From contig JBEKSO010000001.1 in the NCBI GenBank assembly GCA_049516935.1, forward strand, positions 1-40,088: a stretch of DNA of 40,088 nucleotides, written 5' to 3'. Below, in pieces: positions 1 to 40,088 of the stretch (positions are counted from its first letter, which is position 1; each line of letters opens with the position of its first letter). The notes beneath the pieces are model-generated. The model ran no database searches, was not told the origin of the DNA, and saw only the letters and a list, made by a program, of their open reading frames with translations. The translations under genes were made by a program, and so were the position numbers. The stretch comes from Thermoguttaceae bacterium. Lineage in GTDB: Bacteria > Planctomycetota > Planctomycetia > Pirellulales > Thermoguttaceae.

Positions 1-792
1 AAAATCGCCCCGCAAAAAGCGGAAAATCAACTGGAAGTCTTGCTTCTAGGTCCGCGCGCGGAAGCAGTCGACGAGGCCAACGCCCATATCAATTCAGCCG
101 AGGCCGGAGTCGCGCTTGCCCGATCGCAGCGCGACCTGCTCACGTTGCGCTCGCCGATCGACGGCGTGGTGGATCGCATCGCCTGCAAATTAGGCCAGAC
201 CCTTGCGGTGGGCACGCCCATCGGCGAGGTGGTCGACACGCGGCAGCTCAACGTCCTGGTCTGGCTTCCGGCCTTCGACGCCGCAAACATCCATATCGGC
301 CAGCAAGCCGAGGTCTATTCGGGCGATTCGCCGCAGCGGCAAAATGAAAGTTCCGAACTCGAGGCGGTTTCCGGCAAGGTGAGCTTTGTCGGCCATGTAG
401 TCGACCCGCAAACCGGCAGCCTGCCCATCCGCGTGTCGATCGATAATCCCAAGTCGCGTTTCGCTCTGGGGCAAACCGTAACGGCGGCCGTTGCCGTACG
501 AGAAAAAACCGACGCCCTGGCCGTTCCCGTCGAAGCGGTCGACGACCTTGGCGCGGGACCGCAACTAAGCGTGGTCCGCGACGCGAAAACAGTCGTGCTG
601 CATCCCCGTTTGGGCATGAGGAACAAACAATGGGTCGAAATCCAGGACACTGATCTTAAGCCGGGCGAAGCGGTGATCGTCGAAGGCGGCTACAACATGC
701 CGGAAGGCACGAAGGTCTCGCTGGAAACCGCATCTAAAGCCGGCGATCAAAACAAAACCGAGCCCCACGACGGAGCCGCACCCGCGCCATGA
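1..792 (+). CDS. efflux RND transporter periplasmic adaptor subunit (MFP/HlyD family); 5' end lies outside the window
   Basis: Frame 1 is open from base 1, and the ORF track merely starts at an internal TTG at 40. The sequence looks like the C-terminal part of a membrane-fusion adaptor (LRSPIDGVVDRI, GQTVTAAV, ALAVPVEAV, VIVEGGYNMPEGTKV). The stop TGA at 790-792 overlaps the ATG of the downstream pump (ATGA). Confidence 0.8.
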   Translation, partial: KIAPQKAENQLEVLLLGPRAEAVDEANAHINSAEAGVALARSQRDLLTLRSPIDGVVDRIACKLGQTLAVGTPIGEVVDTRQLNVLVWLPAFDAANIHIGQQAEVYSGDSPQRQNESSELEAVSGKVSFVGHVVDPQTGSLPIRVSIDNPKSRFALGQTVTAAVAVREKTDALAVPVEAVDDLGAGPQLSVVRDAKTVVLHPRLGMRNKQWVEIQDTDLKPGEAVIVEGGYNMPEGTKVSLETASKAGDQNKTEPHDGAAPAP

Positions 793-3700
793 GCGAGAAT
801 CCATCACACGATCGGCAGGCTCATCCGGCTCAAGAGTCCCCTACCCCCTGCCTCTTGTCCAATGGCCCTCACCCTAACCCTCTCCCAAAGGGAGAGGGGA
901 TAGGCGGAGGGAATCTGCTCACACTGAGCAGGCCTTTTTTCGGCCTGATTCTGCTGAGCACGATCGCACTGACCGTGGCCGGAGTTTTCGCCATGCTGCA
1001 CATGCCCAGCGGCATTTATCCGGAAGTGGCCTTTCCGCGGATCGTGGTGATCGTGCAAAGCCCCGGCCTGGCGGTAAAAGACGTGGAAATCGCCGTTACC
1101 CGGCCGATCGAGGAAGCGGTAAACGTGGTGCTGGGGGTAAATCGCGTGCGCTCGAAATCGGTTCGGGGAGCGGCGGAAATTGAAATCGACTTTGTGCCCG
1201 GCACCGACATGGTTCAGGCCACCAACGACGTACGCGCACGGATGGCCGACGTGGAATCGCAGCTTCCGCCCGGCACCAGTACTATTGTCGAGCGGCAAAC
1301 ACCCTCGGTATTTCCCATTATTTCCTTCGTGGTAACCGGAGGCCGGGACCCTGCCACGTTGTATGATTACGCCTTTTACGATCTGCGGCCGCGGATCAGC
1401 CGCATCGACGACGTATCCTACGTGACTGTCCTGGGCGGCGATATTCGTGAAATTCTGGTGGAAGTCGAGCCCGAGCGATTGGCCGCCGCCGGACTATCCA
1501 TAGCCGACGTGGCCGACCGGCTGGGCAAGGAACACCGCATGAAGGCCGTGGGCCGGCTGGATCGCGGCACGCTGCAATACCAGGTGCTGGCCAACACGCA
1601 AACCCTCGATCCGCTGGACTTGAAAGACCGCGTGATAGCCCAAAAAAACGGCCAGGCGATCCGCATCCGCGACCTGGGGCGGGTCAGCATTTCACATGCC
1701 GACCGCACGGTTGCCGTCAGTTCCAACGGCAGGCAGTCGGTGGCCATAACCGTGTTCCGCCGCCTGGGCGGCAACGCGCTTACTATTTCCCGCGATTTGC
1801 AGCAGGTACTTGAAGACGCCCGCAAGTCGGCCCCTCCCGGCGTGGAAATCGTGCCGGTTTACGACCAAGGATTGCTGGTGCGCACGGCAATCGACAACGT
1901 CCGCGACGCAATACTCATCGGCGGCATGTTCAGCGTGCTTATTCTGCTCATGTTTCTCAAGAGTCCCCGGGCTACTTTGCTCGCCTCCTTGTCCATCCCG
2001 CTGAGTTTGATCATTAGTTTCCTTTTTTTAAGATTGACCGGCGACACGCTCAACCTGATGTCGCTGGGCGGGCTGGCCGTGGCCATCGGCCTGATTATCG
2101 ACGATTCGGTGGTGGTCGTGGAAAACATCGCCCGGCACCTGGCCGAAGGCCAAACCGGCGACGTGGCCATTGCCCGGGCAAGCCGCGAGATCAGCGGCGC
2201 GGTTATCGGCTCGACTTTGACCACCATCCTGGTGTTCGTGCCCCTGGCGTTTGTGCGCGGAGTGATCGGGCAGTTCTTCCAATCCTTGAGCATCGCACTG
2301 TCGATCGCTTTGTTGGTATCGATGGTCGTAAGCCTAACCCTGGTGCCAGTTTTGGCGGCGCGATATTTAACCCGCCGGCGAATGCCCACGACCGGACCGA
2401 TCTACGACAAATTGGTCAACGGCTATGAGTTCCTGCTGAGGATCGGGCTGAGATTCCCGCGCTGGACGATCGCCCTGGCCCTTATGGCCGTATTGCCGGG
2501 TTGGTGGCTGTTCGATCACGTCCAGACGGGCTTCATGCCAGCCATGGATGAGGGGGCCTTCGTGCTCGACTATTGGATGCCGGTGGGCACGTCGCTGGCC
2601 CAAACCGACAAGGTTCTTAAGCGTGTGGAAACCATCCTGCGAAACACCCCTGACGTGGCCGGATACCTGCGGCGGACCGGGGCGGAATTGGGTTTTTTTG
2701 CCACCGAGTCCTTTCGCGGCGACATACTTGTCAGTCTTAAGCCGCCGGGCCAGCGCCGCACAATGGAGGAATTATTCGACGTCTTTCGCGAGCAACTCGC
2801 CCGGGAAGTGCCCGATTTGGCCACCGTGGACTTCGTGCCCCTGGTGCAAGATCAAATCAACGACTTAAGCGGGGTGAAAAGCCCGGTCGAAGTCAAGGAC
2901 TTCGGCCCGGACCTGGCCATCGTGCGCGACCTGGCCGAGCAGGTCGGCAAGATTCTAGAACAATGGGAGCAGGAGAAAAAAGTCGCCGACGTGAATACCA
3001 ACGTGCTGCTGGGCAATCCCGACATAGTGATCCGGCCCGACAGCATTCAAACCGCCCGCGTGGGATTGTCGGCCCAAGAGGTCGAAACGCAACTCAATGC
3101 GGCCCTATATGGTCAAGTGGCAAGCACGCTGCCGCAGCAGGATCGTTTGATGAACATTCGCGTCCGCTATCCCGACTCCGTGCGATACGATCTCGACCGC
3201 CTGGCGCGCCTGCCGATCAGCCTGGCCGCCGCGCCGGCCGCATCCGATGCGTCATCGGCGGCAGCGGCCGCATCATCGGCGCAGGGCAATAATTATGTAA
3301 TCCTGGCCCAACTTGCCACGATCCAGCTAGTGCGCAGCCCCAACGAACTGTGGCGGGAAAATCAACAACCGGTAATCACGGTCTCGGCCGCGTTGGGCAC
3401 TTGGGACTTGGGCCGAGTAAACAACGAATTGCAGCGGGAATTGCCCAAAATCAAATTCCCCTACGGCTATCGTTGGGAACTGGCCGGCAATTACCGCTCG
3501 CAGCAAGAATCATTCGCCAGCCTATTTACCGTGCTGGTTGTGGCCGCCGCGATCGTGTTTTTGCTCCTGGGTTTTCAGTTTCGCAGCCTGACTTTGCCGC
3601 TTTTGATATTTCTTACCCAGCCCGTATCGCTGGCCAGCGCGATATTCGCCCTGTGGATCACCGGAACGCCGCTTAACGTCTCCTCGTTCATGGGGGCGAT

Positions 3701-4007
3701 CCTGCTGATCGGCCTGGACGTTAAAAACGGCATCATACTGATCGAGTACATCGGCCAGTTGCGCAAAGAAGGCCAGACCCTTAACGAAGCCTTGATCCAC
3801 GCCGGGCGAAGGCGATTCCGCCCCATTCTCATGACCAGTTTGTGCACAATTTTCGGATTGGCGCCCTTGGCATTGGGCCTCGGCCCAGGCGCGCAAATGC
3901 AGCAACCCTTGGCAATAGCGGTCATCGGCGGGTTGTTTGCGAACATGCTCTTAACCCGTCTGCTCATACCCGTGGGCTACCTGGTCCTGCAACGAAAGCC
4001 TTTGTAA
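789..4007 (+). CDS. efflux RND transporter permease subunit (AcrB/CzcA superfamily)
   Basis: 1072-aa ORF with RND hallmarks: RPFFGLILLSTIAL...GIYPEVAFPRIVVIVQSPG (TM1 into the first periplasmic loop), SLGGLAVAIGLIIDDSVVVVENI (TM4 DD proton relay), and a second-half repeat with MGAILLIGLDVKNGIILIEY. It is translationally coupled to the adaptor. The first ~45 codons are not RND-like and contain a repeat element, so the true start is uncertain. Confidence 0.9.
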   Translation: MSENPSHDRQAHPAQESPTPCLLSNGPHPNPLPKGEGIGGGNLLTLSRPFFGLILLSTIALTVAGVFAMLHMPSGIYPEVAFPRIVVIVQSPGLAVKDVEIAVTRPIEEAVNVVLGVNRVRSKSVRGAAEIEIDFVPGTDMVQATNDVRARMADVESQLPPGTSTIVERQTPSVFPIISFVVTGGRDPATLYDYAFYDLRPRISRIDDVSYVTVLGGDIREILVEVEPERLAAAGLSIADVADRLGKEHRMKAVGRLDRGTLQYQVLANTQTLDPLDLKDRVIAQKNGQAIRIRDLGRVSISHADRTVAVSSNGRQSVAITVFRRLGGNALTISRDLQQVLEDARKSAPPGVEIVPVYDQGLLVRTAIDNVRDAILIGGMFSVLILLMFLKSPRATLLASLSIPLSLIISFLFLRLTGDTLNLMSLGGLAVAIGLIIDDSVVVVENIARHLAEGQTGDVAIARASREISGAVIGSTLTTILVFVPLAFVRGVIGQFFQSLSIALSIALLVSMVVSLTLVPVLAARYLTRRRMPTTGPIYDKLVNGYEFLLRIGLRFPRWTIALALMAVLPGWWLFDHVQTGFMPAMDEGAFVLDYWMPVGTSLAQTDKVLKRVETILRNTPDVAGYLRRTGAELGFFATESFRGDILVSLKPPGQRRTMEELFDVFREQLAREVPDLATVDFVPLVQDQINDLSGVKSPVEVKDFGPDLAIVRDLAEQVGKILEQWEQEKKVADVNTNVLLGNPDIVIRPDSIQTARVGLSAQEVETQLNAALYGQVASTLPQQDRLMNIRVRYPDSVRYDLDRLARLPISLAAAPAASDASSAAAAASSAQGNNYVILAQLATIQLVRSPNELWRENQQPVITVSAALGTWDLGRVNNELQRELPKIKFPYGYRWELAGNYRSQQESFASLFTVLVVAAAIVFLLLGFQFRSLTLPLLIFLTQPVSLASAIFALWITGTPLNVSSFMGAILLIGLDVKNGIILIEYIGQLRKEGQTLNEALIHAGRRRFRPILMTSLCTIFGLAPLALGLGPGAQMQQPLAIAVIGGLFANMLLTRLLIPVGYLVLQRKPL
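866..900. repeat. partial copy of the family-C element (CCCTCACCCTAACCCTCTCCCAAAGGGAGAGGGGA) inside the RND pump 5' coding region
   Basis: 35/35 nt identical to 4205-4239. It contains the hairpin CCCTCTCCC-AAA-GGGAGAGGG (878-898) and encodes ...GPHPNPLPKGEGIGG... in the pump ORF. Confidence 0.85.
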
Positions 4008-4015
4008 TCCCGTGA

Positions 4016-4053
4016 CGGGCGCCAACGGTCGCCATCGGGCGCCGACAGGGCGC
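4016..4053. repeat. four phased GG(G/T)CGCC motifs with a 10-11 bp period
   Basis: GGGCGCC at 4016, GGTCGCC at 4026, GGGCGCC at 4036 and GGGCGCC at 4047, immediately after the pump stop codon. Confidence 0.6.
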
Positions 4054-4086
4054 CACGCGCAGCATGGTCGGATGCGGCTTTGTAAA

Positions 4087-4132
4087 TAATTACTTTTCCG
4101 CTTTTGCGCGACCACTGGTCGCGGCTTTACAT
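4087..4132. repeat. 46-nt direct repeat, copy 1 (TAATTACTTTTCCGCTTTTGCGCGACCACTGGTCGCGGCTTTACAT)
   Basis: About 41/46 identical to 4257-4302. It contains the hairpin CGCGACC-ACT-GGTCGCG. Confidence 0.8.
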
Positions 4133-4134
4133 TT

Positions 4135-4256
4135 AGAGCCTATCCCAAAACATCAAACTTCAATCACAGCAAGAGATTAGAACTACGAATTCACGGCGAT
4201 TAAACCCTCACCCTAACCCTCTCCCAAAGGGAGAGGGGATTTTTGGGATAGGCTCT
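4135..4256. repeat. family-C MITE-like element, complete copy
   Basis: Perfect 16-nt terminal inverted repeats, AGAGCCTATCCCAAAA (4135-4150) and TTTTGGGATAGGCTCT (4241-4256). Internal hairpin CCCTCTCCC-AAA-GGGAGAGGG at 4217-4237. No ORF. Confidence 0.75.
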
Positions 4257-4302
4257 TAATTACTTTTCCGCTTTTGCACGACCGCTGGTCGCGGGTTTCC
4301 AT
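4257..4302. repeat. 46-nt direct repeat, copy 2
   Basis: TAATTACTTTTCCGCTTTTGCACGACCGCTGGTCGCGGGTTTCCAT. It abuts the right end of the family-C element, mirroring copy 1, which lies 2 nt before the left end. Confidence 0.8.
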
Positions 4303-4327
4303 GTAAACATTTATTGTCCCGGTTTGT

Positions 4328-5038
4328 TCACTCTTTTTCGTGCGGGGCGTTGACTGCCTCGTGTAGAGCTCTGCGGGCGATTTCCGCCAAAATAACGGCC
4401 ACTGCAAGCATCGACGCCAGCCCCAAGCATAAGAGGATTTGCTTTCCGATTCCGGCGTCGATTTTGCCGGCGACCAGGTCGGAAAGATTCTTGGCGTTGG
4501 AACCGAGGTAAGCCCAGACCACGATTTCCGGGAGCCTGCCAAGCCAGGTTGCCACAACATATCTATGCAAGGAAACTTTGGTCAGCCCGAACACGTAACT
4601 CATCAGATCGTAAGGAAATAAGGAGCAAAGCCGAGTTAAAAGCACGATTTTGAATCCTTCCCGCCCAATTGCACGGTCGACGGCAAAAAAGCGGGGATGG
4701 GTCATCAAGCGGCGTTCGAGCCACTGCCTGCCGATTGCGCGGCTGATAAGAAACGCGGCCGCGGCCCCCAAGGTCGCGCCCAGGGATGCCGCTGCGATTC
4801 CCTTTGCCGTCCCGAACATGAACCCGCCGGCCAAAGTCAACGCCGATCCGGGCAGAAAAAGCAGGCAGACAATCACATAAAAAGCGACGAACAAGACAAG
4901 TCCCCAAGGCCCCAGAGCCCGGATCCATTCCAGAACCCATTCGATGTCCCGTTGGACCGGCAAAAAAAACAGGGTCGCAACGATTGCCGCAAGCAGCAGC
5001 GCCGCAAAACCGATTCGAAATGCAACGGCCAGTTTCAT
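4328..5038 (-). CDS. TVP38/TMEM64 (DedA/SNARE-associated) family membrane protein
   Basis: A multi-TM protein with family-typical segments LFLPGSALTLAGGFMFG, LISRAIGRQWLERRL and LLTRLCSLFPYDLMSYVFGLT. The ORF-track start at 5062 is TTG, so I prefer the ATG at 5038 (MKLAVAF...). Confidence 0.75.
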   Translation of the reverse strand: MKLAVAFRIGFAALLLAAIVATLFFLPVQRDIEWVLEWIRALGPWGLVLFVAFYVIVCLLFLPGSALTLAGGFMFGTAKGIAAASLGATLGAAAAFLISRAIGRQWLERRLMTHPRFFAVDRAIGREGFKIVLLTRLCSLFPYDLMSYVFGLTKVSLHRYVVATWLGRLPEIVVWAYLGSNAKNLSDLVAGKIDAGIGKQILLCLGLASMLAVAVILAEIARRALHEAVNAPHEKE

Positions 5039-5077
5039 GAGAGCATACTCGATGGTCGTCAACTGTTCATGATCCGG

Positions 5078-5168
5078 AATGTGGCAGGCACACTCCGCCT
5101 GCCGTTTTGGCGTTTTTTTGGCAACTTTTCCAGCGCGCGGACGTCACATGGAGTGTGCCTGCCACATT
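5078..5168. repeat. family-A inverted-repeat element (copy A1)
   Basis: AATGTGGCAGGCACACTCC (5078-5096) and its exact reverse complement (5150-5168) flank a 53-nt spacer. It is intergenic, lying upstream of the TVP38-like gene and just downstream of the regulator gene. Confidence 0.85.
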
Positions 5169-5196
5169 ATATCAGAAAAACCGTGAGCAATAACCA

Positions 5197-6369
5197 TCAT
5201 CGATTGCGGACATGATTGCGGAATCTGGCCGGGGTCATGGCGAATGCCTTGTGAAAGACGACAGCCATATAGCTTGGGCTGTTGTAGCCCGCCGCCTTGG
5301 CTACTTTGGGCAAGGACAGGTCGGTTTCCAGCAACAGTCTTTTTGCCCGTTCCAGGTGGGCTTGTTGAATTTTTTCGTTCATCGATTTGCCGATGGCGCG
5401 ACGGAAGCGGATTTCCAAGGTTCGCCGCGAGACGCCCAAGGTGTCGACGATCTCCTTTACCTGGATGGGCCGGCCGGCATTCTCGTGGATGAATTGCAGG
5501 GCATGCGCCACCTCAACGTCTTCCAGGGCCACTATGTCCGTGGATCTGCGGGTGACTACTTGCAGGGGTTCGACCACGATCCGCTCCTGTCCTGTTGCCC
5601 GGCCGGACATCAACCGATCGAGCAAGGCCGCCGCCTCGAAACCGCCGTGTTCGGCGTTCAGGGCCACGCTGGACAGGGGCGGATTGGCCAATTCGCACAA
5701 GAGCGAGTCGTTGTCCACGCCGATGACGGCGACTTCTTCGGGCACGCCGACCTTGGCGGCCCGGCAGGCCTCGAGCACGTCCCTGCCCCGGTCGTCGTTG
5801 CAGGCCATCAGCCCGATCGGTTTCGGCAGGCTGCGCAGCCAATCGGCCATGAATTTTTGTTCCCGCCCCCATTCCCGGTCGTGCTTCCTTTTTGGCGGAT
5901 CGTAAATGTGCGGATTATAACCGGCTTGCTGAATGTGTTTGACAAAGCTATTGCGCCGTCGCACCGACCAAACCTTGCCGGCGATGCCGACAAAGGCGTA
6001 GTGGGGAAATCCCCTTTCCAACAAATGGTTCGCCGCCAATTGAGCGGCATGATAAGAGTCGGAGATTATCTCGCAGACTTTCGACAAGGGACTGTTTGCC
6101 GCCAGTTGTTTTTCGGAGAGGTCCATGGCCACCAGGGGCAATCCGCTGGCTAGAATGGCATTGCTGACTTTCGCGTTTGCAATGCGGGCGATAATGCCCG
6201 TCCCGCCCCATTGCTCCATTTTGGGCAAGGCCTGCTCAAAATCGCCGGGCGTAATGTAAAACGCCCACGGTCCGTGAAGCCGCGCATAACGCACTATTCC
6301 CCGCAACACTCCGCGCCCGTATTCTCGGGATGTTTCGATCAATAAGGCGACTTTAGGCACTCCGCTCAT
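5197..6369 (-). CDS. XylR-type transcriptional regulator (periplasmic-binding-protein-like sugar-sensor domain + C-terminal AraC-family HTH)
   Basis: The 390-aa N-terminal ~270 aa resemble a LacI/PBP type-I fold (VALLIETSREYGRGVLRGI, GLMACNDDRGRDVLEA, VAVIGVDND). The C-terminus is a canonical AraC HTH pair (IQVKEIVDTLGVSRRTLEIRFRR...LPKVAKAAGYNSPSYMAVVFHKAFAMTPARFR). Confidence 0.8.
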   Translation of the reverse strand: MSGVPKVALLIETSREYGRGVLRGIVRYARLHGPWAFYITPGDFEQALPKMEQWGGTGIIARIANAKVSNAILASGLPLVAMDLSEKQLAANSPLSKVCEIISDSYHAAQLAANHLLERGFPHYAFVGIAGKVWSVRRRNSFVKHIQQAGYNPHIYDPPKRKHDREWGREQKFMADWLRSLPKPIGLMACNDDRGRDVLEACRAAKVGVPEEVAVIGVDNDSLLCELANPPLSSVALNAEHGGFEAAALLDRLMSGRATGQERIVVEPLQVVTRRSTDIVALEDVEVAHALQFIHENAGRPIQVKEIVDTLGVSRRTLEIRFRRAIGKSMNEKIQQAHLERAKRLLLETDLSLPKVAKAAGYNSPSYMAVVFHKAFAMTPARFRNHVRNR

Positions 6370-6761
6370 GTTTTTACCCGTCTTTTATTGATTGTTGAAT
6401 GGCGACTGTCCTGATTTTCGCTTCAACGAAAATGGGACTGCCCCCTTTGCCGCTTATTATGTTTTTAATTTTAATTCGCGGCCTCGGCTTAAATAAATAG
6501 ATGTTGCGCTTTATTGAATTATTATTGCGCAATATTCTATCGACTAGTGCCCCTCTTTGGGATATGATCTTATGAATGAGAGGCTAAGCGCCGAATAATA
6601 CGCGTTCTAATTTAATTCAGCGCGTCCGTTATCAATAACCAGCGTGTTTTCGCGTAGCGTAAACACGTGGTGGATTATTGTTTAAGTTGATATTGGCATA
6701 AAATATTTTTTTCGTTCGTCGCCGGTAAAAAACTCGTTCATAATGCGGCCGATGTTTGTTA

Positions 6762-6896
6762 AGAGCCTATCCAAAAATGTAGACTCAGATGTTAGATACG
6801 AGTTAAAAAGCTATAACTATCGGCGATTCGGCCGCAACCCCAGCCCTTTTCGTGTACTGCGCAACTATCGGGAGAGGGGAGTTTGTGGATAAGCAT
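6762..6896. repeat. family-C MITE-like element, degenerate copy
   Basis: AGAGCCTATCCAAAAA (6762-6777) ... CGGCGATT ... GGGAGAGGGGAGTTTGTGGATAAGC (6870-6894). It has the same order of blocks as 4135-4256, but the termini are mutated and the left half of the inner hairpin is lost. Confidence 0.6.
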
Positions 6897-7133
6897 TAAA
6901 TCAGTTCACCGCAGCGATAATTTAATGCTGATATCACCGTGGTGTGGAATTGTTGCCAATTTTAGATTCTTTTGAGTTACAGGTTATAACCTGAAGTAGT
7001 TAATGCAAATCGACCTCTTACCGCCGAATGCACGTCGTTCGATGATCATTTGGCCGTAAGTCATGTTGTTTACGGAAGTCTGTACATTCAGGGAAGCATG
7101 TACATTATTAAGGAAGAAAGAGCGAATATTTCC

Positions 7134-8357
7134 ATGAAACTTTTCACAAATTCCCAGCAGCTGGCAGCCCAGGCTCTCGAACCTGGGCGGCTTTGCCGCA
7201 AGAAAAGGAACGGGAATCGTCAAGCCGTGCGAAATACTCTTGGGACTTCGTCCCGCCGGTTCAAGGACCGGCGCTGCCCGGCTTTCACGCTTGTGGAATT
7301 GTTGGTAGTCATCGCGATTATCGGGATCTTGATCTCGTTGCTGTTGCCGGCCATCCAAAGCGCGCGCGAGGCGGCCCGCAACTCGGAGTGCATCAACCAC
7401 CTCAGGCAGATCGGCATGGCGGTGCAAACCCATGTAAACGAGCAGAAGAATTTTCCCACCGGCGGCTGGGGATGTTGGTGGGTGGGCGATGCGGATCTGG
7501 GTTACGGACGCAAGCAACCGGGCGGGTTCTTTTACAATATTCTTCCGTTCATGGAATATAAAAGCATCCATGACATGTCCAAGGGCGTTCCACAAGGTGC
7601 GGCTGCAATGAATGGGGCAAAACAAGAGAATAGCATACCCATACCCGAATTTAGTTGTCCCAGCCGTCGCCCGCCCGTGCTTAATCCTGCAATTGATGTT
7701 TATCAGCAATCACTTACTGGCATAGTTAATTGTGCCCCATTCACCCCGGGGGTGGACTCATTATTTCATTCCGACTATAAATGCAACGCCGGTCCAAGAG
7801 GTCCTGTTACTGATGCCACTATGCAATGGTTTAAAGGTCCGCTTAGTTGGAATGAAGGCTTAAATCCATTAGATTCTTCAGGTAAGCCTTTATCATGGTA
7901 TGCTACATGGATAAACATCGATGCTAAAATGTATGGCATTTGCTACGAAAGAAGTTATGTCACAATTAAAGATGTTGTCGACGGGACCGCGCATACCTAT
8001 CTAGCCGGCGAAAAATTCATGGACCCTGATACCTACTACAGCGGTAAAGACGGCTCCGATGACTCGCCTATAATGGGTGGGGATGATTTCGATTTGTGCG
8101 GGTGGACGGATCAGGCGCCGGCAAGAGATCGAAGGGGGTACGCCTATCAAAAGGCAACTCCCTTTGGCAGCGCACACCGTTCCACTTTTAATATGGTAAT
8201 GTGCGATGGCTCTGTCAGCTCCGTATCTTACGATATTGTATATGATGGAACAAATGTTGATAAAAGACTATTTGAAAGGACTTCTTGCAGAAACGACCGG
8301 GCTTATCTCAATAGTCTCAAAAGCCCGACCAATCCAAACCCGGATTTTCCCAAGTAA
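7134..8357 (+). CDS. DUF1559 domain protein with prepilin-type N-terminal cleavage/methylation helix and H-X9-DG motif
   Basis: FTLVELLVVIAIIGILISLLLPAIQSAREAARNSECINHLRQIG is the classic type-IV-pilin-like N-terminus. Near the C-terminus, HRSTFNMVMCDG fits H-X9-DG exactly. The start is ambiguous: the ORF track gives 7050, there is an ATG at 7134 after AAGGAAG, and an in-frame GTG at 7227 would give a more typical short leader. Confidence 0.85.
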   Translation: MKLFTNSQQLAAQALEPGRLCRKKRNGNRQAVRNTLGTSSRRFKDRRCPAFTLVELLVVIAIIGILISLLLPAIQSAREAARNSECINHLRQIGMAVQTHVNEQKNFPTGGWGCWWVGDADLGYGRKQPGGFFYNILPFMEYKSIHDMSKGVPQGAAAMNGAKQENSIPIPEFSCPSRRPPVLNPAIDVYQQSLTGIVNCAPFTPGVDSLFHSDYKCNAGPRGPVTDATMQWFKGPLSWNEGLNPLDSSGKPLSWYATWINIDAKMYGICYERSYVTIKDVVDGTAHTYLAGEKFMDPDTYYSGKDGSDDSPIMGGDDFDLCGWTDQAPARDRRGYAYQKATPFGSAHRSTFNMVMCDGSVSSVSYDIVYDGTNVDKRLFERTSCRNDRAYLNSLKSPTNPNPDFPK

Positions 8358-8402
8358 GTCGTGCAGGTGCGGCGTGGCACGATATGTAATCAAGCGGCCG
8401 GT

Positions 8403-10859
8403 TTATTCCACTCGCCACTCATGAATTCCCGAGGAAAAATTCTGCGGAAGCTGGACTTCCAGGCGCAGGGCGTCGGTTTCCACGGGGTCGAAAGTCGTGC
8501 GGTTATAGCGGTCGGGCAGGCAGCCGTACTCGCTGGGATTGGCGACCGGCTTCCACTGCTCTTTTTCGCGGTAGAACAATTGCCATGATTTCGGCAGGCG
8601 GCACTGGCCCACCCCGGTGTCGTCGAACCAATAGACCTCGACGGCCGAGACCTGCGTAGGTTTGGCAAAGTCGTATTGCACCCACTGCTTGGCGCCTTTG
8701 CTCGGCCACCAATGCAGATAGCGATTGGAATGGTCGCCGGAGGATTGTGGCTCGTACTGATCGTTGAGGGCCATTACGTCCACGTTGCGGCCCGACGCCG
8801 TGGCCTTGCTTGTGGATGCGATGGTTGGATATGGCAAGGGCTGGGCGGCAGACTCGACCCGGGGCAGCCACACGGCCATTTGGCCCGGCCCGCGATTCGC
8901 CCAGGCATAATAGGGAATGGCGGTGAACTCGACCTTCTCCTTTTCGATTTTGTGCCCCTCGGTCCAGCGCAGGCTCAGGGCCTCGCCTTTTAAGATTTCC
9001 ACCCCGTGGAGCAGGTCCGCGCGAAACTCAGTCGATATGGCCGTATCGTCGGGCAGGAGGAGGTTGAGCACACGGCCGTCTTTCACGTCCGGCCATTCGA
9101 TGCAATACACCAGGGGGCCGCGCTGTAAAGCGACTTTGCCCGCGTCGTCGGCCACCTTGTCGTTGGCCAATATCCGGCGCACGGGCATGGGCAGGTTGAG
9201 CTCGATCAGGTCGCCGCTATTCCATGCGCGCTTTAGACCCGCATAGCCCTTGCCGAGTGCGATCGGCACGTTATCGCCGTTTACTTTTATCGTGACGGGC
9301 TGGTTTGCCTTGTCCATGAACTTGTACAGGTCGCCGGGTACGGCTTCATCGCAGGCCCAGCCTGGAATACGCACGTTTACGGTAAACTCGCCGGGCTTAT
9401 CCGGCTCGAGTTTGATCTTTACCGCCCCGTCCCAGGGATAACGGGTCTCCTGGGTAATCTTGATCGTGCGCCCGTCGTCCATCTTCACGTCGGCCGTACC
9501 GCCGGCATAAAGATTGACGTAAATAACGTCGCCCTGTTGGGCATAAACGTAGCCCGGCACCGAGGCCATGAATCGCGTAATGTTGCCCGGGCAACAGGCG
9601 CAGCCGAACCACGGGCTGCGTTGGTGCCGGCCGTCCGATTCCAAGGGGTTGGGGTAGAAAAACAGTTTGCCGTCCAGCGAAACGCCGGAAATCAGGCCGT
9701 TATACAGGGTGCGTTCCATGACGTCGACGTACTTGGCGTCGCCGTGCAGGAGGAAGAGCCGCAGATTCCAGTAATCGTTGGCCACGGCCGCGCAGGTTTC
9801 GCAGTAGGCGGAGAGGTTTGGCAACTGGTAGTCGGCGCCGAAGGCCTCGCCGGCGCCCAAGGCCCCGATGCCGCCGGTAATGTAGAGCTTTCTGCCCACC
9901 ACGTTTTCCCAGATGGCGTCGATGGCGTGCAGGTAGCGCTGGTCGCCGGTCATGGCGGCGACGTCGGCCATTCCGCTGTACAGATATGCGGCCCGCACGG
10001 CATGGCCCACGGCCTGGGTCTGATCGACCGGCTTGATGTGGGACTGGTGATAATCATCGCCGCCTGGGCCGCGTACGTCAAGGAAGAATTTGGCCAGATC
10101 GAGGTAACGCCGTTGGCCGGTGGCGCGATAGAGCTTGACCAGCCCCATTTCCACGATCTCGTGTCCGGGCCAGATGTGCAGCTTGTCCGGGCCGAAGGTA
10201 TCGCAGAGCAGATCGGCCTCACGGACGGCGATGTCCAAGAGATTCCGTTGGCCCGTGGCCTGGTAATGCGCGGCTGCCGCCTCGAACAGGTGGCCCGCGT
10301 TGTAAAGTTCGTGGCTTTGCACCGGGTCGCCCAGCCAGCGCTTGGGACCCGCCCAATCGTGCGGGCGCTGGGGGTTGATCGTGCGGGCGGTGTAAAGATA
10401 CCCGTCGGGCTCTTGAGCGGCGGCGATCTTGGCGATCAACTCGTCCAGGTAGGCCTTCATTTTGGGATCGGGCTTGACGGCCAGGGCATAAGAAGCCCCT
10501 TCCAGCACTTTGTAAGGGTCGGTATCGTCGAAGGGATACCCGGGCGGTTTTTTATTCGTTAATTCCTCACCCCGCAAGGCGGCGGCCGCGCGATCGAAGT
10601 TGTCCATCCGCCCGGATTTCTCGCACTGCTCGAAGGCGAAGGGGATCGTCACGGTGCGGTTGATCTCGATGCGCGGGGCCCAAAAAACGTCGCTTAGGCG
10701 GACGGCGGTAAAGGGGACGGGCTTGATGGTGTAATCCTCCGCCGCCTGCGCGGTGTTCTCTTTTGCGACATCTTGTTCCGCTGCTTTCCCCGGGGAGCAA
10801 GCATAGAAAAGCATTAGTGCCGACATTGCCACAAGCGATTTTCGCGAAATTGCTTTCAT
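8403..10859 (-). CDS. glycoside hydrolase family 127 (beta-L-arabinofuranosidase/DUF1680-like) with C-terminal F5/8 type C (discoidin-like) domain
   Basis: GH127 signatures are present: DVFWAPRIE, YCETCAAV and GCACCPGN (the Glu/Cys zinc and catalytic-Cys positions of HypBA1-type enzymes). The C-terminal ~130 aa match a discoidin-like pattern (WVQYDF...VEVYWFDD...LRLEV...GIHEWRV). There is a signal-peptide-like MKAISRKSLVAMSALMLFYAC. I prefer the ATG at 10859, preceded by GAAGGGA, over the ATG at 10880. Confidence 0.85.
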   Translation of the reverse strand: MKAISRKSLVAMSALMLFYACSPGKAAEQDVAKENTAQAAEDYTIKPVPFTAVRLSDVFWAPRIEINRTVTIPFAFEQCEKSGRMDNFDRAAAALRGEELTNKKPPGYPFDDTDPYKVLEGASYALAVKPDPKMKAYLDELIAKIAAAQEPDGYLYTARTINPQRPHDWAGPKRWLGDPVQSHELYNAGHLFEAAAAHYQATGQRNLLDIAVREADLLCDTFGPDKLHIWPGHEIVEMGLVKLYRATGQRRYLDLAKFFLDVRGPGGDDYHQSHIKPVDQTQAVGHAVRAAYLYSGMADVAAMTGDQRYLHAIDAIWENVVGRKLYITGGIGALGAGEAFGADYQLPNLSAYCETCAAVANDYWNLRLFLLHGDAKYVDVMERTLYNGLISGVSLDGKLFFYPNPLESDGRHQRSPWFGCACCPGNITRFMASVPGYVYAQQGDVIYVNLYAGGTADVKMDDGRTIKITQETRYPWDGAVKIKLEPDKPGEFTVNVRIPGWACDEAVPGDLYKFMDKANQPVTIKVNGDNVPIALGKGYAGLKRAWNSGDLIELNLPMPVRRILANDKVADDAGKVALQRGPLVYCIEWPDVKDGRVLNLLLPDDTAISTEFRADLLHGVEILKGEALSLRWTEGHKIEKEKVEFTAIPYYAWANRGPGQMAVWLPRVESAAQPLPYPTIASTSKATASGRNVDVMALNDQYEPQSSGDHSNRYLHWWPSKGAKQWVQYDFAKPTQVSAVEVYWFDDTGVGQCRLPKSWQLFYREKEQWKPVANPSEYGCLPDRYNRTTFDPVETDALRLEVQLPQNFSSGIHEWRVE

Positions 10860-11151
10860 AAGATTTCCCTTCTCAGTCATCTTATGCCGTTAAACGATTG
10901 TAGATCCCATTAATTACGCGTTTCCACGCTCCGGCGTGGGGACAAGGATCAGCGGAATGTTAAATGTTAATGCGTAAAGCCGCGGCTATTTGTCTCTGTT
11001 TGGAGCGAGATTATACATCGCGAAAGTCATTATAGTTCTTTAAATTGCACATCGCAATTAAGTGCCATTTCAGCCGTTTGCATATTGGCTGATGCACGAT
11101 GTCAAGTACCCTGTAACCTAGTTGATTTGTGCCTTAGCCGGTTTAAACAAA

Positions 11152-11404
11152 TGGGCCGATGAGGTGATTCTGAAGGTCGTCAATACGGCCTTTGTCGAGC
11201 AGGAAACCGATATCCGCATTGCCGGAGTGGATAAAGTCCGGCCTACAGGCACGGCAATCGTGCTCAGTCCGGGAAAACCGACCGATGAAAACACCCTGGA
11301 AAACCCCTCAAAAGTATCACCGGTTACCCATCAGTTCCGCAGTGCAGCCAAGGGGTTTTATATACGCTTTGTCGGCCGAATCGGTTGCCGTGCTGTGCAT
11401 TAAA
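11152..11404 (+). pseudogene. frameshifted C-terminal relic of a glycoside hydrolase (GH51 alpha-L-arabinofuranosidase-like beta-sandwich tail)
   Basis: Frame 1 reads ...EVILKVVNTAFVEQETDIRIAGVDKVRPTGTAIVLSPGKPTDENTLENPSKVSPVTHQF... and frame 2 continues ...GFIYALSAESVAVLCIK. Together these match the pattern ...VN...G...vl....d.NtfenP..V.P......f.y.lpa.Sv.vl.l found at the extreme C-terminus of arabinofuranosidase-type enzymes. No catalytic domain lies upstream; stops occur in all frames before 11122. Confidence 0.45.
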
Positions 11405-12217
11405 AATCAAGTAATTGCACATGGAATCGGTCTTTTTTGCGCATGCCATGCCGCGCATAGTATCCGCTAGCAAAAAGGTGTTCGAAGCAGTTTTAGATTT
11501 TTTGGGGATTATCCTAACTCGGTTAGGTGCCAGACCTTTTATTTACAATACATTTCTGTTTCTATGAATGCCGAGCCACCTGAAACCGGGGGGGGGTGAA
11601 GACATAAATATACATTTGGAGCCATAAATAGACATATACTTTTTCAAAATAAAGCATTGCGTTTTCTGTAATAGCAATTAAAATGAACGGTTGTTTGGGG
11701 CATTCTAAAAACTGGAGTTTATAGTTGCGTTCAACCGTCGGCACTAAAACAGGCCGGTTGTTGCGGCAATTGTTGCGCGACAATTATTGCTTGGGTGCTG
11801 AACGATTTGGGTATGTATCAGTATTACAACTTAGGATTTATTTTTTCATGATGCAAGTTTTAGCTCCATTTCCTCTGGAATGTAACTAATCTGAGAAATT
11901 AGGGCCAGATAGCGGTCGGTAACCTTTTCCCGGAGGGATAACGGTTGTTATTGCGGCTCGGTCTTGGTTTTTTATTCTGTGGGAGTGGCGGCGAGGTTGA
12001 AAAACTATATGAGTGCGCCAACGGTCATAAGCCGTTGGCTGCGCCGGTTGTTTGGACAACGGCATAATAGCCGGCGGTCAATTTTGTCCTGCGCACCGGC
12101 GCTTGGTGGAAAATTGCAAGCCGTCAGCTTCATATCGATCTTGCCGGCTGGCTTTATGGAAACCGCGGGCTAATGCCTTGTTTCCATAAAAAGTAATATT
12201 CGTTGCCAAACAAGTCT

Positions 12218-12246
12218 TTGACATTTTTTTCGAACAGTTTTAAAAC
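12218..12246 (+). promoter_or_regulatory. candidate sigma70-type promoter for the giant surface-protein gene
   Basis: TTGACA (12218-12223), a 17-nt spacer beginning with T7, then TAAAAC (12241-12246). AGGAG lies at 12273-12277, 7 nt before the ATG at 12285. This is a sequence match only. Confidence 0.3.
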
Positions 12247-12284
12247 GCATTTTTTGATGTATATCTTTTTACAGGAGTTACCTC

Positions 12285-15200
12285 ATGAGTCCGACCAAAC
12301 GAACCAGTCATGATCGTCAGATATTTGCCTTTGACAGCAAATTTATAGTACGAGCGATGCGGATTATGCTTCCGGCGGCGATTATTTTGGCGCTGGTTTG
12401 CTCCGCCCCCGGGGCGGCAGTGACTTGGACCGGCCCCCTCGGCGGTCTATGGTCTACCGGCACCAACTGGTCGAGCACGCCTACCCCGCCGGACTCGACC
12501 AGCGACGTGAGTTTCACAAGCGCTACCGCGGTTACCAACACCAACGTCACCAACGAGGTAGGTTCGGGCATCACCACAGTCGAGAGCCTGGCTTACAGCC
12601 AAACAGGGACTTCCGCGACGGTTTACCACACTACCCAGATCGACGGCACGCTGAAGGTTGCCGGTTACAGCGCCGCCTCTAGTCCGAGCTGGGCCAACGG
12701 CAATATTACGCTCTACGCATACGCCACGGCCGGCAACACGAGCGTCATTGACGACACCGTTATCAAGGGCGGCGGCACGCTGGACCTATCTAATTCCCTC
12801 GGCGGCAATACCAACGGCGACATAATTGTAACTGCGAATTCTGGCAGCGACGGGACGCGCGTCGGGGAGTTGGATCTCACCGGCCTATCCTCGTTCAATG
12901 CCAATGTCGATCAAATCCTTATCGGCTATAGCCAGGGCGGCACAAGCAGCCGGCCCCTGGGCGTTATGTACCTGGCGCAATCGAACACGATTACGCTGAA
13001 CAACACGACCGGCGTGAGTTCGAACAACGTCAATGCCGGCTTGGTGATCGGCTATGCGGGCAACGACGTCAATTCGCATACTTCCTCGCTGTATCTCGGT
13101 CAAACCAACGTGATAAACGTGCAGAACGTGGTTGTGGGCGGCCAGCGGCAATATGGCACCATGTCTTTCAACCCCGCCTTCCTCGGCGGCAGCACGGCCC
13201 CAACCCTGGTGATGCGGGGCCAGACCGGCACCGACGATAGCCGCGTGTCCACAATCTCAATCGGAGACCTTTCCGACGCCGGAGATGTCAGTAATCGAGC
13301 CAACGGAACGATGGATCTCACGGGCGGCCACGTGGACATAAAAGTGGATACGATTTATCTGGGCAAAACCGCCGCCGCTAGTTCCAGCCGCAACTATGCC
13401 GTGCCCGGGACACTGAATTTCGATAATGGCACTATCGACGCCACGACCATATTGTGCGGCGATCAGACTGCCACTAACAATCATAATTCCCAAGGAACGA
13501 TTAGCGTGTCGGGCACGGGGAACCTGATAATCGGGAGCCCCGGCCTAACGCTGGGGTTTTTCACCGCAACAAACGGGTCATCCAACGCCTCGGGAACGTT
13601 GAATATAAGAAACAGCGCCACGGTTTCCTCGACTGCGGCCAATATCGTCGATGGCGGCGGCAATTCGGTTATCAGCATGTCCGGCACCAGCACGCTGAAT
13701 ATGGGAGGGCACAACATCGGCACGGTCGACAATCCGATCGACAGCTTCACAATCAGCGGCGGAACAATCAATGATTTGGGCGCCCTGGCGATGGCCAAAT
13801 TCTACCCCAGGACCACCTTCTCGCTCACCGCTAGCGGCGGGACGACGATCACCGCCGGCGGGTTGATCGATATGCGCAATGGAGGCGCTAACACGTTCAC
13901 CTCCGGAAATTTGACGCTGAAGGGATCGGCGACGATGTATTTTGAACTTTCGGACAGCACTAGCGGCACAAACGACCAGATCAATTTGGACTCGATCGCG
14001 TTTAACGGCGGCACCTTGTCGGTAAACGTCTCCCCGTTGGTTGGCAATTTCTCCACCGGCACTTACGCATTGATGAAATTCGCATCCCAGCCCGCATCGA
14101 CGCCTGGTTATGCGATCAGCGACACTACTCGAAACACATACCCGAACCTTCCCCAGATTAACCCCAGCGCGGGAGGCGGCTACGAGTTGGATCTCTGGGG
14201 CATTTCAGCCGGCACCCCCCATGGCCTGACCTGGAACGGCACAACGACGGGCACCTGGGACCTGAAAACAACCTCGAATTGGAATTGGACCAGCGGCACC
14301 GGCTTCAACGGGCTCGCCGACAAGTACTATGACCTTGACAACGTTACCTTTGGCGATCTCGGCGCTACGACTACGATTACAGTCAGCAATTCCGGGGGCG
14401 CCGGTATGGTGCCCGGGTCGGTAACGGTCAGTTCGGACCATGATTACACGCTTAAAGGAAGCGCCTCGACCGACAAAATCAGCGGTTCCACCGGAATCAC
14501 TAAAACCGGGAGCGGCACGCTGACAATCAGTCTTACCAACGACTACACGGGTGCGACGCATATCAACGGGGGCAAAATAATCCTGGGCAATGCCAGCTCG
14601 CTGGGCAGTTCGTCCGCCTCGGTATATGTCAACGGCGGCACGTTGGACTTGAACGACCAGCAGCTCGGCGGCACTCCCAAGGCGGTTTACATTCAAGGCA
14701 CGGGCATGCTCGTGGGCGGCGTGGGCATCGGCGCGATCGTCAACAACGCCACCACCGCGCCGGGTTCGAACCAATACGACATAATCAACCTGATCCTAAC
14801 CGGTAATGCCACCATCGGCGGCACTTCGACTACGAACAGCACCTATTCCGGTTTGCCTGGGGGTAACGTAGGCCTTTGGAAGGTGCACGGGCCGTTCGGC
14901 TCATCGACCCTTGGCTCGCAAGGGGCTTACAGCTTGACCAAGGTTGGCAACAACATGGTTTGGCTGATGAACACCACGACCAATTCCAGCTTCCTCAACC
15001 TCAATATCAACCAAGGCATTTTGGGCCTGGACGGAACGACGTCTTTGGGCGACCCGAACGGCACGATTACAGTCGACGGGACCTCGGGAGGGGCGATGTT
15101 GTGGCTCAACGACGTGTCGATCATCCTTAACAAGAACGTCGTGCTTACGGGCGGCAGCAACGCCTTTATCCACGCCCGAGGAAACATCGCACCAACCGAT

Positions 15201-18200
15201 AATACGATCTCGGGCACCGTGTCCATAGGTTCTACCGGGGGTTTCGGGGGCACAATTGATACCGGAAGCGCGCAGGCCGGCAGCTATAGTTCCAGCTCCA
15301 GCGCGCGATTGAACATCAGCGGCGTGATCCAAAACTACGGCGGCAGCGGGGGGACCTTGATCAAGAGCGGACCGGGCACGCTAAACGTGACCAACTCCGG
15401 AAACACTTTCAACGGTATGACAAATCTCACCGGCGGCACGCTGATCAACACCGGCGCACTTCTCGGCGGGGTTACCATGTCTACCGGCACTACGCTGGTC
15501 GGCACAGGCTCGTTTGGCGGCACGGTCACCGACGCCTCCGGCGCGGTCATCTCTCCAGGCGCCACAAGCGCAACCGGCTCGGTGGGCACGCTTGCGATGA
15601 ACAATCTTACTCTGACCGGCGGCGGCCAGATCAATTACGACCTGGCCACCTCGAGCGGGAACGACTTGATATCCCTCGGCGGCACCCTCTCGCTTACCGG
15701 AACCACCGAGATCAACATACCCAACATAAATAATATAGCAAGCGGCACCTATACCCTGATTACCTGCGCTGGTAAAAGCGGCGGCGGAGGTTTTCACCTC
15801 TTGAACGTGCCCCAGAATACGCGGCGGCTTTTCACCATCGACAATGCACCTACGACACAGGTCACCTACAGCCTGATCGGCACGGCCGCTTCACTGGAGT
15901 GGAAAGGCGACGGAGGCAATAACTACTGGGACGTGGTTACCACCCAGAACTGGCTAAACAACGCCGCGCCTGACATCTTTTATAACTTCGACGGCGTCAC
16001 TTTCAACGACGACTACATGAACCAGACGGTCGCCCTGAATCAGGACGTGGCGCCCAGCTCGATCACCGTAGACTCGGCCAGGACTTACACTATCACAGGT
16101 CAGCATAAGATCACAGGCACCACAGGGCTGACTAAGTCCGGGAGCGGCACGCTGATACTTGCCAACGGTTTCAGTTCCAGTAACGATTTCTCCGGCCCGA
16201 TCCAAATCAACCTCGGCACATTGCAGGTCGGCGACGGCTCAACACCCAACGCCCTTATCGGGACCGGAGCGATTACCAACAACGGCCAATTGCTTTTCAT
16301 ACAGACTGAGAGCCACACAGTTGCCAACGCGATCTCCGGGACCGGCAGCGTTGAGCAGAGAGGATCCGGCGTTCTTACCCTTTCCGGCTCCAACAGCTAC
16401 AGCGGCATAACAACGATTACCACGGGCACGTTGCAGGCCGGCAGTAACACGGCCTTGGGCACCACGGCCGGCGGCACGACGATTGCCGACGGCGCCACGC
16501 TGGACGTCAACAACATGAACCTGGGCGACGAGACGGTTACCGTCCAGGGTCAAGGCGTAAACAGCGCAGGCGCTATTGTCAACAATAACATGGCCACCAG
16601 CACTGTTGCCCAAAACGCCCTTCGCTTTGTCGTCCTGACAGGCGATACGACCTTCGGCGGTCAGGCCACCGATAGCGGTTCCGGCCCGATTGCCAATTCC
16701 GGCCGTTGGGAGATCCGCGGAGTTCCAGCGGAGTTGGCAACCATCAACACCAACGGAAATTCCTATAACATCACCAAAGTGGGCAACAACCAGGTTTCCT
16801 TTGTGCGGCTTACCGCCGATAGCGCCCTGGGCGACATTCACATCGGCGATAGCAACACTTATACGCCCGGAGGAATTTTAGCCCTGATAGCAAACACCTC
16901 CGTGGGCGACCCCGCCAAGACCATAACCGTGGCATATAACTCTACCTTGCAGCTCGAGGGTCTGACTATTCCGCTGGCCAAAAAGATCTCGCTCGATGGC
17001 GGTACTTTGTATGCCAATGCCATCTCCTCCCCTACCGCCACCGACAACACGATTCTCGGCACAGTCACCATTACGAATAATGGCGGCACCCTGAACACCG
17101 GAGGGATACGCAGCGACGTCCCTACCGCAAGCGCCAACGTAGGCATGATCATCAACGGCGTGGTCAGCAGCTCGAGTTCGGCGGCCATTTTAACGAAGAT
17201 GGGGCCGGGCACCGTAACCCTGGCAAATGCGAATAATACCTTCAACGGAACAGTAAATCTCAATGACGGCACTTTGATCGTCAACGGTTCCTTGACAGGC
17301 GGCATTACCATGGCCGCCGGCACCGTAACTACTACCCTGGCCGGCAACGGCACCATCCTTGGCGCGGTTTCTGACTATTATTCCACGAACATCGCTCCGG
17401 GCGCTACCGCCGGCGTCGGATCGGTTGGCATTCTTAACATTGGAGGATCCGGTGTCGGTCTCACGCTCGGCGGCAGCGGTAAGATCACTATGGATCTGTC
17501 AAATGACCCGGGCAACAGCGACCTGATAAATGTAAACGGTCCGCTGAACGTGGCCGCCGGAGTCACCAACGTCAATATCAATATTATCGGTGGCTATTTG
17601 CAGGGCAGTCCCGGCGGCACTCTCTACCCGTTGATCCACTACGCCTCTATCACCGGAGATGACTCTAATTTTGCAGCGCCGTCCACCGACTCGCGGCAAA
17701 CCTACAGCATCTATAAAGACGACTCTGCGATGAACATCGATCTCAAAGTAGTCGGCTCGGCGGCCAACCTGACGTGGCACGGCGACGGAAGCGCAAACGC
17801 CTGGGATGTCAAAACCACCACGAACTGGACAGGCGCCGATTCCAAATTCTGGACCGGCGACCAAGTCCTCTTTGACGACAGTTCGCCGAACCTTACCGTG
17901 AATATCGCTCCCGCTACAGTGATCCCCGGCACGATCACGGTCAGCTCCGGCCACAATTACATTTTCGCGGGGACGGGCAGTATCAGCGGCGGCACGTCGC
18001 TGACAAAGAGCGGCACCGGCTCTTTGACTATCAACACCTCTAACACCTACTCTGGCCCGACAATCATCAACCAGGGTACAATTATCCTCGGCTCTGCCAA
18101 CGCGTTGGGCAACGCTACCGGCACCATCACAATCAACGGGGGCACGCAGGGAAGCCCCGGGGGCACGCTGGACCTCAACACCCAACAGCTTTACGCCCAA

Positions 18201-19241
18201 CCGATCATCGTCCAAGGCGTGGGCGTGGGCGGCAATGGCGCGATCATCAACGGCAACGCCGCCGTCGCGCCTGGCGCTACGCAATACGACGTGAGCAACG
18301 TCACACTAATCGGCAATACGACTATCGGCGGCACTTCCACCACGGACACCATTTACAATAGCGGTCTGCCCGGAAGTCAATATGTCGGTCGCTGGTCGTT
18401 GCGCGCTCAATCCGGAGTAACGCCGGTCCTGAGCACAAACGGACATGCTTACACCCTTACCAAAGTCGGCAACAATCAGATCATGTTGATCAATGTCACG
18501 GCCGACACCGCGTTGGGCGACGTCTTCGTCAACAAAGGCGTGTTATCGCTGGAAGGCACAACCTCTTTGGGCAATTCGGGCGCCATCACGGTCGACGGCA
18601 GTGCCCTTGGCCAGCCCGCCGGCGGCTCAATGTTGCAGTTCCGAAACCTAACCGTGCCGTTGTCCAAGAACGTCTCGCTTCAAAATAACGGCCAGATCTA
18701 CTCCCTGCAAAACGGCTCCGATACCAGCACCTCGAATACGGTAACCGGAACGGTCACCATCGGCAGCACCGGCGGCCAATTCAACGCCGGCGGCGTGCGC
18801 GCCGACTATGCCTCGGGTACCGGCGCGAATTCCAGCGCGATAATGACCATTCAAGGCAATATCATCGGAACGGGCAGCCTGACCTGTCCCGGGCCCGGCA
18901 CCGTGTTTATTACCAGCTCGACTGTCAGCTACAGCGGCAATACAACCATCAACTCGGGTACGCTCCAGATCAATAGCGCCCCTGGCGCGACTGTTGCCTT
19001 GCACGCCGTCTCAGGCAGCGGCACGCTTGGCATAGGCAACGGCGCCGCAACCTCTGTAACGGCCGATTCCGTCAAAACGGGCACCTTGACCATCGGCGCG
19101 GGCGCCACGTTGACCATTAATGCGATCCCGGGCGGCCCGTCTGCGGGTTTGGGCCCGATATCGCCGGTTCCAGAACCGGCCACCTGGGCTATGCTCATGC
19201 TGGCAGCCATGGGACTGGGAATTTACTGGCGCCGCCGGTAA
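12285..19241 (+). CDS. giant (2318 aa) autotransporter-associated beta-strand-repeat (PATR) surface protein with PEP-CTERM sorting signal
   Basis: Many copies of the PATR-type block (e.g. LTKSGSGTLTLSGSNSYSGITTITTGTLQAG), very Gly/Thr/Asn/Ser-rich. The C-terminus VPEPATWAMLMLAAMGLGIYWRRR is PEP motif + TM + Arg cluster. A strong RBS precedes 12285. The signal-peptide-like MRIMLPAAIILALVCSAPGAA starts at the alternative ATG at 12357. Confidence 0.9.
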   Translation: MSPTKRTSHDRQIFAFDSKFIVRAMRIMLPAAIILALVCSAPGAAVTWTGPLGGLWSTGTNWSSTPTPPDSTSDVSFTSATAVTNTNVTNEVGSGITTVESLAYSQTGTSATVYHTTQIDGTLKVAGYSAASSPSWANGNITLYAYATAGNTSVIDDTVIKGGGTLDLSNSLGGNTNGDIIVTANSGSDGTRVGELDLTGLSSFNANVDQILIGYSQGGTSSRPLGVMYLAQSNTITLNNTTGVSSNNVNAGLVIGYAGNDVNSHTSSLYLGQTNVINVQNVVVGGQRQYGTMSFNPAFLGGSTAPTLVMRGQTGTDDSRVSTISIGDLSDAGDVSNRANGTMDLTGGHVDIKVDTIYLGKTAAASSSRNYAVPGTLNFDNGTIDATTILCGDQTATNNHNSQGTISVSGTGNLIIGSPGLTLGFFTATNGSSNASGTLNIRNSATVSSTAANIVDGGGNSVISMSGTSTLNMGGHNIGTVDNPIDSFTISGGTINDLGALAMAKFYPRTTFSLTASGGTTITAGGLIDMRNGGANTFTSGNLTLKGSATMYFELSDSTSGTNDQINLDSIAFNGGTLSVNVSPLVGNFSTGTYALMKFASQPASTPGYAISDTTRNTYPNLPQINPSAGGGYELDLWGISAGTPHGLTWNGTTTGTWDLKTTSNWNWTSGTGFNGLADKYYDLDNVTFGDLGATTTITVSNSGGAGMVPGSVTVSSDHDYTLKGSASTDKISGSTGITKTGSGTLTISLTNDYTGATHINGGKIILGNASSLGSSSASVYVNGGTLDLNDQQLGGTPKAVYIQGTGMLVGGVGIGAIVNNATTAPGSNQYDIINLILTGNATIGGTSTTNSTYSGLPGGNVGLWKVHGPFGSSTLGSQGAYSLTKVGNNMVWLMNTTTNSSFLNLNINQGILGLDGTTSLGDPNGTITVDGTSGGAMLWLNDVSIILNKNVVLTGGSNAFIHARGNIAPTDNTISGTVSIGSTGGFGGTIDTGSAQAGSYSSSSSARLNISGVIQNYGGSGGTLIKSGPGTLNVTNSGNTFNGMTNLTGGTLINTGALLGGVTMSTGTTLVGTGSFGGTVTDASGAVISPGATSATGSVGTLAMNNLTLTGGGQINYDLATSSGNDLISLGGTLSLTGTTEINIPNINNIASGTYTLITCAGKSGGGGFHLLNVPQNTRRLFTIDNAPTTQVTYSLIGTAASLEWKGDGGNNYWDVVTTQNWLNNAAPDIFYNFDGVTFNDDYMNQTVALNQDVAPSSITVDSARTYTITGQHKITGTTGLTKSGSGTLILANGFSSSNDFSGPIQINLGTLQVGDGSTPNALIGTGAITNNGQLLFIQTESHTVANAISGTGSVEQRGSGVLTLSGSNSYSGITTITTGTLQAGSNTALGTTAGGTTIADGATLDVNNMNLGDETVTVQGQGVNSAGAIVNNNMATSTVAQNALRFVVLTGDTTFGGQATDSGSGPIANSGRWEIRGVPAELATINTNGNSYNITKVGNNQVSFVRLTADSALGDIHIGDSNTYTPGGILALIANTSVGDPAKTITVAYNSTLQLEGLTIPLAKKISLDGGTLYANAISSPTATDNTILGTVTITNNGGTLNTGGIRSDVPTASANVGMIINGVVSSSSSAAILTKMGPGTVTLANANNTFNGTVNLNDGTLIVNGSLTGGITMAAGTVTTTLAGNGTILGAVSDYYSTNIAPGATAGVGSVGILNIGGSGVGLTLGGSGKITMDLSNDPGNSDLINVNGPLNVAAGVTNVNINIIGGYLQGSPGGTLYPLIHYASITGDDSNFAAPSTDSRQTYSIYKDDSAMNIDLKVVGSAANLTWHGDGSANAWDVKTTTNWTGADSKFWTGDQVLFDDSSPNLTVNIAPATVIPGTITVSSGHNYIFAGTGSISGGTSLTKSGTGSLTINTSNTYSGPTIINQGTIILGSANALGNATGTITINGGTQGSPGGTLDLNTQQLYAQPIIVQGVGVGGNGAIINGNAAVAPGATQYDVSNVTLIGNTTIGGTSTTDTIYNSGLPGSQYVGRWSLRAQSGVTPVLSTNGHAYTLTKVGNNQIMLINVTADTALGDVFVNKGVLSLEGTTSLGNSGAITVDGSALGQPAGGSMLQFRNLTVPLSKNVSLQNNGQIYSLQNGSDTSTSNTVTGTVTIGSTGGQFNAGGVRADYASGTGANSSAIMTIQGNIIGTGSLTCPGPGTVFITSSTVSYSGNTTINSGTLQINSAPGATVALHAVSGSGTLGIGNGAATSVTADSVKTGTLTIGAGATLTINAIPGGPSAGLGPISPVPEPATWAMLMLAAMGLGIYWRRR

Positions 19242-19257
19242 GAGCATGACAACATAA

Positions 19258-19286
19258 TTGGGGTGACGGTTAAACCGTCACCCCAA
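19258..19286 (+). terminator. perfect 12-bp stem hairpin directly after the giant gene
   Basis: TTGGGGTGACGG-TTAAA-CCGTCACCCCAA. There is no U-tract, so it may be a stabiliser or REP rather than an intrinsic terminator. Confidence 0.4.
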
Positions 19287-19318
19287 TACATTTCTACACC
19301 TGTTTTAATCTATCTCAA

Positions 19319-19352
19319 CCACTCTTACGCTTCGGCGCAAGAGTGGTTTTTT
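19319..19352 (+). terminator. Rho-independent terminator
   Basis: CCACTCTTACGC-TTCG-GCGCAAGAGTGG (11/12 paired, UUCG-type tetraloop) followed by TTTTTT (19347-19352). Confidence 0.75.
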
Positions 19353-19467
19353 ATCCAATAAGCTCAGGAAAAAACTTATCCGAACTTCTGGTTTTTTAAT
19401 CTGTCAGAACATTTGGCACACTTGTCGCTACGATTTCGGCGTACTTCTAAAAGCGAGCACGCGGCAT

Positions 19468-21189
19468 CTACTGCTTGTGCATCGCTTGTTCGATCTGGCC
19501 GATCACGGCCGTGGCAAGGCGATGGGATGCCGTTCTTTTGCCGATCGTGATTTGTTTCCCGGCGCCGTAGGCGACGACGATATTGTAGTAAGCGGTCTGG
19601 CCCGATTGCATCCCTTGGACAGGTTCGATTTTGGCGACGTCGGAAGCATCGACCCAGTGAGTTTTGCCCAGTCCGAAAAGTCCGCCGGTGACCGACAGGC
19701 CTTGCGGCGATACGTCCACGGCACTTTTATAGAACCACATGTCAGCCACAAATAATAAAAGCAGCACGTCGAACAGGCCGAAAACGATGGGAAAGAAGAG
19801 TGGCGCCTGCAAGTAAATCAATACCACGACCATGCCGGACAACAAGAGCCAGAACGCCGAAAGCGCCAGCGCACTACCCGGATTCCGGCCCATGGGGAAG
19901 GTGAATTTGAAGCCCTCGCCGCTTGGCGACGGCTGCCGGTAGACGCCCGCATCGTGAAGGTCGCGCTCGGGATTCGGCGGGAGGGCATACTCGGCCATCA
20001 CGCTGGAATCGGCAACGAAGTTGGCATTGCTTTCCGCGGTTTTAAACACGGGCACGTCGAAGGCGGCGCTGTAATCGACTCCCGGCACCTTCGCTTTAGC
20101 CGCCAGACGCCAGATGATCTGATTATCCGGCGCCGTCTCGTCGGTCGGACGGCACTCGTAAGGGATGGCGAATAGAACGGGGATAGCCGTATGGTCGGGA
20201 TCGTTTTGCAACAAATCGCGGCCCACGACCTGGTCGTCCTGCCAAAGGACATGTTCCGATGTGCTGCGGCTCTTGCCGCTGCCGGTGGTCACCCTATTGA
20301 TGCAGTTTAACGTGATCCGAAAGCCGTCTTCGGGCAGAACCTTGGCGGAGGTGCGGACCACGCCGGCAATTTGCCCGCCGATCACGCCGGGTACGGATGC
20401 CATCTGGAACACTGATTGACCGAACTTGCGCCACCGCAGCACCGAGTATGTCGCCCATACTATGAGGCCCAGCCCCACTATGGGAAATATTACTCCGATG
20501 AGTGCCAGCCAATTGCCTTTACCGAGCACTTCGCCCGGAAGCACGAACAACAGCGGAGCGGAGATCACGTTCCAAAGTGCGGCAAAGGCCAGCGAGAACA
20601 TCATGGCCGTGTGGTTTGATGAGACGACCTTGCCTTCGGCCCAATCTTGTTTCCAAAGCCAGGGTTCATCGGGATGAGCGGCCGCGAGCGCCGCTTCGAC
20701 CCGGGCCTTGCGCCGGCCCAGCAGGCAGGCGGTCAGTATGCCAAAGCCCGCCCCGCCGAATATAAGTACGAATATCGACTGGAAGCCGAGCATTTCCCAG
20801 CGCAGATCGCGGAACAAGATGGCTTCATCGGGCCGCTGTGGATCGACGTAACAGTGGAAGGGTTTGCCAGATTTCCGGCATTCGCTCAGTTTGCGATACA
20901 CGTCCTGATGGAATGAGCCGATATTGTCCGAGCCGTAAAAGCTAACCCGCGTTCCCGTGTATTTCTTGTTACCGTACTGGTACGTGTACTGGGCCGACAC
21001 TTCATAGGTGGCGGTTTTTCCTTTGTTGACTTTAAGGTCTGCGCGGACGATTTTGGCCGGCACTTCTTCCCAGCCCCGCATTTTCAAATGGGCGATGACC
21101 GTCCAGCCCATCCACGCTCCGAATCCCACGCCGACGGCGGCAAAGGGCAGAGCGAACAGTATCAAAAAACCAAAACCTTTCTTAATCAT
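19468..21189 (-). CDS. DUF3592 domain-containing polytopic membrane protein
   Basis: The N-terminus has the DUF3592 layout: TM, then a beta-rich stretch (GWEEVPAKIVRADLKVNKGKTATYEVSAQYTYQYGNKKYTGTRVSF), then TM. Further TM clusters follow, then a central soluble region and a C-terminal soluble ~90 aa. The ORF-track start at 21228 is TTG; ATG candidates are at 21222 and 21189 (MIKKGFGFLILF...). Confidence 0.6.
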   Translation of the reverse strand: MIKKGFGFLILFALPFAAVGVGFGAWMGWTVIAHLKMRGWEEVPAKIVRADLKVNKGKTATYEVSAQYTYQYGNKKYTGTRVSFYGSDNIGSFHQDVYRKLSECRKSGKPFHCYVDPQRPDEAILFRDLRWEMLGFQSIFVLIFGGAGFGILTACLLGRRKARVEAALAAAHPDEPWLWKQDWAEGKVVSSNHTAMMFSLAFAALWNVISAPLLFVLPGEVLGKGNWLALIGVIFPIVGLGLIVWATYSVLRWRKFGQSVFQMASVPGVIGGQIAGVVRTSAKVLPEDGFRITLNCINRVTTGSGKSRSTSEHVLWQDDQVVGRDLLQNDPDHTAIPVLFAIPYECRPTDETAPDNQIIWRLAAKAKVPGVDYSAAFDVPVFKTAESNANFVADSSVMAEYALPPNPERDLHDAGVYRQPSPSGEGFKFTFPMGRNPGSALALSAFWLLLSGMVVVLIYLQAPLFFPIVFGLFDVLLLLFVADMWFYKSAVDVSPQGLSVTGGLFGLGKTHWVDASDVAKIEPVQGMQSGQTAYYNIVVAYGAGKQITIGKRTASHRLATAVIGQIEQAMHKQ

Positions 21190-21349
21190 GGGACAATCAC
21201 GACTCCTGGCTGGAAGAACCATCGGCAAGTTTATTGGTCTAATTTACGCCCGGCCGCGCTCGGGGAATCTAAGGTGGAATCGGCTTGCAAGGGATGGAAA
21301 AAAAGTTGGAATAAATTTGTCCGTCATGCGACAGGCTTCGCGGCCGCAA

Positions 21350-23665
21350 TCATTTCCGTTTCCAGGTTGTGCCCGAGGGGGCGTCTGTAAGGTGGATGCC
21401 CATCGTCTGGAGTTTTTCTCGGAGGGAGTCGGCCTTTTTAAAATCTTTCGTTCGGCGGGCGTCGTCGCGGGCTTCGACAAGGCTTGCCACCTGCTCGTCG
21501 GGCTGTTCGCTCCGGATGTCGATGACATCCAGGACTTTGTTGGCCTGGCGCATGAAGTCAAGGACCCCTCGGGCCTGATCGCCGTCCAATTCTCCGCCGC
21601 CCAGCAGTCGGTTGACGTGACGAATAAAAGCAAAGAGCCTGCCTATAGCCTTGGGTAGGTTCAGATCGTTGTCCAAGGCGTTTTGCCAGCCTGCGCGGGT
21701 GGCGAACAGGGCTTGATCCAACTCGGGGCTGTGCCGGCCCGTGGTGTATTGCCCCAGGCGGGCGGCAAACTCGTTCAGGCGCGACACGCAATTCGCGGCC
21801 CGCTTTAGCTCTCCCACTGAGTAGTTCAGCACCGTGCGATAATGCGTGGCCAGCAGCCAGTAGCGGACCGTCGGTCCGTCAAAACCCTGTTCCAGGAGTT
21901 GCTCGAGGGTGAGATCGTTGCCGGCGGCGCGGCTTACTTTTTTACCGTCGGCCATGACCACTTCGCAGTGCATCCAAAGCTTAGCCAACGGTTTGTCCTG
22001 CAGGCCGCAGGCAATGGCGATCTCGTTGTCGCCGTGCGGGAAGGTGAGGTCGGTGCTGGCCGTGTGGATGTCAAATGGCTGGCCCAGGCAACCCACGGCC
22101 ATGCAAGCGCACTCCACGTGCCAGCCCGGCCTAGCGTTGCCCCAGGGAGTGGGCCAGAATATGCCGGCCTTGAGCTCGGCCAGCGTGGGACGCTTGAAGA
22201 GCGCGAAATCGCCCGGATTGTCCTTTTCGTAGTAGTCGTAGGTGGTCGATGAATCGCGCCGCATCCGCTTCGGCTCGATCCCGGACAGCCTTCCATAATC
22301 GGGAAAACTGTTGATCCTGAAGTAGACCGAGCGCAGCTTTTCGTAGGCCAGCCCTTTTTCCAAAAGACTGCGGGTCTGTTCGACCATGTCGTTGACGTGC
22401 TGGCTGGCCTTGGGATAGTGGTGCGCTCGCTTGGCGCGGAGGATATCCAGGCTTTCAAAAAAAACCTTTTCCCAGCGGGCCGTGAATTTTTGCAGGTTCT
22501 CTCCTGACTTGAGGCACTCGCGCACGGTGCGGTCGTCGATGTCGCCCAGGTTCATGGCATGCTTGACTTGATAGCCGCGATACTCGAGATAGCGCCTAAG
22601 CACGTCGGAAAAGACCACCCGACGGCAAAGGCCCAAGTCGGGAGGTCCGTCCAGGCTTGGCCCGCAGGAATAGATCGTCACCTTGCCGGGCGATACGGGC
22701 TCCAACTGTTCTACCCGGCCGGGCAGGGTGTTGTAGAATCGCAAGGGTTCCGGCACCGTATCGGAGACGAACAAAGAAGTGGAAAGGTAGCGTTCGCCCC
22801 CGTCCGGCAACAGGGCGACAACCGTGCCTTTGCCCAGCGTCCGAGCTTCGTCCAGGGCCACCTTCATGGCCGCCCCGGCGCTCATTCCCACAAAGATTCC
22901 CTCTTCTCTTGCCAGGCGTCTGGCGGCCTCATACGCCGGATCATCGTCCACGTGGACGATTGCATGAAGTTCTTCCGGCTTGAAGATCCCGGGTGCGTAG
23001 CTTTCCTTCATGTTCTTGAGGCCCTGGATTTTATGCCCTTTGAAGGGCTCGACGCCGACCACGCGGATGGCCGGATTTAGTTCGCGCAATGCCCGGGTGA
23101 TGCCCATCAGCGTCCCCGTGGTGCCCATGGTAATAACCACGACGTCGACCTTGCCCCCGGTGGCCTCCCAGATTTCCCTGCCGGTGCCGTAGTAATGTGC
23201 TTGCCAGTTGGCCTCGTTGTTGAACTGATCGACCAGGACATACTTTCCCGGTTCTTCGCGGGCCAGGCGATAGGCCTCTTCGATGGCCCCGTCGGTGCCC
23301 CGATAGCCGGGCGTCAGCAGGATCTGCGCACCGTAGGCCTTGAGAATCCGCTTGCGTTCCTCGCTTGCCGACTCGCTCATCGTGACCAGGAGTTGATAGC
23401 CCTTGACCGCGCAGACCATGGCCAGTCCGATGGCCGTGTTGCCGGAGCTGGCCTCCAACACGATCTTGCCGGGAACCAGCTCGCCGGTGGCCTCGGCTTG
23501 CTCGATCATCCTTAGGCCGATGCGGTCCTTTACCGACCCCCCCGGATTCATTAATTCGAGTTTGACCAAAACCTCGACGTCGGCCACCGGATTCATGCGG
23601 TTAATACGCACGAGCGGGGTGTTTCCAACCAGTTCCAGCACCGAATTGACTTTGATCGGCGGCAT
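21350..23665 (-). CDS. fusion protein: PLP-dependent cysteine synthase (CysK/CysM family) + full-length cysteinyl-tRNA-synthetase-like module with degenerate HIGH/KMSKS
   Basis: The N-terminal module has NTPLV, GGSVKDR (PLP lysine), SSGNTAIG, GTTGTLMG, MSAGAA and LPDGGERYLST. The C-terminal module has LRFYNTL..VTIYSCGPS, GWHVECACM, FPHGDNEIA and a CysRS-type anticodon-binding tail. The ORF-track start at 23695 is GTG; I prefer the ATG at 23665, preceded by AAGGA (MPPIKVNSVLELVGNTPLV). Confidence 0.85.
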   Translation of the reverse strand: MPPIKVNSVLELVGNTPLVRINRMNPVADVEVLVKLELMNPGGSVKDRIGLRMIEQAEATGELVPGKIVLEASSGNTAIGLAMVCAVKGYQLLVTMSESASEERKRILKAYGAQILLTPGYRGTDGAIEEAYRLAREEPGKYVLVDQFNNEANWQAHYYGTGREIWEATGGKVDVVVITMGTTGTLMGITRALRELNPAIRVVGVEPFKGHKIQGLKNMKESYAPGIFKPEELHAIVHVDDDPAYEAARRLAREEGIFVGMSAGAAMKVALDEARTLGKGTVVALLPDGGERYLSTSLFVSDTVPEPLRFYNTLPGRVEQLEPVSPGKVTIYSCGPSLDGPPDLGLCRRVVFSDVLRRYLEYRGYQVKHAMNLGDIDDRTVRECLKSGENLQKFTARWEKVFFESLDILRAKRAHHYPKASQHVNDMVEQTRSLLEKGLAYEKLRSVYFRINSFPDYGRLSGIEPKRMRRDSSTTYDYYEKDNPGDFALFKRPTLAELKAGIFWPTPWGNARPGWHVECACMAVGCLGQPFDIHTASTDLTFPHGDNEIAIACGLQDKPLAKLWMHCEVVMADGKKVSRAAGNDLTLEQLLEQGFDGPTVRYWLLATHYRTVLNYSVGELKRAANCVSRLNEFAARLGQYTTGRHSPELDQALFATRAGWQNALDNDLNLPKAIGRLFAFIRHVNRLLGGGELDGDQARGVLDFMRQANKVLDVIDIRSEQPDEQVASLVEARDDARRTKDFKKADSLREKLQTMGIHLTDAPSGTTWKRK

Positions 23666-24283
23666 TAAAAAATCCTTGTAAGTGTTTGCAGTCACTGCTA
23701 TTAGGCCGTTTTAGTAGTCACAGCCGCAAGCGATTAGTAGAGCAATAAGGACTTTCAAAGTCAAGATTCAATTATTTCCGCAAGCACGCGGAATTTGCTA
23801 TTGCCCGCAATCTCACGATCCCGTGCCGAGCGTTTCCACTGTGTCAGTTTTAAAGATTTAGCAGTGGTTATTCACCCGCGCCGCTCTCGCACTCGCGGCG
23901 GACGATCTTCTTATGGTGGGGGGGCGCATACGCCAATATTCCCCGTTGCGGGTGCCATTCACCCCCTTTCAAAGACCATAACGGCATGATAAATTAGTGG
24001 ACATCAGGCGATGGGGCCGCCGAAACAGTGCGTTTCCTTTCGCGGGGATACGGTTGTGGTCTTCGGCAATCCGTGACCCTGGTAACGAGGCAGCGTCCAC
24101 ATACCTAGCCGTGTTGCTTGCCGTGTAAGCCATCGGCTTCCCGGCGGGCAGTTCTTATGCTGGGTGTTTTCCATTTTTTCGTGATCCGCCGCGTGATGCG
24201 CTGCGCGTCGATGTCGGCGGTTTGCGTTGATCATAGGTATTGCGTGTTCCAACATTTTTCACTTGAAGCAAGGAGAACTAATC

Positions 24284-25306
24284 ATGTGTCACAAATTGAA
24301 TCAGATGGTTTTGGCGGCGGCGATAGTTTTGACAGCCGGTATGGTCTCGGCTAACGTATTCAACATGGGACCGGGTTTAACTAGCCTGGAAATGGTGCCC
24401 GTGGGCGATCCGGGCAATGCACCCAATAATCTCATAATGGTGCCACCAAGTCCCAGCGATAGCATCACTTACGATGGCTCGGTGGGCTACGCCTACAAAA
24501 TCGGCAAGTGCGAAATTTCCGCCGGGCAATATACGGAGTTTCTCAACGCCGTGGCGGGAAATTCGGACCCATACGGCCTTTACAATAGCTACATGGCAAC
24601 CACCAGAGCTGGCGGACAAATTACCAAAAGTGGCAGCGTTTACACGGCGGCCTTGCCGAACCAACCGGCGAATTGTATCTCTTGGGGCGATGCGGCACGG
24701 TTCTGCAACTGGATGGCCAACGGCCAACCTACTACGGGCGTCGAAGATTTCTCGACTACCGAAGATGGTTCATATTACCTCAACGTTACCGACTGGTTGG
24801 CGATTACGCGCAAACCAGGCGCTACCTGGTTTATCCCTACCGAGGACGAATGGTACAAGGCGGCGTATTACGACCCGAACAAAGGCGGTCCTGGAGTCGG
24901 CGGCTACTGGCTCTGGCCCACGAAGAGCGACGATTGCCCGAGCAACGAGTATCCCTCGTCGGGCACCAACAATGCAAATTATAACGCAGATACGCGTAGT
25001 AGCGGCCCACCGTACACCACCGAAGTCGGCTCGTTTGCCAACTCATTGAGCGCCTACGGTACGTTAGACCAGGGCGGGAATGTATGGGAGTGGAACGAAA
25101 CGGTCTTTCCCGAGTATTCGTCGCGTGGGGTGTGCGGTGGGGGGTGGTGGGATCCGGCCCCGTGGTTTAGAGCCGACCATCACTCATGGTTTGGCGGGGG
25201 CGACAACACGGGGTTCCGCGTAGCAGAGGTTCCTGAGCCCGGTAACATTACCTTGCTCGTGTGCGGTGCGATTGCCGGTTTGATCTGGTGGAGACGCCAG
25301 AGATAG
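24284..25306 (+). CDS. formylglycine-generating-enzyme (SUMF1/FGE-sulfatase) domain protein with PEP-CTERM anchor
   Basis: Family blocks are present: CISWGDAARFCNW, IPTEDEWYKAAYYD and GTLDQGGNVWEWNE. The C-terminus VPEPGNITLLVCGAIAGLIWWRRQR is PEP-CTERM. The ATG at 24284 is preceded by AAGGAG, and a signal peptide MCHKLNQMVLAAAIVLTAGMVSA follows. Confidence 0.8.
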   Translation: MCHKLNQMVLAAAIVLTAGMVSANVFNMGPGLTSLEMVPVGDPGNAPNNLIMVPPSPSDSITYDGSVGYAYKIGKCEISAGQYTEFLNAVAGNSDPYGLYNSYMATTRAGGQITKSGSVYTAALPNQPANCISWGDAARFCNWMANGQPTTGVEDFSTTEDGSYYLNVTDWLAITRKPGATWFIPTEDEWYKAAYYDPNKGGPGVGGYWLWPTKSDDCPSNEYPSSGTNNANYNADTRSSGPPYTTEVGSFANSLSAYGTLDQGGNVWEWNETVFPEYSSRGVCGGGWWDPAPWFRADHHSWFGGGDNTGFRVAEVPEPGNITLLVCGAIAGLIWWRRQR

Positions 25307-25354
25307 AACCCTTTCTGCTTTATACATTTTATCCTTTACCTTGTGCATCGGCGG

Positions 25355-25466
25355 CTTTATTGAGTCTCAAGATTTTAATGTCGTAGGGCAGATTGCCAAT
25401 CTGCCCAAAAAGCAGGTTTGGCAACCTGCTCCACATGCGACATTCATTATCAGAGACTCAATAAAG
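25355..25466. repeat. family-B MITE-like element (copy B1)
   Basis: Perfect 14-nt terminal inverted repeats, CTTTATTGAGTCTC (25355-25368) and GAGACTCAATAAAG (25453-25466). Two internal hairpins: GGGCAGAT-TGCCA-ATCTGCCC (25386-25406) and AGCAGGTT-TGGC-AACCTGCT (25411-25430). Confidence 0.8.
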
Positions 25467-27668
25467 GTCGATCGCGACGATCTCATGATCCAGGATCGAA
25501 GGTACCGTGGCGGTCAGATACGCGCCTTCTTGCTCGACCGGCAACGACTTTTCGGCCGCCAGCAGTTGCACACCCTTGGCGCGGGCGCCGTCCGGCAGGC
25601 GTACGGATATCTTCTGTTCGGCGACCGGGATCAGTTCCCGAAAGGGGCCTTTCATCATCATCGGATTGGTTAGATTGACAAGGTGCACGGTCAGCGATGT
25701 TTGTTGTCGCCAAACGGTCACGTCGAGCACGCCCGGACCGGTGACGCGGACCGGCGGGTCCTCGTTTGTCGCCCAGGTGATCGCGTTTTGCAGCAGTTTG
25801 CCGTGGTCCGCGCAAAGCACCTCCCAGAAAGTCCGATCGATGTCCCAGGGGAAATAGACCACACGGCTTTGACCTGACTCGCGCAGATACACTTCGGCTA
25901 TGTCCGTTTGGGCAACCCGGGGATAAACCTTTTCCATGGGCAGATCGGGGTAAGATGGAATCAGCGTAAGCGGCGGGTGCGGAAAAGGCCGCCGGGCCTC
26001 GACCTCCAATCGCTGCGTTCCGTTGATGATCCGCGGGGCGTCTTCAAGACCCGCCAGCAGCGGTTGACGCTTGCCCGTGGCCGGATCGGTTTCCAATCGC
26101 AGATAGGAGTTGTGCATCGGGTTTTCGCCGAGATCTTTGAAAGACACGCCAAACACGTCGGCCAGGCCGAAGTCCTTACGCTTCTTGCCACGCTCGTCAT
26201 AGAGCGAAGTCTCGTATGTGGCCACAAGGCTGCCCCCGCGCCCGACATAGCCCCGCAGTTCCTCGCACTGGGCATCGGATAGGGCGGCGATGTTGGGAAG
26301 GATTAGCGTCTTGAACCGATTTACGTGGTCCGCGTCGAGCAATTGGTCGTGGACCATCTCGAACGGTATGCGGGCTTCTATAAGCGCCTGGTACCAGCCC
26401 AATGTGTGATCCTCGACTTTTTCCCGCGCCTGGTTTCCCCCGTAAAACCAGCCTGTCTGCTGCGAATAGACCATGCCCACGCGGGCAATGGGCGTTTGCC
26501 GGCGCAGATACTTTTCCGTGCGGTGGTGGTGATCATAAATGTCGGCGACGACTTTCAACCAGCGCGGGTCGTGAATCACGCCCGAAAACTTGGTGAACCA
26601 CGGTTGCATGCCGTTGGCAATCGCCTCGGCGACCCAGATTCGGATCTCGGCCTCGGTTTGGACCGAGTCTTTCCAGCGGTACGGCTCTTCCAACCCCACG
26701 CTGAAGATGCTCACAATGGGTTTTGTGCCCATCGCCGATCTGTACTCTTTGCCGGTCTTTCCGTTGAGCCACGGCGGGGCCAGGCCGCGTCTGGCTTGGC
26801 GGTCGGCGATCAGTATGGGGGCCAACTCCCCAATGGCTTTCATATCGAGCGAGCTGGTTGCCCCTCCGCCCGTGTTGGGAATGACGCACGAGTCGGGATT
26901 TATTTTCCGGACCTCGGCATCCCACAACCGCCATAATTCGAAGAGCCGTTTCTGTCGCCAGAATAAGTAATCGCGGTGTGCCGGATCCCGCGCGTCGGCG
27001 GCGCTCTGGAGGTCGCGACCGGTGGCAGCCTTGAAAAGCTGCCGGCAATTGTCGCAGTAGCATGTGCCCGAACCGTCCCAGCGATTGATGAAGATTCCGT
27101 CTACCTTATACCGGGACATGATTTCTTTTTTGACTTCAGTCATGAACTCGAAGTTGTATGGTCCCAGGGCGCAGGTTACCCACATCTCGGGCGAGGCCCA
27201 ATGCCGCCGTTTTTTGCCGTCGGCCCCCACCGCGATCCATTCGGGATGAGCCTGACAGGCATCGTCGTATGTGGCGTGCGGGTCGGTGCGGGCAATGACC
27301 ACCATGCCAAGCTTGCGGCATCCGGCCACAAGATCGCCGAATACGTCGCTTTCGCCCAGCCACTGACTGCGGTGATGAAAGGGAATCTTCGTGGGATAGT
27401 AGGCCACGCAACCGCCCGCGCTCAGGCAGACCGCATCGGATCGCGTGCGGCGGAAGTAATCCAGCCACAAATCCGGATCGAATTTTCCGGGGTCGTCTTC
27501 GACCAGCGTCAACTGCGCCCAGCGATTGGGACGGTCGATCCAGCTCGGCGATTTTTCCAAATTCTCCCCGGCCCATAATGGAGAAAAATCGCCGATGGCA
27601 AGCATCCCGCCCGCAACGGCCGTGGTTTTAAGAAATGTTCTTCGCGGTATCGAAGGTTTTGCAGTCAT
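25458..27668 (-). CDS. TAT-signal glycoside-hydrolase-like protein (GHL6 / GH42-like TIM barrel + beta-galactosidase-trimerisation-like domain)
   Basis: Twin-arginine leader (MTAKPSIPRRTFLKTTAVAGG). GHL6-like N-terminal block (DAVCLSAGGCVAYYPTKIPFHHRS...LGMVVIARTDPH...HPEWIAV). A later GGSLVATYETSLYDE...DFGLADVFGV resembles the trimerisation/GATase-like domain. The ORF-track start at 27716 is TTG; I prefer the ATG at 27668. Confidence 0.55.
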   Translation of the reverse strand: MTAKPSIPRRTFLKTTAVAGGMLAIGDFSPLWAGENLEKSPSWIDRPNRWAQLTLVEDDPGKFDPDLWLDYFRRTRSDAVCLSAGGCVAYYPTKIPFHHRSQWLGESDVFGDLVAGCRKLGMVVIARTDPHATYDDACQAHPEWIAVGADGKKRRHWASPEMWVTCALGPYNFEFMTEVKKEIMSRYKVDGIFINRWDGSGTCYCDNCRQLFKAATGRDLQSAADARDPAHRDYLFWRQKRLFELWRLWDAEVRKINPDSCVIPNTGGGATSSLDMKAIGELAPILIADRQARRGLAPPWLNGKTGKEYRSAMGTKPIVSIFSVGLEEPYRWKDSVQTEAEIRIWVAEAIANGMQPWFTKFSGVIHDPRWLKVVADIYDHHHRTEKYLRRQTPIARVGMVYSQQTGWFYGGNQAREKVEDHTLGWYQALIEARIPFEMVHDQLLDADHVNRFKTLILPNIAALSDAQCEELRGYVGRGGSLVATYETSLYDERGKKRKDFGLADVFGVSFKDLGENPMHNSYLRLETDPATGKRQPLLAGLEDAPRIINGTQRLEVEARRPFPHPPLTLIPSYPDLPMEKVYPRVAQTDIAEVYLRESGQSRVVYFPWDIDRTFWEVLCADHGKLLQNAITWATNEDPPVRVTGPGVLDVTVWRQQTSLTVHLVNLTNPMMMKGPFRELIPVAEQKISVRLPDGARAKGVQLLAAEKSLPVEQEGAYLTATVPSILDHEIVAIDLY

Positions 27669-27946
27669 GGTTGGTAATAATATGTTGTGAACATAGTTGC
27701 CGTTATGGAAAATCAAATAGGTGCATGATTGCGCACAAGAATGTTATTTTCCTGTGAAATCGCGTGCGTGCAAATACGCACACTACGGTCTGTAAAAAGC
27801 AGGGGGATTTCTAATTATCCTTGACCGGCGTACGATTTGCAACAGGCAAGAGCAGGAGTCCCGAAAAGGCAGACGGACTCTGAACGGGACTGACAAAGAA
27901 GGAAATGTCGAGGCGTTTTCATCACTCAGATAAGTGTAGTGTGTTG

Positions 27947-28025
27947 GGTGCCATGCCCACGCTCGTCGTGTGCATGTTTTCCCGAGAATTACGCAGCATG
28001 GCCACGCAAGCGCGGCCATGGCACC
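27947..28025. repeat. REP-like inverted repeat GGTGCCATGCCCACGC / GCGCGGCCATGGCACC
   Basis: The arms at 27947-27962 and 28010-28025 are complementary at 14/16 positions. A nested hairpin CATGGCCACGC-AA-GCGCGGCCATG lies at 27997-28020. It is intergenic, downstream of the barrel gene. Confidence 0.65.
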
Positions 28026-28087
28026 CGATACACTCAAACGAGATGCTCACTAATCCCCTGCATTCTTTGAGCGAGAAAAACCGCTCG

Positions 28088-29170
28088 TTATCGCGTTAGT
28101 CCAAATGTCAAGCCAAAACCTTCGAAGCCCAGGAAGGTGAGAGTCGGAGCGCCTGCATCGGACCAAAGCTGACCTTCATACGTGGCACGGACGTAAAGTT
28201 GGCCGCCCCGGGCGATCTGTCGGACCCATTGTGCGCCGATCTCCAATTCGCCGCCGCCAACCACGTCGTCGGCATTTCTTAGCTCCACCGAAGGCGGATT
28301 GGGAGGAGAAGGCGGGCTGACCTGACGGCTGAGGTTCTTCTCGCCGTACAACAATGCTCCGCGCCCAGCGCCCACGAATTCCAGTCCCCAAGATCCCAAA
28401 GGTCGCCGCAGATCAAATCCAACTGTCGGACCAATGCCGCGGTATGTTCGCGACCAGTACAGTTGCTGAGTGGTTATTCCACCGTTAGTCACGTAGGCCG
28501 AGGAGTCTTGAACCAGCGACATATAACGCAATCCTCCACTTCCCTTCATGAGGAAGCTTCCCAAACGCAGGTTTTGCGTTCCCTCCAAGTCCAGGGTCTG
28601 CACATTCAGTCCGTTGGCAATTGACAGGGTGTCGCCAGGCGCCGCAGCGACGATGGAAGCAGGAAAGATAACCGTCATCGCTTGCGCCGTGTACAATGTG
28701 GTTCCGTCAGCCACGAAGACACCTGGTCGGGCGGAGTGGTCGAACTGCCAGAAGGTAGCGCGTACGCCGAGCCCGTCGGCGCGGGTGTAGCCCAGCCAAG
28801 CCCGCGGCGTGGCGTCGAAGTCGAAATTGAAACCCATAAGGTCCATTTGTCCGGTCAGCAGCGACAGCGAAGTCGCTTGGAAGGACTCTTTGTAAAACGG
28901 CTTGGCGAATACAAGGGCAGCGCCGCCGTACCATCCACTGTCATAGGGACACTCGCACATATCGGAGAGGCACTCGCCGCCGGTCGCTTGGCAATCCAGG
29001 CGACAGTGCAATGAGTCAATCTCCTGTTGCATTTGCATTAATCGCTGCTCTGTGGCGTCTCCGGGAACCGGGTCAACGGGCTGCTGCCCCAAGCTTGTCC
29101 CAACGGTAAACACGACGCTGATTGCAGCGAGCACGCGTACGATCCGGATCAGCAGCATGGTACGCTCCAT
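28088..29170 (-). CDS. putative outer-membrane beta-barrel/porin-like protein (BBP7 / Lpg1974-like)
   Basis: Signal peptide (MERTMLLIRIVRVLAAISVVFTVG), a Cys-rich segment (CRLDCQATGGECLSDMCEC), then alternating-hydrophobicity strands starting GWYGGAALVFAKPFYKE and ending ...GFEGFGLTFGLTR. Family assignment is by resemblance only. Confidence 0.45.
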   Translation of the reverse strand: MERTMLLIRIVRVLAAISVVFTVGTSLGQQPVDPVPGDATEQRLMQMQQEIDSLHCRLDCQATGGECLSDMCECPYDSGWYGGAALVFAKPFYKESFQATSLSLLTGQMDLMGFNFDFDATPRAWLGYTRADGLGVRATFWQFDHSARPGVFVADGTTLYTAQAMTVIFPASIVAAAPGDTLSIANGLNVQTLDLEGTQNLRLGSFLMKGSGGLRYMSLVQDSSAYVTNGGITTQQLYWSRTYRGIGPTVGFDLRRPLGSWGLEFVGAGRGALLYGEKNLSRQVSPPSPPNPPSVELRNADDVVGGGELEIGAQWVRQIARGGQLYVRATYEGQLWSDAGAPTLTFLGFEGFGLTFGLTR

Positions 29171-29412
29171 TTGAGAAATCTGACGAGACCAATAGACAAG
29201 CATTCTTCTAGGGGGGTTATTACACACTTTCGGCTGAATCAGGCGTTAAAGTTTATTTTTTCGGAAAATTCCGCCAAGGAAATAAGGGAAATAAGGAAGA
29301 TGGGGAAATAAGAGGTCGGAAGTATTTTTCAGATGCTGAAAAATCGGGAAAAACACGGGCAAGATGCCCGTGCCATGACTTTACCAGTTACGCCAAAATA
29401 ATTATGTGCCCT

Positions 29413-29466
29413 AGCGTGATATACGACCGCAACCAAGACCCCCGATGTATTCACAGGGGGCTAAAT
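29413..29466. repeat. family-D repeat (copy D1)
   Basis: AGCGTGATATACGACCGCAACCAAGACCCCCGATGTATTCACAGGGGGCTAAAT is about 45/54 identical to 37401-37454. The hairpin here is degenerate. Confidence 0.7.
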
Positions 29467-29703
29467 AAAATGCGCACAGAACGCGATCAAATCTTTATCA
29501 CCACACCGGGAACAAGTTCCCGGGCCAAATGTTGAACACGACAGTTATTGCATGACATTCGATAAATGTATTCACCGAAGGCTAGATGATTGGTGTGCAA
29601 ATCTATCCCGGCGTGAACGTCGTGTCTAAGATCGCCTGCGGCGGGCAACGCCCATAAATGGGCGCTAAGTTTTAGGTGAATCAACCTGCCAACTCATTAC
29701 TCT

Positions 29704-31875
29704 TCAATATATGATTGTTTCATCGGGAGCGATGAAAACGATCATCGAGTGCCCTTCGATCGGCACTCGGCCGTCGGCCGGAGGCGGCGGGCCGTCCAAA
29801 GAAGGATATATGTCACCGGGGCTATCGGCCGCGGTGTCGATGAACTTCCGCCAGGCAATGCGGCCCACGGCGTTGGGAATAATAAACTCTTGCGGACCGA
29901 TTCCGGCATTGAACATCATCAACAGGTGGTGATTCTCCGGCGCAAGCAGTTCTTCCCTTGGCGCCGCGGCCAGCAGGCAAACCAAAGAATTTTCCTCGCC
30001 CGTCCAATCGACAGTTTCACCGGCGGCGGTGAACCAGGTGACGTCGGGAAACCCGCTGGGAAGTGGAGGCTCGCCGTACAAGAAATTCGTTCGCCGCACG
30101 CTCGGTTCCGTGCGGCGGAAGGCGATCAGGGCCCGGCAGAACCGCCATAGGGTCTGATTTTTTTCCACCAGCGACCAATTGAACCAGGAAATGGCGTTGT
30201 CCTGGCAATATGCGTTGTTGTTTCCATCCTGGGTTCGCCGGCACTCGTCGCCCGAAAGGATCATGGGCACGCCTTGGCTGAGCATGAGCGTGGCCAGCAT
30301 GTTTTTAATTTGCCGATTGCGGAGATGCTCGACAGCGGCGCGACGGGTCGGGCCTTCGACGCCGTAGTTGTAACTATAGTTGTTGGCTTCGCCGTCGCGG
30401 TTGCCTTCGCCGTTGGCTTCGTTGTGTTTTTCGTTGTAGCTGGCCAGGTCGTTTAGGGTAAAGCCGTCGTGGGAGGTAATGAAATTTATGCTATGATACG
30501 GTTTTCGCCCGCTGGATTGGTAAAGATCGCTGGATCCGGCCAGGCGCGTGGCCAGATTACCGACCATGTTTGCTTCGCCGCGCCAAAAACGCCGCACGTC
30601 GTCGCGATAGCGGCCGTTCCATTCGGCCCAGCGCATGCTGCCGAAGGTGCCCACCTGGTAGGCGCCCGAGGCGTCCCAGGCCTCGGCGATGATTTTCGTG
30701 TCGGCCAAAAGCGGATCTTCGCCGATCGATTCCACCACCGGCGGATTGGGTATCAGTTCGCCGTTGCGGTCGCGGCTCAAGATCGAAGCCAGATCGAAGC
30801 GGAAGCCGTCGACGTGGCAGTTGTGAACCCAATAGCGCAGGCAAAGGAAGATCAGTTCGCGGACTATGGGGTGGTTGCCGTTGAGCGTGTTGCCGCAACC
30901 GGAATAATTGCGATAAGTGCCCCCGCCGTTTTCCAACATGTAATAAACGCGATTTTCCAAGCCCTTGAAACTCAGCGTGGGCCCGTATTCATTGCCTTCC
31001 GCCGTATGGTTGAATACCACGTCGAGGATCACCTCGATGCCTGCCTGGTGCAATGCCCGGACCATCTCCTTGAATTCCAGCACCTGGCTGCCCGGCTCCG
31101 CCCCCGTGGCGTAACCCCGGTGCGGGGCAAAGAACGCCAGCGGATCGTATCCCCAATAATTCGGGCGCTCCTGCTTGTGACCGAAGCAATCGATGTCGGA
31201 TGAAAACTCGTGCACCGGCATAAGTTCCACGGCCGTCACGCCCAGCGATTGCAGGTAAGGGATCTTTTCGATTATGCCCAGATATGTCCCGGGATGAGCA
31301 ACTCCGCTGGAACGCGAGTGGGTGAAACCGCGCACGTGCATTTCATAAATGATCGTTTCGGGCAAGGAGCGGCGCAAGTGCCTGTCGCCCTGCCAATCGA
31401 ACTCGTCGCTCACGACCACGCACTTGGGCGGGCGGATCAGGCCGTCGTCGGCCGGCAAAAATTCCCCGGCCAGGGCCTTGGCATAAGGATCGATCAGGCG
31501 GGCCTTGGGATCGAAGCGATTTCCTTTATCCGGTTCATTGGGACCGTCGGCCTGATAATGATAAAGCTGACCCGGGCCCACGCCCGGAACAAAGATACTC
31601 CAGATATCGCCCCAGCGATTCAAATCTTTATCGAAATCGATGCTTTGCCTGGGCTCGCGGTCTGAAACATGGTCGTATAAAAGCACGCGCATGGCCGTGG
31701 CGCGGCGGGAGAAAACCACGAATTGCACCCCTCCGTCGTGTACAATCGCACCGTAAGGAAGTGGGTGGGCAAATTTCAATACCGCGGGACGTTCGAACAT
31801 TGTTTTGAGCCCGGTGCTATATCCTGGAACCATCCCTACTTGGCAGGCATACCATTGGTTTACGTCAAGCGACAT
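29704..31875 (-). CDS. glgX: glycogen debranching enzyme GlgX (GH13)
   Basis: GH13 conserved regions are present: DVVFNHTAEG, VDGFRFDLASIL, IAEAWDA and FITSHDGFTLNDLASYNEKHNEANGE, plus an N-terminal CBM48-like LPYGAIVHDGGVQFVVFS. An alternative ATG at 31800 is possible. Confidence 0.9.
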   Translation of the reverse strand: MSLDVNQWYACQVGMVPGYSTGLKTMFERPAVLKFAHPLPYGAIVHDGGVQFVVFSRRATAMRVLLYDHVSDREPRQSIDFDKDLNRWGDIWSIFVPGVGPGQLYHYQADGPNEPDKGNRFDPKARLIDPYAKALAGEFLPADDGLIRPPKCVVVSDEFDWQGDRHLRRSLPETIIYEMHVRGFTHSRSSGVAHPGTYLGIIEKIPYLQSLGVTAVELMPVHEFSSDIDCFGHKQERPNYWGYDPLAFFAPHRGYATGAEPGSQVLEFKEMVRALHQAGIEVILDVVFNHTAEGNEYGPTLSFKGLENRVYYMLENGGGTYRNYSGCGNTLNGNHPIVRELIFLCLRYWVHNCHVDGFRFDLASILSRDRNGELIPNPPVVESIGEDPLLADTKIIAEAWDASGAYQVGTFGSMRWAEWNGRYRDDVRRFWRGEANMVGNLATRLAGSSDLYQSSGRKPYHSINFITSHDGFTLNDLASYNEKHNEANGEGNRDGEANNYSYNYGVEGPTRRAAVEHLRNRQIKNMLATLMLSQGVPMILSGDECRRTQDGNNNAYCQDNAISWFNWSLVEKNQTLWRFCRALIAFRRTEPSVRRTNFLYGEPPLPSGFPDVTWFTAAGETVDWTGEENSLVCLLAAAPREELLAPENHHLLMMFNAGIGPQEFIIPNAVGRIAWRKFIDTAADSPGDIYPSLDGPPPPADGRVPIEGHSMIVFIAPDETIIY

Positions 31876-32123
31876 GCTAAACCTGTTGAAACTATAGGTT
31901 ACGTTGTTTGGGCAAGATGAAACGGCAAGAAACTAGTCTACCCCTATATTCATTCACCTATTTTTCGGCCGTTGGGCCGCACGGCCTAAAAAGAGCCTTC
32001 CATATCCCTTGTTATCGGCATGAGCCGCAGATGCTGTAAAATTTAACGATTTTTATGGCTTTGCGTGGTTTTGGGCAGTTAGCCCCGGCGAACATGCTTT
32101 TGCAGGGAGAGCGTGGTTTTTCG

Positions 32124-32232
32124 TTTTATTGAGAGTCAGGAAAACAATGTCGTGGTGTAGTAGGTAAATAAAGCCAAGCCCACGGGTTGCAATCCGTGGG
32201 CTTAAAGACATTCATTATCTGAGACTCAATAG
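32124..32232. repeat. family-B MITE-like element (copy B2) carrying a family-D-like hairpin
   Basis: The ends TTTTATTGAGAGTC...AATGTCGT and GACATTCATTATCTGAGACTCAATAG match B1. The interior is different, with TAAAGCCAAGCCCACGG-GTTGCAAT-CCGTGGGCTTAAAG (hairpin at 32178-32201). Confidence 0.7.
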
Positions 32233-32265
32233 CCTCGGTGAACACATCGGGGGCTAGAGAAGGCG

Positions 32266-32970
32266 CTAAGCCAATTTGATCAACGCGCATTGCGTGGAAG
32301 GAAACTGCACAGGGCGTTCGGGTTTGTCGCGCAAAAAGTCATCGAATGCCTTGCGCACACCGGCCAGGATCGAGTAATCGTGCGATAATATGACCCCGCC
32401 TGTAATAAGCCGCGGGTAAAAATATTCCAGGCCGGCCAGGGTGCTTTCATATAAATCCACGTCGAGGTGCACGAAGGAAAACCGCCGCTCGGGCAGCGTC
32501 TTGGCCGAATCCGGGAAAAGCCCGGGGTAGAAATAGACATTCTTGTAACTCTTTAATAATTCCTGCACCGATTCGAGCGAGCAGAGATACTGTTTTTCAC
32601 GATGCACGCCCTTGTCGGCCGAACTGCTTTGCGGCAGTCCGCCGAAGGTGTCGAACAAGTGCAACTCAACCTCGCCCTTGGCCTCGCAAAGCAGTTTGGC
32701 CGAAGCGCCCTGAAACACGCCGACCTCGGCCATGGCGCCGGGCAGGCCGCTGTAGGCTTTAGCGAAAGAATAGACAGTGAATGCCTCGTAAGCGGTTTGC
32801 AGCGATTGGCGTTCGCGGCGGACTTGCTTGACCAGTCGCACCGCCTCGGGTTCCTTGTGCTGTCCTAAAAAAAATATTTGCACCCGAGAAATTGTATTTA
32901 GAAAAAAACGCTCCAAAAACCCGCCGCCGACCAATTTTTGCAGCTTGGGATTATGTGTCAGTTTAGTCAT
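32266..32970 (-). CDS. TylF/MycF-family class I SAM-dependent O-methyltransferase
   Basis: The 234-aa protein has GAMAEVGVFQGASAKLL (SAM-binding loop), FSFVHLDVDLYESTLAGLEYFYPRL and GGVILSHDY (the metal/Asp positions typical of macrocin-O-methyltransferase-like proteins). Confidence 0.7.
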   Translation of the reverse strand: MTKLTHNPKLQKLVGGGFLERFFLNTISRVQIFFLGQHKEPEAVRLVKQVRRERQSLQTAYEAFTVYSFAKAYSGLPGAMAEVGVFQGASAKLLCEAKGEVELHLFDTFGGLPQSSSADKGVHREKQYLCSLESVQELLKSYKNVYFYPGLFPDSAKTLPERRFSFVHLDVDLYESTLAGLEYFYPRLITGGVILSHDYSILAGVRKAFDDFLRDKPERPVQFPSTQCALIKLA

Positions 32971-33022
32971 GATCGCCGATCTCCGAATTAAATTGATAAT
33001 TTGCGACCTTTTACGACATTCA

Positions 33023-33140
33023 ATGTAGTAGGCACACTCCGTGTGCCGTTTGTGATGTTTTCTTACCGATGAACTTCATACGGACGGCACGGGGAGTGTA
33101 CAGTTTCAAACGGACGGCACACGGAGTGTGCCTGCTACAT
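33023..33140. repeat. family-A inverted-repeat element (copy A2)
   Basis: ATGTAGTAGGCACACTCCGTGTGCCGT (33023-33049) against ACGGCACACGGAGTGTGCCTGCTACAT (33114-33140), complementary at 26/27. There is an extra partial arm at 33084-33103. Confidence 0.85.
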
Positions 33141-33168
33141 AGGCGCAGGATATCCGTGAACGATTACA

Positions 33169-34020
33169 TTATTTTTCAGTTTCCGATTCTTCGGTGAGTA
33201 TTCCCTCGGGATGGAAAACGGTATGGCAGTCGGTGCAGCTTTTAGTGAGTTTTTGCATGGCTTCGGTCGCGTCAGGTTCGTTGCCGGCGTGGATGGCGGC
33301 ATTAGCCGCCCCGGCTGCATCGCGCATCTCGGCGGAAAACCCGTACCACTGGTTTATCTGTTGCGGATTTTTTGCCGCGCCGGCGTCGGCCATCGAACCC
33401 TGGGCAATGGCGGCAATGGCGGCCGTATAGCCCGCGGTCTCCTTGGCCTTGGTTTTGAATTTCGAGCCCTTGATGTTTCGTTTCAACTTAGTGTTGATAT
33501 TGGGAACTTGCTTCATCAGATCGGGCAAGGAGGCCACCTTTTCCCACTTTAAATCGCCCTGGGCCGGAAGCTTGCCCTCGGCGGCCGCCTTAACTGCGTC
33601 GAACGCCTTTTTCGCCGATTGATAATCGGCGGCAGCGGCAAGTTCCCGGGCGGCCTTAATTAATGCCGGCGCGCGGGCCTTGTACTGGTTGTCTTCATCG
33701 TGCATGCCCAGACAAAGGGCGATCACCGCCAGGGTGTTGGAGCATCTGCCGATCTTGCCTTCCGAATCCTTATACTCTTGTTCGTCTGCCAGCGTAGTTT
33801 CGATTTCCTTGATATAATTTCGAACTTGATCGGCCAGGTCCTTGGCCGGGGCAAATGAAGAAAGTTTCGGCACGTCCGGCAGCGCTGGTGTATTGGGATC
33901 CTCCTTATTTTCCGACCCAGCCGCGGACACAAGCGCGCAAACGGCCGCGAATATCCAAACCATCACAATTCCCAGCCCCGGCGACGTGGCGAATGATCGA
34001 CTAATTCCTGCTCTCAACAT
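33169..34020 (-). CDS. secreted helical heme protein with a single C-terminal CXXCH (cytochrome c-prime / class II cytochrome c-like)
   Basis: Signal peptide (IVMVWIFAAVCALVSAAG), an Ala/Lys-rich predicted helical body, and a heme-c motif CTDCH placed ~20 aa from the C-terminus as in class II c-type cytochromes. AGGAG lies 10 nt before the ATG at 34020. Confidence 0.4.
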   Translation of the reverse strand: MLRAGISRSFATSPGLGIVMVWIFAAVCALVSAAGSENKEDPNTPALPDVPKLSSFAPAKDLADQVRNYIKEIETTLADEQEYKDSEGKIGRCSNTLAVIALCLGMHDEDNQYKARAPALIKAARELAAAADYQSAKKAFDAVKAAAEGKLPAQGDLKWEKVASLPDLMKQVPNINTKLKRNIKGSKFKTKAKETAGYTAAIAAIAQGSMADAGAAKNPQQINQWYGFSAEMRDAAGAANAAIHAGNEPDATEAMQKLTKSCTDCHTVFHPEGILTEESETEK

Positions 34021-34256
34021 GATGCTTAAGCTCCTAACAGTTTGAGCGTGTCCTGAAATACATCGTTAAAAACCTCGTTTGGGTCAAAGTTATACCGTTA
34101 AAGCCTTGTTGGGGCGACAGTTATACTGCCGTCCCCATATGATCTGGCACGGCTGCGGGAGTACAACAGTCGCACCAACGATATTGGTATTTAGGGGGCA
34201 TTTGCAGTCTATTGAAAAGCCGAGCTTTGCAGCTTTTCAGCTTCCTGTCAAGAGGT

Positions 34257-35120
34257 TTATTTTGCCGCCACGGGGGGCGCTTTAGGAGAAATTCCGGCCT
34301 GATCTTCTTCCGTGTTTTTAAGCCATTCGTTTAAAAGCCGAATCTCCACGCGCGAGTTCTTTTCGCCATAAGCCGGCGCGCTCAGCGTATCGGCAGGCTC
34401 ATTTTCGGCCGCCACCCCCAGGCGTATGCGCCGCGGGTCGATGCCGTGCGACTGGAGATAATCGCGCACGGCACGGCATCGGGCGTAGGCCAGATCGAGA
34501 TGGTCGAGAAATGTCGAGCCCGCGGGCAACGGTTGCCGGGAAGTGTGTCCGCGGATTTCGATTTTTTGCAATTTGCCCGCAAGCGACTCGGCCACGAAAT
34601 TCAGATCCGCTTTTTGCGAGTCATCCAGTTTGGCCGAAAATTCGTTGAAATAGACTCGTCCGCCGGGCACAGTCGATTCGCCCGGCCTGCTTATCACCAA
34701 AGTGACGCTGCTTTCGCCGTTAATCTGGCCGCGGCCCAGAGTTTTTGCCCGTTTGTCGCCCGGTTTGGCCCTCAGTTCGGCCGGCACCCGGCCCTCGAGG
34801 GCGGTGGGCCCGCCGATCCAGCAATTGGCCAGCGTCCAGTTCGGTCCGAACCGATCGCACAAAGAGCTAAACACCTCCTTTAGTTTTTCATTTTGTTCAT
34901 CGAGATTGCCGCCCTGGCCCTTTTCACCGCCGGGATTTTCTTTTTTGACCTCGGTTTTGCTGTCGGAGGCGGAATGTCCCTTGTCGTGTTTCCCCGCGCC
35001 GCTGGTGGTGGCATAGAGCACGACAAAGAAGGCCATCACAATGGTGATCATGTCGGCGTAGGATACCATCCATTCGGGCGCTCCGCCTTCGGATGACGGT
35101 GGTGGGGGTTTTTTCGACAT
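34257..35120 (-). CDS. motB: flagellar-motor-type stator protein MotB (OmpA-like peptidoglycan-binding C-terminus)
   Basis: PEWMVSYADMITIVMAFFVVLYA is the single TM with the conserved proton-binding Asp in the YAD context. The C-terminal OmpA-like block is IEIRGHTS...AYARCRAVRDYL...RIRLGVAAENEP. It lies 4 nt downstream of motA. Confidence 0.8.
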   Translation of the reverse strand: MSKKPPPPSSEGGAPEWMVSYADMITIVMAFFVVLYATTSGAGKHDKGHSASDSKTEVKKENPGGEKGQGGNLDEQNEKLKEVFSSLCDRFGPNWTLANCWIGGPTALEGRVPAELRAKPGDKRAKTLGRGQINGESSVTLVISRPGESTVPGGRVYFNEFSAKLDDSQKADLNFVAESLAGKLQKIEIRGHTSRQPLPAGSTFLDHLDLAYARCRAVRDYLQSHGIDPRRIRLGVAAENEPADTLSAPAYGEKNSRVEIRLLNEWLKNTEEDQAGISPKAPPVAAK

Positions 35121-35124
35121 CGCC

Positions 35125-35916
35125 TTATGCCGTTGCTTCCATGAAAGGCCGCATCTTCGGCGGCAAGAATGTAATCAGCTTCTGCTCGACCACCCGGGGA
35201 CTATCGCCGGCCTGGATCGACAATACGCCGCGGAGCACAATCTCTTTTATCAGCACCTCCTCGTGATTGAGGCAGGCAAGTTTTTCAGCCATTGGAATAC
35301 AAATTAAATTGGCGGTCACGGCCCCATATAGCGTTCCGATCAAGGCCACGGCCATGGAAGGGCCGATCGACGCCGCGTTCGACAGGTTGCCCAGCATCAT
35401 CACCAAGCCCAAAAGCGTGGCGATCATTCCAAACGCCGGACCGCAGCGCCCGATGGTCTCCAACACTTTCCGCCCTTCGTTGTGCCGGGTTTCCATGGAG
35501 TCGATTTCCGTGCGCATGATTTCCTCGACGATCTCGGGCTTGATTCCATCGACGGCCATCCGAATACCCAAGGCCACGAACGGATCTTTAATGTCCTTGG
35601 TCTTGTTTTCCAGGGCCAATAGTCCCTCGCGGCGGGCGACTTCCGCCAATTTGACCACGCCTTGAATCAACTCGGATGGATTTTCCTTTTTACGGAAGAA
35701 AAGTTTTTTCGCGACGGGGAACATGGAAAGCACGCGGTGCAAGGGAAAACCCACCAGCATAACCGCAGTGCCCCCGCCCAAGACCATCATGATCGCGGGC
35801 GGGTCGATGAAGCCGGCCAAATTCACGCCCCCATCGCCGCTCATTCCCATGAAGGCCACGGCGCAGCCCATCATCAGAAATCCGAGTATCAGCCCGCCTA
35901 TGGTGGTGACATCCAT
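35125..35916 (-). CDS. motA: flagellar-motor-type stator protein MotA/PomA (MotA/TolQ/ExbB proton-channel family)
   Basis: 263 aa with a 4-TM layout, a cytoplasmic charged loop (ARREGLLALE), GPAFGMIATLLGLV and LICIPMAEKL (conserved Pro positions), and a C-terminal GDSPRVVEQKL. Confidence 0.8.
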   Translation of the reverse strand: MDVTTIGGLILGFLMMGCAVAFMGMSGDGGVNLAGFIDPPAIMMVLGGGTAVMLVGFPLHRVLSMFPVAKKLFFRKKENPSELIQGVVKLAEVARREGLLALENKTKDIKDPFVALGIRMAVDGIKPEIVEEIMRTEIDSMETRHNEGRKVLETIGRCGPAFGMIATLLGLVMMLGNLSNAASIGPSMAVALIGTLYGAVTANLICIPMAEKLACLNHEEVLIKEIVLRGVLSIQAGDSPRVVEQKLITFLPPKMRPFMEATA

Positions 35917-36228
35917 TGCTCATCCTTTGTTGCCCCTTTACAACCAGGTGTGCGCTCAACGAATTCAGGGAATCCTCCGCTTAACCGGGATTCCCCTGGA
36001 AGATATAGCTTTTATTCAACATCAAGCCAGATGGGAAGATGCAAAAAGTGTACTTTACCCGTGAAAATGCCGGAATAATCGGCAATTTCCCTACGATAAG
36101 CGACGACTGGCCTAGGGCCCCTGCTTTGCTAAGTCCTAGGCAACAAACACCGCGAGTTTCTTTCAGCCCTTCCAATTGGGTCGTAGTAAATTAAAATACG
36201 TCCGTACTTACAAACCTGAGTGACCAAT

Positions 36229-37302
36229 ATGGCCAAAGCTACATATAAGGATGCCGGAGTTGATCTGGATGTTTACCGTCAGGCGATGGCCCGGCTGCCT
36301 GGGCTTTTGTCGCGGACTTGCACGCCCAGAGTAATACCGCTGGAGGGTGGTTTCGCCGGCCTTTTTCAACTCGATTTCGAGAATAAACTCTTTTCCCGGA
36401 ATTACAAACAACCGGTGTTGGTCTCTTGCACCGACGGGGTGGGAACCAAGCTGAAAGTCGCAGCGGCCATGGGCCAGCACAACACGGTGGGCATCGACCT
36501 GGTGGCCATGAGCGTAAACGACGCCCTGTGCTGCGGGGCAGAGCCGTTGTTCTTCCTCGATTACGTGGCCATGCCCAAGGACGACCCGGACCTGTTGGAA
36601 CAGCTTGTCGAAGGCATAACGGCGGGCTGCATCCAAAGCGATTGCGCTCTGTTGGGCGGCGAAACGGCCATCCTGCCCGACATGTACGCCCCCGGCGATT
36701 ACGACCTGGCCGGTTTTTGCGTGGGCGTGGTCGATAAGAAAAATATCATCGACGGCCGCGCGATCGAACCCGACGACGTGGTCCTGGGCGTGGCATCCTC
36801 GGGCCTGCATTCCAACGGGTACAGCCTGGCGCGGAAAATCGTCTTCGACATCGCCGGTCTGTCGGTCAACGACCACGTGGAGGAACTTGGTCAAACCGCG
36901 GGCCGGGCCTTGCTCGAACCCACGATACTCTACGCCCGGCCGATTCGGCAAATCCTGAATTACTATAAGGTCAAGAACATCGTGCACGGAATCGCCCACA
37001 TCACCGGCGGCGGCCTGTGCGAGAACCTCGCCCGCATCGTGCCCGAAGACGTCCAAGTGGTTATCGATCGCGGCGCCTGGCCGGTCCCGCCGATCTTTAT
37101 CTGGCTAAAGCGCCTGGGCGAAGTCGATCAGGCCGAAATGGACCAAGTGTTCAACATGGGCATCGGGCTGGTATTGGTCGTCGCGCCGTTTTATGCCGAC
37201 AGTATCCGCCAGCAGTTAAAGCGATTTAAACTCCAAAGTTGGTCCATCGGGCGAGCGGAAAAGGGGCCGCAAGGAGTGGTTTGGGAAAAGGATGAAGGAT
37301 GA
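36229..37302 (+). CDS. purM: phosphoribosylformylglycinamidine cyclo-ligase (AIR synthetase)
   Basis: TYKDAGVDLD, GGFAGLF, SCTDGVGTKLKVA, GIDLVAMSVNDALCCGAEPLFFLDY, GGETA and HSNGYSL. The ORF-track start at 36220 is GTG; the ATG at 36229 gives MAKATYKDAGV. Confidence 0.95.
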   Translation: MAKATYKDAGVDLDVYRQAMARLPGLLSRTCTPRVIPLEGGFAGLFQLDFENKLFSRNYKQPVLVSCTDGVGTKLKVAAAMGQHNTVGIDLVAMSVNDALCCGAEPLFFLDYVAMPKDDPDLLEQLVEGITAGCIQSDCALLGGETAILPDMYAPGDYDLAGFCVGVVDKKNIIDGRAIEPDDVVLGVASSGLHSNGYSLARKIVFDIAGLSVNDHVEELGQTAGRALLEPTILYARPIRQILNYYKVKNIVHGIAHITGGGLCENLARIVPEDVQVVIDRGAWPVPPIFIWLKRLGEVDQAEMDQVFNMGIGLVLVVAPFYADSIRQQLKRFKLQSWSIGRAEKGPQGVVWEKDEG

Positions 37303-37400
37303 GAGATAAGAGATGAGGGATGAATAAATAAATCTTGGATGCGGAAGAAAATTTGAAAACTGCTTGCGGTTTCGCGATGCCTTTTCTCAACCGTTACTTA

Positions 37401-37457
37401 GCGCGGTATAAAGCCGCAAGCAAAACCCCCGGTGTATTCACCGGGGGCTAAATGTCT
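37401..37457. repeat. family-D repeat (copy D2) with perfect hairpin
   Basis: GCGCGGTATAAAGCCGCAAGCAAAA + CCCCCGGTG-TATT-CACCGGGGG + CTAAATG. Confidence 0.75.
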
Positions 37458-37525
37458 CCGGGGGCTAAATGTAACCGGGGGCTAAATGTCGCCGGGGGCT
37501 AAATGTCGCCGTGGGCTAACTGAGA
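37441..37525. repeat. 17-bp tandem repeat, 5 units (CCGGGGGCTAAATGTNN)
   Basis: Units start at 37441, 37458, 37475, 37492 and 37509. The last unit is degenerate (CCGTGGGCTAACTGAGA). Unit 1 is the right arm of the D2 hairpin. Confidence 0.9.
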
Positions 37526-37534
37526 ATCTAATCC

Positions 37535-39307
37535 CTATTTCGACGGTCCCGCATCATTCAAGGCTTTAAGCACCTGGCTTTCGCTCAATAAATCGGAAAG
37601 GACAATCGCATTACTGCTTTGCGAATTGGCGGGCCAAATGGCCAACTGAGGAATGGAATTGCAATGCAGATCGTTCAAGGCTTTTTTGATGGTGGGCGAT
37701 TGATCGGTCCAGTCGGCCAGCATGGGAACCACGCCATTGGCCTTGATGAGTTCATACACTGTATCGGTGTCGATGGCCAATTTCAGGTTGGTTTTGCAGG
37801 TTAAACACCAATCGGCCGAGAAATCGACCATCACGGTCTTGCCATCGGCCCTTGCCTGGGCCAGGGCTTGGGGCGAAAAAGGTTGCCAGGCGATTTTCGG
37901 CTGGTGAAAAAAGGCCGCGAATGCAAACCATCCTACAAGCGCGGCCACCAACGTTCCGCCCACCCATGCTGCAACTCGGGTCTGCGTGGCCGCGGTCAAA
38001 GGCGTGCGCCCGATCCACCAACAAGCGAACCACAGACCAATCAATAAAGCCAGAGTCGGAATGAAATAAGTTGCGTTTAAGGTGCTGAATAAATAAACAA
38101 CAGTGGCCAAAAGCAAGAATGCCATGAGTTGCTGCACGGTTTCCATCCAACGGCCGGGCTTGGGCAGGAAACGGATCAGTTCGGGAAAAGCCCCGATCAC
38201 AAGGTAGGGCGAGGCCATGCCCAGCCCCACCGCGCCGAATATCAAATAAGCCATATACGGCGGTTCTTGTAACAAATACCCGAACACGGGCCCTAAAAAC
38301 GGTCCGCTGCAGGGCGTCGCCAGAATTGTGGCAAATGCCCCTTTGAAAAAAGCCCCGCTCGGTCCTTCCCGGGCCTGGATTTCACTGGCCTTGCCCGATC
38401 CCACAAAACCTGGAATGGGAATTTCCCATACGCCCAGGAAGCTCAACGCCATTACAAATACCAAGGCGGTCATGAGCACCTTAAACCAGGGCAAGGTGAA
38501 TTGTTCGCCCCAGGCCCATCCGGCGGTAGCGGCCAAGGCGGCCAGCACCATGAACACGGCCATCAGTCCCAGTGAATACCAAAGGTTCAAAACGAACACG
38601 CGCGAGCGATGCTCGCCGGCCTGCTGCAAGAACGAGAAAATCTTCAAACTGATTACCGGTAAAACGCAGGGCATAATGTTCAGAATCAGGCCCCCTAAAA
38701 AAGCCCATCCCAATTTTATCCATAGCCCAAACGCCATTTTTTCGACCGGCATTTCAACGCCTTTTCCTTGTAATGCCGTAAATGCAACATCCGTGGGCGG
38801 GAGACAAGACGAGGCATCGCACGCTTGATAGCTGACCTTTCCCCCGATCCTCAGCCCGGCCGGGTCCACGCCCTGCGCAAATTCCAAGGGGGCGCACCAG
38901 GTCACAGATCCGTAATGAGTTTCGATGCTAAGCTCACCGAAGGCGTCGGGATCCTTTTCCTTTTTAGGCGGCGGCTGCGCTTGGAACTCGCCCGCCAGCC
39001 GGTATTGCGGCGATTGGGCCAACTGGATCTTCGTTCGGATCGGCCCACCGGGCTCCTGGGTTATCGAGTAAATGTGCCAGCCCTGTTTTATCTCGGCCGT
39101 GATGAACAACATGGCGGGCTCCGTTCCGGCGGGCGGGGTAAACCGAGCGTTCAGCTTGACAATGTCTTTAGCGTCATCGCCCATTGCCGGCAATTTTCCG
39201 CCTGGATTGACGTCGAACAAACTCGATTGTGCCAAAACAACCGGCGACAAACTCAAAACACACGCCGTTGCCAAACCCAAAATCCATTTCTTATAAGTCG
39301 CGTTCAT
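37535..39307 (-). CDS. thiol:disulfide interchange protein DsbD-like (N-terminal DsbD-alpha-like domain + CcdA/DsbD membrane core + C-terminal thioredoxin fold)
   Basis: YQACDASSCLPP (N-domain Cys pair); the membrane-core cysteines in ILNIMPCVLPVISLK and ILATPCSGPFLG; and the C-terminal VMVDFSADWCLTCK (CXXC). The ORF-track start at 39328 is TTG; the ATG at 39307 gives MNATYKKWILGLATACVLSL. Confidence 0.8.
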   Translation of the reverse strand: MNATYKKWILGLATACVLSLSPVVLAQSSLFDVNPGGKLPAMGDDAKDIVKLNARFTPPAGTEPAMLFITAEIKQGWHIYSITQEPGGPIRTKIQLAQSPQYRLAGEFQAQPPPKKEKDPDAFGELSIETHYGSVTWCAPLEFAQGVDPAGLRIGGKVSYQACDASSCLPPTDVAFTALQGKGVEMPVEKMAFGLWIKLGWAFLGGLILNIMPCVLPVISLKIFSFLQQAGEHRSRVFVLNLWYSLGLMAVFMVLAALAATAGWAWGEQFTLPWFKVLMTALVFVMALSFLGVWEIPIPGFVGSGKASEIQAREGPSGAFFKGAFATILATPCSGPFLGPVFGYLLQEPPYMAYLIFGAVGLGMASPYLVIGAFPELIRFLPKPGRWMETVQQLMAFLLLATVVYLFSTLNATYFIPTLALLIGLWFACWWIGRTPLTAATQTRVAAWVGGTLVAALVGWFAFAAFFHQPKIAWQPFSPQALAQARADGKTVMVDFSADWCLTCKTNLKLAIDTDTVYELIKANGVVPMLADWTDQSPTIKKALNDLHCNSIPQLAIWPANSQSSNAIVLSDLLSESQVLKALNDAGPSK

Positions 39308-39366
39308 GTATCTGATAGCCTTTATCAAAAAATTAATATAAGTCCCTTAATGTAATAACCACACTC

Positions 39367-39483
39367 AATGTAGCAGGTACTCAATGTAGCAGGCACACTC
39401 CGTGTGCCGTTTCTAGGCTCGTATTCCCTAATAAAATCTAATCATACATAAGCCGACGGCACACGGAGTGTGCCTGCTACATA
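39367..39483. repeat. family-A inverted-repeat element (copy A3)
   Basis: ATGTAGCAGGCACACTCCGTGTGCCGT (39385-39411) and its perfect 27-nt reverse complement (39457-39483). There is an extra partial arm at 39367-39380. Confidence 0.9.
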
Positions 39484-39647
39484 CATTAAAAAATAACTTA
39501 TTGCCTAAAATTAATATCAATTTTGTAAAGGTATTATATACGACAAATACCGGTTATAATAGATCTATCACCAACGGCATAGGGCGATACTTACATCAAA
39601 TTATTCAAAGTATATACACAATATTGAAAATAGCGAGGCTGAATTAT

Positions 39648-40088
39648 ATGAGAATCATATTGATGGGAAGCATCATGGCGGCGCTGTATTTTGTCTCGGC
39701 CGGATTTTCTTCGGGTTTCGCTCAAGACGCCGACGCCAAGCTCAACGCATTTTTCAAACAATATCTGGAGGAAACGTTTAAACTGCGGCCGCTGGACGCC
39801 ACGCGCCTGGGCGATCATCGTTTCGACAACCTCCTGGACGACCTTTCTCCGCAGGCCCGAAAAACCTGGATCGAGCATGCGCGAAAAACCTTGGAAGAGC
39901 TGCCCAAGCAAGTGGACTACGAGAAACTGTCGCGGGACGGAAAGATCGACTTTGAAATTTTCCAACTTCATCTCAAATCGTCCATTTGGAACGAGGAAAA
40001 CCTGCGGCCCTTTGAATTGGATCCGCGCACCTACAACACTTACATCAATGACAGCATATACATTCCGCTCACCCAGTCCACGCTGCCC
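39648..40088 (+). CDS. DUF885 family protein, N-terminal 147 codons (3' end outside the window)
   Basis: This ORF is not in the ORF track because it has no stop inside the window. My hand translation from the ATG at 39648 is MRIILMGSIMAALYFVSAGFSSGFAQDADAKLNAFFKQYLEETFKLRPLDATRLGDHRFDNLLDDLSPQARKTWIEHARKTLEELPKQVDYEKLSRDGKIDFEIF... This is a signal peptide plus the typical DUF885 N-terminal pattern (FF...P..AT.LGDHR.D..L.D.S). Confidence 0.6.
   Translation, partial: MRIILMGSIMAALYFVSAGFSSGFAQDADAKLNAFFKQYLEETFKLRPLDATRLGDHRFDNLLDDLSPQARKTWIEHARKTLEELPKQVDYEKLSRDGKIDFEIFQLHLKSSIWNEENLRPFELDPRTYNTYINDSIYIPLTQSTLP

What the first reader, a model, noticed from the sequence alone, without database searches (positions are those of the whole stretch)
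21350..23665. Cysteine synthase fused in-frame to a complete cysteinyl-tRNA-synthetase paralog that has lost HIGH and KMSKS
One uninterrupted ORF joins two complete modules. The first is a PLP-dependent cysteine synthase (about aa 12-310 of the ORF-track protein) with GGSVKDR including the PLP lysine, SSGNTAIG, GTTGTLMG, MSAGAA and LPDGGERYLST. The second is a full-length class I CysRS-like module (about aa 318-781) with LRFYNTL...VTIYSCGPS, GWHVECACM, FPHGDNEIA and an anticodon-binding/C-terminal tail ending KADSLREKLQTMGIHLTDAPSGTTW. I aligned it by eye to canonical CysRS (YVCG.TVYD..HIGHGR and KMSKSLGN). The cysteine/zinc-pocket positions are retained: Cys in YSCGP, Cys in WHVEC, and His/Glu in PHGDNE. 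Both ATP-site signatures are replaced: HIGH becomes DLGL (22628-22639) and KMSKS becomes KKVSR (21929-21943). So a protein that probably still binds cysteine, and perhaps tRNA-Cys, but is unlikely to form Cys-AMP in the normal way is welded to the enzyme that synthesises cysteine. I know of no characterised protein with this architecture. Possible roles are all inference: product sensing or feedback on the synthase, substrate channeling, tRNA-dependent thiol/persulfide chemistry, or a diverged MshC-like ligase.
Basis: partly seen in the sequence, partly recalled or inferred. Interest (0 to 1): 0.7.

Follow-up and report, generated by a model that had tools for sequence, protein, structure and literature searches.

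The report
Cysteine synthase fused to dead CysRS
One gene encodes an apparently working cysteine-making enzyme fused to a copy of the cysteine-tRNA-charging enzyme that has lost its ATP site but kept its cysteine pocket and tRNA-reading residues; it belongs to a widespread family that no paper I could search describes, and it may link cysteine synthesis to cysteine or tRNA status.

Summary
Window 21350-23665 (- strand) is one 771-aa gene. It joins a CysM-type PLP cysteine synthase to a full-length CysRS-like module through a linker of about 8 residues. HIGH is replaced by DLGL. It is not an assembly artefact. More than 120 protein clusters and about 350 loci in species-representative genomes carry the same single ORF, and two lineages carry the two halves as adjacent genes.

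DPANN-archaeal fusions keep intact HIGN and KMSKS. All sampled bacterial fusions have lost the second KMSKS lysine, and almost all the last HIGH position. The planctomycete copy is the most degenerate and nests inside Myxococcota/Desulfarculaceae fusions. Of 97 positions at least 90% invariant in canonical CysRS, 70 are kept, including the zinc/cysteine pocket and every invariant anticodon-domain residue. The 27 lost include HIGH, KMSKS and positions next to Asp229. dN/dS is 0.03-0.30 throughout.

The best reading is a pseudo-synthetase that senses cysteine and/or tRNA-Cys and regulates the fused synthase, as HisZ does for HisG. This is inference. I could not test whether the same genome also has a canonical cysS.

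The parts
21350..23665 (-). Whole coding sequence of the fusion protein: 771 aa from the ATG at 23665, stop codon at 21350-21352. The ORF tool extends it to a GTG at 23695.
22802..23635 (-). CysM-type PLP-dependent cysteine synthase domain (Pfam PALP, aa 21-298 of the 781-aa ORF). All catalytic motifs are intact.
23528..23530 (-). PLP-binding lysine (K56 in GGSVKDR).
22745..22771 (-). Short linker (aa 309-317, FVSDTVPEP) between the end of the synthase fold (..YLSTSLF) and the CysRS-like start (LRFYNTL). It has low AF2 confidence.
21794..22705 (-). CysRS-like Rossmann/CP core (Pfam tRNA-synt_1e, aa 331-634).
22628..22639 (-). DLGL in place of HIGH. It is conserved in more than 100 planctomycete-clade homologues.
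21926..21940 (-). KVSRA in place of KMSKS.
22664..22666 (-). Cys344, equivalent to the E. coli Cys28 zinc ligand.
22109..22111 (-). Cys529, equivalent to the E. coli Cys209 zinc ligand, in GWHVEC.
22022..22036 (-). His554 to Glu558 (HGDNE), equivalent to the E. coli His234 and Glu238 zinc ligands. His235 is replaced by Gly.
22049..22066 (-). HTASTD in place of the canonical HGGGxD. Gly226 and Gly227, next to Asp229, are replaced.
21530..21688 (-). DALR_2 helical-bundle domain (aa 670-722).
21362..21496 (-). CysS_C anticodon-binding alpha/beta domain (aa 734-778). The canonical invariants R423, R427, D436, R439 and D451 (E. coli numbering) are all retained.
23666..24226 (.). Upstream intergenic region shared with the divergent FGE-sulfatase/PEP-CTERM gene. 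There is no Rfam match, so no T-box or riboswitch was detected.

Best explanation
The gene encodes a two-module protein.

Module 1 is a catalytically intact CysM-type cysteine synthase: a PLP enzyme that adds sulfide, or another sulfur nucleophile, to O-acetyl- or O-phosphoserine.

Module 2 descends from a real cysteinyl-tRNA synthetase but is now a pseudo-synthetase. Its ATP/adenylate site has been dismantled: HIGH is DLGL, KMSKS is KVSRA, and the GG next to Asp229 is AS. Its zinc-thiolate cysteine pocket and its tRNA-Cys anticodon-binding residues are kept under purifying selection.

The most likely mechanism (inferred, not shown) is that module 2 no longer charges tRNA. Instead it acts as a ligand-sensing regulatory domain for module 1. 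It would bind the product cysteine at the zinc site, and probably tRNA-Cys through the anticodon domain, and so tune cysteine synthesis to cysteine supply or tRNA-Cys status. This is the logic by which HisZ, a HisRS paralog without adenylation activity, conveys histidine feedback to HisG.

The planctomycete copy was probably acquired by horizontal transfer from a Desulfobacterota/Myxococcota-type donor in which the module was already degenerate. A separate canonical cysS is therefore expected in the genome but was not verified.
For: Shown:
- Both modules are full length and sit in one frame.
- The same single ORF occurs in at least 120 90%-identity clusters from NCBI, JGI, ENA and Logan assemblies.
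- It also occurs in about 350 loci of species-representative genomes. Of the 80 fetched, 75 are one full-length ORF (at least 730 aa), two are cut by a contig end (L015, L023), and three or four nanopore assemblies are split across reading frames (L016, L026, L064; L027 has an anomalous ORF call).
- Two independent lineages carry the halves as adjacent genes with 4-nt and 2-nt gaps (L081, L093). The partnership is therefore selected, whether the halves are fused or split.
- The PLP lysine, the Asn loop, the Gly loop, the Ser at N1 and the family loop GHKIQGLKNM are conserved in 75 fusions.
- HIGH and KMSKS are degenerate in all sampled bacterial members, with many different replacements: R, Y, F, W, H, Q, S, P and D at the second-lysine position. 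This is the pattern expected when a catalytic site is released from constraint.
- Of 97 positions at least 90% invariant in canonical plus DPANN CysRS, 70 are kept. The 27 lost include positions 31-33, 37, 40, 226-227, 235, 241, 260, 267, 269 and 270.
- C28, C209, H234, E238, W205, H206, R423, A426, R427, D436, R439, G446 and D451 are kept. C28, H234, W205, H206 and the seven anticodon-domain positions are at 0.93-1.00 in both groups. Among the other bacterial fusions C209 falls to 0.93 and E238 to 0.66.
- dN/dS against 10 orthologues is 0.03-0.10 for the PLP domain, 0.04-0.16 for the CysRS-like core and 0.17-0.30 for the C-terminal part.
- TIGR00435 scores fall from 517 bits (DPANN) to 425 (T. 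atlanticus), 391 (split form) and 335 (window).
- In an NJ tree the planctomycete clade nests inside degenerate bacterial fusions.

From the literature: HisZ is a HisRS paralog without adenylation activity that mediates histidine feedback on HisG (PMC9437257).
Against: - No binding or kinetic data exist.
- The regulatory role is argued only from which residues are kept and which are lost.
- AF2 did not resolve the relative position of the two modules (pTM 0.53, linker pLDDT below 50), so no allosteric interface is seen.
- HisZ lacks an anticodon-binding domain, whereas this module keeps it. That points to tRNA as a ligand and leaves room for tRNA-dependent chemistry instead of pure regulation.
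- Some subclades have lost one zinc ligand (C209S or E238A), which weakens a universal 'cysteine sensor' reading.
- The KMSKS replacement here (K-V-S-R-A) is conservative at two positions, so residual ATP chemistry is not strictly excluded.
- I could not show that a canonical cysS exists in the same genome.
- The NJ tree has no support values.
Confidence: 0.4

Rival explanations
1. Bifunctional enzyme. The CysRS-like module still aminoacylates tRNA-Cys using a non-canonical ATP site, so newly made cysteine is channelled straight onto tRNA. It could even be the only CysRS in the cell.
For: DPANN members of the same architecture keep intact H[IV]GN and KMSKS and look like working bifunctional enzymes. 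The cysteine pocket and anticodon-domain invariants are retained here. KVSRA keeps the first Lys and has Arg at the second-Lys position. NCBI's pipeline names many members cysteine--tRNA ligase. A CysE-CysRS fusion with intact motifs also exists (P0181).
Against: Both His/Asn positions of HIGH are replaced by Asp and Leu. The GG next to Asp229, and His235, Gln241, Met267 and Ser270 are also replaced. Across bacterial fusions the second-Lys position takes many unrelated residues, and some members lose KMSKS completely or lose a zinc ligand. TIGR00435 falls below its cut-off. The planctomycete clade nests in already degenerate bacterial fusions, which implies acquisition on top of a resident cysS (tree unsupported).
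Confidence: 0.12
2. tRNA-dependent chemistry. The pseudo-synthetase docks aminoacyl-tRNA-Cys (Sep-, Ser- or Cys-tRNA-Cys) and the fused PLP domain modifies the esterified amino acid. This would be a SepCysS-like route to Cys-tRNA-Cys or a route to a persulfide. Alternatively the module uses Cys-tRNA-Cys as an activated donor, as cyclodipeptide synthases use aminoacyl-tRNAs.
For: Anticodon-domain invariants are kept at 0.99 or above while the ATP site is lost, the pattern expected of a protein that still needs tRNA-Cys but not ATP. Aminoacyl-tRNA-using class I synthetase relatives exist (CDPS; PMC2922099). tRNA-dependent PLP cysteine synthesis exists in nature (SepRS/SepCysS; PMC5424206).
Against: The Asn loop ([ST]SGNT) and the DQFNN segment are invariant. 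From general knowledge of CysK/CysM, these clamp the free alpha-carboxylate of the substrate, which argues for a free amino-acid substrate rather than a ribose ester. SepCysS, SelA and SepSecS are fold-type I enzymes, and no fold-type II enzyme is known to act on aminoacyl-tRNA. No SepRS, tRNA-Cys gene or other pathway partner lies near any of 94 loci. Three of the four PLP-binding lysines reported for CARS persulfide synthase are missing here.
Confidence: 0.15
3. Structural passenger. The CysRS-like module binds no ligand and is kept only for folding, oligomerisation or localisation of the synthase, or to bind another protein.
For: No conserved operon partner points to a pathway. The C-terminal part evolves faster (dN/dS 0.17-0.30). 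One Desulfobacterales subclade has lost the last strand of the anticodon domain.
Against: Selection is focused on exactly the ligand-contacting residues of the ancestral enzyme: the zinc ligands, W205, H206, and R427, D436, R439 and D451. dN/dS of the core (0.04-0.16) is close to that of the catalytic PLP domain. A purely structural role would not preserve these particular positions across phyla.
Confidence: 0.15
4. A diverged MshC-like ATP-dependent cysteine ligase that makes a low-molecular-weight thiol from cysteine supplied by the fused synthase.
For: MshC is a CysRS paralog (PMC2922099). The zinc/cysteine pocket is kept.
Against: MshC TIGR03447 scores 163.7 bits against a 485.1 cut-off. 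From general knowledge, MshC keeps its ATP motifs and lacks the anticodon domain; this protein does the opposite. No glycosyltransferase or deacetylase partners are nearby.
Confidence: 0.04
5. Artefact: two neighbouring genes merged by a mis-assembly or a frameshift error.
For: A few nanopore MAGs show frameshifted versions (L016, L026, L064 and probably L027). Split gene pairs exist in other lineages.
Against: The same uninterrupted ORF, with the same linker of about 8 residues, appears in over a hundred independent assemblies from four sources and in 75 of the 80 fetched loci as a full-length ORF of at least 730 aa.
Confidence: 0.01

Closest known systems
HisZ-HisG (short-form ATP phosphoribosyltransferase with a HisRS-like regulatory subunit)
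   Same: In both, a paralog of the cognate aminoacyl-tRNA synthetase has lost adenylation activity and is physically coupled to an enzyme that synthesises that same amino acid. HisZ mediates feedback by the amino acid (PMC9437257). Here the amino-acid pocket is retained and the ATP site is lost.
   Different: This module is class I (CysRS) rather than class II (HisRS). It is usually fused in cis rather than acting as a separate subunit. It partners the last enzyme of the pathway rather than the first. It keeps its anticodon-binding domain, which HisZ lacks (general knowledge). No regulation has been shown here.
Canonical CysRS (E. coli CysS, PDB 1li5/1u0b; TIGR00435)
   Same: The two align end to end (E 4e-80). 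They share the domain order: Rossmann/CP core, DALR helical bundle, C-terminal anticodon domain. The zinc ligands and 70 of 97 invariant positions are kept.
   Different: HIGH is DLGL and KMSKS is KVSRA. G226/G227, H235, Q241, T68 and K73 are replaced. The score is below the family cut-off. A cysteine synthase is fused at the N-terminus.
DPANN-archaeal PALP-CysRS fusions (for example P0136, Nanoarchaeota/Woesearchaeota; named 'cysteine--tRNA ligase' by NCBI; uncharacterised)
   Same: The architecture and length (about 760-780 aa) are the same, and the PLP domain carries the same H.IQGLKN loop.
   Different: They keep H[IV]GN and KMSKS, and TIGR00435 scores 517 bits. They are likely true bifunctional enzymes. 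They are only 36% identical to the window's CysRS-like module.
CysM / O-acetylserine (or O-phosphoserine) sulfhydrylase B (E. coli and Salmonella 2bhs/2jc3; M. tuberculosis 3dki)
   Same: The N-terminal module matches at 3e-74. All PLP motifs are present. The CysM-type short loop has a basic residue (K in GLKNM) aligned with Arg220 of M. tuberculosis CysM.
   Different: Known CysM enzymes are stand-alone proteins of about 300 aa. The substrate preference (OAS or OPS; sulfide, thiosulfate or thiocarboxylate) is unknown here.
MshC and CysRS* (the two CysRS paralogs listed in the 2022 review PMC9437257)
   Same: Both are CysRS-derived paralogs with a function other than standard Cys-tRNA-Cys synthesis.
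   Different: Both are active ATP-dependent ligases that lack the anticodon-binding domain. CysRS* is linked to selC*/selB* genes. The window protein has the opposite pattern: the ATP motifs are lost and the anticodon domain is kept.
CARS/CysRS as cysteine persulfide synthase (CPERS)
   Same: It links CysRS with PLP chemistry on cysteine (PMC5660078, PMC10655014).
   Different: In CARS the PLP is reported to bind lysines of KIIK and KMSK within the synthetase itself. Here those are RTVR and KVSR, so three of the four lysines are lost, and the PLP sits in a separate classical fold-type II domain.

Membership tests
Cysteine synthase CysK/CysM (TIGR01136 subfamily, Pfam PALP) | Score above the curated family cut-off | tested here: met
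   TIGR01136 scores 358.7 bits against a 344.15 cut-off; PALP E 1.5e-72.
Cysteine synthase CysK/CysM (TIGR01136 subfamily, Pfam PALP) | PLP Schiff-base lysine, Asn loop (T/S-S-G-N-T), Gly-rich phosphate loop, and Ser contacting the pyridine N1 | tested here: met
   GGSVKDR, SSGNTAIG, GTTGTLMG and GMSAGAA are all present and are conserved in 75 fusions.
CysM equivalog (TIGR01138 / NF008735) | Score above the equivalog cut-off | tested here: not met
   353.7 bits against 394.2, and 321.3 against 413. The best PDB relatives are still E. coli and Salmonella CysM.
Cysteine synthase activity (O-acetylserine or O-phosphoserine sulfhydrylase) | Measured beta-replacement activity | not testable with these tools
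   This needs an enzyme assay.
Cysteine--tRNA ligase (TIGR00435 equivalog) | Score above the curated cut-off | tested here: not met
   335.2 bits against 340. DPANN fusion 517, T. atlanticus fusion 425, split form 391.
Cysteine--tRNA ligase (TIGR00435 equivalog) | Class I HIGH signature (H-x-G-H/N) | tested here: not met
   DLGL is aligned under HIGH. No H.G[HN] occurs anywhere in the protein.
Cysteine--tRNA ligase (TIGR00435 equivalog) | Class I KMSKS signature | tested here: not met
   KVSRA is aligned under KMSKS. There is no KMSKS-like string elsewhere.
Cysteine--tRNA ligase (TIGR00435 equivalog) | Zinc/cysteine pocket (C28, C209, H234, E238, W205) | tested here: met
   All five residues are retained, at frequency 1.00 in the planctomycete clade.
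Cysteine--tRNA ligase (TIGR00435 equivalog) | DALR helical bundle plus C-terminal anticodon-binding domain with its invariant residues | tested here: met
   DALR_2 and CysS_C are found. R423, A426, R427, D436, R439, G446 and D451 are retained.
Cysteine--tRNA ligase (TIGR00435 equivalog) | ATP-PPi exchange and tRNA-Cys aminoacylation | not testable with these tools
   This needs biochemistry.
MshC (mycothiol cysteine ligase, TIGR03447) | Score above the cut-off, and about 410 aa without an anticodon domain | tested here: not met
   163.7 bits against 485.1. The module is about 460 aa and has DALR_2 plus CysS_C.
CysRS* (Desulfobacterales recoding CysRS) | Lacks the anticodon-binding domain, and is genetically linked to selC*/selB* (PMC9437257) | tested here: not met
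   The anticodon domain is present. The window has no tRNA gene and no SelB-like gene among its ORFs.
CARS-type cysteine persulfide synthase | [quoted passage not shown] | tested here: not met
   KIIK is RTVR and KMSK is KVSR. Only the first lysine of KMSK is kept.
HisZ-like regulatory pseudo-synthetase (functional analogy, not homology) | Loss of the adenylation site with retention of the amino-acid pocket, and obligate association with the biosynthetic enzyme | tested here: met
   The association, fused or as adjacent genes, is.
HisZ-like regulatory pseudo-synthetase (functional analogy, not homology) | Allosteric control of the partner enzyme by the amino acid | not testable with these tools
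   This needs kinetics with and without cysteine or tRNA-Cys. AF2 did not resolve an interface.

The most novel reading that the evidence does not exclude
The CysRS-derived module is a dedicated sensor of tRNA-Cys (charged versus uncharged) and/or cysteine that allosterically gates the fused cysteine synthase. That would be a protein-level bacterial counterpart of T-box or GCN2-type sensing of tRNA charging, acting directly on a biosynthetic enzyme. Alternatively, it docks aminoacyl-tRNA-Cys for a fold-type II PLP reaction, which would be a new tRNA-dependent sulfur chemistry. Either way it would be a third functional class of CysRS paralog, beside MshC and CysRS*.
Probability: 0.3. Interest if true: 0.85.

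Novelty: new variant of a known kind. Interest (0 to 1): 0.66.

Why it matters
Synthetase paralogs that have lost charging activity are a recurring source of new biology; examples are HisZ, YadB, PoxA, cyclodipeptide synthases and the HisRS-like domain of GCN2. For CysRS, the 2022 review I read lists only MshC and CysRS*.

This family is large. It is found in Planctomycetota, Thermodesulfobacteriota, Myxococcota, Acidobacteriota and DPANN archaea, and it includes a cultured species, Thermodesulfatator atlanticus. Databases label it 'cysteine--tRNA ligase' or 'cysteine synthase', and at least the first label is probably wrong for the bacterial members.

The family offers a natural series running from intact motifs (DPANN) through partly degenerate ones (HLGx/KMSRS) to fully degenerate ones (DLGL/KVSRA). 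It also occurs in both fused and split forms. That makes the question of what a synthetase becomes once it stops charging directly testable.

If the module senses cysteine or tRNA-Cys, it would show how organisms control free cysteine, which is toxic, at the last step of the pathway. There is a practical point too: genome-based counts of aminoacyl-tRNA synthetases, and metabolic models that rely on them, should not count these genes as cysS.

Tried and rejected
1. Finding a canonical cysS in a fusion-bearing genome (the decisive test) failed.
- No CysRS other than the fusion lies in the 80 genome-scan loci then in hand (the weak 640-aa hits are another class I synthetase) or among the window's large ORFs.
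- Cluster look-ups of 30 representatives gave almost no taxonomy.
- The P0390 contigs come from an unrelated organism.
- The last homolog search, seeded with canonical P0134 (the sister of the bacterial fusion clade in the tree), returned Omnitrophota and Aminicenantes CysRS only.

2. Conserved gene neighbourhood gave nothing.
- Clustering the neighbours across 80 loci found only housekeeping genes (tmk, surE, thiL, HIT, groEL, an epimerase) and one unknown 340-aa protein confined to a Desulfobacterales subclade.
- Further contexts added nothing.

3. A DsbD/AIR-synthase-like neighbourhood seemed to be shared by the window and Desulfobacterales loci. I dropped it because the window gene is purM whereas the Desulfobacterales one is thiL.

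4. A ThiF/MoeB gene follows the split pair in L081, which suggested a CysO-like sulfur-carrier route. No ThiF homologue occurs in the other 83 loci then in hand or in the window.

5. The AlphaFold2 model of the whole protein did not fix the domain orientation (pTM 0.53). I therefore ran no fold search.

6. There is no Rfam element (T-box or riboswitch) in the window, and no tRNA-Cys gene near any of the 51 loci scanned.

7. I looked for intact HIGH or KMSKS placed elsewhere in the protein and found none.

8. One literature query failed on syntax.

Full report
**1. The observation**

The window holds one uninterrupted ORF on the minus strand. The ORF tool lists it as 21350..23695 (781 aa) from a GTG. 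The consensus of 62 homologues begins MxPxKVN, and there is an ATG at 23665. Residue numbers below use the 781-aa ORF.

- Pfam finds PALP at aa 21-298 (E 1.5e-72), tRNA-synt_1e at 331-634 (1.9e-78), DALR_2 at 670-722 and CysS_C at 734-778.
- NCBIfam puts the N-terminal part above the cysKM cut-off (358.7 against 344 bits).
- NCBIfam aligns the C-terminal part over the whole cysS model (1-465 of 466) at 335.2 bits, just under the 340 cut-off.
- The HMMER alignment to E. coli CysRS (1li5, E 4e-80) and to 8qhp places DLGL under HIGH/HLGH and K-V-S-R-A under K-M-S-K-S. It also shows Cys28, Cys209, His234 and Glu238 retained.
All other quoted motifs and coordinates are correct.
- No HxG[HN] or KMSKS-like string exists anywhere else in the protein.

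**2. Not an artefact, not a one-off**

A search of 5.8 billion proteins returned at least 120 clusters (65-97% identity) with the same PALP + tRNA-synt_1e architecture. They come from NCBI, JGI, ENA and Logan assemblies and are named Thermoguttaceae, Candidatus Anammoximicrobium, CSSED10-310 and Deltaproteobacteria.

A scan of one genome per species found 352 stretches that encode a relative. This is an underestimate, because the search patterns were taken from this protein. The 80 loci kept come from:

- Thermoguttaceae/Pirellulales, 74-98% identity (L006 is 98%)
- Myxococcales and Desulfarculaceae, 61-66%
- Desulfobacterales, Desulfocapsaceae, Desulfobulbia and Acidobacteriota, 49-52%

Of the 80, 75 carry one full-length ORF of at least 730 aa. 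Two are cut by a contig end (L015, L023). Three or four nanopore MAGs are split across reading frames (L016, L026, L064; L027 has an anomalous ORF call). The linker between ..YLST.LF and L.FYNTL is about 8 residues throughout.

The window itself is typical planctomycete DNA: DUF1559, PEP-CTERM proteins, GH127, AcrB and MotAB. It has no tRNA gene, no Rfam element and no obvious operon partner.

**3. The wider family**

A search of 1.84 billion representatives with the CysRS-like module, followed by a second homolog search, showed a graded series.

- DPANN archaea (Nanoarchaeota, Woesearchaeota, Nanobdellota) have PALP-CysRS fusions with intact H[IV]GN and KMSKS.
- All sampled bacterial fusions have lost the second KMSKS lysine. 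This includes the cultured Thermodesulfatator atlanticus (P0387: HLGL + KMSFS). The replacements are KMSRS, KMSRA, KMSYA, KMSFS, KKVDEN and others.
- Nearly all bacterial fusions have also lost the fourth HIGH position: HLGV, HIGQ, HLGN, HLGP, HLGL, H.GE. A few members keep it (for example P0290, HIGH + KMTRR).
- The planctomycete clade (DLGL/KVSRA, invariant in more than 100 members) is the most degenerate at HIGH.
- TIGR00435 scores fall in step: 517 (DPANN), 425 (T. atlanticus), 391 (split form), 335 (window).
- Two lineages carry the halves as adjacent, nearly abutting genes. L081 has a 305-aa PALP gene, a 4-nt gap and a 468-aa HIGL/KMSRS protein. L093 has a 296-aa PALP gene, a 2-nt gap and a 484-aa HIGT/KMARS protein.
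- A CysE-CysRS fusion with intact motifs also exists (P0181).
- In an NJ tree without support values, all bacterial fusions and split forms make one clade. The planctomycete group nests inside Myxococcota/Desulfarculaceae fusions, which suggests horizontal acquisition of an already degenerate gene. The DPANN fusions group with canonical CysRS.

**4. What is kept and what is lost**

The PLP module is the best-conserved part. The Schiff-base lysine, [ST]SGNT, GT[TS]GT, GMS[SA]GAA, PDGGERYLST and a family-specific loop GHKIQGLKNM are near-invariant in 75 fusions. Its closest solved relatives are E. coli and Salmonella CysM (3e-74). The Lys of GLKNM aligns with Arg220 of M. tuberculosis CysM (sequence verified; alignment). 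From memory, that residue is tied to O-phosphoserine use, so the donor substrate remains open.

For the CysRS-like module I took the 97 positions that are at least 90% invariant in 21 canonical CysRS plus 18 DPANN fusions. I compared them with 117 planctomycete-clade and 160 other bacterial fusions. Seventy are retained.

- Lost positions: 31-33, H37, N/H40, T68 (planctomycetes only), K73, I75, T115, G166, R168, W184, W194, G201, S210, G226, G227, H235, Q241, F250, L260, M267, K269, S270, G272, F342 and D348.
- These include the two class I ATP signatures, the residues next to Asp229, and a motif in the CP insertion.
- Kept positions: C28, C209, H234, E238, W205 and H206 (the zinc-thiolate pocket), and every invariant position of the C-terminal anticodon domain (R423, A426, R427, D436, R439, G446, D451).
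- C28, H234, W205, H206 and the anticodon-domain positions are at 0.93-1.00 in both groups. Among the other bacterial fusions C209 falls to 0.93 and E238 to 0.66.
- Some Desulfobacterota subclades have lost one zinc ligand (WHIES, or FPHHENAIA) or the last strand of the anticodon domain.

dN/dS against ten planctomycete orthologues is 0.03-0.10 for the PLP domain, 0.04-0.16 for the CysRS-like core and 0.17-0.30 for the C-terminal part. The whole protein is under purifying selection.

**5. Mechanism**

Shown: a synthase that is intact by all sequence criteria; a CysRS-derived module whose adenylation signatures are gone but whose cysteine pocket and tRNA-reading residues are preserved; and an obligate partnership, fused or split.

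Inferred: the module no longer charges tRNA. It serves as a sensor of cysteine and/or tRNA-Cys that regulates the synthase. This is analogous to HisZ, the HisRS paralog without adenylation activity that conveys histidine feedback to HisG (PMC9437257).

Retention of the anticodon domain, which HisZ lacks, points to tRNA-Cys as a ligand. It keeps a tRNA-dependent-chemistry rival alive. That rival is weakened by the invariant Asn loop, which from general knowledge clamps a free alpha-carboxylate. It is also weakened by the absence of any SepRS or tRNA partner near 94 loci. Residual aminoacylation cannot be excluded without biochemistry, but it fits poorly with the many unrelated residues found at the catalytic positions across the family.

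AF2 gave good domain models but no fixed domain arrangement (pLDDT 77, pTM 0.53, linker below 50).

**6. Comparison with what is known**

The 2022 review of synthetase paralogs lists only MshC and CysRS* for CysRS. The window protein fails the defining features of both: the MshC model scores 163.7 against 485, the anticodon domain is present, and there is no selC*/selB*.

Three of the four PLP-binding lysines reported for CARS persulfide synthase are missing. No PDB chain that matches either module is long enough to hold both: CysRS-type hits are 413-501 aa and PALP-type hits are 303-527 aa.

Seven full-text literature searches and seven papers read found no description of a cysteine synthase-CysRS fusion. 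Subscription-only literature was not searchable.

**7. Limits**

The decisive check, a canonical cysS in the same genome, could not be made. The tree is a distance tree without support values. All functional statements are inferences from sequence.

**8. Verdict**

It is a member of a large, uncharacterised and probably mis-annotated family: a new variant of the 'synthetase paralog recruited to amino-acid biosynthesis' theme. Interest is moderate to high.

Noticed in passing
L081:6553-7293 (JGI Ga0452215_034788): A ThiF/MoeB-family adenylyltransferase gene directly follows the split cysM-like + pseudo-cysS pair, which recalls the CysO/MoeZ sulfur-carrier route to cysteine in M. tuberculosis. 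No homologue occurs in the other 83 loci then in hand or in the window.
   Followed up: partly
P0181 (711 aa, ENA, on a 167-kb contig): A serine acetyltransferase (CysE, hexapeptide repeats) is fused to a CysRS with intact HIGH and KMSKS. This is a second kind of fusion between a cysteine-biosynthesis enzyme and CysRS.
   Followed up: no
P0182 (858 aa, Logan): A protein with a partial CysRS-like copy (starting at NITDIDDR) followed by a second, full CysRS with HIGN and KMSKS. It is an apparent tandem duplication within one ORF.
   Followed up: no
L028, L031, L033-L038, L040, L044-L047, L050, L051, L053, L054, L058, L060, L066, L070, L071, L076 (just downstream of the fusion, same strand): A conserved protein of about 340 aa with no Pfam match follows the fusion in 23 Desulfobacterales loci. 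These are the subclades whose CysRS-like module lacks the last strand of the anticodon domain. It may be a partner.
   Followed up: partly
L082:12279-13643 (Thermodesulfatator atlanticus ATXH01000003.1): A TRAM + tRNA(U5)-methyltransferase-family gene overlaps the 3' end of the fusion gene by 50 nt, which suggests co-transcription with an RNA-modifying enzyme in this species.
   Followed up: no
L017 and L020 (contigs JAMOVV010000171.1 and JAMOVV010000022.1): One Desulfarculaceae MAG carries two diverged copies of the fusion: KKASR and KVARP at the KMSKS position.
   Followed up: no
L016, L026, L027, L064 (Microflora Danica long-read MAGs): In three or four of these long-read MAGs the fusion gene is split across reading frames, while it is intact in short-read assemblies of close relatives. 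These are probably nanopore indel errors rather than pseudogenes.
   Followed up: partly
window 12285-19241 (+): A 2318-aa protein with passenger-associated-transport repeats and a C-terminal PEP-CTERM sorting signal. A second PEP-CTERM protein with an FGE-sulfatase domain lies at 24227-25306, divergent from the fusion gene.
   Followed up: no
window 19468-21228 (-): A DUF3592 membrane protein lies 121 bp downstream of the fusion on the same strand. It has no counterpart next to the fusion in any related locus, so it is probably not a functional partner.
   Followed up: partly
window 36208-37056 (-) versus 36220-37302 (+): Two long ORFs overlap on opposite strands. The + strand one is purM (TIGR00878, 407 bits). 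The - strand one has no family match and is probably spurious.
   Followed up: yes
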